A DNA stretch of 43,720 nt from a virus. The position numbers and the translations under genes were made by a program. The DNA is taken from the IMG/VR virus record IMGVR_UViG_3300043313_001521, one strand, 5' to 3'. Shown one piece after another: positions 1 to 43,720 of this stretch; positions within the stretch are counted from its first letter, which is position 1, and each line of letters starts with the position of its first letter. The notes below the pieces were generated by a model, which worked only from the letters and a program-made list of their open reading frames with translations, searched no databases and was not told where the DNA came from.

Positions 1-69
1 TGGCCAGCTTCTCGGTGGCCTTCTGGACCTCTGACTTGTTCGCCTCTTCGGCGTCCTTCGCCGCCTGGG
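1..69. repeat. Terminal direct repeat, copy 1 (identical to 43652..43720). It marks a circular-assembly overlap or terminal redundancy.
   Basis: Base-by-base comparison of the first 69 nt with the last 69 nt shows identity. The repeat lies inside a coding frame that continues across the junction. Confidence 0.95.
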
Positions 70-265
70 CTAGAGGCTCAAGCTCTCTGAGCTTGCGCTC
101 CAACTCCTTGCGGGCAGTGCGTTCCACGTCCAGGGCCTTCTTGCCGGCGTCGCCGAGCGCCTCTTCGCCGGGGGCTACCGGCTCAGGCGTGGTGACACCG
201 ACGACCACGTTCGTGGGCTCGGCGGGAGCGCCCGGGGGCGCTGCGGGGGCGGGGGCTTCACCCAT
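1..265 (-). CDS. Scaffolding protein, 5' (N-terminal) part. The gene is split by the window edge and continues from 43651 down to 43365.
   Basis: ATG at 265-263 is preceded by AGGAGG. The frame is continuous through the 69-nt overlap into ORF 43365..43613 (total about 183 aa). The protein is Ala/Glu/Lys-rich and helical and sits between the MuF-like and major capsid genes. Confidence 0.7.
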   Translation of the reverse strand, partial: MGEAPAPAAPPGAPAEPTNVVVGVTTPEPVAPGEEALGDAGKKALDVERTARKELERKLRELEPLAQAAKDAEEANKSEVQKATEKLA

Positions 266-313
266 CGCGGGTGACCTCCTGTTGTTGGTCGGGCGCATCG
301 CACGCCCGGCGGA

Positions 314-1063
314 CTAGCGGAGACGGCTGCGGGTTCGGGCCGCGTTGGCCCGTGCGATCGCGCCGGACTCCTTGAGCTCTTTCAGCCGTTCACGCAACAT
401 GGCGTCGGACGAGCCGAGCTCTTCGAGGCGGGCCTTGTTGATGGCCCGGCCCGGGTCGTTGTCGGTCAACACGGCGACGGTCGTGCACTTACAGCCGTGG
501 TGGCCGAAGGTCGCCGACTCCTGGGTGCGGTACATCTGGACAGACACGACCCGGCACCACTCACACGCCTTGGCGCTGATGACCCGGCGCCACCCCCGGA
601 CCTTCGTGCCCGGCTGGTTCATGCGAGCGGTGGCGCCGTCGTTGGTGGCTGAGTAGCCGGTCATCTCGGCCATGCTGGCCCCGGCCTCTTTGGCCTCGGC
701 GTAGGGCATGCCTTCGGACAGGTCGTGCCAGGTGCGCAGGAACGGACCGTCCCACTCGATGGTGGGGGCGACCAGATCGGATGCGGTGATGGCCGAGCCG
801 GTCATCTCCGACAGGTAGGCGGCGGCCAGGTCGGCGGCCTCGTTGACGCCGGCGGTCGTGTACGGGCTGGCCTCGGCGATGAACGCTTCGATGTCGGCCC
901 GGTCGGTGCTGGCCAGGTTGGCGAAGATGTCCCGCAGGGCCAGACCGACCTGTTCGGCGAGCCCGTCGAGCTCGGTGATGTAGGCGAGCGTCAGAGCGAT
1001 CGCTTCGGCTTCGGTGGTGGCGGCTAGAGCGGCGGCCGGGGTGATGTCGGTGACGGTGGCCAT
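314..1063 (-). CDS. MuF-like head morphogenesis / minor capsid protein
   Basis: It lies directly downstream of portal with a start/stop overlap at 1063. The C-terminal Cys/His cluster (CEWCRVVS...FGHHGCKCT) is typical of the SPP1 gp7/MuF family. Confidence 0.7.
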   Translation of the reverse strand: MATVTDITPAAALAATTEAEAIALTLAYITELDGLAEQVGLALRDIFANLASTDRADIEAFIAEASPYTTAGVNEAADLAAAYLSEMTGSAITASDLVAPTIEWDGPFLRTWHDLSEGMPYAEAKEAGASMAEMTGYSATNDGATARMNQPGTKVRGWRRVISAKACEWCRVVSVQMYRTQESATFGHHGCKCTTVAVLTDNDPGRAINKARLEELGSSDAMLRERLKELKESGAIARANAARTRSRLR

Positions 1064-2514
1064 CAGTTGCCCGTGGCGAACTTCTGCTCGATGTTGCTAC
1101 CGGGCGTGCCCTTGTTGGCCAGCAACTTCTTGCGCTTCTCTTCGTCTTCGTCGGGCACCTCGGTGATGCCGAGCGCCTTCTGCCGAGCCAGCTCCCGGGC
1201 CGCCTGGAGCTTCGCCTTGGCCGCTTCGGCCCGCCACAACTGCAGGTCGGCGCCGGTCGTGTCCGGCACCTTCTCCCACAGGGCGCTGGGTGGGATCTCC
1301 AGCATCGTCGCCATCTTGCCCAGGGCGTCGACCTGTTGAGCGATGGAACGTGGGTCGGTGTCCCGCCACCAGATCTGCGCTTCGGTGTCCTGGGCGGCGG
1401 TGGCGTCCCCGGCCGCTACGCCGGCGAGACGGAACGCCTGCTCCCACGCTTCACCGAAGAGCACCTGATGGTCGGCGACCTTCTTGGCGAGCGTCGTATC
1501 GGCCGCGAGGAGCGCTTCGGCGCTGAGGTTCACGAGGTCGCCGAGCAGGTAGTGCGGTGGCGTCTGGGACAACAGCCCGTAGACCCGCAGCGACTGCTCG
1601 ATCGCTTCCACGATGTTCTTCAAGTTGGCCTCGGGGAGCGAACCGAACTTGGCGTTCTCGTCCCCGGTGATCCAGAGCGACTTGGCGAAGGCGGCCAGGT
1701 CGACCATCGGGTTCCCGTCGGCGTCGGTCTGCATGTAGAGACCCGTCGCCCACTTCTGCGGGGCCGCCGCGTAGGTCTGCGCCACCAGCAGGTCGAAGAC
1801 CGTTTGGTTGAGCCGGTCCTGGATCGGGATGCAGGGACCGACCTCACCGTCGGGGTATCGGGTCAGGTTCCAGTGGTTGCGGAACGGCACGATCGGGCAC
1901 TCGCCGAGGTCGTGGACCGTCATCTCCTCGATGATCACCGACGCCCCCGTGGAGCGCACCACGTAGCGGGCGTGGTCATCGAGCACGTGCCAGATCTGCA
2001 GATCCTCCTGGCTGGTCACCTCGGCCCGGGTGCCCTGCTTGAGCGCCAGGAACGGCCAGTCATCGGAGTGGTCCTCAAAGCCCAGCCACCACTCGGCCGG
2101 GGACACGGGACGCATCAACGGGACCGGCTCGCCGTCCTTCTCGGCCGGCAACACCATGCAGCCGGCGTAGCCGTACTTGGCCGCTTCGTCATAGAGCGCC
2201 TTCTGGCGGGCGTCGAGCCCGTTGGCCTGCCACCACTCCCACTGCGGGGCGTTCTCTACGCTGATCTTCGACGGCCGGAACCCGTCCACGATCAGGCGTT
2301 GGGTGAGCGTGTTCACGACCAGCCGGGTCAGGTTCGTGGTGGCCCGGGAGACCAGCTCCTTGAACTCCCGGGTGGCCGTCGCCGGCTCGTAGGGCTTGCG
2401 CTGGATGCCCGTGTAGTAGAGCTCGAACCACGAGAGCCGGGACCACTCCATCTGAGCGACCGGCCCCCACGTCTTGACGGCGTCAGCGATCTCACGTTCA
2501 CCGTTGAGACGCAT
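1063..2514 (-). CDS. Portal protein
   Basis: About 483 aa, taken from the internal Met (MRLNGEREI...) of ORF 1063..2559. It sits between terminase and MuF, and its size and acidic C-terminus are typical of SPP1-type portals. Confidence 0.85.
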   Translation of the reverse strand: MRLNGEREIADAVKTWGPVAQMEWSRLSWFELYYTGIQRKPYEPATATREFKELVSRATTNLTRLVVNTLTQRLIVDGFRPSKISVENAPQWEWWQANGLDARQKALYDEAAKYGYAGCMVLPAEKDGEPVPLMRPVSPAEWWLGFEDHSDDWPFLALKQGTRAEVTSQEDLQIWHVLDDHARYVVRSTGASVIIEEMTVHDLGECPIVPFRNHWNLTRYPDGEVGPCIPIQDRLNQTVFDLLVAQTYAAAPQKWATGLYMQTDADGNPMVDLAAFAKSLWITGDENAKFGSLPEANLKNIVEAIEQSLRVYGLLSQTPPHYLLGDLVNLSAEALLAADTTLAKKVADHQVLFGEAWEQAFRLAGVAAGDATAAQDTEAQIWWRDTDPRSIAQQVDALGKMATMLEIPPSALWEKVPDTTGADLQLWRAEAAKAKLQAARELARQKALGITEVPDEDEEKRKKLLANKGTPGSNIEQKFATGN

Positions 2515-2577
2515 CAGAGTTTCCGATCTGCTCACGGGCGTCGGATGTGGCCAACACACGCCGGGTCGATGGGCGCA

Positions 2578-4191
2578 TCAGACCCCCACGAACCAGGACG
2601 GCCGGCGGGCGTTGAGCATCCCCTTCGAGATGCAGTCCCGGCGGGCCTCAGATGAGATGACCGCAGCCATGGCGGCGTCGATCTTGTTGGGCGAGTGCGG
2701 CCGGTCCTTGGTGAGCGTGTACAGGTTGCGGCCGTCGTCATCGGTGGCCGGCAACAGCTTGCGCCGGGCGTTGCCGATGTGGCGGGCGAAGACCGAATCG
2801 CCGTCGTGGGTGACATCACCCGATGCCACCGCCGACACGTAGAACCCGACGGCGTCACCGAGGCGACGAGAGCGCAGGTTCGTCACGAAGTCCGCCACCC
2901 GGTCCTTGCCGTAACGGCCCTCCCACCGGTCGGTCAGATGCTCGATCTTCTGGGGGTCCGAGTAGATGAGCCCGACGTTGAACCGGTCGAAGGCTTCCAT
3001 CACGGCGGCGTCGGCCAGCTCGAAGTCGTGCTCGTAGTCGTCACCCACGCCGGCCGGGCGCTCCAGGATGCACAGGGGCCACTGGTGGAACCCGTCGACC
3101 GTGGTGGCGATGATGGCCAGAGCGTCCTGGTAGCGGGCGCCGTCCACGCCGATGGCGATGAGCGTGCCGTCGGGGACGACCAGGCCGGGCCTTGCTGCGT
3201 TGCGCCAGGCTTCGAGGTCGAAGGCGACATCTTCGCCGGCATGCACCCGGTTGAGAAAGAACCGCTCGGCCTGGGCCGGGTCCCGTTTGAGCAACGCCTC
3301 AATCTCCACGTCGATACGGTCCAGGTCGACCCAGCCTTTCCACGTCTTGCCGTTGCGCACCGAGTCGCCGTAGGCGTGGCGCATCGCCTTGCGCCGTTCG
3401 GCCTTGTTGCGCACCGACCCACCGATGGGCGGCGGATAGTCGACGTAGACGCCCACAGGGTTCTCGTAGGTGTCCTGAGCAACGCTGTCATCGACCAGCG
3501 CCCAGGCGTTGGTCGTGTCCAGGAACCGCCCACCCATGCCCGACAGGTTCCTGCGCTGGTTGTCAGCCAAGCGCTTGCCGCCGTTGCGCTCGACCCAACC
3601 GTGGCCTTCGTCCCCGAGCACGAAGGTGACACGCTGGCCGAGCCGTGAGAGCGCCGACGCCGTCACCGGCTCGATCAGGCCACCGCCGGGCAGGTTGATG
3701 CGGGTGATGCCCGTGTCGGGGAGCTCAGCGTCCAACGGACCGAAGCGGATCATCGGCAGGAGAGCCCGGTAGACGTTGGCCGTCTGGTCCTCGCTGATGG
3801 CCGTGATCTGGATGTGCGGTGTGGGCCACGGACGACCCACTGGCCGACCGTCGGAGTCCCACCCGTCAGGCAACGCCGGGCCGCACGCCTCAAACAGGAT
3901 GATGGCCGCCGAGAACGGACCCTTGCCCCACTTCTGGGGCCGCACCAACAAGGACCCACGCTCATTGTGGAAGCGTGGGCCGGACCACTTCATGGACTTG
4001 CCGGTCGGCTGCAGCCGGTAGTGGTGGACCAGGAACTTGACCATCTCGTCGGTCAGGCGGAACGGCTCGCCGAGCTGGTCGCCGTCAGGGATCACGCACA
4101 TCTCTTCGATCCACTGCCAGGCGACGATGCCCAACGTGGGGAAGTCGAGGCCCGTCTCTGCCAGCTCAGCGTCCGCTCCCCGCCAGGTCAT
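2578..4191 (-). CDS. terL: Terminase large subunit
   Basis: About 537 aa, starting at Met107 of ORF 2578..4509 (MTWRGADAELAE...) with a TGATG overlap on the upstream gene. Position and size fit an ATPase/nuclease terminase. The upstream 106 codons overlap the methylase gene. Confidence 0.85.
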   Translation of the reverse strand: MTWRGADAELAETGLDFPTLGIVAWQWIEEMCVIPDGDQLGEPFRLTDEMVKFLVHHYRLQPTGKSMKWSGPRFHNERGSLLVRPQKWGKGPFSAAIILFEACGPALPDGWDSDGRPVGRPWPTPHIQITAISEDQTANVYRALLPMIRFGPLDAELPDTGITRINLPGGGLIEPVTASALSRLGQRVTFVLGDEGHGWVERNGGKRLADNQRRNLSGMGGRFLDTTNAWALVDDSVAQDTYENPVGVYVDYPPPIGGSVRNKAERRKAMRHAYGDSVRNGKTWKGWVDLDRIDVEIEALLKRDPAQAERFFLNRVHAGEDVAFDLEAWRNAARPGLVVPDGTLIAIGVDGARYQDALAIIATTVDGFHQWPLCILERPAGVGDDYEHDFELADAAVMEAFDRFNVGLIYSDPQKIEHLTDRWEGRYGKDRVADFVTNLRSRRLGDAVGFYVSAVASGDVTHDGDSVFARHIGNARRKLLPATDDDGRNLYTLTKDRPHSPNKIDAAMAAVISSEARRDCISKGMLNARRPSWFVGV

Positions 4192-4898
4192 CAGTCCCGA
4201 GTCCAGAGGTGTTCGGGACGTGGGGTCGTGCTGTAGGCGTGGTGCACGGTCGCCTGCCGTTCGGTCGACCAAATGGACTCCCAGCCCTTGGGTGCATCGA
4301 ACTCGGAGACGAACACCCGGGCGCCGTTGTCCACCCACAGGGCCATGGTCGACCAGAACTGGTCGACGTCGAACTTGAAGCTGGTGCCGGCGTAGGACAT
4401 CGCATCGGCGTAGGGCGGGTCGCAGTAGACCGTCGCCTTGGGCTCGGGCACGATGTCGAGGTAGTCGGAGTGACGGATGGTGGCGCCGGTCAGGTTCCGG
4501 CGCTTGCACAAGGTCGCCCGCTGCGCTTCTGCGAGGTAGTCACGGCCAGCCGACTCGGCCACCGGCCCGTAGCCGCCGAACCATTTGCCGTTGTAGGAAG
4601 CGGCGAAGCCCGCCCACGCACGGAGAGCTGACGGTTCAGAGCTGGATCTCAGCTCGTCGTAGCGGTCGTGTGAGAGATGGCAAGGCGGGACCCACCCGTC
4701 AACGACGTCCCGCCAGAGCTCCACGACATCGGGATGGGCATCGGAAGGGACGGACCGCTCATACCACGGCACCATCTCGCAGGCCACCGACGCGGCGCCC
4801 AGGAACGGCTCGATGTAGGTGTGCCGCTCGACGCCGGAACCGATGATGACGTCGGCGATGCGGCTGGCCGTCCGGGCCTTGCCGCCGATGTAGCGCAC
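4191..4898 (-). CDS. dam: DNA N6-adenine methyltransferase (Dam / D12 class)
   Basis: N-terminal RYIGGK...IEPFLGAASV (SAM-binding FxGxG-like) and a DPPY catalytic motif. GTG start overlaps the terS stop, and its own stop overlaps the terL start. Confidence 0.8.
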   Translation of the reverse strand: MRYIGGKARTASRIADVIIGSGVERHTYIEPFLGAASVACEMVPWYERSVPSDAHPDVVELWRDVVDGWVPPCHLSHDRYDELRSSSEPSALRAWAGFAASYNGKWFGGYGPVAESAGRDYLAEAQRATLCKRRNLTGATIRHSDYLDIVPEPKATVYCDPPYADAMSYAGTSFKFDVDQFWSTMALWVDNGARVFVSEFDAPKGWESIWSTERQATVHHAYSTTPRPEHLWTRD

Positions 4899-5362
4899 TA
4901 GTCCCGCATGTTCTTCAGCCGGTTGCGGATGTCGGTCACCCCGGCGCTCGTCGGCATCTCCTGCGCCGGCTCGTCCGCTACGAAGGCGTAGTGGAGCTTG
5001 GCGGCGGCGGCAGGGGTGAGCCCGAAAGCGTCGTCCATGCGCAGGATCAGCGGCAGGATGCGCACGGCCGTGTCGGTCGCCTTCTGGTCGCCATCGGCGT
5101 CACCTTCGAGCGCTTCGACCCACTGGTCCTCCAACTGGGCTCGCTTGGCCAACGGCTCGATGAAGCCCGGATGCCAGAGCGTCGCCTGAGGTGTGGCCCA
5201 TGCCCATCGCCACCAACGCCTGCCCGCAGCCCCCAAGCGCACCGGACACTTCGGCGGCGTGCCCTGCCGGCCGGTGAGCGGCAGTCGGTGCGCGGCCTGA
5301 GACGCCGAGACATCCCGTCTACGGCGCCGTGCATCCGGTGGCTTGGGGACTGGGTTGGCCAT
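4898..5362 (-). CDS. terS: Terminase small subunit, P27 family
   Basis: 154 aa lying between the HNH and terminase large subunit genes. Basic N-terminus, then a GRRWWRWAW...DDAFGLTPAAAAKL pattern typical of P27-type small terminases. Confidence 0.65.
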   Translation of the reverse strand: MANPVPKPPDARRRRRDVSASQAAHRLPLTGRQGTPPKCPVRLGAAGRRWWRWAWATPQATLWHPGFIEPLAKRAQLEDQWVEALEGDADGDQKATDTAVRILPLILRMDDAFGLTPAAAAKLHYAFVADEPAQEMPTSAGVTDIRNRLKNMRD

Positions 5363-5634
5363 CAGCTCTTGGTGGGCTTCGAGCTATGGGTGGTCGGGTG
5401 GGTGCTGCCCTTGGGCTTGTCGCCGGTCTCGGTCGACCTACGGCTGGGGCCGGCGTCGGGAGCGTCCTTGCCGCTGTACTTCTCGGCCGCCTCCTTGTTG
5501 AGCTGCGCCTGTTGCTCCCGCTCTTCGAGCTGGCGCTTGTTCTCGGCTTCGACCTGCTCTTCCCTGAAGCCCTCAGGCTCCGGTTCGGGCTGGGGTCCCG
5601 TGCCCGGAGTGCCGGGCAGGCTCGGATCGCTCAT
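5362..5634 (-). CDS. Hypothetical, highly charged Pro/Glu/Lys-rich protein (90 aa)
   Basis: Internal Met of ORF 5362..5943. ATGA overlap with the HNH stop at 5631-5634, and its end abuts the terS start. Confidence 0.55.
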   Translation of the reverse strand: MSDPSLPGTPGTGPQPEPEPEGFREEQVEAENKRQLEEREQQAQLNKEAAEKYSGKDAPDAGPSRRSTETGDKPKGSTHPTTHSSKPTKS

Positions 5635-5954
5635 GGGCGGTATCTCCCTTGCGTGGAGCCCCCTTCGTGACCGGACTTGGCTCTGTCGCAGTCCAGGCAG
5701 ATGGCGGCCAGGTTGGATAGGCGGTGGTCGTCTCCGGCGATGACGTGGTCGACCCGGTTGCCGTAGCGCCCACAGATGTGGCACGTGTAGCGGTCCCGTC
5801 GGAGCACCTGACGGCGCAGGCCGTTCCAGTTGGCCGGGAGTCGCTCCCGACGGGTCGATGTGGCATAGGGGGCCGGTGCGTGGGTGTCGCAATAGGTCGT
5901 TGACACCAGGACCGGGCACCGGGGTTCGGCGCAAGGTCCCCATTTGCGAGGCAC
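5631..5954 (-). CDS. HNH endonuclease (terminase-associated)
   Basis: CHICG...VDHV...NL..ICLDCDRAKSGHEG motif. GTG start with a GAGAGGTGGG Shine-Dalgarno sequence. The HNH-terS-terL arrangement is typical of cos phages. Confidence 0.85.
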   Translation of the reverse strand: MPRKWGPCAEPRCPVLVSTTYCDTHAPAPYATSTRRERLPANWNGLRRQVLRRDRYTCHICGRYGNRVDHVIAGDDHRLSNLAAICLDCDRAKSGHEGGSTQGRYRP

Positions 5955-5991
5955 CTATGGCCCACCTCTCACCACTAGCCGTATGACAGGG

Positions 5992-6021
5992 GTTATAGAC
6001 CTAAAGCTTGGTTGATGTCTA
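5992..6021 (-). promoter_or_regulatory. Candidate housekeeping-sigma promoter for the HNH/terminase/structural operon
   Basis: Read on the minus strand: TAGACA (6021-6016), an 18-nt spacer, then TATAAC (5997-5992). This sits about 30 nt upstream of the HNH ribosome-binding site and GTG. Confidence 0.35.
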
Positions 6022-6134
6022 GGGCTAAGTGCTTGTGGACATCCCTGGGGACAAGCAGGGGGCTAGCGAGAAACCCCTGGTCCTGTACCTGAGTTGTATG
6101 TCCAAACAAACACAGTGGTGCATATAGAAACAGA

Positions 6135-6158
6135 TGCCTGTATTAAGAAATACAGGCA
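6135..6158. promoter_or_regulatory. Perfect palindrome tgcctgtatt-aaga-aatacaggca (operator or hairpin)
   Basis: 10-bp arms that are exact reverse complements, separated by 4 nt, located in the AT-rich control region. Confidence 0.6.
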
Positions 6159-6461
6159 GGTCTTTGAGCTATAAATCAGCTTGTCCATACAAAGAAGCCC
6201 TGGCCTCACCGGTCAGGGTGGCGCACGTTTGGGGGAGACCCCCCTCCCCCAAGTTGGGGAGACGGAAATGGGCTCGATGACCCATTGATCCGCCTGCGCC
6301 AGAGTCGTCCGGCCTATTTATGAGCCGTTTCTGCGGCTGGCACGAGCCCGTTCATCCGCTAACCGATCAAGCGCTAACCCTCACGGCTAACGAGAACGGT
6401 CCGACCGGTTGCTCAACACCCCGAGCCGGCACCGAGCCGGCCGAGCACCGGAGAGCAACCA

Positions 6462-7145
6462 ATGCACGCAACCGACATCCTCGCCTACACCTACGAGTCC
6501 GAGCTCTACTGCGCCGACCATGGCCGCGACCTGGACGTGCAGCTGCACGAGAATTGCCCCGAGCCGGACACGTGCACCGAGTGCAGTGCTCACCCGGTCT
6601 TCGCCGATACGTGCGACCTGGACATGATCGAATACTGCAGCCACGGCCATTCCTTCTGCGGCAACTGCGGCTCGGACCTGGACCATGAGGACATCAACGG
6701 GCACCTCGGCCGGTGCGGCAACTGCGGCACCGAGTCGGTCTTCGTGGACGGCCACGGCTTCGACTACTGCGGCTCGGGCATCGCCGCTTGGGAGGACGTG
6801 CGAGAGACGCACAAGGTCCAGGTGTACGGCATCTCGGCCTACTGCCAGACCGGCTCGGACGGCTACACCACCGTGGACGCCGTGGTGGACGTGTCCGGTC
6901 TGGACCTCACCAAGCTGCACGCCTACATCGCTTGGCTCGGCCACGATCCCTCGGCCGGCACCGTGCTCATCCTGGCGGAGAGCTTCGAGGACGCCTCGGG
7001 TGAGGTCGACACGCACTTCGAGGACGCGCTGGACGTCTCTCTGGCCGCCGATGAGGATGAGGCCGAGGGCATGCGCTCGGACCACCGGATGGACACCGTG
7101 GTGGCCGAGGTCCGTACCGACCAAATCTGGTTCACCACGAAGTGA
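6462..7145 (+). CDS. Cys/His-rich acidic protein of unknown function (227 aa)
   Basis: High GC3 frame with a GGAGAG ribosome-binding site upstream of the ATG. Twelve Cys, including two CGNCG motifs, and an Asp/Glu-rich C-terminal third. It has its own terminator and is one of very few plus-strand genes. Confidence 0.75.
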   Translation: MHATDILAYTYESELYCADHGRDLDVQLHENCPEPDTCTECSAHPVFADTCDLDMIEYCSHGHSFCGNCGSDLDHEDINGHLGRCGNCGTESVFVDGHGFDYCGSGIAAWEDVRETHKVQVYGISAYCQTGSDGYTTVDAVVDVSGLDLTKLHAYIAWLGHDPSAGTVLILAESFEDASGEVDTHFEDALDVSLAADEDEAEGMRSDHRMDTVVAEVRTDQIWFTTK

Positions 7146-7177
7146 CAGACCGGTCACCGGCCGGAGAGCAGGAAGTA

Positions 7178-7207
7178 GACGACCCACGGTTCCGACCGTG
7201 GGTCGTC
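7178..7207 (+). terminator. Intrinsic-type terminator hairpin for gene 6462..7145
   Basis: gacgacccacgg-ttccga-ccgtgggtcgtc forms a perfect 12-bp stem. It lies 33 nt after the stop codon and is followed by ctcttcgtg. Confidence 0.7.
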
Positions 7208-7229
7208 CTCTTCGTGAGCTTGGACCGCA

Positions 7230-7800
7230 CACCTAGACCACGAGCCAGACCACGAGCACCGGGTGAGCCGGTGCTAGTGGCGCGTCCGGCACGCGGGTCA
7301 CCGGCACGCTCTCGAGCTCGAGCACCCGGTGAGGATGTCCAGGACGGTCGGCATGAGCCAGACCACGGCTACGGGCACGCTGGACCTCACCGGCACCCGT
7401 ACGGCTCACGGGCTGGCTCACCATGATGATCAGCACCGGCACCGGCCGGACCACGAGCCGCGCTGCAGCTGGACGGGCACGAGCCGGACCTCACCGGCCG
7501 CTGGACCTCATCGGCCACGAGCCGGCACCCGGACGCGCCTACGGGCTTACGAGCCGGTGCTCATCGGACCTGGACGGTTCACCGGGTGCCGGACCTCACC
7601 CGTACCTGGACCTCACCGGCCGCTGGACGGCCACGGGCACCTGGACGGCCACGAGCCGGTCCTACGGCCACGAGCCGGTCCTACGGCCACGAGCCGGTGC
7701 TCACGGGCACCTGGACGTCCTACGGGCTCACGAGCCGGTGCCTACGGTCCTACGGGCTGGCTCACGGGCACGAGCCGGTCGACCGGGTGCTGGACGGTCG
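7230..7800 (+). repeat. Array of short degenerate repeats, all in one orientation (CACGAGCCGG, GGACCTCACCGGC, CCTACGG, CTGGACGG), including 19-nt tandem units
   Basis: Seven exact CACGAGCCGG copies (7478, 7516, 7650, 7669, 7688, 7729, 7769) plus four near copies. Two perfect 19-nt units at 7649-7686. No stop codons in any plus-strand frame over about 7430-7920. Confidence 0.85.
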
Positions 7801-7935
7801 GCGGCTCCGGCTCCGGCCGCCCACAAAGGGCCGTTCGGCCCACGCCATTGGACCTACCCTCGACGGGTGTCACCCGCTTGGAGGTTGTCGAAGCAGGCGC
7901 TGGGGCGCCGGCCGAATCTCCTTAGAGGGCCGATT

Positions 7936-7980
7936 CCCGGCGATTTTTCGACTCTTTCCTGGCCCGGCGATTTTTCGACT
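7936..7980. repeat. Two perfect 18-nt direct repeats, cccggcgatttttcgact, spaced 27 nt start to start
   Basis: The copies at 7936-7953 and 7963-7980 are identical. Each contains a T5 tract, which is unusual in this GC-rich genome. Confidence 0.9.
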
Positions 7981-8240
7981 TTCAGATTCGGGCTCCAATA
8001 AACTGCCATCCCTGTGATTCGTTGACCTTCCGACACCACTGCTCCGACATGCGCTAGCGTGCAGGCAGGGCAAGCTCACTTCCTTGCCTCGGTGGGCGCC
8101 GGGATCAGAGCGGGCGTCGCCGGTAGGTCTGGACCCGACGCCATCGGTTGCGTCCCTTCCGCGAGGGATGCTTCAGACCAGCCCTGCCGGTGGTGCTCCC
8201 CGGCGCCCACCACCACCAGCTAACAGGTGGCGGGGATGGC

Positions 8241-8288
8241 GAGAGCCCCCGGCGGTCGGAGCCGAACAGCCGACCACCGGGGGCTCTC
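8241..8288. other. Long imperfect hairpin (12-bp outer stem plus 6-bp inner stem)
   Basis: gagagcccccgg pairs with ccgggggctctc, and the inner ggtcgg pairs with ccgacc. It lies inside the gene desert and has no flanking U-tract. Confidence 0.7.
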
Positions 8289-8490
8289 TGACGCTACCGA
8301 CCTGAGCATGGGATACCAGGCCGGCAGCGGTTCATCCCAACTACCCGACCGAGAGCCTACGCACGCCTCAGACACCCCCGTGGGGATGTCGAGCGCCCTG
8401 CCCGACCAGCAACCCCCCACGGCGCTCTACGGGCTATGCAGGCCGTGCTGGCCAGCAAGGGGTGGGGGTGGCACCGGGGGGTGAGCATAA

Positions 8491-8570
8491 GGGGGAGCTC
8501 CCCCAGGGTCCTCCCCCAGGGGGGATCTCCCCCAGGGTCTTCCCCCACGGCAGGGGACATCCCCCACCCC
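8491..8570. repeat. About 30-nt tandem repeat (2.6 copies) built from G4-5/C5 hairpins
   Basis: Units are gggggagctcccccagggtcctcccccagg, then ggggatctcccccagggtcttcccccacgg, then a partial caggggacatcccccacccc. There are six C4-5 tracts on the plus strand (G-tracts on the minus strand). Confidence 0.75.
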
Positions 8571-8580
8571 TGACGCGGGA

Positions 8581-8614
8581 GAGCCCCGGCGCAGATGCCC
8601 AGGCGCCGGGGCTC
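8581..8614. other. Hairpin with a 12-bp perfect stem and a 10-nt loop
   Basis: gagccccggcgc-agatgcccag-gcgccggggctc. Confidence 0.7.
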
Positions 8615-8655
8615 CCATGGAACCAACCATCAGGAAAGGCCAGCCTAGACAGCAA

Positions 8656-8685
8656 GGCACCCCCGGGGGAAGGGCCGGGGGTGCC
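8656..8685 (-). terminator. Hairpin terminator downstream of the M23 peptidase operon
   Basis: ggcacccccgg-gggaaggg-ccgggggtgcc forms a perfect 11-bp stem. It lies about 50 nt beyond the stop at 8738 in the minus-strand direction. Confidence 0.6.
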
Positions 8686-8737
8686 GCGGTGAGACTGACC
8701 ATCCAGTTGCGGGGGACCGAGACCCGCGGCCCGAATC

Positions 8738-9484
8738 CTATCTGTTGATCACCGGGTAGTTGTAGAGCACCCGGCGCTCGTCATCGGTGAGGTCGTCCAC
8801 GTTGAAAGCGGACGGGCTGGCGGCCGGTGGGTTCATCGGTTTCTGCGGTGCGATGAGCCCCACCTTCTGGGCCAGGGTCACCTCGGCCGGCTCGGACATG
8901 TTCAACCGGTGGGGCACGCCTTCGACCAACGTCACGGTGAACTGCCCGTTGTTGTCGGTGAACAGGATGTGCGGGGTCGAGTGGGTGGCGAACTTGCTCA
9001 CCAGCGCGTTGCTGATGATCATCCGCATCTGGTTCCAATCGGCTTCGGTCATGCCTTCATCTCCTCCGGGCGTGAGCCCAAACAGTGGTGCCCGGTCCAA
9101 GTAGCCGGTCGGGTCGATGCGGGTGCCGTGCTCCCACAACTCCAGGTGCGCGTGGCTGCCGGTGGACGAGCCGGTGCTGTCGATGTAGCCGATGGTCGTG
9201 CCGGCGGTGACCCACGTGCCGGACCCGACGGCGAAGCTGTCGTGATGGAACGACTTGAACCGGTCGCCTCCGGCGTCACACCACAGCCAGTTGCCCGCCC
9301 CGCTCTCGTATCCCGTCGTAACGACGCCGTCCCATGGAGCGACCACAGGTACCCCCCAAGGTGCGCCGTAATCGACACCCCCGTGGAACGAGCCCTGCGC
9401 CCCGGTGATGGGGTCGACCCTGTAGCCATAGCCCGACGTCTTGCCGTAGCTCTCCAGCAGGGGGAAGTAGGTCAGCTCTCGCAT
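8738..9484 (-). CDS. M23 family metallopeptidase (putative endolysin) with an uncharacterised C-terminal domain
   Basis: Taken from the internal Met (MRELTYFPL...) of ORF 8738..9730. It carries HxxxD (FHGGVDY) and HxH (GSHAHLEL) motifs. Confidence 0.8.
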   Translation of the reverse strand: MRELTYFPLLESYGKTSGYGYRVDPITGAQGSFHGGVDYGAPWGVPVVAPWDGVVTTGYESGAGNWLWCDAGGDRFKSFHHDSFAVGSGTWVTAGTTIGYIDSTGSSTGSHAHLELWEHGTRIDPTGYLDRAPLFGLTPGGDEGMTEADWNQMRMIISNALVSKFATHSTPHILFTDNNGQFTVTLVEGVPHRLNMSEPAEVTLAQKVGLIAPQKPMNPPAASPSAFNVDDLTDDERRVLYNYPVINR

Positions 9485-9500
9485 GGGCGGCTCCAGACGT

Positions 9501-9854
9501 TCAGGTCGGCCGGCACGCCCAATGTAGGCCGGTCTGGCCGACGAGCAGTGGTTGCCCGCACACCCGGCACTTGGGCTCGGCGTTGGCCTTGGCCTGAGCC
9601 TGGCGTTCGGTCGCCCGGATCTCTTTCCACGGCCAGTCGGCGACCGGCTTCTCACCGATGAGCTCGGTGCCGATCCACGCTTCGAGCGGGAGCTCCCGGG
9701 GCTTGGGCTGGGTGGGGTCGGCCCGGTCATGGTCGGCCATCACGTGCCCGCAGCACAGGCCGCAATAGGACCGGCCCCAGGTGGCGAGCACGAGGGGCCG
9801 GGTCGGGGTGGCGGGGCAGTCGCAGCGGGCGCAGCGGGCGAGCGGTCCGTGCAT
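9501..9854 (-). CDS. Cys-rich (zinc-ribbon-like) hypothetical protein (117 aa)
   Basis: Internal ATG preceded by AAGGAG. Motifs CARCDC...CGLCCGH and CRVCG. Confidence 0.65.
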   Translation of the reverse strand: MHGPLARCARCDCPATPTRPLVLATWGRSYCGLCCGHVMADHDRADPTQPKPRELPLEAWIGTELIGEKPVADWPWKEIRATERQAQAKANAEPKCRVCGQPLLVGQTGLHWACRPT

Positions 9855-9892
9855 CTGAAACTCCTTAAAGCCACCGGTGGCCGGGCCGATAG

Positions 9893-10399
9893 ATGTCCAT
9901 GACCGAACACCCATTGCCCCCACCCCCGGCTCCGGCCGCTCCTCCACCTCAGCCGCTCTGGCGCAACCCGATGGCGATCGCCGTGACGGTGGTGCTCGGC
10001 ATCGGCTGGTCCGCCTTCATGATCTCCATCGGCCATGCCACCTCGGCGAGCCCGTCGACCACCACGGCATCGACCATGGCCGCCAGGGCCGTCGAGACGT
10101 ATGCGGCATCCCTGCCACCGACCAGCCGGGCCACGACCACCACCACGGCCATCCCCACCACCACGATCAAGGGTCTGCGGGACGGAACCCTGGTCGTCGG
10201 CACCGACATCGAGCCCGGCACCTACCGCTCGACATCGACGGAGAGCTGCTATTGGGCTCGCCTGCGCAGCTTCAGCGGCACCGGGAACAACATCATCGCC
10301 AACGAGTTCGTCACCTCCGGCACGGCCATCGTCACCATCCAGGCCGGCGACGTCGGCTTCAAGTCCGAGCGGTGCGGCCCCTGGGAACGCATCGGCTGA
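9893..10399 (+). CDS. Membrane-anchored or secreted protein (moron-like, plus strand)
   Basis: High GC3. Pro-rich N-terminus, one transmembrane helix (MAIAVTVVLGIGWSAFMISIG), a Ser/Thr-rich linker, and a C-terminal domain GTYRS..CYWARL...ERCGPW with a Cys pair. Confidence 0.75.
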   Translation: MSMTEHPLPPPPAPAAPPPQPLWRNPMAIAVTVVLGIGWSAFMISIGHATSASPSTTTASTMAARAVETYAASLPPTSRATTTTTAIPTTTIKGLRDGTLVVGTDIEPGTYRSTSTESCYWARLRSFSGTGNNIIANEFVTSGTAIVTIQAGDVGFKSERCGPWERIG

Positions 10400-10425
10400 G
10401 CGAGTCCATGGGCAATGGCTGAAGA

Positions 10426-10449
10426 GCCGGGCAGGGCGACCTGTCCGGC
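10426..10449. terminator. Bidirectional hairpin between convergent genes 9893..10399 (+) and 10459..10953 (-)
   Basis: gccgggcagg-gcga-cctgtccggc forms a 10-bp stem with one G-T pair. Confidence 0.55.
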
Positions 10450-10458
10450 CTTCGGCGT

Positions 10459-10953
10459 CTACTGGTCGAGCATCTCCATGAGCTTGGCCCGGGGGATCAG
10501 GATGCGCCGACCGAACCTGACGGCGGGGATCGTGCCGTCGTTCGCCGCGGCGTAGGCCGCCGACCGAGAGATGCCCAACAGCTCGGCCGCTTCGTCCACG
10601 CTCAAGGTGAGCGAGTCGGCGGCGGGTCGGGACTGACCGGGCTGGTGCACGTTCAGCCTGATGGCCACCTGGGCGCCGTCCACGCTGGCGATGTGGTTGC
10701 GGGCGAGCCGGGCGATAGCGGAGCGGAGCTTGCCGGGCGCTACACCGATCTCGGCCGCCAGGCCGTTGACCTCGTAGCTGGTGGCTTCGCCCTCGGAGCG
10801 CATGTCGCCGGCCAGCAGGTGGGCCAGCAGCACGGCGGTGGGACCGAGCACCGGCGCCCATGCCCGCAGGAACTCGTCGGTGTCCGTCCCGACCGGTCCG
10901 GTCAGGTTGGGGTGGGCACTGATGGTCACGTGGGAAGTCTCCATGGACGGCAA
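10459..10953 (-). CDS. DNA-binding protein with a C-terminal excisionase/MerR-type helix-turn-helix
   Basis: The C-terminus LSVDEAAELLGISRSAAYAAANDGTIPAVRFGRRILIPRAKL matches the excisionase-family HTH pattern. Confidence 0.7.
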   Translation of the reverse strand: MPSMETSHVTISAHPNLTGPVGTDTDEFLRAWAPVLGPTAVLLAHLLAGDMRSEGEATSYEVNGLAAEIGVAPGKLRSAIARLARNHIASVDGAQVAIRLNVHQPGQSRPAADSLTLSVDEAAELLGISRSAAYAAANDGTIPAVRFGRRILIPRAKLMEMLDQ

Positions 10954-10968
10954 CGTACTGGAGCGGCA

Positions 10969-11307
10969 CTAGACGAACCGCACCCGGGGGTCATCCCCCG
11001 GCATCTCGGGGGCAAAGGCGGCCAGCACGTAGGTCGGGCACGGTCCCCGGTACCGACGCCGGATGGTGAGCGTCTCGCAGTGGTGGGCGTCCCGGTAGTA
11101 GGCCACCCGCGGGGTCCTCCGACGCCAGACGTAGAAGTCGATGGTGCCCTCATCGACCAGGACGGCGAACAGCGTCCAGTACCAGTACGAGCCGGTGCGC
11201 ATGATGGCATCGTCCAGCCACGCCTGCGCTTCGGTCGCGGTGGCCTCGTCCATCTCGGCGACCATCTGGTGCCACGCCGGTGCCGTCAGCACCCACCGCT
11301 CAGCCAT
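10969..11307 (-). CDS. Hypothetical protein (112 aa)
   Basis: Internal Met (MAERWVLTAP...) of ORF 10969..11394, in a high GC3 frame packed tightly against its neighbours. Confidence 0.6.
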   Translation of the reverse strand: MAERWVLTAPAWHQMVAEMDEATATEAQAWLDDAIMRTGSYWYWTLFAVLVDEGTIDFYVWRRRTPRVAYYRDAHHCETLTIRRRYRGPCPTYVLAAFAPEMPGDDPRVRFV

Positions 11308-11524
11308 GGCCGTTCCGTCTCCGGTGGACGACGACCCGCACCAGGACGAGCGCCTCGTGGATGTCCTCGGTCTTGCCGAACACCAGGCACACACCGAGCG
11401 CCCCGACCACGTACCAGCCGTCGAAGAGCACGGCGGTGGCGGTGAGCAGGCAGATCAGGCCGATCATCTGCAGGGTGAGCGCCGGGATGGGACGGTCGAA
11501 CAGGGACAGCTCTTCGTCGGTCAT
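11300..11524 (-). CDS. Small membrane protein (74 aa)
   Basis: C-terminal part of ORF 11300..11743, starting at MTDEELSLF. Two hydrophobic helices. ATGA overlap with the upstream gene at 11521-11524. Confidence 0.6.
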   Translation of the reverse strand: MTDEELSLFDRPIPALTLQMIGLICLLTATAVLFDGWYVVGALGVCLVFGKTEDIHEALVLVRVVVHRRRNGHG

Positions 11525-11841
11525 GACGCCAGGGTCGGCGCTGGGCCGGGGTCGTCGCCGTCGTGACGGCCGGGGGGCAGGGGCACGCTCATCTGGCGAC
11601 GGAGGTAGCGCCAATCGAGACCCATGTCGGTGGCGTAGCGGTCGGCCAGAACGGAGATGACCGTGTTGGTCGGGATGCGGGCGTTGACGGTCTTCTGCAG
11701 GATGCTGAGCTGACGATCGGTGCCGGGATCGGTGTCGAGCCACTGGCCAACCAGGGCGCCGAGGACGGTCCCGTGCTCCGACAATGAGCGCAGGGTGCGT
11801 TTGACGAGCAGGTCCAAATCTTCAGGTTTGGGGGGGTTCAC
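11521..11841 (-). CDS. Hypothetical protein (106 aa)
   Basis: GTG start preceded by GGAGAA. High GC3. It is the first gene after the large inverted repeat. Confidence 0.65.
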   Translation of the reverse strand: MNPPKPEDLDLLVKRTLRSLSEHGTVLGALVGQWLDTDPGTDRQLSILQKTVNARIPTNTVISVLADRYATDMGLDWRYLRRQMSVPLPPGRHDGDDPGPAPTLAS

Positions 11842-11870
11842 GGTGGGTGTTCTCCGCTTCTCTCAGGTTT

Positions 11871-11950
11871 GTATAGGGACACGGGTACATAACCGCCATA
11901 TACCAAACGTCTGTTCACATTATGGCGGTTACGTACCCTTGTCCCTATAC
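11871..11950. repeat. 80-bp inverted repeat (30-bp arms with 28/30 matches, 20-nt AT-rich loop)
   Basis: Left arm gtatagggacacgggtacataaccgccata (11871-11900) compared with the reverse complement of the right arm (11921-11950), gtatagggacaagggtacgtaaccgccata. Confidence 0.9.
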
Positions 11951-11954
11951 GCGT

Positions 11955-13469
11955 TCAGAGGGCCAAATAGGGGCTGACTTGGTACTTGGGACCGGGTGGC
12001 CGACCACCCTTTGTGCTCGGTTCTGGGTCAGGTAGGCGGCGGATATAGCCCGACCCTTCAAGCAGTTCTAAGACTGGCTTCAGGTCTTCCACCGTTGGCA
12101 ACCGGTGGCGGCACGCACGGTGAGCCTCCCGCCGGGAGAACACCGTGATGTCGGAGTCCTGCGCCCACTTGATGAGCGCCTTGGCGTTGTCTTGCAGGGG
12201 ACCGTCGGCCATCACCTCGAAGGCGTAGAGCGCGTGAGCGGTCAGGTATTCGGCGATCCTGATGGCGTCGTTGACCGGGCCGACCTCGACGTTCTTGCCC
12301 CAGCCCCGGGCGATGTTCGTGGCCAGGTGCAACAGGCCGGCGATGCGGGCCGTGTGGCCCACCAGCTTGCCCGCCCAGTCCCCGATGTGGCCGAGGTCCC
12401 CCATCTCCCGCAGACGGGGCTCCAGGGCCTCCTGGAAGCGCTGCAGGGCAGCACGGGCTTCGGGGGTGAAGACCAGCGGCACCCGGTCGAAGCCGGCGAG
12501 GGTGGCCACCAGGGTCCGCAGGCTCCCGGCAAAGACCTCTTCGACCTCAGCGGGAACCGGCTCAGGGTCGGAGCGGCGATAGCCCACGTTGTTGGCCGGC
12601 ACGCTCCACAGGAACCGGCCGAGCAGGCCACGGCCCCGGGCGCCGTCGATGGCCAGGAGTTGAGAGAGCACCACGGGCTGCACGGTGAGCCCCAAGGTGA
12701 GGGCCGGCTTCTGGATGATCTCCGGGTCCCGGCCTTTGCGGTCGACTCGGATGGACGAACCGACGTGACCCTTCAGGTAAACCCCCAGGTTCGGACCCTT
12801 GCTGGAGTACCGGCCCGCCATCATCGAGAACACCTCCCCTTCGTCGGAGAACATGGCGATCCGTCCGCCCTGCTCGGCCAGCAGGCTGGTGAGGGCTTCG
12901 GGGGTGGCGTCGTCCACCAGCAGGCGGGGCATGGTGGGCACGACGATGGCCTCAGCCATCGCCGCCTTGGCCGCGGCGAAGTGGGCGGCCTCATCCCGGG
13001 CTTCATCGCCGGCTCGCTCGGCCTCTTGCATGGCCTTGGCGGCGTCGGCCTTGGCGATGGCCAGACGGACCTTGGCCTCATGCACCTCGGGGTTGGCCTC
13101 TTCGATGGCCGTCCGCTCGTAGTCGACCAGCGGTGCCGTCACCCGCATGAAGACCGGCGTCTTGCGGGAGCCCGGCGCCATGGCGGTGGCGGTGAACAGG
13201 TTGAGCTCTTCGTCGTAGCCCGGCTTGATCTCCACGTAAGCCCGACCCCCGGCGGCGGCGGCCAAGGCGGTGAGCGCCAACATGGCGGGCAGGTCGACCG
13301 GCACCTGCACGGCCTCGGCGAGCGCCACCACGTAGGCGTTGATCCACGGCGGGAGTCGGTGGGCGGGGAAGATCGGGGGTTTGCCGGTCTGACCGAGCGG
13401 GACGGGTGGCTCCCATCCATCCCCGTTGGCGCGGGCCTGGCGGGCAATGTCCTCGGCGTAACGGCTCAT
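11955..13469 (-). CDS. DUF3987-type replicative helicase / primase-associated protein
   Basis: 504 aa with a degenerate P-loop (APGSRKT). The C-terminal winged-helix-like tail ending in GGRPPGPKYQVSP is characteristic of DUF3987 phage and plasmid replication proteins. Confidence 0.65.
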   Translation of the reverse strand: MSRYAEDIARQARANGDGWEPPVPLGQTGKPPIFPAHRLPPWINAYVVALAEAVQVPVDLPAMLALTALAAAAGGRAYVEIKPGYDEELNLFTATAMAPGSRKTPVFMRVTAPLVDYERTAIEEANPEVHEAKVRLAIAKADAAKAMQEAERAGDEARDEAAHFAAAKAAMAEAIVVPTMPRLLVDDATPEALTSLLAEQGGRIAMFSDEGEVFSMMAGRYSSKGPNLGVYLKGHVGSSIRVDRKGRDPEIIQKPALTLGLTVQPVVLSQLLAIDGARGRGLLGRFLWSVPANNVGYRRSDPEPVPAEVEEVFAGSLRTLVATLAGFDRVPLVFTPEARAALQRFQEALEPRLREMGDLGHIGDWAGKLVGHTARIAGLLHLATNIARGWGKNVEVGPVNDAIRIAEYLTAHALYAFEVMADGPLQDNAKALIKWAQDSDITVFSRREAHRACRHRLPTVEDLKPVLELLEGSGYIRRLPDPEPSTKGGRPPGPKYQVSPYLAL

Positions 13470-14113
13470 GCGTCCTCGTCTTCCCGTGTGGCATGGGCGA
13501 TCGTCTCGCCCACCTGTCCGGCATCCAGGCCGGCGTGGTCGCCGAGCTCGATGAGCGCATCAATCACGTCGGCATCGGTGCCGTTCTCACCCAAGAGGCG
13601 CCCGAAGGCGGCGGCAGTGGCGATCACGGCTTCGGCGACCGCAGCTCTGCGGGCGTCGGCTTCAACCAGGGCGGTGACATCCACGTCGAGCCCGTCGAGA
13701 CGGTCGACCAGTTGGGCGATGCAACGCCGGGCGTCGGCCACCTCGATCACCCGTCGTACCAGGCTCTCGACGGGCGTGCCTGACTGAGCGGTGACAAGTT
13801 GAACCAGCCAGCTCAGCTCGACGTCAGTCATCTCGGCGATGGCCTCGGCCCGACCGACGCAACCGTGCACGGCCAGGCGGGTGTCCTCTTCGAGCCAGTC
13901 GAGCTGCAGGTCGGCGTCGTTGATGTCGGCCACCCAGGTGGCGACCACGATCACGTCGTAGATGCGGTGGTCGTAGAAGTCGGCGGGACCCACTGCCTTC
14001 TCGATGACGAGCGCCTTCTGCCGGTCCACGATGGCGGCGCCGGCCAGGGCCATCTCGGCGGCGGCGTCGAGCGGGATGAGCCGGTTGCCGTCCACGTGCG
14101 TCCAGCCGATCAC
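13466..14113 (-). CDS. DnaB N-terminal-domain-like protein
   Basis: GTG start in a GTGA overlap with the upstream stop. IPLDAAAEMALAGAAIVDRQKAL...GPADFYDHRIYDVI resembles the DnaB N-terminal domain signature. It is coupled to the DUF3987 gene. Confidence 0.5.
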   Translation of the reverse strand: MIGWTHVDGNRLIPLDAAAEMALAGAAIVDRQKALVIEKAVGPADFYDHRIYDVIVVATWVADINDADLQLDWLEEDTRLAVHGCVGRAEAIAEMTDVELSWLVQLVTAQSGTPVESLVRRVIEVADARRCIAQLVDRLDGLDVDVTALVEADARRAAVAEAVIATAAAFGRLLGENGTDADVIDALIELGDHAGLDAGQVGETIAHATREDEDA

Positions 14114-14703
14114 TGGGGGGCCTGGACGTCGTTGGGCCACGGCACCGAGCCGGTGCGGTGGTACAGCTCGAGCTCCTCGATGCGGGGCAGGCGCTCCCAG
14201 CGGCGCACGCACCCGTAGCACCAGACGCACAACAACATGGGCACCGGCAGCCGGTCGCCCACGGTCGTCGGCCTACGGATGTCCGAGCGGGGCGCCACCC
14301 ACCGGGGACCACCGGCCGGTCCCGTCGTCCGGGCACACGACTCGCACCCGGGTTCTTGCACGAGACCGAGGTCCCGGCGGTGGCGTTGGCTCACCCGGGT
14401 CGGCACGGGGTAGCGGTGCAGGATGGCCGTGGCCTTGGTGAGCTCGACCGCTGCGGCCTTGAGCGCCCGGTCCAGGTCCCGCTCGTCGGTCACGGCCTGG
14501 TCGGGTCTCATGCCGGCGTAGACGGTGTCGTGGCGCATGGTGGCGGCCGGGCCTTCGTAGGACCGTGCCCGCAGGTTGCCCTGGAGCTCGCGCATGCGGC
14601 CCATGACGGTGCTGTCGCCGTCGATGGTGTCGAGGATCTTGGCGATGAGGTCGGCCCGGGAGGTGAGCGCCTGGGCGAGACGGATGCGCTGGCGGTCGTT
14701 CAC
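14110..14703 (-). CDS. Hypothetical protein with a C-terminal CxxC...CxxC zinc-ribbon-like motif (197 aa)
   Basis: C-terminal portion of ORF 14110..15315, starting at GTG in a GTGA overlap with the dpdA stop. High GC3. Cys motifs are CESC and CVWCYGC. Confidence 0.65.
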   Translation of the reverse strand: MNDRQRIRLAQALTSRADLIAKILDTIDGDSTVMGRMRELQGNLRARSYEGPAATMRHDTVYAGMRPDQAVTDERDLDRALKAAAVELTKATAILHRYPVPTRVSQRHRRDLGLVQEPGCESCARTTGPAGGPRWVAPRSDIRRPTTVGDRLPVPMLLCVWCYGCVRRWERLPRIEELELYHRTGSVPWPNDVQAPQ

Positions 14704-15479
14704 GTTCCCTCCCACAGGTCGGGCTGTTGGATAGACATCCGGGCGAGCACCCGTTCCCGCCACGCCATCGCCCAGATGGGGCAGTTGGCGCAGTTGCCGG
14801 TGCCGGTCTTGCCGTGGGAGCACCCCGGCAGGGGCGGGTTGCGGCGGGCCTCGTAGGACCACGCCATCGAGTCGGCGGACACGAGGTGCCGGCCGTACAG
14901 GCCCAACCCGACGCTCTTCACCCCGAAGCCGTGGCAGTTGATGCCGGCGTCCTTCAGCTCCCGGAAGATGGTGCCGATCTCCGCGGTGTCCTGCCGGCGG
15001 CACACCGAACCCACACCCACGACGGGCTCGGCGGCCAGGTAGATGCCCTGACGGGCGTAGCGGTCGATGCAGGCCAGGTAGTCGGCGAGCACCCAGCCCT
15101 GCAGGACAGGGATGAATGGCACCTCGGGAGCGTGCTCTCGCAGCAGGGACAGGTTCTCGACGGTGAGCCCCTGGTGGCGGTCCACGCTGAGCCCGGTCTT
15201 GGCCAGCATGTGGGGCTCGCACATCCAGTCCATGGGGGCGGCCCAATCCATCTTCCCGATGTCGGTCATGTACCGGCGGACAGCGTCGATGTAGTCGGCC
15301 GGCTCGGTGCGCCACTTGCCGTACATGGTCAGCTCGGAGAACCCGCCGCTATCGAGCGCCCAGCGGGTGATGGCCACGGGCAGGCGTTTGCGGTGGCCGA
15401 GGCGACGGTGGGAGACGAACAGGGGGACGTTGAGACGTTCCAGCCACACGGGCAGGTGGGTGCCCAGGTAGAACCTCAC
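14700..15479 (-). CDS. dpdA: DpdA-like DNA 7-deazaguanine transglycosylase (TGT superfamily)
   Basis: TGT landmarks occur in order: LDSGGF, PVLQGW, VGVGSVC, HGFGVK, ADSMAWS, and a C-terminal cluster CSHGKTGTGNCANC. The start is set at GTG 15479 (GTGA overlap with the upstream stop); an alternative start lies at 15542. Confidence 0.75.
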   Translation of the reverse strand: MRFYLGTHLPVWLERLNVPLFVSHRRLGHRKRLPVAITRWALDSGGFSELTMYGKWRTEPADYIDAVRRYMTDIGKMDWAAPMDWMCEPHMLAKTGLSVDRHQGLTVENLSLLREHAPEVPFIPVLQGWVLADYLACIDRYARQGIYLAAEPVVGVGSVCRRQDTAEIGTIFRELKDAGINCHGFGVKSVGLGLYGRHLVSADSMAWSYEARRNPPLPGCSHGKTGTGNCANCPIWAMAWRERVLARMSIQQPDLWEGT

Positions 15480-15719
15480 CCGGCGCCCCGTCCCGGCCTG
15501 GCCCGGCGTAGGGCGTCCAGGCGGCGAGCCTCGTTGATCCACGGTCGCAGGTTGATGGTCAGGTCGGGGTCGGTCAGGTCCCTACCTTGGAGCATGAGAC
15601 CGAGCGAGTCGATCAGGGCGGTGAAGGACACGCCGTAGTCGGCCATGAGCGCCCGGTAGGTGTCCTCGGCCTCTTCGGTGCAGCGGGCGAGCATCGCCGT
15701 CTTGGCCAACGGCATCACG
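15476..15719 (-). CDS. Small HTH-like protein, paralogue of 23328..23540
   Basis: Internal Met (MPLAKTAML...) of ORF 15476..16036. It shares GVS.T.L...G..L.G..LT and a basic AR..DA.RR tail with the plus-strand protein beside int. Confidence 0.6.
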
Positions 15720-15882
15720 CGTCGCTCCCCGTGATCGCCGCCAACAGCACCCGGTACCGCTGAGGCATCGCATCGGCCGGGATGCCGGCGGACATCAACA
15801 GCACCAGCCCTTCGAGCCGTTCGGCCTGGGCTTCGACGGCCTTGAGCCGGTGGCGCAGCTCGGCGGTCCCGTCGTTGGGCAT
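15717..15882 (-). CDS. Hypothetical protein (55 aa)
   Basis: ATG at 15882 and a TGATG overlap with the next gene. High GC3. Not in the ORF track because it is short. Confidence 0.5.
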
Positions 15883-15887
15883 GGCGA

Positions 15888-16145
15888 TCACAACGCCGAC
15901 CGCTTCCGGTTGTTGAGCATGGCCAGGGCACCGGCGACGGTGAGCTCGGGGTGACGCTCCATGTACGGCTTGAGCCGGGCGATCGAGATGCCGAAGGTGT
16001 CGGCCTCCCGTTTGGCCCGCAGGGCCGTCTCGTCAAAGTCGTGCTGCGCCGCTTTCAGGTCGTCCCAGTTGGCCTCGATGGTCCGCTTGTAACCGCGGGG
16101 GCCGGGCAGGACCGTCGGGATGTTGAGCTTGTCGAACGTGACCAT
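15888..16145 (-). CDS. Hypothetical protein (85 aa)
   Basis: Internal ATG (MVTFDKLNI...) preceded by AGGAGA. High GC3. Confidence 0.6.
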   Translation of the reverse strand: MVTFDKLNIPTVLPGPRGYKRTIEANWDDLKAAQHDFDETALRAKREADTFGISIARLKPYMERHPELTVAGALAMLNNRKRSAL

Positions 16146-16153
16146 GGGATCTC

Positions 16154-16459
16154 CTATCGCTTGCGGGGCAGGCACCCGATCCAGCGGGGTGCGGGGTGTC
16201 GTTCGTGGCGTTCGGCCATGACCGGGGTGAGCCATCCGACGGTCACCCCAGCCCGGAGCGCCAGGAGAGCGGCCGAGGTCGGGATGCGCAGGGCCAGGGC
16301 CATGGCGTCGGCACTGATGGGGGTGCGGGAATGGCCGAAGGCGTGGGTCATCTCCCACGTGCGGACGGTGACGTTCGACGGTGGCGCCCCCAGCTCGGCG
16401 CAGCACTGGGGCTTGGGTGGGTCGGGCTCGCCGGGTGGGTACTCGGGGAACAGGCTCAT
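16154..16459 (-). CDS. Hypothetical protein (101 aa)
   Basis: High GC3 frame. ATGA overlap with the RuvC-like gene stop. Confidence 0.6.
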   Translation of the reverse strand: MSLFPEYPPGEPDPPKPQCCAELGAPPSNVTVRTWEMTHAFGHSRTPISADAMALALRIPTSAALLALRAGVTVGWLTPVMAERHERHPAPRWIGCLPRKR

Positions 16460-16986
16460 GGCCTACGCCCGACCGGTGGGGCACCCTGCCAGGGCAGAAG
16501 CGCCGACTGGTTGACCAAGGGGAGCTCGACCAGGGGCGCCTTGAGCAGTGCGCACCCGACGGCCCTCAGCCACAGGGCGTCGGCTTCGTTGTGGTCGTGG
16601 CCCTCATAGCCCAGGCGCTTCTCGGCGGCCTGCACCATCTCGGTCTTGATGGCCACGCCTTTGCCGGTGGCGTACTTCTTGAGCGTGTTCGGGGGGATGG
16701 CGAAGAACCCGAAGCCCAGGTCGTACAGGGCGGCCCGGATCATGCCGGTCAGTTGCGCCTGTTCCCGCTTGCGGTCGTGGCCCTCATAGGCGAGCGCTTC
16801 GAGGACGATGAGCTCGATGTCGGCGGGCACGCAGCCGATGACGTGGTCCCGGATCTCAATCATCCGGTCCAGCCCCAGGTTGGTGGCGCCCTGGTGCTTC
16901 GGCTTGTACGTGTCGAGCCGGCCGTCAGGGTGGGCGATGCCGGTGGCGGTGAGCGACAGGTCGAGACCCAACACGCAGGGGTTCAC
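16456..16986 (-). CDS. RuvC-like Holliday junction resolvase
   Basis: VLGLDLSLTATG (catalytic Asp), LIVLEALAY (Glu) and HNEADALWL (Asp), in the order expected for the RuvC fold. Confidence 0.8.
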   Translation of the reverse strand: MNPCVLGLDLSLTATGIAHPDGRLDTYKPKHQGATNLGLDRMIEIRDHVIGCVPADIELIVLEALAYEGHDRKREQAQLTGMIRAALYDLGFGFFAIPPNTLKKYATGKGVAIKTEMVQAAEKRLGYEGHDHNEADALWLRAVGCALLKAPLVELPLVNQSALLPWQGAPPVGRRP

Positions 16987-18362
16987 GACTCACCCCGGGC
17001 GAACCCGATGATCTCACCGGTCGCCGTGTGGGCGAGCCTGCCCGTCGAGACGTCGTAGACGACCTCTTCATCCTCGATGGCCTGGAGCGTGTCGATCAGG
17101 ACCATGCCGGTGTCCTTGTCGATCTCCCCCCGGGACGTGAAGCCAGGCGAACCCAGAGCGGCGCAGATGTCGAGCGTGACCTGCCGGCGGTAGTCGTCAC
17201 CTTCGGACGGGGTCATGTCGCCGATGGGGAACAGGCCGGCGATCATGGCCATCGCCTTGGACCGCATCTTCGGGGTCATCTTCTCTGGTCGGCCGGCGGG
17301 GACAGGTTCGGCGACCGGCTCCGATGCCGGGACGCTAGGGGCGCTGTCCCCGCCGGTCTCCGCCGGTTGGGTCTTGTGCGAACGGTGGATGTAACGGGAC
17401 GCCCCCGGGGACTTGTCGGGGTTCGGCATCAACGACTCCGAGCCATAGGGCTTCGAGCAGATGTCGCACGTGTCGCCGGCCGCCTGGGCCGCGGTGCGGG
17501 GAGCCCTGCCGGTGGGCGGCAACGGGGCGGCGGCGTTGGCTCGCTTCTTGGCCGGGGGCTTCGCCTGTTCGTGCTCTTTCACCTGCGCCTCAACCGTGAG
17601 CGCCAACGGGGCTTCGACGGCCGGGATCGGCTTCCAGCCCGACGGTGGGGCCTGGTCGAGCGCCGACAGGTCGTCCACCGAGCCGACGGCCGAGTAGGAG
17701 TTGGCGGCCAACTGGCGCACGCCCTGGATGCTCACGTCCAGGTCGATGACGGGGACAGCGAACTTGTAGACCTCGGCCTTGCCGTTGACGAGCTTGCGCT
17801 TCTCCCGGTGGTCGAGCCGGAGCCGGGCCGGGACGATGGAACGGACGCCGGCCAACTGCTCAATGAGCTCGACCGCACCCGACAGCTCGACCGCGGCGTT
17901 CCAGCCGTGGGACTCCAGACGCCAGGTGCCGAGACCGGGCACGTCGGGCAACAGGACGGTGAGCCTCGTGGTGGCCTTGCACGTGCGGTCGTCGGGGTCG
18001 CAGTCGCAGGCCACATCCCGCACCGTGTCCCGCACCGTGTCGCAGCGCCGGGTGCAGTAGCCCTTCGCCCACGCCTCGTAATACTGCGAGAAGCCCAGGT
18101 CGGTCACGTTGGGGGGCAGGGCGATGCGCAGCTCCGACGCCGTGATCGCCACCTCCCACTCGGCCGACCCGTCGTTGTCCCACTCCTTGACGCTCCCGCC
18201 GTAGACGGCGGCCACCGCTTCGATGACCGCACGGTCAGGGCTGGTGAGACGGAAGTGGTCGAGCTTGCGGGGGGCACGCTTGCCGGAACGGGTCGGCACC
18301 TGCACGCCCATGCGGATGCGGCCGACCTCCCGGAAGCGTCGTTGCAGTCCGATGATGGCCAT
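16983..18362 (-). CDS. Conserved early protein (459 aa). The N-terminus resembles the phiC31 gp3-type (RDF-like) family; the C-terminus carries an extra Cys-containing domain.
   Basis: Starts at MAIIGLQRRFREVGRIRMG...KLDHFRLTS (Met128 of ORF 16983..18743) with a TGATG overlap on the HNH stop. The family assignment is from memory of the GxIRxG...LDxFRxTS pattern and is not verified. Confidence 0.4.
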   Translation of the reverse strand: MAIIGLQRRFREVGRIRMGVQVPTRSGKRAPRKLDHFRLTSPDRAVIEAVAAVYGGSVKEWDNDGSAEWEVAITASELRIALPPNVTDLGFSQYYEAWAKGYCTRRCDTVRDTVRDVACDCDPDDRTCKATTRLTVLLPDVPGLGTWRLESHGWNAAVELSGAVELIEQLAGVRSIVPARLRLDHREKRKLVNGKAEVYKFAVPVIDLDVSIQGVRQLAANSYSAVGSVDDLSALDQAPPSGWKPIPAVEAPLALTVEAQVKEHEQAKPPAKKRANAAAPLPPTGRAPRTAAQAAGDTCDICSKPYGSESLMPNPDKSPGASRYIHRSHKTQPAETGGDSAPSVPASEPVAEPVPAGRPEKMTPKMRSKAMAMIAGLFPIGDMTPSEGDDYRRQVTLDICAALGSPGFTSRGEIDKDTGMVLIDTLQAIEDEEVVYDVSTGRLAHTATGEIIGFARGES

Positions 18363-18895
18363 CAGGCGGTCTCCTCTTGTCTCATGACGGCGCGCGTCCT
18401 TGTGACGCGATGCCATTCGGCGTGGTGCTTCGGGCAGAGCCACGACTTCGGCCAGTTGTCGGCGTCGTTCCCGAACAGGCAGCGCGGCGCCCAGTGGTGC
18501 CACTCCGCGCCGATCTCCATGCAGTCGGCGACCTGACACGTCTTGCTGCTGGCTTGATCCCACACGAGCGGGATTCCTTGAGGGGGCACCCTGAGCAGGT
18601 TCCATGGGAGTTGAGGTGACTTCCACCGGCCACACTTGATGCAGATCACGAAGACGCATACGCGGCCGTTCGTCGAGCGGGTCGCCGCGAGGTACTCGGT
18701 GCGAGGAACACGGTAAGGGGGCGTGTATTGCTCGTGACCGCAATGGGGCACGTAGTTCTCGGCGGCACGCGTGAAGGTCTCGGGATCAGATAGGTCGATC
18801 CTTTGGGCTTCCCTGATCGCCCGAAGGCGCTCACAGTCGTAGGGTTCGATGGGTTGGGCGAGCACGTGGGTCATCGGATGGACTCCACGACGCAC
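18362..18895 (-). CDS. HNH endonuclease (free-standing, in the early region)
   Basis: C-terminal CMEIGAEWHHWAP...LCPKHHAEWH motif. The true start may be the internal Met at 18874. Confidence 0.7.
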   Translation of the reverse strand: MRRGVHPMTHVLAQPIEPYDCERLRAIREAQRIDLSDPETFTRAAENYVPHCGHEQYTPPYRVPRTEYLAATRSTNGRVCVFVICIKCGRWKSPQLPWNLLRVPPQGIPLVWDQASSKTCQVADCMEIGAEWHHWAPRCLFGNDADNWPKSWLCPKHHAEWHRVTRTRAVMRQEETA

Positions 18896-18899
18896 CCCA

Positions 18900-19790
18900 T
18901 CATCGACTCCATCGGTAGACCCGTTCGCCCACCACGAGCGGCTTGTCCTCAGGCCCCTTCACGTGCGGGGCGATCCACACCGGCTGGTGCTTCTTCTCGG
19001 CCGGGTGCCACTGGTTTCGCCAGTGACCGTCGACAATCCAGCGGTGGGACCACTCGACGGGGGAACCGGGTCCGGGGTGACCTTCCCGTTCGGTTGGCCG
19101 ACGCAGGTCGATCAACCGGATATTGGGAGCCGGTGGCAGACCTGCTCGGACCAACCTGCGCCGGGTGGCCCGGTCGATCTCGACAGGCGCCGTCACGGCG
19201 ATGCGCTGCTGCATCATCGTCGTGCACGTGGCCATGATTCGCCACAAGTCGACCGAAGTCTCATGCCATCCCAACCGATGGGCACCGTCATATCCGGTCA
19301 GGGGGATCGGGGTTATGCCGGCCTCGGCGTAGGCGCCGACAGGATCGCCTGGCCCCTCAAACGAGACCAGAGGGACCGCAACCTCTTCAGCCCAGAAGAA
19401 GCCTCTGATCAACTGAGATGCCATGGGCCAGACCCGTACTCCTCCGGCAAAGGCTACGAACCCCAAGGGGCTGGGCAACGGCAGGCAGTCGGATGTCGCA
19501 GGAAAGGATCGGGCTGCGGCCGTGAACAGATCGACCATCGGCGTGGTGACCCAGAAGCAAGTCGTGGTCACATCAAGCTGGGCGGCCAAGCCCGCGGCGC
19601 CGTCTCTGACGAAGGAGTGCTCATGCTCGAAATCGGCCGGGTTGTCCGAGCCGACCGTCGGAAGGAGGTCGCCTTGGCCCATCACAAAGCTATTGATCCA
19701 CGGTGCGATCAGGGGGCGGACCTCGGGCAGTTCTTGTGCTCGCTGCGGCAGCCGCAGGCGGCGACTTGGCCGACCGTGCCAGCCCATCAC
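18900..19790 (-). CDS. Hypothetical protein (296 aa)
   Basis: High GC3 and an ATGA overlap with the upstream gene. It has a conserved-looking C-terminus, VEWSHRWIVDGHWRNQWHP...WIAPHVKGPEDKP, but no family was recognised. Confidence 0.65.
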   Translation of the reverse strand: MMGWHGRPSRRLRLPQRAQELPEVRPLIAPWINSFVMGQGDLLPTVGSDNPADFEHEHSFVRDGAAGLAAQLDVTTTCFWVTTPMVDLFTAAARSFPATSDCLPLPSPLGFVAFAGGVRVWPMASQLIRGFFWAEEVAVPLVSFEGPGDPVGAYAEAGITPIPLTGYDGAHRLGWHETSVDLWRIMATCTTMMQQRIAVTAPVEIDRATRRRLVRAGLPPAPNIRLIDLRRPTEREGHPGPGSPVEWSHRWIVDGHWRNQWHPAEKKHQPVWIAPHVKGPEDKPLVVGERVYRWSR

Positions 19791-20008
19791 TGCCCCTCGA
19801 TCAGAACGAGGTGTCCAGAGCAGAGGTACCGGTCCGGCGTGTAGATGGACATCTTGGACTCATCGTCCAGGTCGATTTGAAGTTGGCGTCCACAGGTGAG
19901 GCAGAGCCAGTCCCCCTGAGGGCGACGCCCCGGGAGTGGCACGTAGAACCCGTGGGCCTCGTCCCACTCGTAGCCGTCGATCGGCCCCACGTACTCCCCG
20001 TCGCTCAT
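19787..20008 (-). CDS. Small hypothetical protein (73 aa)
   Basis: ATGA overlaps on both sides. Contains CLTCG and a further Cys/His pair. Confidence 0.6.
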   Translation of the reverse strand: MSDGEYVGPIDGYEWDEAHGFYVPLPGRRPQGDWLCLTCGRQLQIDLDDESKMSIYTPDRYLCSGHLVLIEGQ

Positions 20009-20967
20009 GACGGCAACCCCTCAAACGGGTCCGTACTGTCATAGAACGCAGCCGGCGGGATCAGCGGGTTGCCGACGACGCTCTTGCCGATGTCGAGCAC
20101 GAACCGCGCCGCGTCGATGGTGTGGAGAAAGTGCTCGAAGATGGACTCGTCGCAGCGCACCGGGTAGACGCCGTACCGCTCGGGCGTGATGTAAATGACC
20201 AACCCGTGGTCGACCTCCGGCACGGGTGCGGCCAACTCCCGCTCACTGGGGGACAGCAGGTAGTATCTGCGCTTGAACTGCTCGACCTGACGGGCACGCC
20301 AGACGGCGGCCAGATCGGCGTAGCGGTAGGCGGACAACTGCAGGGCGACCTCCGGGTACGGCCCCTTGTTCTTGCCCTGCCCGTCGACATCATCACGGCT
20401 CGTCTTGTAGTCGCAGATGAAGCTCGTGCCCTGGAGTCGCATGAACGCATCGCACGTGCCGGCGTAGCCGAAGGTGGGGCTAAAGACGGTCACCTCGGCC
20501 GCATCCATCTCGGGCTGGAACTCGTCCAGGAACCGGTCGTACTGCACCAGGAACGGCCGCAGCTCCTTGTCGTTGGCGTCCTCCGGCCGGTAGCGCCCGT
20601 GGATGGCCTTGTACTCGCAGGCCGCGTGCACGGCCTTGCCGAGCTCGGTCGCCGACCGCAGACCTTTGCCCACCCGGAAGCGGGCGTTCTTGAGGTACCG
20701 GATGGCTTCGTCCCTGCCGTCCGACTGCAGGATCGAGCTCACCGTGTCGAGCTTGTCGACGGCGGCCTCGGCCGTCTTGTTGGCGGCCCACGGCACCAAC
20801 GCGGGTTTGTCCAGACAACCGATGATCGTGGTTACCGACCAGTAGCGTTCGTCGTCGGCGGCGGGGGCGACGAGCTTGGGCTGTTCGCCCAGGACCGGCA
20901 GGGCGGGCGCGTCGGGTGGCATGGCTGTCGCTTTCATGGTCGTGGTGGGTCCCTGCGCCCGACGCAA
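20005..20967 (-). CDS. PD-(D/E)XK exonuclease (RecB/Cas4-like)
   Basis: Motifs GTCDAF, ICDYKTS (D...D/ExK) and QLSAYRY (QxxxY). The start is uncertain: TTG at 20967 or ATG at 20937. Confidence 0.75.
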   Translation of the reverse strand: MRRAQGPTTTMKATAMPPDAPALPVLGEQPKLVAPAADDERYWSVTTIIGCLDKPALVPWAANKTAEAAVDKLDTVSSILQSDGRDEAIRYLKNARFRVGKGLRSATELGKAVHAACEYKAIHGRYRPEDANDKELRPFLVQYDRFLDEFQPEMDAAEVTVFSPTFGYAGTCDAFMRLQGTSFICDYKTSRDDVDGQGKNKGPYPEVALQLSAYRYADLAAVWRARQVEQFKRRYYLLSPSERELAAPVPEVDHGLVIYITPERYGVYPVRCDESIFEHFLHTIDAARFVLDIGKSVVGNPLIPPAAFYDSTDPFEGLPS

Positions 20968-21056
20968 CCCATCGCGGGCGGCGGATGCCGGCGAAGGCTC
21001 AGCCCAGGGGAAAGGGAGGGGGCTGTCGGACTACGCCGGGCGCAGGGGTGGGGCCG

Positions 21057-21305
21057 TCAGGGGGATGTGCCGTCAACGCCGACGAGCGCATCCAGGTCGC
21101 CGGAGCGCACAAACCAGCGCCGGCCGATCCTGACGAGAGGCAGAGGGAACTCATCTCGGGCGATGAGGTGATACGCGGTGTTCTGCGTGATGGACAGCCG
21201 CACCAGGCTGTCGGTGAGCGTAATAAGTCGCGGTAAGTGGTCGGATTGGGCAGGAGTAGCCGAACCCGGAACCACGCCGTTCCGGTGAGTCACGGCGTCC
21301 CCCAT
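21057..21305 (-). CDS. Excisionase/MerR-type helix-turn-helix DNA-binding protein
   Basis: LSITQNTAYHLIARDEFPLPLVRIGRRWFVRSGDLDALV matches the excisionase-family HTH pattern. It is the first gene after the int-proximal non-coding region. Confidence 0.7.
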   Translation of the reverse strand: MGDAVTHRNGVVPGSATPAQSDHLPRLITLTDSLVRLSITQNTAYHLIARDEFPLPLVRIGRRWFVRSGDLDALVGVDGTSP

Positions 21306-21679
21306 TCGGGTTTCAGTAGGCGCCCGCTGGAAGCTCCGTGTTCAGGGGAGTGCTTCTACCAGGCGGTATACACATAGAAGCCCTGAAGTCATCTAAGCGC
21401 AACCCCCCGTTTAAATTCAGATTTGCCTTCAGGCTGAATTCTTTGCCCGTTAAACCGCGTTAGTCCGCGTCTAGCTATCAGAGTGCACCGATGTAATTTG
21501 ACGTCACGGATAGAGGTTGACCATGGAGCCTCGTGACATCCCACTTTCCGCACCCGAATCCGACCACTCACCAGAGTCAGAACGCGAAGACGGGGCCTTC
21601 ATCCTCGAAGACCCCGTCGTGCGTGAGCAGGTGGCGACGATCCTCCGTCGGGGGATCGCCCGTGCTGATGCCAAGCGCC
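21306..21679. other. Low-GC non-coding region downstream of int (candidate attP and early promoter region)
   Basis: 375 nt with no convincing ORF. It holds interleaved inverted repeats (cctgaag/cttcagg at 21382-21433; aattcag/ctgaatt at 21414-21440) and a tgacgtca palindrome. Confidence 0.4.
21589..21618 (-). terminator. Possible int terminator hairpin
   Basis: gacgggg pairs with ccccgtc in a 7-bp stem with a 16-nt loop. It lies about 60-90 nt beyond the int stop and is followed by a T-rich stretch on the minus strand. Confidence 0.35.
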
Positions 21680-23182
21680 TCAGGACCGATGGCGCCACCG
21701 GAGGTCGACCCGGTTCACGTCGAACACGTTCCCGCCCCGGGTCCGAGGATGGATGACGACCTGATGGAGGACGGTCCGCAGGATCGTGCGCTTCTCGGCC
21801 AGCGTGAGCTCGTCCCAGCCTTCGAGCACGTGGTCGGGGTCGATCTGGCCGGTCGGCGGCGGCAGGTGGTCGAGCGCCCGGGTGGCCGTGTCCTCCCGCT
21901 CATCGAGTGACGCCGCTTCCCGCTTCCACGTCTCACGGCTGATGGCCTTGGTGTCCTTGTCCGCCTGGTTCTGGTCCCGGTCGACCTCGATGTCGGCGAG
22001 CTCCTTGTTGAGCCGCACTCGGTCGGCGGCGTGCGCATCCTTGCGGGCCAGCCACTTGCGAAACTTGGGCTTGGTGAGCTCGACCATGAGCTGGCGCACG
22101 ACCTCGGCGTCCACGCCGTCCACGCTCACGCTGGTCCGGTCGCACCCGCCCCGCGAGGTGGGGCACAGGTACATGGAGGACCGGCCGGCCCGTACCGATC
22201 CCGACAGGGTCGTGCCGCAGTGGGAGCAGGTGGCGATGCCGCTGTTGAGATACCGGACGGGGTTGGTGGTGTAGCCCCGCTTGACCCGTCGACCGTCCCG
22301 GGTCTTCACCGTGCCGGCCGTCTTCAAGAAGACCTGCATCCGATCCCATGTCTCCCGGTCCACGACGGGCTCCCAGTCGCCTTCGCCGACGATCTCCGCC
22401 TGGTAGACCCGCAGGGCAGTGAGCGTGGGGGCACGGAGCAACGCTCGCACGGTCGTGGGCCGCCAGAACGCCCGGCCCCGCACGGTCGGGATCTGTCGCT
22501 CGGTCAGGTCGGCGGCGATGGCGTTGATGGTCTCGCCGGCCAGGACCCGCTCGAAGATCTCCTGAGGGATGCCAGCCACCTCTTCGTCGGGCACGAGGGT
22601 GGCGCCACCCTTGGTCGGACGGGGTCCTCGGACGTAGCCGAAGCAGACACCGCCGTTGGCCTTGCCGTTGCGGGCCAGCACCTCCTGCCCCTTGCGCACG
22701 TTCAAGCTCACGGTCTCCGCGTAGTCGGAGTCGATGACCATGTCGATCTTGGACTTGATGGACTTGCCCTTGCCGATGTCCACGATCCCGCCCTTGCCCC
22801 AGCAATGCCACTGGTCGATGCCGGCGGCGAGGCAGTCCTGGCGGAGCTTGGCGTACTCGATCTCGTTGCGGATGAACCGGGACTGGCTCTTGGTGACGAC
22901 TGCGCCGACCTTGCCGGCCCGGATGTCGGCCCGCATCTGGTTGAACGCCGGGCGCTCGGTCTCAGCGTGCGACGCCGAGATGTTGTCGTCGGCGTAGATC
23001 TGGTAGCCCCGGCCCGGCCACGTGAGGCCCACGTAGTGGATGGCCCCGTCGTTCTGGTTCCCGACGGAGTCGATCGTCCCGTTGGGGTTGGCCGAGTAGC
23101 GGGAGTAGATGGCAGCAGGCAACTCATCGAGCACTGCCTGCGGGTCTGGATGGAGGTTGGGTAGCGCAGATCTGTTCGGCAT
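21680..23182 (-). CDS. int: Large serine recombinase (integrase)
   Basis: N-terminal resolvase-type segment (AAIYSRYS...) followed by a recombinase domain. A zinc-ribbon (CSHCGTTLSG...YLCPTSRGGC) and a coiled-coil complete the protein. The start is set at ATG 23182, with an alternative at 23194. Confidence 0.85.
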   Translation of the reverse strand: MPNRSALPNLHPDPQAVLDELPAAIYSRYSANPNGTIDSVGNQNDGAIHYVGLTWPGRGYQIYADDNISASHAETERPAFNQMRADIRAGKVGAVVTKSQSRFIRNEIEYAKLRQDCLAAGIDQWHCWGKGGIVDIGKGKSIKSKIDMVIDSDYAETVSLNVRKGQEVLARNGKANGGVCFGYVRGPRPTKGGATLVPDEEVAGIPQEIFERVLAGETINAIAADLTERQIPTVRGRAFWRPTTVRALLRAPTLTALRVYQAEIVGEGDWEPVVDRETWDRMQVFLKTAGTVKTRDGRRVKRGYTTNPVRYLNSGIATCSHCGTTLSGSVRAGRSSMYLCPTSRGGCDRTSVSVDGVDAEVVRQLMVELTKPKFRKWLARKDAHAADRVRLNKELADIEVDRDQNQADKDTKAISRETWKREAASLDEREDTATRALDHLPPPTGQIDPDHVLEGWDELTLAEKRTILRTVLHQVVIHPRTRGGNVFDVNRVDLRWRHRS

Positions 23183-23189
23183 GCCTTGT

Positions 23190-23219
23190 ACCATATCGTG
23201 AACGTACACACGAGTGCAA
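23190..23219 (-). promoter_or_regulatory. Candidate promoter giving a leaderless int transcript
   Basis: Read on the minus strand: TTGCAC (23219-23214), an 18-nt spacer, then TATGGT (23195-23190). The -10 element ends 7 nt upstream of ATG 23182. Confidence 0.3.
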
Positions 23220-23327
23220 ATGTCACCCCTAGGTGACAAGGCTAGGCAGGTCATGGCACCGGTCCCTACCTGCACCACCATGGTCCGGCTAGGGTTGGCG
23301 GACACCACCAACCTACCGGAGGACACC

Positions 23328-23540
23328 ATGACGGAGCGCCAAGCCCTTCACGCCTACCTCGGCCAAGAAGCTCATGCCGGTTGGCAGGACTTCGCCGAGC
23401 AGAACGGCGTGTCAGCCACCAGCCTGTGCGAGGTCATCGGCGTCGACCTGGGCGGGGCCGTCCTGACCGGCGACGACGTCTTCCCCGACCTCGTGAAGCG
23501 TGCCCGCAAGATCGACGCCGTGAGGCGGCGCCGGGGATGA
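23328..23540 (+). CDS. Small HTH-like protein beside int (candidate immunity regulator), paralogue of 15476..15719
   Basis: GGAGG ribosome-binding site plus ATG at 23328. 70 aa, with FAEQNGVSATSLCEVIG looking like an HTH and a basic RKIDAVRRRRG tail. It is transcribed divergently from int. Confidence 0.6.
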   Translation: MTERQALHAYLGQEAHAGWQDFAEQNGVSATSLCEVIGVDLGGAVLTGDDVFPDLVKRARKIDAVRRRRG

Positions 23541-23752
23541 GCGTCGAGGACATCTTCGACGTGGGCCACCAGCACCCCGGTGGCGGCCACGGCGGCATGC
23601 CCATCCACGTGACGCTCTGCGTCCAGTGCGACATCATCACGGCGGAGAAGGGCTCGGCCTGGTGCCGGCACTGCCACCCCCGGCACGCCCGTCCGATGCT
23701 CCCATCCGACAAGTTCCTGGACCGGTGGCGCTACGTGCAAGGCGTCTCGTGA
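23537..23752 (+). CDS. Small Cys/His-rich protein (71 aa)
   Basis: ATGA overlap with the upstream gene. Contains CVQCD...CRHCHPRH. Confidence 0.55.
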   Translation: MSVEDIFDVGHQHPGGGHGGMPIHVTLCVQCDIITAEKGSAWCRHCHPRHARPMLPSDKFLDRWRYVQGVS

Positions 23753-23838
23753 ACGACGCCATCACGGTCCTCTCGCTTGTGGTGCTGGTGGCGATGGTGG
23801 TGCTCATCCTGCGCTGGATGGACTCCACCCGCCGGTGA
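23749..23838 (+). CDS. 29-aa single-pass membrane peptide
   Basis: GTGA overlap with the upstream stop. The sequence VNDAITVLSLVVLVAMVVLILRWMDSTRR has one hydrophobic helix. A terminator follows immediately. Confidence 0.45.
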   Translation: MNDAITVLSLVVLVAMVVLILRWMDSTRR

Positions 23839-23844
23839 CCCGCT

Positions 23845-23878
23845 GGGTGGCCCCGGGCATCAGCTCCCGGGGCCACCC
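23845..23878. terminator. Bidirectional terminator hairpin between the convergent plus-strand cassette and the minus-strand early operon
   Basis: gggtggccccggg-catcagct-cccggggccaccc forms a perfect 13-bp stem. Confidence 0.7.
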
Positions 23879-24003
23879 TGGTGCTCGGGACCCGGTTCTC
23901 CATCCGAACCGGGGAGCACGCTCTCGTCCTCGTCGGCCTCTGACTCTTCGAGCAGGCGCTTGATGGCCTCGGCGTGGACCTTCCAGTCGTCGCTCTCAGT
24001 CAA
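23860..24003 (-). CDS. Possible small acidic protein (47 aa), absent from the ORF track
   Basis: TTG start preceded by GGGGGAGAG, overlapping the upstream stop (TTGACTGA). About 80% GC3 by eye. Its stop codon falls in the loop of the 23845-23878 hairpin. Confidence 0.4.
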   Translation of the reverse strand: MTESDDWKVHAEAIKRLLEESEADEDESVLPGSDGEPGPEHQGGPGS

Positions 24004-24418
24004 CGCTCTCCCCCAACCCTTGCAGGTGCATCTTCAAGGTCAGCACCCGACGCTCGGCCGTCTCGGCCCTGGCCCGTTCGACCGATGCGTCCCGTCGGGC
24101 AGCGTCTCGTTCCCGTAGGGCGAAGAGCAGGGCGTCGGCCGGCGTCTCGGTCTCGATGGATGTCCGCAGGCGCACGTTCTCGTTGCGGAGCTCGATCATC
24201 TCCAGTTGGATGGCGGCGGCATGCTGGTCGGCGGCCTTGGCCACCCGGGCGATGCGCTTGGCTTCCATGCGGGCCGTGTCGAGCCTCAAGCGCAACTGTG
24301 CGAGCTTGTCATCAGCCAGGTCGAGCTCAACCTCAGCGTCATGGCGCTTGCCTCTCTCGTCGTTGAGCTCCCGCCGGAGCTGGGCGATCAGGTCGTAGGC
24401 GTTCTGGGTCTCGCTCAC
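23996..24418 (-). CDS. Coiled-coil protein (140 aa)
   Basis: Heptad-rich Arg/Glu/Leu/Ala sequence. ATGA overlap with the macrodomain gene. Confidence 0.7.
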   Translation of the reverse strand: MSETQNAYDLIAQLRRELNDERGKRHDAEVELDLADDKLAQLRLRLDTARMEAKRIARVAKAADQHAAAIQLEMIELRNENVRLRTSIETETPADALLFALRERDAARRDASVERARAETAERRVLTLKMHLQGLGESVD

Positions 24419-24912
24419 TCATCCCCCTCGTGCTCGTCGTACACGTGCACGTCTTTGGCGTACAGGATGCTGTTCACCAACGGCTCGACCTCTTCCCACC
24501 GGCCCCCGGCCAGCCCGCAGCCGATGCGGGGCATGACGATCACGTGCTCGTCATCATCAGCCAGCTCACCCAGGCATTCGGCAAGCGCCTGTAGGTCGAG
24601 CGGGTGGGGGTTGACCCGGGTGCGCAGGCCGTGCTGGGCGACCATGTTGGCGACCCACCGGCCATGCCACGGCCCTCGGTGTACCTCCCGGCCGACACCG
24701 ACGAACTGGACGGCACCCAACCGGAAGGGGTGGAGCGACCAGTCGCCTCGGTGCCAGCGCACGTACTGCTCTTTGGCCCGGGGGTAGGTGGTGGCGATCT
24801 TGCGGGCGAACCCGGCCCCGTAGGCGCCGGTGTCGGAGAGGATGTGGGCGATGGTGAGCCGACCGGGCAGGTCGGGCTCAACGGCGTCACCGACGTGGTA
24901 GGTGATGGTCAC
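24415..24912 (-). CDS. Macrodomain protein, TARG1/DarG-like class
   Basis: ITYHVGD...IAHILSDTGAYGAGFA aligns by eye with human TARG1 ITYVKGD...LAHCISEDCRMGAGIA. Likewise VMPRIGCGLAGGRWEEV aligns with MPRIGCGLDRLQWENV. Confidence 0.75.
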   Translation of the reverse strand: MTITYHVGDAVEPDLPGRLTIAHILSDTGAYGAGFARKIATTYPRAKEQYVRWHRGDWSLHPFRLGAVQFVGVGREVHRGPWHGRWVANMVAQHGLRTRVNPHPLDLQALAECLGELADDDEHVIVMPRIGCGLAGGRWEEVEPLVNSILYAKDVHVYDEHEGDE

Positions 24913-25169
24913 GGGTCGGGCTCGCCCTTCTCGATGTCGTCAACCATCTGGGCCAGGGCCACGCCTGGGAACACGGGCTCGCCGGGAACCGGGCTTACGT
25001 CAAGTGGCACGCGCTCATCGACCTGCCCGGCGATCGACCGGTAGAGCCGTGCGGTAGCGTCGGCGATGTCGTGGTCGCCGTGATCTCGAAGTTCGTCGGT
25101 GAGCTGGCGCAGGCCGAGCAGGGCGTCATCCACGACCGCCCGCAGCCGGGTGATCTCGTCGTTGCTCAT
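24909..25169 (-). CDS. Hypothetical protein (86 aa)
   Basis: Internal Met (MSNDEITRL...) in an ATGA overlap with the upstream stop. Confidence 0.6.
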   Translation of the reverse strand: MSNDEITRLRAVVDDALLGLRQLTDELRDHGDHDIADATARLYRSIAGQVDERVPLDVSPVPGEPVFPGVALAQMVDDIEKGEPDP

Positions 25170-25582
25170 TGGGCTCTCTTTCGACGTGAGCGGGGTTCTT
25201 CTGGCGCCCGGAAGTCGAGTGCCCATCTGATGAGGTCACGGTAACGAACGCGGTACTCCCCATTTGGAAGCTTGAATGCTTGCGGACAGAACTCTCCGCG
25301 AGACGTCCACTTGGTGAGGGTGGAGTACGAGACGCTGAGCACCGCGGCCGCCTGGCGGAGCGTGAGGAGAGTGTCGTCGTGGGGTGCAGGAGTCGCGGCC
25401 ACGGCGATCAGCCGGTTGACCAACTCGTTCACGACGATGCGCCGGTGCCGGTTGACGGCCGTCGATCCGCTGGTCTCGCCACACAGGATGCACGTCGTCA
25501 CGGTGGCGCCGCCGACGCCGACGCTGCCCGGAAGGTGGTCGAGGGGGCAAGGGATCGTTAGCGGCGACCGGTCGTCGCTCAC
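25166..25582 (-). CDS. Excisionase-type HTH DNA-binding protein with an N-terminal Cys motif
   Basis: LTLRQAAAVLSVSYSTLTKWTSRGEF...YRVRYRDLIRW fits the HTH pattern. CPLD...CILCG lies upstream of it. Confidence 0.7.
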   Translation of the reverse strand: MSDDRSPLTIPCPLDHLPGSVGVGGATVTTCILCGETSGSTAVNRHRRIVVNELVNRLIAVAATPAPHDDTLLTLRQAAAVLSVSYSTLTKWTSRGEFCPQAFKLPNGEYRVRYRDLIRWALDFRAPEEPRSRRKRAQ

Positions 25583-25956
25583 GTGTCCTCCCCGGTCGGG
25601 TTTCCGTCAAGTTGGTCGAGTGCTACGGCAACGGCCTGCCACGCGACCGCTTCCTGTCTAGGGCGCCCGCGTTGTCGCCGATACGCCCACGCCGCATCCA
25701 CGACCGCCCGCAGCCGGTCCCGCTCGGCCACGACCGCTTTCACGTGGTCCACGATCTGGTCGAAGCCGATGATGGCGTCCCGGTCGCCGGTGACGGCGAA
25801 GGCGATGTGGGATAGCTCGTCGGCGTAGATGTCGAGGGCCGAGCTGAGCTCAGCGTGACGCCGTGCCGCCAGCTCGACCTCGTGACGCAGGTCGGCGAAG
25901 TACACCTTGGGCTGGTCGTCGGACTCCGTGGCAGTGATGGGCTGATGGTCCATCAT
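25579..25956 (-). CDS. Hypothetical protein (125 aa)
   Basis: High GC3 and an ATGA overlap with the downstream gene. Confidence 0.65.
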   Translation of the reverse strand: MMDHQPITATESDDQPKVYFADLRHEVELAARRHAELSSALDIYADELSHIAFAVTGDRDAIIGFDQIVDHVKAVVAERDRLRAVVDAAWAYRRQRGRPRQEAVAWQAVAVALDQLDGNPTGEDT

Positions 25957-25984
25957 GGTCTCCTAGCATGTTTAGACATACAGG

Positions 25985-26191
25985 TCAGGGTTTCTCATTT
26001 GGTGGGGGAGCCGCACCGAGCTTGCCTGCTGCGTACGCCGTCACCGCGTTGAACCCAACCAGCCACCACCGCTCGCCCCGGGTGAGCCCGACCAGGAACA
26101 CCACGAACCAGCCGACGGCCGTCCACAGCCAGAACCCGGTCCACACCCGACGATGCCGGGTCGGCCAGTAGAACCAGCTATCGTTTGTCAT
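25985..26191 (-). CDS. Small Trp-rich membrane protein with two transmembrane helices (68 aa)
   Basis: Hydrophobic segments VWTGFWLWTAVGWFVVFLVGL and WWLVGFNAVTAYAAG. Confidence 0.65.
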   Translation of the reverse strand: MTNDSWFYWPTRHRRVWTGFWLWTAVGWFVVFLVGLTRGERWWLVGFNAVTAYAAGKLGAAPPPNEKP

Positions 26192-26420
26192 TGGTGACGT
26201 TCATCAACTCGGGGTAGACGGCGGCCACCATGCGGGCGCAGGCGCCGTGGCCCCACAACGCTGCGCAGATCACCGCGGTCAGCCAGCAGATGATCAACAG
26301 CCACCAGATGTCTCGTCCGGCCGCCCATCCCCCCAACGTGGAGACGGCAACCATCACGCCGACGATGCCGGTCTGCATCCACCGGCCCGGTACCAGGATG
26401 AGGGGCTGTTCGCCGATCAT
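26178..26420 (-). CDS. Small membrane protein with two to three transmembrane helices (80 aa)
   Basis: Hydrophobic segments GIVGVMVAVSTLGGWAAG and WWLLIICWLTAVICAALWG. ATGA overlap with the upstream gene. Confidence 0.65.
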   Translation of the reverse strand: MIGEQPLILVPGRWMQTGIVGVMVAVSTLGGWAAGRDIWWLLIICWLTAVICAALWGHGACARMVAAVYPELMNVTNDKR

Positions 26421-27346
26421 CGAACCGCGGGCCGCTCTTGCATGAACCGCTCGGTCGCCTTGAGGTTGGCGAGCGAACGTTCCCGACCGGGGGCATCGGC
26501 GGCGGCCTTCTGGATGGCGGCCAGGTTGGACTGTGCGGTCATGAGCGCCCGGCGCATGGCCTCGTTCTCTTTGCTCTTGGCGACGATCGTCTCGGTCAGG
26601 TCGTTGACCTTGCGGCGCAGGCGCTGGTTCTCTTCGAGCGTGGTGGCGAGGCGTGCCTTCTCGGCGTCCCGGTCGGCGGCGTCTTGGGGGTCGACGCCTT
26701 GGCCCATCTGCTGGGCCAGCCCGAGCACGGCCTGCATGGCGAGCCCCTGGATCTCCAGGAGAGCGTTGAGCGGGTCGCTGGCGGGCACGGCCACGATCGG
26801 GGGCAGGGCCGGCTCTACGAGCTCAGGGGCGGGTCCTGGGGGGACGACGGCGAGCTCGGGCTTGGTGTTGGGGTCCTCCGGTCGGGGGCCGGGGGGTGGG
26901 CCGGGATGGGGCTTGGGCTCGGGTTCGGGGACCGGGTCGGACGTGACCTTCTCTTTGACCGCCAGCCGTTCGGGCTCGACCTTCGTGGTCTTGACCGGTT
27001 GCGGCTTGGGTGGCATCTGTTCGTCGGTGAGCAGCAGCTCGATCCGGTAGGTCTGGCGGGACCCCTTTGTTCGCTTGATGGCCCCGGCGTAGGTGCCGTC
27101 CTCCAGCTCCCGCAGCATCGCCGACGGGTGCGACCGGGGATGCAGAGGCATGCCGATCTTCTCGGCGTGGGCGAACACCTTCGCCGGCGCCCGTCCGCTC
27201 TTGCATGCACACACCCCGCCCATGTCTTTGAGCGCCCACAGGAACGCCGGGATGGTCTGCATGGTTTCGGACCGCGTGTAGAGCGCCCATTTCCACGGGC
27301 CACGCTCCACCTTGATGTCCAGCTTCTCCGCTACGACGGCCATCAC
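26417..27346 (-). CDS. Hypothetical protein (309 aa): globular N-terminal domain, Pro-rich linker and C-terminal coiled coil
   Basis: High GC3. The linker is PPKPQPVKTTKVEP...PEPEPKPHPGPPPGP. The C-terminus has Leu/Ala/Arg heptads. Confidence 0.7.
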   Translation of the reverse strand: MMAVVAEKLDIKVERGPWKWALYTRSETMQTIPAFLWALKDMGGVCACKSGRAPAKVFAHAEKIGMPLHPRSHPSAMLRELEDGTYAGAIKRTKGSRQTYRIELLLTDEQMPPKPQPVKTTKVEPERLAVKEKVTSDPVPEPEPKPHPGPPPGPRPEDPNTKPELAVVPPGPAPELVEPALPPIVAVPASDPLNALLEIQGLAMQAVLGLAQQMGQGVDPQDAADRDAEKARLATTLEENQRLRRKVNDLTETIVAKSKENEAMRRALMTAQSNLAAIQKAAADAPGRERSLANLKATERFMQERPAVR

Positions 27347-27367
27347 TGTCTCCTTGGGTTGGGGATG

Positions 27368-28045
27368 TCAGTTCCGCACACTGCAGCAGTCTTGTATCGT
27401 CCGGCCCGACCCGCACGGACAGCCCAGTGACAGGGCGAAGAGCAACCCGATGTCAGCGCCGAGGGGTTGCTGGTCGAGCAGGTGCACTCTCGTGCCGGGC
27501 TGTATCAGTGACGTCTCGTCGGGGTGTTCGGCCCGGTGGCGGAAGGCGACCTGCAGGGCGCTCACGTAGCCGGCCGACCCGTCCACCTCGATGCGGTTCT
27601 CCCAGCGCACCGTGCGCCCGTCGTAGGTGTAGGTGCGGAAGATGGACGTGGCCGGCCCCGTCTCGGGGACGCACATGATCTGCAGCGCCTCACACACGTC
27701 CGGGTCGCCCATGGCGAAGCGCCGGCCCAGGTCCCCCGGTGGGGGCACGTACGGGTTGTCGGCCATCTCGTAGTAGACGTCGCAACCGATGAACGCCCGG
27801 TCGGCGTCGGAGAGCATGATGGCGGCGGCCATGATCATGGCGACGGTGTCGTCGTCATCGAGCGGGTAGGCCTCGATGAGCTGGGCGCCCCGGCACGTCA
27901 ACAGCGTGCGGGGGACATCGACACCCACGCCCCGTTCCCATACGAGCTTGGACTTGAGGCCTGTGAAGGTGCGTTCGGCGAGCACGTTCGGGTCCATGTC
28001 GGACCACGTTAACCGCTTGGCGCTGGCCCTGCCGTGGTTCTCCAA
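27368..28045 (-). CDS. SEC-C motif-containing protein of unknown function
   Basis: The C-terminal CPCGSGRTIQDCC matches the SEC-C metal-binding motif (CPCGSGKKYKKCC). The start is uncertain: TTG at 28045 or ATG at 27997. Confidence 0.65.
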   Translation of the reverse strand: MENHGRASAKRLTWSDMDPNVLAERTFTGLKSKLVWERGVGVDVPRTLLTCRGAQLIEAYPLDDDDTVAMIMAAAIMLSDADRAFIGCDVYYEMADNPYVPPPGDLGRRFAMGDPDVCEALQIMCVPETGPATSIFRTYTYDGRTVRWENRIEVDGSAGYVSALQVAFRHRAEHPDETSLIQPGTRVHLLDQQPLGADIGLLFALSLGCPCGSGRTIQDCCSVRN

Positions 28046-28188
28046 GTATTCAGCTCAACCTCAGAACGGGCGAGCTGGAGCCGGACGTCGATGGCCCGGC
28101 GGGACTCGGCGACGATATCGACCAGGGCGGTCGACGTCGAGAGCGCTTCGAGCTCGGCCACGTGGCGGCCCAGGGCCTTGACGCGCAA

Positions 28189-28210
28189 CAGCCGGCCCGA
28201 AGGCCGGCTG
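28189..28210 (-). terminator. Terminator hairpin ending the late (structural) operon
   Basis: Read on the minus strand: cagccggcc-ttcg-ggccggctg. This is a perfect 9-bp stem with a tetraloop, lying about 125 nt after the last late gene. Confidence 0.65.
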
Positions 28211-28333
28211 CCACATGATCCCTTCCCAAGGATCAGAGAGCGAGAGACTTCCCGGTCAACCGCTCGGAGGTCATCGTAGTGGACAGGCTCCCGTTGGCCT
28301 ATGGGCCATCTGGCCCAACCCCAGCTCAACGGC

Positions 28334-28546
28334 TCACAGGATCAACCAGGCGACGGCGACGAGCGCCAGCCCGATGGGCACGAGAGCGCCCCGGGTGGGG
28401 TCGACGACGCTGCGCACGCCGTCGGCGCCGGCCCGCACGGCGAACAGGAGCAGGGCGGCGATCACGAAGACGATCGCGGCGATGAGCAGCAGCCATTCGC
28501 TGGTCTCGGGGTAACTGCCGATGAGTCCAAGCATGGTGGTCTCCAT
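28334..28546 (-). CDS. Holin-like small membrane protein with two transmembrane helices (70 aa)
   Basis: Helices LLLIAAIVFVIAALLLFAV and ALVPIGLALVAVAWLIL. It is the last gene of the late operon. Confidence 0.55.
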   Translation of the reverse strand: METTMLGLIGSYPETSEWLLLIAAIVFVIAALLLFAVRAGADGVRSVVDPTRGALVPIGLALVAVAWLIL

Positions 28547-28568
28547 GGGTCAGGGGGATGTGGTGGTG

Positions 28569-29012
28569 TCAGACGGCCGTCGGCCGGAACAGCCCGGCGA
28601 TGTGGTCGATCCGCACTTGCCCGATGACGGTCGTGTAGATACGGGCGTAGGCCGTGACGATCTGGCCGGCGGTGAGGTTGTACCAAACGGCGTGCGAGAG
28701 CATCTGGCCCCGGTAGGCGAAGATGCCGGCGGCATCGCGGGAGATGCCGAAATCAGCAGAGCCCGGTGCGGGCGTGGTGGCGCCCCCGATAGAGAGCCAG
28801 GTCGCCGCACCGCTGGGGAGCGTGTTCGTGCCGGGCCACGTGGCTTCGGCCACCACGTCGATGTAGAGATGCCCGGCCCATGACATCTGGTACTGCCCTA
28901 GGTAGAAGAAGTTCTCGTTGGCTCCGAGGGTCGCAGCTGGGCTGTTCTGCACCCACGCTTCGCGGATCGGTGTGGCCAGGGCCGAGTTGAACTCCCCGAA
29001 CTTGGTCATCAT
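28569..29012 (-). CDS. Fibre-associated small protein, paralogue C of three
   Basis: Starts at MMTKFGEF in an ATGA overlap with paralogue B. It shares QMSWAGHLY and WYNLTAGQIV motifs with the other two paralogues. Confidence 0.65.
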   Translation of the reverse strand: MMTKFGEFNSALATPIREAWVQNSPAATLGANENFFYLGQYQMSWAGHLYIDVVAEATWPGTNTLPSGAATWLSIGGATTPAPGSADFGISRDAAGIFAYRGQMLSHAVWYNLTAGQIVTAYARIYTTVIGQVRIDHIAGLFRPTAV

Positions 29013-29437
29013 GCACCCAACCGAGTGGCACGCACAGTCCCAGAGATGGCCTCGAACGCAACGCTCGGGCCGCCACCACCGACCCACCCCCACAGGACCA
29101 GTGTGACGATCTGGCCTTTCGCCAGGTTCGACCACGTCGCGTACATCGGCAACTGGGATCGCAGGGTGCTGCTCTGGAGGGCCAGGTGTTGGAACTGGCT
29201 CCAGCCGGTGGGAGCGGGCGTGCTCAGTTGGATGCCGACCATCACATGCTGGAACCCGCTCCATGAGTAGACGACCGTGAGGTCGGCGAACAGCTCGCCA
29301 GCGAAGGGCATCGTGAACGTGCCGACACTGAACGTCCCTGTGGCGCTGTTGCCCACGGTCCCCCCTCCGATGTTCGAAAACTGCTGGGAGAACGGCATGG
29401 GCTCGTCGGAGGGGATCAGCCCAAAGATGCGTGGCAT
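29009..29437 (-). CDS. Fibre-associated small protein, paralogue B of three
   Basis: C-terminal 142 aa of ORF 29009..30112, starting at MPRIFGLIP in a TAATG overlap with paralogue A. Motifs TMPFAGELF and WSNLAKGQIV. Confidence 0.65.
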   Translation of the reverse strand: MPRIFGLIPSDEPMPFSQQFSNIGGGTVGNSATGTFSVGTFTMPFAGELFADLTVVYSWSGFQHVMVGIQLSTPAPTGWSQFQHLALQSSTLRSQLPMYATWSNLAKGQIVTLVLWGWVGGGGPSVAFEAISGTVRATRLGA

Positions 29438-29862
29438 TAGGCGGCCTGCGCTCGCAGTGTCCCGGCGAAGTTGTTCGCCAGCGCCCGGCCGTTCACAGCT
29501 CCGACCTGGATGCGGATCGTGAGTTTGAAGAACGTGCCGGCGGCCAGGTTCGCCCACTTGCAGATGAGCGGGATGGTGACGATGCCCCCGTTGCCGCACG
29601 TCTCGGTGGCCTTGCCGCAGATCTGATTTGTGACCCCGATGTCGGTGAACGGCCAGACCTCGACGGCGATGACGGTGGCGCCCTGGTCGTAGGCGATCTG
29701 GAGGTGGCCGGTCAAGAAGATGTCGCCGGTCCAGGGCATGGTCATGGACGTGACGTCGGCAAACCCGTTGGTGCCTTGCGCCACGGCGAGGTTGAGCGCG
29801 GTGTTGAAATACTGCTCGTAGTAGGGGTGCTGGATGTTTGAGACCAGCGAACCGAACGGCAT
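29437..29862 (-). CDS. Fibre-associated small protein, paralogue A of three
   Basis: 141 aa. Motifs TMPWTGDIF and WANLAAGTFF. Confidence 0.65.
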   Translation of the reverse strand: MPFGSLVSNIQHPYYEQYFNTALNLAVAQGTNGFADVTSMTMPWTGDIFLTGHLQIAYDQGATVIAVEVWPFTDIGVTNQICGKATETCGNGGIVTIPLICKWANLAAGTFFKLTIRIQVGAVNGRALANNFAGTLRAQAA

Positions 29863-29865
29863 TGG

Positions 29866-30174
29866 TCAGATCGCAGGTGTGATGACGGGGGGCGGGAGCG
29901 GGATGTACCTTGCGCCGACGGTGGGCCACACGTGTTGTACGGCGGCGAGGATGTCGCCGTCGGTGGAGTCTTTGGTCATGCCCGGCCCGGTGGCCACCAA
30001 CGGGATGAACTGGTTGGCGGTGGCGTCGAGCGCACCGATGGCCTGGTGCGCCAGTTGTTGGTATTCGGGCCGGTCGTCGGCGACGAAGATCTGCGCCTGT
30101 TCGGCGACGCACATCGTCACTCGATCTTGGAACGTCTTGTCTTTGGCCAGGTCGCCCTGGGACTCGTAGCTCAT
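29866..30174 (-). CDS. Hypothetical protein (102 aa)
   Basis: High GC3. It lies within the tail-fibre gene block. Confidence 0.6.
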   Translation of the reverse strand: MSYESQGDLAKDKTFQDRVTMCVAEQAQIFVADDRPEYQQLAHQAIGALDATANQFIPLVATGPGMTKDSTDGDILAAVQHVWPTVGARYIPLPPPVITPAI

Positions 30175-30184
30175 GGCTCTCCTA

Positions 30185-30571
30185 TCAGCCCAACAGTCCG
30201 TAAGACTTGAGGGTGTCGATCAGCGTGCCCAACACGGTCGCCACCTCGGTCAAGGTGGTGCTCGCCGGGTTGAACGCACGATCGGCGGTATACCCGCCGG
30301 TCACCGACCACCCCATGTTCTGCGTGGTGGGGGTGGCGTTCCAGAACCCGATCCGCTGCGTGTTGGCCGTGCCGATCTTCGTGCCGGTGGCGGCGCCCAA
30401 CGCGATGTTGGCGCCTTCGGTGAGCGTGCCGCCGATGAGTTGCAGGTACTTGTCGGTGAGGACCACGGCGCCCGTGCGCCCGTCGACCGAAGCGACGGAC
30501 CCTGTGCCGGGCGGTCCCTGCTGCGATGCGGCCTCCCACGCTGAGCCCGTCCAGATCTTCACTGAGCCCAT
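30185..30571 (-). CDS. Minor tail / fibre protein (128 aa)
   Basis: Internal ATG preceded by GGAG. The SVDGRTGAVVLTDKYL motif is common in actinophage fibre proteins. Confidence 0.6.
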   Translation of the reverse strand: MGSVKIWTGSAWEAASQQGPPGTGSVASVDGRTGAVVLTDKYLQLIGGTLTEGANIALGAATGTKIGTANTQRIGFWNATPTTQNMGWSVTGGYTADRAFNPASTTLTEVATVLGTLIDTLKSYGLLG

Positions 30572-30581
30572 GACGCTCCGT

Positions 30582-32273
30582 TCATGCTCGGGTGACTCGT
30601 AGGTAGGCAGGCAGGAATCCCCCCGCACCTGCGACGCCCGCTGTTACGGTGCCGGTGCCGCCGCCCACCCATCCCATGACGCTGTAGGTGTGGCTACCCG
30701 GCGACGGAACAACACGTCGCCGCGCTGTCATGGCGAACCCGATGATGCCAGGGTTCGGTTGCGTCAACGCCAGAGCGAAGTAGCCAAGGTTCGTCGATCC
30801 ATCAAACAGGTGCATGAGCAGTTGGTTGTTTAGCGGCCCGTCGACACGTGGTGAGTAGAACTCGATCAGGACCGCACTGCCGTCGTATGTGCGGCTCGTG
30901 CCGGCGATGACCGTGTTCTGTGCTGCGACGTTTGTGCTGGTGACGGAGACCTGCGCGGTGATCTCGTTGTAAGCCAACTCCGTGCCCGGTGGCGCCGTCC
31001 ACGTGCCGGGCGTGCCGGCGGTCGTACAGGTCCACACCACGCCGGCTGAGTCCAACCACTGGTCGCCCCGGGCGAAGGTGCCGCTGGTCGGTGCCCCGGC
31101 GGTGACCGTGCTGTTGCCGATGGCGGGGACCGAGAGCGCGGTTCGGGCGTTGGCCGCCGACGACTGGCCGGTGCCGCCGTCGGCGATGCTCAAGGGCAAT
31201 ACGAGGGTGCTCACGTCGTCGGTGTCGTACCAGACGTCGCCGACCTTGGGTGTGCCGGCCGGTGCGTTCGGTCCGACCCACGCGTTCTCGCCCCACGGCT
31301 GGCCCCACTGCGTGTCGTAGTCGGTGGCCGACTTCTTCGTCAGCTTCTGTGAGGTCGTGCCGCCCGGTACGAGCCCGGGTCCGGCCGGTCCAGTGCTGCC
31401 GGCTGGACCGGTTGGACCAGGCACGGTCGACGCTGCGCCAGTGTCACCCTTCGGGCCTTGCGCACCGGCCGGGCCGGTGGGACCGGGGACCGTGGAATCA
31501 GCACCCGGGGGACCAGCAGGACCGGGCACGGTTGAGTCAGCACCCGGCGGTCCGGGGGCTCCGTCGATCCCGTCCACGCCATCGGCCCCAGGTGGCCCGG
31601 GGACGGTCGAATCAGCACCGGGTGGGCCGGCAGGACCAGGGACCGTTGAATCGGCCCCTGGGGGTCCCTGAGGGCCGGGCACGGTCGAGTCTGCACCCGG
31701 GGCACCATCAGCACCGGGAGGTCCGGCGGGACCGGGGACGGTCGAGTCAGCTCCAGGGGGACCAGGCGCACCATCTGCACCTGGCGGGCCGGGCACGGTC
31801 GAGTCGGCACCGTCGACACCATCAGCGCCGGGGGGTCCCGGCGGGCCGGGCACCGTTGAGTCAGCACCGTCGGCACCCGGCGGGCCTGGTGGCCCCGGCA
31901 CCGTGGAGTCCGCCCCCGGCGGTCCCGGCGGTCCGTCCTGACCCGGCGGCCCTTGCGGTCCCGGTTCGCCACCTTCGCTGATGATCAGCTCAATGGTCTC
32001 GGCCGGGGTCACGTCAAGGTTGACGACCTCTTCGGTGAGCGACAGCGAGATGTCGTCGGTGATGGCGTTGAGATGGACCTCTTCGATGTCGCTCTGGAAG
32101 TCGAGCTCGATCGCCGGGGTCGCCGTCGCAGCGTCAAGGTTCACGGCGGCGGTGTCGGCCAGGTCGAGCGCCACCGCTTCGTTGCTCAGCTCCAGCGACA
32201 CCACGGCCGGGGTGGTCGTGTCGTCCAGCTCGACCGGCTCGGCGGTGATGAGGTCGAGCGAAACCTCAGGCAC
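30582..32273 (-). CDS. Collagen-like minor tail (fibre) protein
   Basis: About 200 aa of Gly-X-Y repeats with a recurring [12 protein letters not shown] unit, followed by a globular C-terminal domain. Confidence 0.85.
31330..31980. repeat. Nucleotide-level tandem repeats encoding the collagen-like Gly-X-Y region
   Basis: Recurrent ggcaccgtcgagtc/ggaccgggcacgg-type units on the plus strand. The repeats leave all frames open and generate spurious ORFs on both strands. Confidence 0.8.
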
Positions 32274-32682
32274 GGCTGTTCGCTTTGGCCAACGCTGCCG
32301 CTCGGGCGATCGGGCCGGGGTCGTCCCGGGACACGTCCTGCTGGATCTTCAGCCCGGTGCAGATCCACCACGTCTTGATCGTGTCGCCCGTGGTCTTGTC
32401 CAGCTCTTCGAGGTCGAACATCATGCCGTTCTTCAACATGGCGGTCTCGTCGCCGGTCATCGTCATGAGCACCTGCGACGGGACGCTGCCACCGGAGGGC
32501 GTGACGACCGTGCAGGTGAACGAGACGACCAGCGCAGCGTCATAGGTGGTGCGTACCTGTGCCCGCCAGTCCGAGCCGGACACGTCGAGCGGGACGCCGT
32601 CGACGGAGATGTTGACGGGGATGGTCAGCGGGTCGCCGCGGACGACCGCGCCGTTGGTGGGGTAGGCGGATAGCGCGGCCAT
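32266..32682 (-). CDS. Minor tail protein (138 aa)
   Basis: High GC3. An 8-nt overlap (GTGCCTGA) with the collagen-like gene. Confidence 0.6.
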
Positions 32683-32817
32683 TCAGATCCTCCTACAGAG
32701 CGGTGCGTCATGGATTTGGTCGGCGACGTTGAGCAGGACGGCACAACCGAGAGCGAGCACGGCGCCGGCAGCCAGGTAGGCGAGCACGACGGCGATCAGG
32801 TACCAGCGGTCGGTCAT
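32683..32817 (-). CDS. 44-aa single-pass membrane peptide embedded in the tail genes
   Basis: MTDRWYLIAVVLAYLAAGAVLALGCAVLL... with an ATGA overlap on the upstream gene at 32814-32817. Confidence 0.45.
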   Translation of the reverse strand: MTDRWYLIAVVLAYLAAGAVLALGCAVLLNVADQIHDAPLCRRI

Positions 32818-33704
32818 AGGACGGTCCACGGCAACACGACGGACGTGCCGGACTGAGCGAAGTAGGCGACGACACTGAAGGGACCGACGGCTTGGCCGCC
32901 GCCAGTGATCTCGATCTCCCACCCACCGCCGAACAGAACACTCGGGCTGTAGATCGAGCCGTTGAACGTGCCGGCGGCATGGAAGAACCCAAGGTTGACC
33001 CCGGCGCACAGATTGTCAGCCGAGTCGCCGTTGCGGTTGTGAAGCTCGAAGCGGGTGTTGACCCCGTCATCGGCGGTGCTGCCGGGCACGGTGATCTGAA
33101 ACGATGTGAGCATGTAGGTCCCGCTGCCACCGCTGTAGCGCCCGGACGTGCCGTCCCATCCCATGTTCGGACCACCGGTCTCGATGCGCAGCGCATTGCT
33201 CAACGGGAACGGTGCCGACCCGTAGAACTTTCGGGTCGACTTGATGGCCGACGCCGGCATCGCCACCGGGGACTCACCTTCGAGTGTCCCGTCGGCCATC
33301 TTCTTGATCGACTGGAGCGTGCGCTCTTGTTCTTCGAGGATGAGGTCGCCCAGCTCGGGGCTGTAGGTGACCTCGCCGTTGTCGTCCTCGGCGCCGGTCA
33401 TGGCCCGCACCCGTTGGCTGATCATGCCGCCCCCATACGCCGGCACGGTGATCGTGTCGGAGACCCCGAACGCCCGGTAGGGCCGGTCGGTCGTGTCGGC
33501 CCACATCAGATCAGCGGCGACGGCGGTACGGCTGTCACCGAAGATGGCGAGCTGCATGCCGGCGACCCGGTCGACCTCGGCCGGGGACTGCAAGCCACCC
33601 AGGCCGAGCATCGCTTCCCGACGCCCGAACTTGTCGATCGAAGCCTGGTTGACGACCTCCCGCCACCCGTCAGCCCACCGGCACAACAACACGTTGATCG
33701 GCAT
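32814..33704 (-). CDS. Minor tail protein (296 aa)
   Basis: Internal Met (MPINVLLCRW...) of ORF 32814..34088, in a TGATG overlap with the upstream gene. Confidence 0.65.
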   Translation of the reverse strand: MPINVLLCRWADGWREVVNQASIDKFGRREAMLGLGGLQSPAEVDRVAGMQLAIFGDSRTAVAADLMWADTTDRPYRAFGVSDTITVPAYGGGMISQRVRAMTGAEDDNGEVTYSPELGDLILEEQERTLQSIKKMADGTLEGESPVAMPASAIKSTRKFYGSAPFPLSNALRIETGGPNMGWDGTSGRYSGGSGTYMLTSFQITVPGSTADDGVNTRFELHNRNGDSADNLCAGVNLGFFHAAGTFNGSIYSPSVLFGGGWEIEITGGGQAVGPFSVVAYFAQSGTSVVLPWTVL

Positions 33705-35164
33705 CAGTCGACCCTCTTGTACGACAGGCCAGCCAGGTTGCCCGACAGCGGGTTGTTGACGTCGAGCGGCGGGTGCAGGGTGACCGGCTTGGCTTGGCCT
33801 CTCGTGCCTTTCACCCAGGCATGCAGCCGGAACTGGGCGGGCTCCATCCAGATGTCGACGTAGGTCTCGCACAGCTCCAGCAGGAACGTCAGGTAGTCGG
33901 TGCCGACCTTCGTGGCGATGTCCCCGACGTTGGGCCACGGCTGGCCGGCCGAGTCGACCTGTTCGTTGAACCCGGCGGTCACCCCGGCGAGCCCTGAGCG
34001 TGTCCACTGCGCTTCGACCATGAGGCGCAAGATGACCTGACCGGGCGTCCAGCCCGGTGGTCCCGGCGGGTAGGCGACCATCTTCCACTGGGCGGCGTCG
34101 GACCAGAAGATGGGTGCGCCGCCGATCTCATAGGTGGCGGGGTCCATGGGGAAGCCGGCCATCACCAGTGACCACGGGTTGATCCACTCACCGAAGCCCT
34201 CGGACCAGAACGCTTCGCCTTCATGGTTCTGGACGGCGACGGCGATGACGTGCCAGCCCGGTGTGATCTCCACTTGGAACTGCTGGAGGTCCGAGTTGTC
34301 GTTGGACCAGTATTCGGTCTGGCCTTGGGGTTGGCCGTCCCACCAAACCCACGCGGCGTCGTCGGCGAACCAGTAGACGATCATCTCCTGGGTGGGGTCG
34401 TCGGGGCCGATGTAGACGTTGCGGCGCATGTACGACCAGCCGCCGGGGGCGAGCCAGTAGGTGGTGTCGGGGGCGGTGATGCGGGGGCACCCGGGCATCA
34501 CGTTCGCCCAGTCGGTGACGCCTGCGAACATGCCGGAGTTGGGGGGCATCCCGTCGGGTGAGTCGTCCACGCCGGGCCAGTAGTCGGCCGGGTACCGGGC
34601 TGCCGGTCCCCACCATGAATCGTCGTAGGCGCCGTCCTGCCAGGAGAAGTAGCGGTCCTCTTCGATGGGCTTGGCGCCCAACCCGTTCGACGGGTACACG
34701 ACGGCCTCTTTGAAGATGGACAGCAGGCCGTCGCCGCTGTACTCGGTGACCTGATCGTGCTCTTCGCCCCCGGCGATCTGGATGCGGTTGAGCTCACGGA
34801 CGATCCACGCGAACACGGCATAGCCTTCGTCCTCGTAGCGGACGATGTCGCCTTCACGGACCACGGTGGCCTGGTCGGATTCGTTGCCGATGGTCATGCT
34901 GGCTGAGCCGGGCAGGTTCATCTCTTCCTGCCATTGGCGCCCGAAGCTGTCGGTTAGCTCGGCGACGGTGGGGATGAGGTTGGGGCGACGGTGCAGGGTG
35001 GCCCGCAGGCGGGGCGGTACGACCCCTTCGACGCCGACCATGGGGGCGCCGGCCATGGCCCCGGAGACGGCCCCGACGACCGTGACGGTCTGGTCAGCGC
35101 CGGGCTCTGTCGGTGGTTCGCTGCCACCGGCCCCGTAGAAGAACAGGTCGCCCTTGCGGGTCAC
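33704..35164 (-). CDS. Minor tail protein (486 aa, tail-tip/Tal-like by position)
   Basis: GTG start in a GTGA overlap. Its size and its position downstream of the tape measure fit a tail-tip protein. Confidence 0.65.
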   Translation of the reverse strand: MTRKGDLFFYGAGGSEPPTEPGADQTVTVVGAVSGAMAGAPMVGVEGVVPPRLRATLHRRPNLIPTVAELTDSFGRQWQEEMNLPGSASMTIGNESDQATVVREGDIVRYEDEGYAVFAWIVRELNRIQIAGGEEHDQVTEYSGDGLLSIFKEAVVYPSNGLGAKPIEEDRYFSWQDGAYDDSWWGPAARYPADYWPGVDDSPDGMPPNSGMFAGVTDWANVMPGCPRITAPDTTYWLAPGGWSYMRRNVYIGPDDPTQEMIVYWFADDAAWVWWDGQPQGQTEYWSNDNSDLQQFQVEITPGWHVIAVAVQNHEGEAFWSEGFGEWINPWSLVMAGFPMDPATYEIGGAPIFWSDAAQWKMVAYPPGPPGWTPGQVILRLMVEAQWTRSGLAGVTAGFNEQVDSAGQPWPNVGDIATKVGTDYLTFLLELCETYVDIWMEPAQFRLHAWVKGTRGQAKPVTLHPPLDVNNPLSGNLAGLSYKRVD

Positions 35165-35508
35165 AGCTTGATGACCCTCACGCTGAACCAGTGGCCGACC
35201 GGCCCGTCATTCTTGGCTCGCAGCTTCGCTGTCCACGTATCGAGCGGGAGCGGGACGGGGGACGACTGGAACCCGGCCCAAGCGCTGACCGAGGCCAGGT
35301 CGGCCGGCGTCGACAGGTAGTCCTCGAAGACCACGGGTGTGCCGCCGCTCTCGGGGTCGACCATGATCTGCACGTGCATCGACTCGGTGTCAGTCAGGGG
35401 GCAGGTCACCATGAACACGAACGTGCCCGGCCCGGCCGTGGCGGTGGCCATGGAGACCCACGTGTCGGGGCTGATCGGGCTGAGGTTCTCGACGTGTACC
35501 TGCTCCAT
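35161..35508 (-). CDS. Minor tail protein (115 aa)
   Basis: High GC3, within the tail module. Confidence 0.6.
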   Translation of the reverse strand: MEQVHVENLSPISPDTWVSMATATAGPGTFVFMVTCPLTDTESMHVQIMVDPESGGTPVVFEDYLSTPADLASVSAWAGFQSSPVPLPLDTWTAKLRAKNDGPVGHWFSVRVIKL

Positions 35509-35518
35509 GGGTTGGCCC

Positions 35519-35902
35519 CTAGATCTTGATCATGAAGTCGAATGAGAACGTCACGTCCGCCCCGTTGGGCACGACGTGGATGGGGACCGTGTCGGCCCGC
35601 TGGTCCGTGTACGAGATGAGCACCCCCGGGTCCGGCGTGTTGTCCTGGAAGAACACGATGCCGGTCACGTCCGCCCCCGACAGGTTGTTGTAGACGACGT
35701 CGGCGCACAGGGCGATGCCGTCGGTGACGCTGGTGACGGACACGATGACCGGGGAACCGACCGTCCCGGCCAGGTCGGCGGTCGTAACGTCATCGGCGGC
35801 GTAGGTGTAGGCGCCGACCAGCTGCGCCTTGATGGTGTCGGCCATCAGGTCGAACTGGCCCCGCAGCAGGGCCTCTTTGGCGGCCGGGTAGATGACCCTC
35901 AC
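35519..35902 (-). CDS. Minor tail protein (127 aa)
   Basis: GTG start (VRVIYPAAKE...) in a GTGA overlap with the upstream stop. It is the C-terminal part of ORF 35519..36148. Confidence 0.6.
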   Translation of the reverse strand: MRVIYPAAKEALLRGQFDLMADTIKAQLVGAYTYAADDVTTADLAGTVGSPVIVSVTSVTDGIALCADVVYNNLSGADVTGIVFFQDNTPDPGVLISYTDQRADTVPIHVVPNGADVTFSFDFMIKI

Positions 35903-36366
35903 GAGAACGCTCCAGACATGAGGGCGATGTCCATCGAAGCGGACACGGCGGCGGGGCTGTACGGCTCGGCATCTATCTCGAAGCCCCGCACCTGGATGGT
36001 GGCGATCAGGTCGGGCTGGCCCGCTCGTTTGATGACGGCCGTGCGGGTGCTGTCGGCGTTGAGCGGGTTGTCCACGATGAACGCTTGCAGGTGGGCGATG
36101 TTGGCCCACAGGCCCGCTTCGGCATCCGCGTTCTTTGTCCCGTCCCACGACAGGTCACCGAAGATGGCGAGCGTGAGCGTGCGCATGGTCTCATCGGGTC
36201 GCCACGGCAACGCCCGGCGGCCACGGGCTCCCGGCATGACCCGGTTCTCGCCCCGGACTTCTGCTCCGGCGTAAAGGGTCTGGATGTCCAGGTGCTCCCA
36301 CGCCGGGGTGGACAGCGGTACGCCGTCGATCTCCAGGTGGTGGGTGAAGCGGATGACGTACGCCAT
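35899..36366 (-). CDS. Minor tail protein (155 aa, distal-tail position)
   Basis: It lies immediately downstream of the tape measure with a TGATG overlap. Confidence 0.6.
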   Translation of the reverse strand: MAYVIRFTHHLEIDGVPLSTPAWEHLDIQTLYAGAEVRGENRVMPGARGRRALPWRPDETMRTLTLAIFGDLSWDGTKNADAEAGLWANIAHLQAFIVDNPLNADSTRTAVIKRAGQPDLIATIQVRGFEIDAEPYSPAAVSASMDIALMSGAFS

Positions 36367-39300
36367 CAGACCCGCCCCTTCGTGCGGGTCTTGGTGCGCA
36401 ACTGCCGTCTGACCTCATAGGCGGTCGCCACAGGCTGCTCTGCGCCCTGCACGATGATGTCGCCCCCGATGGTGACCCCGTCGTGGCCTTGGGGCGTCAC
36501 AGGGACGTCTAGGGGCTTCAGGGGCATCACCTGGCCGTTGGTGGTGGGCAACAGCCATTGCTTGCCCCCGGCGCTCCAGAGCTCCGGCATGCTCCGCTCG
36601 TTGACGGTGGAGAGCTGGCCGGTCGACAGGGGGCCACCGGCCGCTCGTTGGAACCACGGCTTCTGTTCTTGTGGAGCGGACCGGGACGTCGTCCAGAACG
36701 ACGTGTCCCCTGGGGGCGGCGGTGGCGGGATGGGGTTGGTGTTCGGTTTCGGGGCGGCCTCGAAGATCGCCCCGAACTTCTTGGCGTACTCGTCAAGGAT
36801 CGGTGCCATCAACGGGAACTGCGTTCGCAGGGCGTCGAGCATGTTGAAGAACTCGGTGCCCTTGATGGCCCCGGTGCTGATCGACGTGTTGAGCACGTCC
36901 TGCATGGACGCGTAGTTGACCTTCGACTTGTACAGCTCGTACTCGGCGTCACGCACACCTTCTTGCGCTGCGGCGATGCCGTCATAGGCGGTGGCTTCAT
37001 CCTTCGATGCCTGTGTGCGTGCACTCCGGGCGTCGAGCACGGCCTGGTTGGCGTCGACCTCGGCCTGCACGGCATCGGCCACGGTCTTATGCGCATCGGC
37101 CACGCCCTTCTCGGCATCAGCGATCCGTTCGTCGTGCGCCCCGCGGGTGCGCTGGAGCTCGAGCTTCGCCCGGCGCAGGTCGATGTTCGCCGCCCGCCGG
37201 TCGAGCGCATCATCGAACTTGCCGCGCATGCGCTTCTGCGCTTGCTGCACGGAGAGCTGCGCCGATTCCAGGTCGAGCTTCTCGTCTTCGGACGGACCGG
37301 AGCGTGCGTCGGCCAACTCCCGTTCGGCATCGGCGAGCGCCAGACGGGCCTCACGCAGCTTGTTCGACGCGTCGACGGCCTTGCGTTGGGCGTCACCGAT
37401 CTTGCGGTCGGCTTCGAGCGTCTTGAGCTTGGCCTCCCGGTACTTCTCTTCGGCCTCGGCCACACCCTTGTGGGCGTCCGCCAGGTTCTGCTCGGCGCCC
37501 TCGACCGCGTCCTCCGCTTCGATGAGCCCGAAGAACGCTTCGGACGCCGTCTTGGCCTTGGCGATCAGCCCGCCGAGGGAGTTGGACGCCTTCAGGCTCG
37601 ACTCGATGAGCTTCTTGGTTTCCGGCTCGTTCTCGGCCAGTGCCTTGTTCCACGCCGCCATCGCGTCCTCGGCGTTGGCGTAGTGGATGTTCGCTGTTTC
37701 CTGCGCGGTGATCCAGACGTAGAGCGTCTCGGCGTTTAGGCCGGTCTGGGCCGCCATCTGCTTCGACAGATCAATGTTCTTCTGGATCTGCTTGCTGGAC
37801 TCGTTCAAGGCCGTCGCCTGGTCGGCCCTGGCGTTCATGGCGTCCACATCCGCCCAGGCACCCCACGCCTGGGTTGGTGAGGTCCACTTCTCTTGCCACT
37901 CGTCCAGCTCCTTGCCGATGGCGTCGAGCTGGACGCGGTTCTTCTTGAGCTGAGCTTCTGCCTCTTCGAGCCCGGCCGACGCACCCTTCTGCGACCACTG
38001 CGATGCGTCCCTAGCCGACTCCTCGGCCTTGTTCATGGCGTTCTGGTAGATCGCCCAGGCGACCGCACCGGCAGCGAGGATGCCGGTCACGCTGGCGACG
38101 GCGGTGCCGAGAGAGCCGAACGTCTTGGACAGCACCGCGTTCTTCTTGATGGCGTCGTCCATGTACATGCCACGGAGTTGGAAGCTCTGACCCAGGCTGG
38201 CCAGGCCCGGCGACACCGCGGTGACGGCCCGGCCCAGCTGCAGGAACCCCTGGCCCATCTTCCCGAAGATGAACATGGTGGGACCGACCGCCGCGGCGAA
38301 GGTAGCGAAGCCGGCGGTAGCGACCTGCAACGGTCCCGGCAGCGCCTTGAACCCCGTACCGACCACTCCGACCCCCTCGGCGAGCGTGGTCATGATCGGG
38401 ATGGCGGCGGCACCGAGCTCGATCATCGAGTCGTGCACCGTGTTCATGGCCTTCTCCAACTTCTTGGAGTCGGACTCGGCCGTATTGGCCCACGCTTCGG
38501 ACAGGGTGCCCTGGGCCTGCATCGTGGTGGCCACGATCTGCATCGTGCGTTCCGTGTTCTGACCGAACAGGTTGAACACGCCGGTCAGGGCACGGATGTT
38601 GCCGAACACTTCAGCCATGGCTTCGGTCTGCCCGTCGAAGCCGTCGTAGATGGCCTTCAACGTGGGGATCAGACCCTCGTTCTTCAGGGCCAGGCGGGTC
38701 GCCGCGTAGTCGAGCCCCGTGTACTGCTTGAGGGCTCGCTGAGCGATCGGGGGCATGTCCTGGAGCGTGTTGAACAGGCCACGCAACTGGGTGGCCGCCT
38801 GGTCCGACGACGTGCCCGACAGGGTCATGGCCGCCATGGCGCCGGCGACCTCACCGAACTCGACGCCGAGGTTGGCGGCGATGGGGATGACCTGGCTGAG
38901 CGAACCGGCCAGCTCGTCCGCTTCGCCCTTGCCCAACCGGACGGCGGTGGTCAACTGGTCACCGGCCTGCGCCGCGGTGATGTTCTCCTTGCCGTAGGCA
39001 GACAGGGCCGAGGTCAACACGTCGGCCACGACCTTCGTCTCGCCCAGACCGATCGCAGCACCCTTGGCGGCCACGTCGAGCACGGCCATGGCGTCGGCCG
39101 CTTCCACGCCCGATGACGTGATGAAGTACATGGCCGCGGCTGCCTCTTCGCCGGCGATGCCGTAGGTCAGGCCGAGCTCTCGGACCTCTTCCCGCCACTG
39201 GTTGGTGGTGGCGATCGGGACCTCGTTGATGGCGCTGATCTGCGTCATCGCCTGGTCGTACTCGGAGTACGCGTTGGTGGCGGCCTTGCCGATGAGAGCG

Positions 39301-39521
39301 ATGGGCAGGGTGAGCCCGACGGTCAACGCCCGGCCGGTCGACGCCGCCTTCGTGGCGATGGCGTTGAGCGACTGCGTCCACGTGCGCTCCAGGTTGGCCG
39401 CACCCGCGCCCGCCCCGGCCGCACCACCGGTAGCGCCGGCCAGGGCGGTCTGAAGCTGGCGGGCGACGTCGCCAACGTTGAACCGGACGTCAACGAAAAC
39501 GGTGCCGACTGAAGAGGCCAT
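36366..39521 (-). CDS. Tape measure protein
   Basis: 1051 aa with hydrophobic central segments and a long Ala/Glu/Lys coiled coil. It lies downstream of the tail chaperones. Confidence 0.9.
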   Translation of the reverse strand: MASSVGTVFVDVRFNVGDVARQLQTALAGATGGAAGAGAGAANLERTWTQSLNAIATKAASTGRALTVGLTLPIALIGKAATNAYSEYDQAMTQISAINEVPIATTNQWREEVRELGLTYGIAGEEAAAAMYFITSSGVEAADAMAVLDVAAKGAAIGLGETKVVADVLTSALSAYGKENITAAQAGDQLTTAVRLGKGEADELAGSLSQVIPIAANLGVEFGEVAGAMAAMTLSGTSSDQAATQLRGLFNTLQDMPPIAQRALKQYTGLDYAATRLALKNEGLIPTLKAIYDGFDGQTEAMAEVFGNIRALTGVFNLFGQNTERTMQIVATTMQAQGTLSEAWANTAESDSKKLEKAMNTVHDSMIELGAAAIPIMTTLAEGVGVVGTGFKALPGPLQVATAGFATFAAAVGPTMFIFGKMGQGFLQLGRAVTAVSPGLASLGQSFQLRGMYMDDAIKKNAVLSKTFGSLGTAVASVTGILAAGAVAWAIYQNAMNKAEESARDASQWSQKGASAGLEEAEAQLKKNRVQLDAIGKELDEWQEKWTSPTQAWGAWADVDAMNARADQATALNESSKQIQKNIDLSKQMAAQTGLNAETLYVWITAQETANIHYANAEDAMAAWNKALAENEPETKKLIESSLKASNSLGGLIAKAKTASEAFFGLIEAEDAVEGAEQNLADAHKGVAEAEEKYREAKLKTLEADRKIGDAQRKAVDASNKLREARLALADAERELADARSGPSEDEKLDLESAQLSVQQAQKRMRGKFDDALDRRAANIDLRRAKLELQRTRGAHDERIADAEKGVADAHKTVADAVQAEVDANQAVLDARSARTQASKDEATAYDGIAAAQEGVRDAEYELYKSKVNYASMQDVLNTSISTGAIKGTEFFNMLDALRTQFPLMAPILDEYAKKFGAIFEAAPKPNTNPIPPPPPPGDTSFWTTSRSAPQEQKPWFQRAAGGPLSTGQLSTVNERSMPELWSAGGKQWLLPTTNGQVMPLKPLDVPVTPQGHDGVTIGGDIIVQGAEQPVATAYEVRRQLRTKTRTKGRV

Positions 39522-39916
39522 TACCGGACCACCGACAGCCGGGCGAACTCACGTGGGCTTACCACGGGCGTCTCCTCTGCCTTGTCCCCGGGCCGCGGGA
39601 CACGCGGCGGGTCGGGCAACTTGTATCGGGGAACCCCGGCCATCACGAACGCTTCCAAGCGCATCACGTGGATGGCATCGACGGCCTGAGCGATGAGCTC
39701 GTGCACGGTCGTCCAGCTCTCGCGGTCGTTGCGTTCCCGCACGCAGTCCATCAGCGTCAGCACGTCATCGCTGCGCTGGCTGTAGAGCGTGGTCTGAGCG
39801 ATGCCGGTCTCGACCGACAGCTGGGCGATCAGGCGGCCCCAACTGCCGGACTGGTAGGGACATCCGTCTTGGCGTCCTTGTCGATCGGCTCGACGTTGTG
39901 GACGGTCGCTAGCCAC
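39521..39916 (-). CDS. Tail assembly chaperone, frameshift extension (T part of a G-T product)
   Basis: This ORF is in the -1 frame relative to 39829..40110 and overlaps its last 88 nt. Its end abuts the tape measure start. Confidence 0.55.
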   Translation of the reverse strand: MASDRPQRRADRQGRQDGCPYQSGSWGRLIAQLSVETGIAQTTLYSQRSDDVLTLMDCVRERNDRESWTTVHELIAQAVDAIHVMRLEAFVMAGVPRYKLPDPPRVPRPGDKAEETPVVSPREFARLSVVR

Positions 39917-40110
39917 TTGTCCAGGTCGTCACCGGGACAGCCCAGGTAGTAGAAGACGGCGACGGCGACGGCGGTGACACCGGGGGCGGTCTCTTCGCCG
40001 GGCCAGCGCCGTTCGATCTCCACGAGACCCAAGAAGTTGGAGACGCACTCTTCGGTGTGGCCGTCGACGTACACGACACGGAACTCGCCGATCGGCATGA
40101 ACCCCGCCAT
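39829..40110 (-). CDS. Tail assembly chaperone (G)
   Basis: 93 aa lying between the major tail and tape measure genes, with a start/stop overlap on the major tail gene. Confidence 0.65.
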   Translation of the reverse strand: MAGFMPIGEFRVVYVDGHTEECVSNFLGLVEIERRWPGEETAPGVTAVAVAVFYYLGCPGDDLDKWLATVHNVEPIDKDAKTDVPTSPAVGAA

Positions 40111-40820
40111 CAGCTACGGACCTTCTGCGTCGTGGCGCTGCGCAGCTTCGGGTCGGCCTTCGGGTCGGTCTTGGGCTCGGGGTTCTGGTCGGCATCCCGG
40201 TCGTCGGTCTCGCCGTTGTCGCCGTTGCGGGGCTGACCGTTGGCCGACAGCAACGTGCCGGCCGCATACGCCGGGTCGTTGGTGACCATCTCGAAGGGGG
40301 CGGAGGCGTCGACCGGGGTCAGGATCTGCATCACCACGGGGAAGGTGGTGGCGTCCTCCCGGACCAGCTTCTGCTCGACGCCTTCACGGTTCTGCACGCG
40401 GGGGTACTCCCAGCGGTAGGTGTAGAGCCCGTCGATCATCTCGACCAACATGGCCCGCTCGTCGATGGCGGACGGGTCCGGGGGCGTGTAGCGGAACACG
40501 TCGGTCTCGGCGGCTTCGAGCGCATAAGAGCCGCCGCCCATGGCCAGGATCAACTGGTCCCGGCCCTGCTGCATCATGGCGAACCCGATGGTCTTGGGGG
40601 TACGGGTCGAGATGATGCGCACCGGGTCCGACGACTGCATCGCGTAGATCTCGGTGACCTCACGGCCGTAGGTGGCGGTGATGCCGTCGGTCGTGACGTA
40701 ACCGAGCTCCATCCACGGTGTGGCCGGCTCGATCTCCCACGCCGGGAAGGGGGTGTCGAGTGGCGCCAGGTAGATGTGGGCCATACCCGCTACGCGGATA
40801 TCACCAGAGTCCAAAGCCAT
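40110..40820 (-). CDS. Major tail protein
   Basis: 236 aa, located upstream of the chaperones. Acidic Pro/Asp-rich C-terminal extension. Confidence 0.65.
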   Translation of the reverse strand: MALDSGDIRVAGMAHIYLAPLDTPFPAWEIEPATPWMELGYVTTDGITATYGREVTEIYAMQSSDPVRIISTRTPKTIGFAMMQQGRDQLILAMGGGSYALEAAETDVFRYTPPDPSAIDERAMLVEMIDGLYTYRWEYPRVQNREGVEQKLVREDATTFPVVMQILTPVDASAPFEMVTNDPAYAAGTLLSANGQPRNGDNGETDDRDADQNPEPKTDPKADPKLRSATTQKVRS

Positions 40821-40838
40821 GGGGGCCTCCAGGTGGGG

Positions 40839-41240
40839 CTAAGGGTGGGTGTAGATCGAAGCCAACGCGATCCACCGGGGCTTCGGTGGGGCGTAGCCGT
40901 CATCAGGCAGGTAGGTGAGGTCGCCGAAGTTCACGGCGGTGACGACCCCGATGTCGACGTGGTGGCCGACGAACCGCTCGGCCAGCAGCTCTCGGGTGGT
41001 GTCGATGAGCTGTCGGGCCTGCACCTTGGGGCCGCCGTAGGCGTCGAGCTGGATGAGCGACTCATCGAGGTACAGCGGCCGGGAGAACACGGGGTTGCCG
41101 GCGATCTGGTTGATCTTGAGCAACGGGAAGACGGCCCGGTTGGGGTTCTCCGTGTAGACCCGGTCCTCCACGAGGGCCACGATCTCCGGTTGCGCCCGCA
41201 GCCACCCCGACAGGAGTCGCTCGGTGTCGACAACCCTCAC
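40839..41240 (-). CDS. Tail terminator / tail completion protein
   Basis: 133 aa. Assigned from its position between the HK97 gp10-like gene and the major tail gene. Confidence 0.5.
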   Translation of the reverse strand: MRVVDTERLLSGWLRAQPEIVALVEDRVYTENPNRAVFPLLKINQIAGNPVFSRPLYLDESLIQLDAYGGPKVQARQLIDTTRELLAERFVGHHVDIGVVTAVNFGDLTYLPDDGYAPPKPRWIALASIYTHP

Positions 41241-41605
41241 TCGGCACCTTCACCGGACGACGCCGCCTTCTTGGCGTTGATCCGGCCGTTGAACGCACGG
41301 ATGACCCGACGGAACGGGGCGTAGGTCGGGTTCTTGATGGAGCCGAACTCGATGAGGTGAGCGAACGGGTCCCGGCTGTAGACCCGGAAGCCACCCCGGA
41401 ACGGCCGAGTGTGGAGCGACTTCTTGAACCAGCCGTGCTTGATGGGTCGCCGCCACGGCCAGGACAGGCTGGAGCCGAACGGACCGGCTTCGGCCACGGC
41501 TACCTCGACCGCTTTGGCTGTCTTGGCCAGGCCGGCCTGTGCGCCCGGGTCGGTGACGAAGAACTCTTGGAGAGCCTTGCGGTTGATGACCACCTTGGTG
41601 GCCAT
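41237..41605 (-). CDS. HK97 gp10-family head-tail component
   Basis: Internal Met (MATKVVINRKAL...) in a TGATG overlap. Size and position are typical of the family. Confidence 0.5.
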   Translation of the reverse strand: MATKVVINRKALQEFFVTDPGAQAGLAKTAKAVEVAVAEAGPFGSSLSWPWRRPIKHGWFKKSLHTRPFRGGFRVYSRDPFAHLIEFGSIKNPTYAPFRRVIRAFNGRINAKKAASSGEGAE

Positions 41606-41940
41606 CAGATGCGCCTCAAGGCCGTGGCTTCGATGTGGGTCTCGTAGCCGGTGACCGGGTCGAGCACGACCCACGGGTTGCCGAAGACCTCCAGGGTCAT
41701 GCCGTGCACCGTCACCGAGTCGTTGGCGTCGATGAGAGCGCTCGGGAGCAGGTAGATGCTCCAGCGCTCATGCTCGACCTCATCGGCTTCGCCCCGGGCC
41801 TGCTGCGCCACGTAGCAGCGCTCGGTCGAGTCGGTCACCACGCTGATCGGGTGGTCGCCGTACTCGTCCACGGCTCCGGGGTCGGAGTGGTGGATGACGC
41901 ACGGGACCCGGATCAGTTGGTGGATGGCGTGGTCTCTCAC
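41605..41940 (-). CDS. Head closure / head-tail adaptor protein
   Basis: GTG start in a GTGA overlap. 111 aa, in the usual position after the gp6-like connector. Confidence 0.5.
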   Translation of the reverse strand: MRDHAIHQLIRVPCVIHHSDPGAVDEYGDHPISVVTDSTERCYVAQQARGEADEVEHERWSIYLLPSALIDANDSVTVHGMTLEVFGNPWVVLDPVTGYETHIEATALRRI

Positions 41941-42410
41941 GTGCCGATGGGGAACCAGTCGGCGGCGGGGGTGGCCAGGCCGGGCTCGTTGTCGACCGGG
42001 GCGTAGCCGTAGATGCTGCCGTCCCAACCGAAGCCGGGTTTGAGCATCACCTGCTGCAGCGTCCCCGAGTCGGGGCCACCGCCGGCGAGCTGACCCAACA
42101 GGCTCCGCTCGTCATCGGACAGCCACGCCCCGCCGTAGCGGACCGACACGGCGCCGAGCTGGGTGGCTTCGACACCGGCCGGGTTGTACCAGCCCCGCAG
42201 TGAGGCGATGGCGGTGATGGTGACGGCGATGTCGGGGACCGGACCCAGCGTGACCCCGTCGTCTTCCATGAAGTCGTTGTGCGCCGCCATGCGCACCAGG
42301 GCCGAGGCGTCGATGAGCAACACCTCGGCCCGTGCCCGCTCGCCATCATCTTCGATGGCGTGCCCGATGCGAGCTTCCAGATCTTCGATGGTGGCGAGCG
42401 GTGGGAGCAT
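41937..42410 (-). CDS. gp6-like head-tail connector protein
   Basis: N-terminal ATIEDLEARIG...RAEVLLIDASALV pattern. It lies directly downstream of the major capsid gene. Confidence 0.6.
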   Translation of the reverse strand: MLPPLATIEDLEARIGHAIEDDGERARAEVLLIDASALVRMAAHNDFMEDDGVTLGPVPDIAVTITAIASLRGWYNPAGVEATQLGAVSVRYGGAWLSDDERSLLGQLAGGGPDSGTLQQVMLKPGFGWDGSIYGYAPVDNEPGLATPAADWFPIGT

Positions 42411-43309
42411 CAGACAGCCACCACCCGGATGGCCCGGGCAGCGTCGAGCACCTGGGCGCCGGCGAACGTGTTGACGACGGCCCGGTCCTGCATGAAGGCG
42501 CTGTCGTAGTCACGGATGAAGCGCAGGGCGAGACCCTGGTAGGCGATGGACGAGCCGAAGCTCACGCCGGCCGGGACCTCAGGGGCACGGAGCACGAACA
42601 CGAAGGCGTCCCGGCTCATGATGATGAAGCTGTTGGCCGTCAGCTCGGTCGAGCCGACCACGGGCATGCCGTAGAGCCGGCCGATCTGAGCTTCACGTAG
42701 CGCATCGGTGCTACCGGAGTCCTGGTAGCGCACGAGACGGTTGGCTTCGTCGATGAGCAGCCACATCTCGATCTCCGGGGACACGACGAGCACCCGGCCC
42801 TGCTTGGGGACGTAACGCTTGTCGAGCTCCATGCGAGCTTCGAGGATGGCGCCGTGGATCTCCGAGGCGTTGAGCGCCGGGGTGATCGTGGCCGATGCCG
42901 GGAAGGCGTTGATGACCGCCGCCAGCGTCGCCTCGGCGCCGATGCCCACGGGCTGGGCCAGTGGCTCGATGACCTGACGGGTGAAGTCGGTCAGCTCGAA
43001 GGTGAGATCTTCATCAGTGATCGGCGCACCCTTGTAGAGCATCGGGCCGATGGTGACGGGCACCGTGGCCTCGTTGATGCGGTCCAGGATGATCGGCGTG
43101 GCGGCGTCACGCAGAGTCTGCGTGTACGTCCTGGCCCCGCCACCGGTCACGGTCGGGGGCGTGCGCACGTTGACGACGGTGCCCGACCCGCCGGTGAAGT
43201 CGGCCGAGGCGTCGGTGTTGACCAGACGGGGCAGGACCAGGTCCTGGACGAGCGCCCCGATCATCAGTCGAGAGATGACCTCAGGCGTGTAGAAGACGTT
43301 TGCGGCCAC
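42410..43309 (-). CDS. Major capsid protein
   Basis: 299 aa lying between the scaffold and connector genes. Its size and composition fit an HK97-fold coat protein with a separate scaffold. Confidence 0.75.
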   Translation of the reverse strand: MAANVFYTPEVISRLMIGALVQDLVLPRLVNTDASADFTGGSGTVVNVRTPPTVTGGGARTYTQTLRDAATPIILDRINEATVPVTIGPMLYKGAPITDEDLTFELTDFTRQVIEPLAQPVGIGAEATLAAVINAFPASATITPALNASEIHGAILEARMELDKRYVPKQGRVLVVSPEIEMWLLIDEANRLVRYQDSGSTDALREAQIGRLYGMPVVGSTELTANSFIIMSRDAFVFVLRAPEVPAGVSFGSSIAYQGLALRFIRDYDSAFMQDRAVVNTFAGAQVLDAARAIRVVAV

Positions 43310-43364
43310 GGCTTACCTCCGGTGGGATAGACCGTCGGGCGCCATGGCGGGCTCGACGGGAGTG

Positions 43365-43720
43365 TTACTTGAGCGGTGACTGGCCCCGCCCCATACGGAT
43401 CAGGGACACGGGGTCGAGCGAGTCGAGCTGGTTGCCCGACGGTTTCCCGTTGACCATCCGCTCGGTGGGTCGGCCCGGCATCGAGGGCTTGGCGTCGCCC
43501 ATCGCCGAGAGCAGCTCATCGGCGGCGGCTTCGACCTCGGCCTTGGACGAACCGGTCAGGAACTTGATGAGGTTGGCGGGGACGCCCTTCTCGGCGCCGA
43601 CCGTCTGGATCATCAGCGCCTGCTCGGCGAGCTTGCGGGCCTCGGTCTCTTTGGCCAGCTTCTCGGTGGCCTTCTGGACCTCTGACTTGTTCGCCTCTTC
43701 GGCGTCCTTCGCCGCCTGGG
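43365..43720 (-). CDS. Scaffolding protein, 3' (C-terminal) part. The 5' part lies at 1..265 through the terminal overlap.
   Basis: The frame stays open from 43720 down to the stop at 43365 and is in phase with the ATG at 265 once the 69-nt overlap is collapsed. Confidence 0.7.
   Translation of the reverse strand, partial: QAAKDAEEANKSEVQKATEKLAKETEARKLAEQALMIQTVGAEKGVPANLIKFLTGSSKAEVEAAADELLSAMGDAKPSMPGRPTERMVNGKPSGNQLDSLDPVSLIRMGRGQSPLK
43652..43720. repeat. Terminal direct repeat, copy 2 (identical to 1..69)
   Basis: Exact 69-nt identity with the window start. Confidence 0.95.

Follow-up and report, generated by a model that had tools for sequence, protein, structure and literature searches.

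An uncultured soil actinophage carries near the right end of its genome an array of short repeated words that looks like a fast-evolving platform for protein binding. Comparison with metagenomic relatives shows that the array belongs to a control module conserved at the right genome end in a family of soil actinophages that are uncultured, temperate and of cos type. The window, by which we mean the whole 43.7-kb stretch of DNA analysed, represents a circularly closed, cos-type phage genome. Five distinct phages (the window and four metagenomic relatives) have an array at the same place, of similar size and built from different but related words. The features of the window referred to below are as follows.

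6202–6211, no strand assigned: inferred cohesive-end (cos) site, about GGCCTCACCG, placed from contig ends
6341–6452, plus strand: small cluster of words of the array family (CACGAGCCC, CTCACGG, CCCGAGCCGG, CACCGAGCCGG, CCGAGCACCGG), 5′ of the 6462–7145 gene
6462–7145, plus strand: sole real gene between cos and the array, encoding a 227-aa Cys-rich, very acidic protein (GC3 0.91)
7178–7207, plus strand: terminator-like hairpin ending the 6462–7145 gene (13-bp stem, 4-nt loop, weak T-run; folding z-score −5.9)
7230–7800, plus strand: word array, with a dense core at 7430–7800 and a looser part at 7230–7430
7645–7701, plus strand: three tandem 19-nt units (ACGGCCACGAGCCGGTCCT)
7850–7897, plus strand: conserved block 3′ of the array (GGACCTACCC ... 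CCGCTTGGAGG TTGTCGAAGCAGG), common to relatives L004, L045 and L070
7936–7980, plus strand: pair of 18-nt direct repeats that include an A/T tract (CCCGGCGATTTTTCGACT, 27 nt apart)
8090–8580, no strand assigned: conserved non-coding block common to L004 and L043, with the G5-palindromes GGGGGAGCTCCCCC (8491), GGGGGATCTCCCCC (8520) and GGGGACATCCCCC (8553)
8738–9730, minus strand: M23 peptidase gene, the final gene of the main (minus-strand) transcription direction

Composition and natural variation of the array

The array is a mosaic of 4–5 word families, with about 50 words of 8–12 nt over 0.5 kb, among them CACGAGCCGG, CCTACGG and CTGGACGG. Its dominant motif is the 12-mer GcCACGAGCCGG, which occurs in 11 copies, all on one strand and irregularly spaced; the other families are CTGGACG/CTGGACC (n = 10), CAC(C/G)GGCA (n = 11) and CCTACGG, and the looser left part also has inverted GCACCGG/CCGGTGC pairs. 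We recovered the seven exact copies of CACGAGCCGG listed in the first-pass annotation (7478, 7516, 7650, 7669, 7688, 7729 and 7769), and found neither a further exact copy nor an opposite-strand copy in the 43.7-kb window. Three of the four sites given there as near copies (7239, 7452 and 7548) differ from the word by one mismatch, and the fourth (7251) differs by two. The copies of GGACCTCACCGGC at 7382, 7486 and 7608 were also found where they had been placed, as were the variants at 7503 and 7591.

Word usage in this region is far from random. Seven-mers present at least four times cover 73% of 7230–7800, compared with a mean of 0.9% and a maximum of 13.5% in first-order Markov simulations (n = 500), and array windows rank top genome-wide for word redundancy. 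Direct pairs of 8-mers number 397 versus 59 inverted pairs, the GC content is 72% (68% for the genome), and the window's words are confined to 6341–7800. Contigs from other samples (L094 and L135) reproduce the array base for base, and it is therefore not an assembly artefact; the observation is confirmed as real. Five samples carry this phage (ERZ27257278, ERZ27257255, 3300028708, 3300028754 and SRR8552939).

The array had been described as neither a gene, a CRISPR array nor a simple satellite, a description that holds for the first two and in large part for the third, although two of the arguments brought in with it do not hold. Defining CRISPR by identical 24–48-nt repeats with unique spacers of similar length, we found no repeat–spacer structure: the longest regular period is 19 nt with a 71% match, and words of 8–13 nt abut without spacers. 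A plain satellite fits poorly with the mosaic of 4–5 families, in which only 7645–7701 is a clean tandem. The proposal that words recur at about one helical turn fails, as Rayleigh tests for periods of 8–13 nt in five arrays gave P = 0.07–0.54 and autocorrelation is weak. Nor does the lack of stop codons provide independent evidence. The plus strand indeed has no stop in any frame over 7427–7923, but this is not exceptional (a comparable all-frame stop-free stretch of 508 nt lies within a coding region at 26825–27333 on the minus strand), it is not conserved in relatives, whose arrays contain stops, and it arises because the small word vocabulary holds no stop triplets.

The absence of stops in three frames is also the sole support for plus-strand protein-coding gene(s) among the 140–200-aa open reading frames at 7329–7925, 7423–8001 and 7586–8017, a reading with next to no likelihood that is already effectively refuted. 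GC at the three codon positions is flat (0.67–0.73) in all three frames, whereas real genes have a GC3 of 0.82–0.91 and a GC2 of 0.43–0.55, and there is no GC3 periodicity over 7350–8700. The arrays of relatives bear stops on both strands, the 19-nt unit polymorphism described below would change the reading frame, and the 7329–7925 frame has no Pfam match. We also considered, and rejected, the left part of the array as a decayed gene; tblastn with the right-end proteins of relatives returned nothing.

Tandem Repeats Finder reports a 19-nt period over 7645–7780 (6.9 copies, 71% match). In nature, the 7645–7701 tandem varies by one unit in the manner of a VNTR: two natural variants, L134 and L136, lack the unit at 7645–7663 and are otherwise identical to the window, over contigs of 4.9 kb and 1.6 kb, respectively. 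These variants show that the array gains and loses units by slippage, and since they carry no other difference, the number of sites changes readily. Such minisatellite-like copy-number polymorphism had not been foreseen by the first-pass annotation. The array is also a recurrent breakpoint of short-read assembly, with contigs L094, L137 and L138 ending inside it and L135 and L136 ending at, or just past, its right edge.

The module at the right cohesive end

We place the array 1.0–1.6 kb from the right cohesive end, on its inner side, because ten independent contigs terminate at 6201–6212. Position 6212 is the start of five assemblies, one from each of five samples, and contigs of the relatives L001 and L002 stop at the homologue of 6201/6202. 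The small cluster of array-family words lies 130–250 bp from this inferred cos. For the Cys-rich protein encoded between cos and the array, we found no Pfam family above the cut-off, no PHROG and no NCBIfam family. Homologues were detected only in L004 (30% identical) and, as a partial match, in L043-type contigs, and none was found in L045, L070 or L101. Its gene has words in common with the array (CTGGACCTCACC at 6900 and ACGGGCACCT at 6697). The terminator-like hairpin 5′ of the array had already been recognized and is borne out by the folding score, with a weak T-run; the terminator scan did not call it, and L004 has a canonical hairpin and T-run at the equivalent place.

On the other side of the array, the conserved, operator-like block bears the reverse of a TTGTCCA-type box in L004 and L045. 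The A/T-tract repeats follow 136 nt downstream of the array at the lowest-GC spot of the local non-coding region, have homologues in two to four copies in L101, L045, L070 and L004, and look like operators or a DNA-unwinding element. A palindrome related to the G5-palindromes of 8090–8580 is found beside cos, at 6231. The M23 peptidase gene served as the anchor for finding relatives, contigs of which include IMGVR_UViG_3300000545_000001, IMGVR_UViG_3300005543_000007, Ga0307309_10000018 and C688J18823_10003292. A promoter scan of 5800–8900 detected no sigma-70-type promoter, and no tRNAs were found. The phage encodes a large serine integrase and, 4 kb from the array, a DUF3987 helicase whose nearest database matches are annotated as DNA helicase or primase/helicase. 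The helicase (11955–13469) is one of the candidate DNA-binding proteins of the phage, along with the 13466–14113 protein, an HTH_17 protein (10459–10953) and the small terminase (4898–5362). An apparent plus-strand gene at 11141–11566 was dismissed as spurious, being an antisense open reading frame of low-complexity sequence. Across the family, the comparison shows that the module begins with cos and, next to it, an operon transcribed in the direction of the array; a terminator, the array itself (about 0.5 kb), the conserved block with its TTGTC-type box, the A/T-tract direct repeats, and a promoter or small gene follow in this order.

In each of the five phages, the cos-proximal operon ends on one side of the array and the same conserved block lies on the other, within flanks that are about 60–75% identical or not alignable. 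The array sizes, read by eye from the sequences, are as follows.

Window: 571 nt
L004: about 510 nt
L101: about 480 nt
L045: about 480 nt
L070: about 525 nt

Each array has one dominant motif in one orientation, in 10–21 copies. The exact reverse complement of the window's 10-mer CACGAGCCGG recurs in L101, and that of its 7-nt core, ACGAGCC, recurs in L004, while the partner word CCTAC(C)GG is oriented in L101 as in the window. With the dominant word inverted and the partner word unturned, discrete sites fit better than either inversion of a block or an RNA, and the comparative data favour a multi-site element acting at the level of DNA over one acting as RNA. The L101 array adjoins about ten units with 10-bp spacing and a TTGTCCA core, which resemble DnaA boxes, for which TTGTCCACA is the actinobacterial consensus; three or four GGCGATTTTTCGA repeats, homologous to the window's 7936–7980 repeats, come after these units. 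Only L101 has a DnaA-box-like cluster at the array, and the window's only such cluster lies beside cos (6034–6189). L045 and L070 have kept the vocabulary but not the order of units, with flanks that are 75–88% identical.

At least one relative (L043/L044) has no large array at the equivalent place, and a (GAGCAC/ACGAGC)n mini-array is found in L004 and L043 at the corresponding position near cos, about 70–220 bp from the genome ends. Across 1.26 Mb of DNA from related phages, non-coding arrays this strong were found only at this syntenic locus, apart from two exceptions (one array in L014, a distant phage, and a repeat of 60 nt in L078). The large terminase is 85–95% identical among relatives whose vocabularies are quite unlike one another or which lack array data.

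Likeness to known repeat systems

The first-pass annotation had recognized no equivalent described element, and we found none in Rfam, INPHARED phages, PLSDB plasmids or the literature searched. Rfam gave nothing at the gathering score across the whole window and only chance-level matches (E at least 0.06) in 5900–8800. Neither the array region of the window, half of the genome nor the L101 array matched an INPHARED phage, and PLSDB returned only one chance match of 47 nt. In IMG/VR, pattern scans yielded no match to the exact 19-nt unit and no additional related array; the pattern CACGAGCCGG-N4-30-CACGAGCC gave 56 loci, which is about chance level by our own estimate. Inspection showed these loci to be unrelated; L169, for instance, has a coding (EHEP)n repeat there, and the low-GC phage L187 a textbook array of six 19-bp units. 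A search of bacteria, with one representative genome per species, found no close relative. The best large-terminase match to an isolated phage has 43% amino-acid identity, and Streptomyces phage Kromp, the closest cultured phage by this protein, has no counterpart of the array, its right end being densely coding. In the literature, we found only dispersed motifs of actinophages and no arrays: the cluster A stoperators, cluster K start-associated sequences and cluster O/EG inverted repeats (PMC7302621, PMC4351075). These resemble the window's words in being phage-specific, short and in one orientation, but they occur genome-wide at promoters or gene starts, whereas the words here are confined to 6341–7800.

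Clustered one-orientation direct repeats that are non-coding and lineage-specific also characterize iteron arrays, which serve theta-type replicons and control loci such as lambda ori, P1 incC/incA, F and RK2. Like those, the array is beside A/T-rich repeats and, in L101, a DnaA-box-like cluster, and words of the family are found on either side of a gene, just as repA is flanked by P1 iterons. One non-coding motif is present in several direct copies (GcCACGAGCCGG 11 times in the window; 10–21 copies in relatives). In contrast to the 17–22-bp iterons, the array has 8–12-nt words of several families, about 50 in 0.5 kb and irregular, without regular spacing or phasing in any of the five arrays (Rayleigh P = 0.07–0.54); it also has no adjacent initiator gene, and we found no co-variation with the helicase. 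Closer in word length are P4 ori/crr and the SaPI origins, where primase–helicase initiators bind short octamer or hexamer iterons that are, like the words here, very short, element-specific and irregular; a DUF3987-type helicase is encoded here, and P4 crr demonstrates that such repeats can sit kilobases from the initiator gene. Unlike those origins, the array has no central A/T-rich segment between two iteron sets and is much longer, and the C-terminal domain of the helicase does not track the vocabulary.

Minisatellites and VNTRs, such as mycobacterial MIRU, have in common with the array a copy-number polymorphism between otherwise identical genomes and concerted turnover that outpaces the flanks; they differ from its mosaic of several words and from its conserved position and size across diverged phages. 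The SRL/SRR repeats of T7 are likewise irregular copies of short words near a phage genome end with no settled function, but they are heptamers in about 12 copies, they belong to unrelated phages, and T7 has direct terminal repeats where this phage has cos ends. Plasmid centromeres (R1 parC, pSM19035 heptads and tubC) consist of 7–12-bp direct repeats to which small DNA-binding proteins bind cooperatively, and arrays of such repeats are found here too; however, centromere repeats are contiguous or helically phased, and those here are unphased and belong to a phage with a large serine integrase. No partition protein (ParA, ParM or TubZ) was found among the approximately 35 proteins scanned, which are part of the proteome. 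We rejected a plasmid-type centromere on the lack of phasing, the lack of a partition protein in that set and the presence of the integrase.

Possible functions of the array

We tentatively read the array as a slippage-prone set of sites for protein binding, comparable to iterons or titration sites, within a control region for replication or regulation, and give this somewhat less than an even chance. The array is a fast-mutating non-coding cluster of short direct-repeat DNA sites in which the words, above all the CACGAGCC(GG) core, are putative binding sites for a sequence-specific DNA-binding protein of phage or host. Binding may be what keeps the array, which would then serve as a multi-copy, iteron- or titration-type platform, most likely in a replication-origin or replication-control region; alternatively, it may tune an adjacent promoter. 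This is supported because the array is non-coding and non-random and holds the same place and size in five phages with diverged flanks, and because strong non-coding arrays concentrate at this locus in the 1.26 Mb examined. The order of elements in L101 (array, TTGTCCA units, A/T-tract repeats) can be set beside classical iteron-origin anatomy, in which direct repeats are followed by DnaA boxes and then A/T-rich repeats. The DUF3987 helicase is a candidate for the initiator type, as this class reads short octamer-type iterons in P4 and SaPIs.

Several observations count against a binding platform. The helicase does not co-vary with vocabulary: its lineages group the window with L004 and L044 and L045 with L070 and L101, versus vocabularies that group the window with L004 and L101 and L045 with L070, and its C-terminal domain does not follow vocabulary either. 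This analysis identified no binding protein; the Cys-rich protein was rejected as the binder, being acidic, without a family match and absent from L045, L070 and L101. Words of 8–12 nt, in multiple families, unphased and irregular, speak against iterons because classical iterons are 17–22 bp and regularly spaced. An origin at the array is also disfavoured by its 72% GC and its distance of 4 kb from the helicase gene, and a large palindrome at about 11866–11951, in lower-GC DNA right after that gene, is another candidate for the origin; neither GC skew nor GC3 skew located one. Furthermore, at least one relative (L043/L044) lacks a large array at this place, the window has no DnaA-box cluster beside its array, and pure slippage would produce a uniform orientation, a mosaic and a copy-number polymorphism just as well.

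That last point leads to the main rival, a tolerated minisatellite, which we consider doubtful: near-neutral simple-sequence DNA, generated by slippage or unequal recombination in a dispensable spacer from words seeded by neighbours, with no sequence-specific function. It accommodates the two natural variants that differ by one 19-nt unit without a substitution, the vocabulary without unit order in L045 and L070 despite their similar flanks (75–88% identical), the lack of phasing and of a co-varying protein, and the existence of L043 without a large array. Array words inside adjacent coding sequence (6531, 6697 and 6900 in the window, and small genes in L045 and L070) point the same way, and in this region of L101 a word of quite another kind, richer in AT, has been amplified, suggesting an expansion-prone locus. 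Yet arrays of 480–570 nt persist at an identical position in five lineages with near-saturated flanks, which is hard to reconcile with neutrality because phage genomes are compact and deletion-biased, and other non-coding stretches of the region (5944–6461 and 7800–8737) have no arrays. The core CACGAGCC is kept across copies with differing flanks and, across phages, in both orientations, a pattern that slippage does not readily yield.

An RNA-level element is improbable. The array would be transcribed at the 3′ end of the cos-proximal operon, or within a late transcript that reads through cos, to give a structured, stabilizing or decoy RNA. It does lie directly 3′ of a transcribed gene, L045 and L070 have no clear terminator before it and many of their words pair locally as small hairpins (GCCCCGTCGGGGC), and the plus strand forms a modestly more stable fold than shuffled sequences do (z = −2.45). 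On the other hand, strong hairpin terminators stand 5′ of the array in the window and L004, the fold of the minus strand lacks significance (z = −1.38), Rfam gave no match even at an E-value of 1, and the inversion of the dominant word in L004 and L101 is a misfit for a strand-specific RNA; sequences are not alignable between relatives. Slightly less probable still is an accessory packaging region, in which the small terminase or a factor associated with cos would bind the words, aiding recognition or termination of packaging at the cohesive end. The array is 1.0–1.6 kb from the inferred cos, with a mini-cluster of the same words 130–250 bp from it and (ACGAGC)n mini-arrays about 70–220 bp from the genome ends of L043 and L004; T7, too, has short-repeat arrays (SRL/SRR) beside its terminal repeats. 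However, a gene and a terminator stand between the main array and cos, and the large terminase stays 85–95% identical despite quite different vocabularies, or in relatives without array data. To our knowledge, the accessory sites of cos are few in number and found no more than about 200 bp from the nick site, on the side of the terminase gene, which further weakens this explanation.

A bolder form of the binding platform, which we regard as unlikely, is a slippage-tunable ‘word array’ that would sequester or recruit sequence-specific DNA-binding factors and so control replication or the lysis–lysogeny decision. It would be an undescribed class of non-coding element in phages. The factor may be host DnaA for the TTGTCCA units of L101, and a putative protein reading CACGAGCC in the window, L004 and L101; variation in the number of sites within natural populations would make this a contingency locus in a virus. 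A likeness of the ACGAGCC and TCGAGCA words to SARP heptamers (TCGAGCG), the sites of which are defined by 11-bp spacing, was discarded as that spacing is absent.

For studies of this phage in soil metagenomes, the array is usable as a strain-typing marker. If it is only a tolerated minisatellite, an explanation is still needed for the retention of 0.5 kb of repeat DNA at a single locus by compact phage genomes across deep divergence. If it is a binding platform, it would give access to the control of replication or regulation in temperate soil actinophages of a group without a cultured member, and would be a rare viral control element that evolves by gain and loss of units on the timescale of populations.

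Composition and coding status of the array

The array at 7230–7800 on the plus strand is, with high confidence, a non-coding, hypermutable set of short direct-repeat words. Each word coordinate in the first-pass annotation was checked against the sequence, and the observation of the array stands: CACGAGCCGG occurs in seven exact copies (7478, 7516, 7650, 7669, 7688, 7729 and 7769), with no copy on the opposite strand and no further exact copy elsewhere in the window, and GGACCTCACCGGC with its variants, the words CCTACGG, CTCACGG and CTGGACGG, and the two perfect 19-nt units all lie where they had been placed. The 7-mers present at least four times cover 73% of 7230–7800, compared with 0.9% on average and 13.5% at most in first-order Markov simulations. 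Array windows have the top score for word redundancy across the whole genome, 8-mer pairs within the array are direct in 397 cases and inverted in 59, and independent contigs from other samples (L094 and L135) reproduce the array base for base. The runner-up in redundancy, 31300–32000, lies within minus-strand coding sequence, resembles a repeat region of the related phage contig L003 (3800–4200) and is probably a segment of a repetitive structural (tail fibre-like) protein.

The annotation had also held that the array is not a gene, and we agree. GC content at the codon positions of the three overlapping open reading frames is flat (0.67–0.73), real genes of this 68% GC genome having values of 0.82–0.91 at the third position and 0.43–0.55 at the second; codon periodicity is absent across ~7350–8700; and a natural 19-nt indel in the array would shift any reading frame. 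The stop-free stretch is real (7427–7923, 496 nt) but does not serve as independent evidence, since it is matched elsewhere in the window (508 nt within a coding region at 26825–27333 on the minus strand and 439 nt at 36985–37424 on the plus strand, both open in all frames) and is absent in relatives, the equivalent arrays of L004 and L045 containing six and three stop codons. None of the array's few words contains a stop triplet, and the stretch is therefore a by-product. The proposed helical-turn period was not borne out: autocorrelation gives weak peaks only (6, 11–12, 19 and 41 nt), and Rayleigh tests on dominant-motif positions in five arrays were not significant (P = 0.07–0.54).

Genome ends and neighbours of the array

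The window ends share 69 identical bases, and the window is therefore a circularly closed assembly of ~43.65 kb. The minus strand carries nearly all genes, those for head and tail running across the window's ends. A large serine integrase, a Gp3-like recombination-directionality domain protein, an HTH_17/excisionase-family protein and other non-structural functions, including a DUF3987 helicase and DpdA, identify a temperate actinophage. Isolated phages gave no nucleotide match to the window; the best large-terminase match is Streptomyces phage Kromp (43%). The DpdA homologue suggests that the phage DNA may carry 7-deazaguanine modification; DpdA was not detected in the sequenced portions compared from three relatives.

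Features of the window surrounding the array
1063–2559, minus strand: portal
2578–4509, minus strand: large terminase
4898–5362, minus strand: small terminase
6231–6244: palindrome GGGGGAGACCCCCC, related to those in 8090–8580, 20 nt from the cohesive end site (cos)
7936–7953 and 7963–7980: two 18-nt direct repeats, CCCGGCGATTTTTCGACT, 27 nt apart
8090–8580: non-coding block conserved with L004 and L043, with palindromes GGGGGAGCTCCCCC (8491), GGGGGATCTCCCCC (8520) and GGGGACATCCCCC (8553)
~11866–11951: large near-perfect palindrome (GTATAGGGACACGGGTACATAACCGCCATA ... TATGGCGGTTACGTACCCTTGTCCCTATAC) in locally lower-GC DNA, in the gap that follows the DUF3987 helicase gene
14700–15542, minus strand: DpdA homologue (Pfam PF23859, E = 5e-98)
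21680–23329: large serine integrase

Five assemblies from five samples, all with an identical 227-aa protein, start at 6212 (first bases GTCAGGGTGG); contigs of the relatives L001 and L002 terminate at the homologue of 6201/6202, and that of L003 at most ~25 nt from it. These termini place a cohesive end at ~6202–6211 and imply that it is ~10 nt long, GGCCTCACCG. The array is thus 1.0–1.6 kb in from the right end of the linear genome. Only one real gene (6462–7145) separates it from cos; this gene encodes the 227-aa protein, which is Cys-rich and acidic, and is read towards the array. The terminator reported upstream of the array is indeed a strong hairpin (7178–7207) that closes this gene, and array-family words recur upstream of it at 6341–6452. 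The A/T-tract repeats at 7936–7980 resemble operators or an unwinding element, and L101, L045, L070 and L004 have homologous repeats in the equivalent position, some of them near-palindromic (AAATCCCGGGGAAATTTC). The palindromes at 6231–6244 and in 8090–8580 may be operator sites or part of an uncharacterised RNA; Rfam gave no match.

Arrays in related phages

Relatives were recovered from IMG/VR and JGI metagenomes using the large terminase and M23 peptidase as anchors. At the syntenic place, a non-coding array of ~480–525 nt is present in four further distinct phages.

Main words of the arrays in four related phages
L004: GGCTCGTS (×16), CCTGCAGG, CTACGAGCCC
L101: cGGCTCGTG (×21), CCTACCGG (×6)
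L045: TGCTCGACG (×10), CCAGCCCG (×12), ACGCCCGT (×6)
L070: GCCCCGT (×14), GGGGCCCACCA (×5)

All these arrays are preceded by the last gene of the cos-proximal operon, read towards the array, and followed by a homologous block comprising GACCTACCCC..., a TTGTC-type box and two to four A/T-tract direct repeats, after which three relatives have a small gene. L101 has the exact reverse complement of the window 10-mer CACGAGCCGG, and L004 that of its 7-nt core, ACGAGCC. The partner word CCTAC(C)GG, by contrast, has the same orientation in L101 as in the window, so that a block inversion does not account for the pattern. Across 1.26 Mb of related phage DNA, non-coding arrays this strong occur only at this locus, except in L014 and L078, the latter being a 60-nt repeat; L043/L044 lacks a large array at the main position. 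L004 and L043 also have, ~70–220 bp from their genome ends, a small (GAGCAC/ACGAGC)n cluster.

The distant phage L014, whose large terminase is 33% identical, carries at 5146–5475 a non-coding array of 330 nt built from unrelated words, between two structural-module genes and immediately before the gene for a ClpP-like protease. Its words are short, G-rich and end in GGC (GTGAGGC, TTGGCAGGC, GGGCATGGC ...); vocabulary and place differ from those of the window array, and the word-array style is alike. In L043 (9900–10420) and L004 (7900–8210, minus strand), near-identical sequence (...CCTTCCC...TCAAGGAGACTTCCCGATG) precedes each gene of the cos-proximal operon, recalling the start-associated sequences of cluster K mycobacteriophages, and array words (CGAGCCC, GCCCTGCAG) fill intergenic gaps and some coding sequence of that operon. 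A word-pattern search also retrieved the unrelated, low-GC contig L187, in which an intergenic region (7075–7185) holds six tandem 19-bp units (ATATAACCAGCACGAGCCG); this array is of textbook iteron style and includes the CACGAGCC core by chance. It came up solely because the pattern required that core.

Possible roles of the array

In a textbook iteron origin, direct repeats are followed by DnaA boxes and these by A/T-rich repeats. In L101, ~10 tandem 10-nt units with a TTGTCCA core directly follow the array (7330–7480, minus strand as displayed) and resemble the actinobacterial DnaA-box consensus, TTGTCCACA; three to four GGCGATTTTTCGA repeats come next and are homologous to the window repeats at 7936–7980. 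No such TTGTCCA cluster was found at the other related loci compared, and it counts against an origin that the window has no DnaA-box-like cluster beside the array. Three one-mismatch DnaA-type boxes lie beside cos at 6034–6189, and the count of such boxes over the genome is at chance level. The primase-helicase initiators of P4 and SaPIs use short irregular iterons, and the window phage likewise encodes a helicase (DUF3987). Also against an origin, helicase lineages do not track array vocabularies, skew analyses were uninformative on origin position, and the palindrome at 11866–11951, just downstream of the helicase gene, is a rival candidate origin or operator.

The array turns over fast. 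Contigs from two further samples, L134 (4.9 kb) and L136 (1.6 kb), lack one 19-nt unit (7645–7663) and are otherwise identical to the window, with no substitutions; L045 and L070 have vocabulary in common and flanks that are 75–88% identical, and their arrays can be aligned only piecemeal. Units are therefore gained and lost much faster than point substitutions accumulate. The main rival to the reading preferred below, and somewhat less likely than it, is that the array is a tolerated minisatellite. Roles in RNA, packaging or coding are less likely still. Predicted RNA folding of the array is only marginally better than that of shuffled sequences (z = −2.45 and −1.38), and an Rfam search gave no match. 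No partner protein for the array was found in this analysis.

In kind, the array is akin to known repeat-site clusters and VNTRs. With high confidence, it forms a conserved part of the architecture of the control region at the right end in an uncultured family of temperate cos actinophages. Our preferred reading, held tentatively, is that it may be maintained as a multi-copy platform of putative binding sites, of iteron or titration type, which would most likely serve either the control of replication or the operator/promoter block next to it.

Follow-up and report, generated by a model that had tools for sequence, protein, structure and literature searches.

A solo DpdA gene within an apparently mobile insert in the replication operon of an uncultured temperate actinophage

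The window (the whole 43,720-nucleotide stretch of IMG/VR record IMGVR_UViG_3300043313_001521) is a complete temperate actinophage genome of about 43.65 kb, as indicated by the exact 69-bp direct repeat at its termini, and it encodes a genuine, full-length DpdA of the TGT superfamily, which belongs to the already described 'DpdA only' group of phages. We propose that this solo DpdA, the gene of which appears to sit in a mobile insert (Table 1), probably carries out a base-dependent exchange of guanine in the phage DNA, as a protection against restriction.

Table 1. Position and assignment of the dpdA gene, its insertion and the neighbouring or related genes of the window.
Feature	Coordinates	Strand	Assignment	Basis
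dpdA	14700..15479	-	259-aa DNA guanine transglycosylase, short 'singleton' actinophage clade	Pfam PF23859, AF2 model, conservation
small79 + dpdA insertion	14703..15719	-	putative mobile insert, 1,017 bp	blastn vs closest relatives
small79	15476..15715	-	79-aa ORF, co-inserted with dpdA	rare family adjoining DpdA; no family match
58-aa conserved small gene	15715..15891	-	upstream border of the slot	kept in L007 and L009
Cys4	14110..14703	-	197-aa conserved stand-alone replication-module gene	homologue conservation and gene context in relatives
215-aa protein	13466..14113	-	possibly DnaB-N-terminal-like	residues 9-85 weakly match an NCBIfam replicative helicase (E 0.005)
DUF3987 protein	11955..13469	-	helicase-like replication protein	PF13148, E 4.9e-104; PHROG 2373 'DNA helicase'
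small79 paralogue	23202..23537	+	beside serine integrase	hmmsearch with small79 profile, E 2.5e-7

The DpdA identity, which the initial annotation had read from the sequence, was confirmed by the Pfam search, where the ORF matched the DpdA family with an E value of 4.8e-98 and 328 bits (the curated cut-off being 27 bits) over profile positions 4-260 of 291. The ORF also matched PHROG 1279, and no NCBIfam model matched it. All the TGT landmarks listed in the initial annotation (LDSGGF, PVLQGW, VGVGSVC, HGFGVK, ADSMAWS and a C-terminal Cys/His cluster) are present in the translation of the minus strand between 14700 and 15542, which contains WALDSGGFSELT, IPVLQGWVL, VGVGSVCRRQ, HGFGVKS, SADSMAWSYE and GCSHGKTGTGNCANCPIW. 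The 259-residue protein starts at the GTG codon at 15479, a start that was also called, independently, on a metagenome contig of identical sequence and that agrees with the N-termini of the homologues, which are of the form M/VRFYLGTH. The AF2 model of the protein (pLDDT 92.9) displays the alternating strands and helices of a TIM barrel ((beta/alpha)8), and its best Foldseek match in the PDB is the TGT of Z. mobilis, 7a3x (E 4e-7; TM 0.58, query-normalised; 15% identity), followed by generic TIM barrels only. This structural match to bacterial TGT had no counterpart at the sequence level: PDB sequence searches with the DpdA protein or with a 25-sequence profile returned nothing, even at E<=10, and the hhalign comparison of the DpdA profile with E. 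coli TGT was non-significant. Its length indicates that the window DpdA lacks the lid found at the N-terminus of TGT and the parts that bind tRNA at the C-terminus.

Concerning the active site, residues D43, D84, Q127, G128, G155, G157, D203, H222 and C233 are invariant in the 25-26 homologues used for catalytic-motif conservation (56-71% identical to the window DpdA), and both C220 and C230 are at least 90% conserved in them. The three invariant aspartates occur in the LDSGGF (D43), DWMCEP (D84) and ADSMAW (D203) motifs. In the hhalign comparisons, VGVGS, HGFGVK and ADSMAW stand opposite VGLGG, HGWGIT and VDSSGW of the Rosebush DpdA, with D203 aligned to the Asp of VDSSGW, and the C-terminal Cys/His residues stand opposite the CxCxxC of TGT in the weak, non-significant alignment to the E. 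coli enzyme. We propose that D43 and D203 most likely form the catalytic pair, as the acid/base and the nucleophile, respectively, an assignment drawn from motifs and conservation, as the searches gave no alignment at residue level to a solved structure of TGT or bDpdA. With its TGT-like TIM barrel, its presumed Asp pair and recognition Asp, and its putative Zn-site residues, the window DpdA would resemble the bDpdA of S. Montevideo, which has the catalytic Asp95 and Asp256, the base-recognition Asp130 and a structural Zn site (PMC10164549). They differ in that bDpdA requires the ParB-like ATPase DpdB and has large insertions, of which Ins8 makes up about 30% of the protein (PMC10164549), whereas the window DpdA is about 140 aa shorter, and the Pfam scan and tblastn searches found no DpdB/ParB-like or other Dpd-system gene in the window.

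As claimed in the initial annotation, the window has no 7-deazaguanine biosynthesis genes, as shown by the following lines of evidence. First, the Pfam scan detected none of QueC, QueD, QueE, FolE, QueF and Vut_1 (YhhQ) among the 74 candidate ORFs of the window. Second, the QueC, QueD, QueE, FolE and ParB proteins of Rosebush gave no tblastn match to the window at E<=1e-3. Third, the SGGxDS motif occurs in none of its six frames, and CxxxCxxC occurs in non-coding frames only. Because the phage cannot make a 7-deazaguanine base, it would have to obtain one through the host, either from the preQ0 pathway of the latter or by host uptake. DpdA would then exchange guanine in the phage DNA for the 7-deazaguanine base after replication, most likely through the double displacement of the TGT/DpdA enzymes, with D203 as the nucleophile and D43 as the acid/base. 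The DNA carrying 7-deazaguanine would escape restriction, and in a host offering no such base DpdA would be idle. The data directly show the family membership, the fold, the conserved active-site motifs, the missing pathway genes, the limits of the insertion and its lack of linkage to Cys4, whereas the substrate, any in vivo activity and the protection against restriction are inferred.

The dependence on an outside base has already been proposed by Hutinet et al. 2019 (PMC6884629) for the 'DpdA only' phages, which form the third and largest (76 phages) of the groups in that study. The same study reported that a phage DpdA expressed alone in E. coli put the host preQ0 into DNA, and that the DNA of phage Rosebush contains 28% dPreQ0 (PMC6884629). 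It also reported that no 7-deazaguanine could be detected in the DNA of Orion, the only actinophage of this group to have been analysed, the host of which is without the pathway (PMC6884629). Hence, the statement of the initial annotation that the enzyme must use host preQ0 or preQ1, or some other base, is a fair inference as regards the external origin of the base, but the 'must' is not given, Orion being unmodified. Counting against the model proposed above are the unmodified DNA of Orion despite a singleton DpdA 52% identical to that of the window, and the presence of neither a transporter gene nor a QueC gene in the window.

The DpdA1 enzymes of the full-pathway phages (Rosebush gp2, CAjan and 9g) have the superfamily, the order of the motifs and the presumed reaction (DNA guanine to 7-deazaguanine) in common with the window DpdA. 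However, the Rosebush DpdA is a 385-aa protein flanked by ParB-like, QueC, QueD, QueE and FolE genes, whereas the window DpdA is a minimal barrel, and the two show no tblastn similarity. Among isolated phages, the nearest DpdAs are the singletons of mycobacteriophages (clusters K and B1; Validus gp43, Ekdilam gp37, Roliet gp20 and Orion), which are as short as the window protein (about 255 aa) and 52-59% identical to it over 86-96% of its length (Orion, 52%). As in the window, they occur with no preQ0/G+ genes nearby, in phages of actinobacterial hosts and at accessory positions. Their genes lie among structural genes or, often, near an integrase, whereas the window dpdA is inside the replication operon, comes from an uncultured lineage and arrived together with the 79-aa ORF.

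The singleton DpdA clade is very large, with 5,631 clusters, and strongly conserved, although pathway genes are missing. As regards the source of the base, a gene for a YhhQ/Vut_1 precursor transporter directly adjoins DpdA in 10 of the 43 IMG/VR loci, such a gene also adjoins the closest DpdA homologue (L068, 70% identity), and a bona fide QueC (E 1.3e-58) adjoins DpdA in L039. The adjacent YhhQ in about a quarter of the clade loci, together with the one QueC, favours the salvage of 7-deazaguanine bases for an anti-restriction modification, and the YhhQ-type genes beside DpdA in many clade members make this salvage hypothesis directly testable. As a bolder and doubtful extension, the short singleton clade could be a salvage-dependent DNA-modification module, often accompanied by a YhhQ-type transporter alone, the substrate of which in Q-pathway-deficient actinobacteria would be an environmental or unrecognised base. 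Among the DpdAs of phages, the solo type is the most numerous.

These data also bear on the alternative that the singleton clade changed function, to insert a base other than the known 7-deazaguanines, to take tRNA or host DNA as its substrate, or to remove modified bases (as a counter-defence glycosylase/transglycosylase, for instance). Such a divergence, raised as a question by Hutinet et al. (PMC6884629), would agree with the intact dpdA of Orion in the face of its 7-deazaguanine-free DNA, with the large size and good conservation of a clade devoid of pathway genes and with the want of BLAST-level similarity to the Rosebush DpdA. Arguing against it are the YhhQ-type transporters and the QueC found beside DpdA, and the active-site motifs that fit the TGT/DpdA pattern, and we regard it as unlikely.

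The boundaries of the insertion were defined by blastn: positions 16974-15720 of the window align to 7441-8697 of the relative L007, and positions 14702-14126 to 8707-9283, so that the insertion is replaced by 9 bp in L007 and L008, which have no dpdA and have Cys4 at the same position. In L009 the slot is filled by a 377-aa N6_N4 DNA methyltransferase, to which Cys4 is coupled in the same way as it is to dpdA in the window. The 58-aa gene that borders the slot directly precedes Cys4 or the methyltransferase in L007 and L009. Methyltransferases also occur near Cys4 in other loci (L004, L006, L016, L019 and L021-L023) and beside DpdA in L069 and L070. Small79 and dpdA appear to make up a mobile two-gene insert, placed just ahead of the conserved Cys4 gene in an accessory slot of variable content. 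That the slot of near-isogenic relatives is empty, holds dpdA or holds a DNA methyltransferase supports an anti-restriction role and offers a clean natural comparison. At the nucleotide level, the region had no megablast match among 50,697 phage records, and the scan for promoters and terminators around the operon gave results at chance level.

A recent insertion, missing from the closest relatives, would also be expected if dpdA were a silent passenger, i.e., a recently transferred moron without substrate in its current host, for which Orion provides a precedent (PMC6884629), and the co-transferred small79 has a variant (P0164) whose conserved core has been deleted in frame. Against this stand the full-length ORF with every conserved residue intact, the codon usage that fits the rest of the genome (GC3 of 0.91 for dpdA), and the strong GGAGG-type site arrangement of a gene embedded in an operon, and we regard the silent passenger as improbable, a little more so than the change of function.

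The co-inserted small79 belongs to a rare family, with just three other clusters among 5.8 billion proteins, and had no match in Pfam, PHROGs or NCBIfam, which lend no support to its initial description as HTH-like. It adjoins DpdA in all three contexts readable for its own homologues (the window, L072 and the P0165 contig), and a related, more distant ORF adjoins DpdA in L058. Small79 might serve DpdA as an accessory protein peculiar to this clade; the adjacency may instead reflect a shared origin near integrases. We downgraded it as a true DpdA partner, in view of the core-deletion variant and of its integrase-adjacent paralogue, which is also found in L008, L009 and L013, dpdA-less relatives included.

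As to the downstream neighbour of dpdA, the start and stop codons overlap between small79 and dpdA (15479/15476), dpdA and Cys4 (14703/14700), and Cys4 and the next gene (14113/14110), and the DUF3987 gene is entered through an ATGA at 13469. The GTGA overlaps which, in the initial annotation, tied dpdA to both its neighbours are real, but they are generic in this genome, as the surrounding sequence is [AGT]TGA for 26 of the 61 minus-strand stops of the window and of the TGATG type for a further 13 (some of these being expected by chance at the GC3 of the genome), and about ten other 4-nt overlaps appear in independent longest-ORF calls. Being so common genome-wide, the overlaps are no mark of a specific dpdA/Cys4 coupling, and the genes of this genome are, by default, packed so as to be translationally coupled.

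The co-occurrence of the two genes, which the initial annotation had itself named as a condition for refutation, did not bear out the suggestion that Cys4 is a new DpdA partner. None of 20 related Cys4 loci has a DpdA within 10 kb, the nearest relatives (81% identity) included, and 46 of the 47 DpdA loci are without Cys4. That Cys4 would be a dedicated partner targeting the modification to replicating DNA is very improbable: it has on its side the 4-nt overlap of the two adjacent genes in the window, the Cys4, small79, DpdA order in the close relative L072 and the occurrence in L070 of a Cys4 homologue (34% identity) at a distance of 3.4 kb from DpdA, and against it, besides the co-occurrence counts and the generic overlaps, the unlike size and spread of the families (41 Cys4 clusters versus 5,631 DpdA clusters at 90% identity), the location of dpdA upstream of Cys4 in the window and downstream in L072, and the unrelated inserts accepted on either side of Cys4 (in L009, the methyltransferase gene and an HNH-like one). 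Cys4 is instead a resident gene of the replication module, located between RuvC-like and DUF3987 genes in dpdA-less relatives, and, as a correction to the earlier reading, annotations should not describe it as a partner of DpdA.

The description of Cys4 itself stood: its N-terminal half is helical and the CESC...CVWC motif is present, and among distant homologues C120, C123 and C159 are invariant and C162 is almost so. The family comprises 490 cluster representatives at E<=1e-3, all of 170-320 aa, and has no counterpart in Pfam, PHROG or NCBIfam, nor in 50,697 phage records searched by tblastn. The AF2 model of Cys4 (pLDDT 79) has no Foldseek fold match in the PDB and a single one in BFVD, an uncharacterised protein of an uncultured phage. 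A MerR HTH occurs in one of the 32 distant members, which hints at DNA binding but assigns no function, and among the genome contigs searched one match (31% identity) occurs in a Nocardioidaceae MAG, too weak to name the host. Of the other genes of the module named in the initial annotation, the DUF3987 gene was recovered by Pfam as a strong match, and the 'DnaB-N-like' label of the 215-aa protein corresponds to its sole match, which is weak and far below the cut-off; this protein is conserved at 83% in L009.

Within window 14110-15479, which comprises the two ORFs dpdA and Cys4, the initial annotation had recognised a DpdA enzyme from its motifs. All these motifs are present in the translation of dpdA, which matches the DpdA profile of Pfam (PF23859, E 4.8e-98) and PHROG 1279 (E 2.8e-98), and a 2.3-kb ENA metagenome contig carries an identical 259-aa gene call. 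The AlphaFold2 model of the protein (pLDDT 92.9, built on 26 homologues) is a beta/alpha barrel, of which the best PDB match is the Z. mobilis tRNA-guanine transglycosylase 7a3x (E 4e-7, TM 0.58), followed by generic TIM barrels only; no sequence-level alignment to any solved structure was obtained. In the clade sample, D43, D84, Q127, G128, G155, G157, D203, H222 and C233 do not vary, and C220 and C230 are almost invariant. Assuming residue equivalence, this pattern agrees with what has been described for bDpdA and TGT (PMC10164549): a pair of catalytic Asp residues, further residues for base recognition, and a Zn site. Unlike the 385-aa DpdA of the type found in mycobacteriophage Rosebush, which lies inside a ParB/QueC/QueD/QueE/FolE cluster, the window DpdA is short and stands alone. 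The two are too distant for BLAST to find any similarity, and a profile alignment places the window VGVGS, HGFGVK and ADSMAW opposite Rosebush VGLGG, HGWGIT and VDSSGW.

Coordinates, strands and characteristics of the window features discussed in the text
Feature	Window position	Strand	Remarks
dpdA	14700-15479	-	259 aa; start GTG at 15479
small79	15476-15715	-	79 aa; upstream of dpdA
Cys4	14110-14703	-	197 aa
small79 paralogue	23202-23537	+	next to the serine integrase, in divergent orientation; E 2.5e-7
D12-class N6-adenine DNA methyltransferase	4191-5099	-	DPPY motif; adjoins terminase
HNH-like ORF	5631-5954	-	adjoins terminase
Tail-fibre-like protein	30582-32348	-	long collagen-type Gly-X-Y repeat array

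Bases 1-69 of the window recur exactly at its end (43652-43720), which makes it a complete, closed phage genome of ~43.65 kb, either circular or terminally redundant. It has a GC content of ~67% and carries nearly all its genes on the minus strand. Pfam and PHROG searches identified structural and lysis genes (terminase, portal, tape measure, tail tube, M23 lysin); the other genes include those for a large serine integrase, a RuvC-like resolvase, a Gp3-like/RecT-like protein and a D12 adenine methyltransferase, from which it follows that this phage already encodes one DNA modification besides DpdA. None of the 74 candidate window ORFs was assigned by the Pfam scan to QueC, QueD, QueE, FolE, QueF, ArcS or YhhQ; tblastn with the Rosebush QueC, QueD, QueE, FolE and ParB gave no match in the window; and a six-frame motif scan found no SGGxDS, and CxxxCxxC in non-coding frames only. 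Since the genome is complete and the pathway searches are negative, the observation of an orphan DpdA, devoid of 7-deazaguanine biosynthesis genes, holds.

This orphan is a new member of an already published group. Hutinet et al. (2019) described a third, largest group of phages (n=76) with DpdA but without pathway genes, including a distinct cluster of singleton DpdAs of Mycobacterium phages, and proposed that DpdA-only phages use host preQ0 or take up exogenous precursors (PMC6884629). In keeping with this membership, tblastn of the window DpdA against 50,697 phage records matched 407 of them, 399 being Mycobacterium phages of clusters K and B1 (52-59% identity), where the homologues are annotated 'queuine tRNA-ribosyltransferase'; in Validus and Roliet, dpdA stands alone as in the window. 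The short form is very abundant in metagenomes: 5,631 clusters were matched at E<=1e-20, of which the closest shares only 70% identity with the window DpdA. To what was known, our analysis adds a slot at which insertion and replacement can be followed cleanly among relatives, and the observation that YhhQ-type transporter genes often adjoin DpdA in the clade.

The dpdA gene is a recent two-gene insertion, together with small79, in an accessory slot. In blastn comparisons with L007, one of the loci of the closest relatives, window 16974-15720 aligns with 7441-8697 and window 14702-14126 with 8707-9283. The breakpoints are clean: where L007 and L008, another close relative, have 9 bp, the window has 1,017 bp (14703-15719), made up precisely of small79 and dpdA. 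In a third one, L009, the equivalent slot (8871-10004) harbors a 377-aa N6_N4 DNA methyltransferase, indicating that the slot takes alternative DNA-modifying genes. A 4-nt overlap joins the stop of this methyltransferase to the start of Cys4, and the coupling to Cys4 therefore follows from position alone. Every start/stop overlap described initially is indeed present, and such overlaps are the rule in this genome: independent ORF calls revealed about ten further 4-nt overlaps, and 26 of the 61 minus-strand stops lie in an [AGT]TGA context, which is partly expected by chance at the GC3 of the genome. Both flanks of Cys4 are variable, as L009 also has an HNH-like gene (10750-11031, similar to window 18362-18895) inserted just downstream. 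The 998-bp contig L072 of a close relative displays the order Cys4, small79, DpdA, with the cassette on the opposite side of Cys4 as compared to the window. L008 and L011 both belong to IMGVR_UViG_3300005364_000010 (41.6 kb), which contains two different replication modules (Cys4 homologues of 81% and 53% identity) and could be two phages joined in assembly, as a chimera or by concatenation.

The proposal that Cys4 is a new DpdA partner was not supported by co-occurrence. DpdA was absent from all 20 sampled loci of Cys4 homologues (16 from IMG/VR, three from metagenomes and one from a MAG, with flanks of up to 10 kb on each side), which show the order exonuclease, Gp3-like, RuvC-like, small genes, Cys4, (215-aa protein), DUF3987. 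Reciprocally, a Cys4-like gene occurs in just one of the 47 loci with DpdA relatives (L070; 34% identical, 3.4 kb away). The protein itself is as initially described: its N-terminal half is helical and its C-terminal region carries CxxC...CxWC, where C120, C123 and C159 remain constant, and C162 almost so, even in members at 23-40% identity. At 90% identity the family forms 41 clusters, each of metagenomic origin; a profile search retrieved 490 representatives (at the 50% identity level), which are without exception stand-alone proteins of 170-320 aa. Cys4 itself gave no family match and no PDB fold match. From the fusion of one distant member to a MerR HTH and from the gene position, our guess is that Cys4 might bind DNA, either in replication or in early regulation.

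Concerning small79, only three other clusters were found, and it adjoins DpdA where the context is readable, in L072 and in a contig ordered DpdA, small79, tyrosine integrase; in L058, DpdA and a tyrosine integrase have a more distant relative of small79 upstream. The integrase-side paralogue, for whose family no annotation was found, occurs also in relatives that lack dpdA, its position being conserved in L008, L009 and the further relative L013. Most simply, small79 and dpdA would have been copied as a pair from an accessory region close to the integrase in another temperate actinophage. The two may possibly be functionally linked. The 3.9-kb JGI contig P0164 carries a population variant of small79 in which an in-frame deletion of 23 aa takes out the most conserved segment, YGVSF...DLTD.

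A gene of the Vut_1/YhhQ family (PF02592) of preQ0/preQ1 transporters directly adjoins DpdA in 10 of 43 IMG/VR loci (L027, L028, L033, L040, L041, L045, L046, L048, L049 and L051), and the DpdA most similar to that of the window (L068) has such a neighbour too. Judging from this gene order, the transporter-like gene and the adjoining short DpdA would make up an 'import and insert' module of two genes. YhhQ was reported to be uncorrelated with any phage group by Hutinet et al. (2019, PMC6884629). In L039 (5248-6658), a singleton-type DpdA is immediately followed by a true QueC (PF06508, E 1.3e-58), QueD, QueE and FolE being absent within 6 kb of the pair. Through these YhhQ genes and one QueC, the clade of the window DpdA keeps ties to 7-deazaguanine metabolism; DNA methyltransferases are also found beside DpdA in other loci. 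From the conserved active site and the clade context, the best-supported model is that DpdA would swap guanine in DNA, after replication, for a salvaged or host-made 7-deazaguanine, thereby allowing restriction evasion. Having neither transporter nor QueC, the window phage would depend totally on its host for the base. Alternatively, DpdA may have diverged in function or be a silent passenger, as such a gene can exist without detectable modification: mycobacteriophage Orion carries a singleton dpdA, and no 7-deazaguanine was found in its DNA, M. smegmatis being without the pathway (Hutinet et al. 2019, PMC6884629).

The singleton DpdA clade also occurs on an integrative element, not a phage, in L069, a 352-kb JGI contig of bacterial size. 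Its 365-aa DpdA (10001-11098) has a C-terminal extension and is accompanied by genes for a 940-aa protein, an N6_N4 methyltransferase, a resolvase, tyrosine integrases and FtsK/SpoIIIE proteins.
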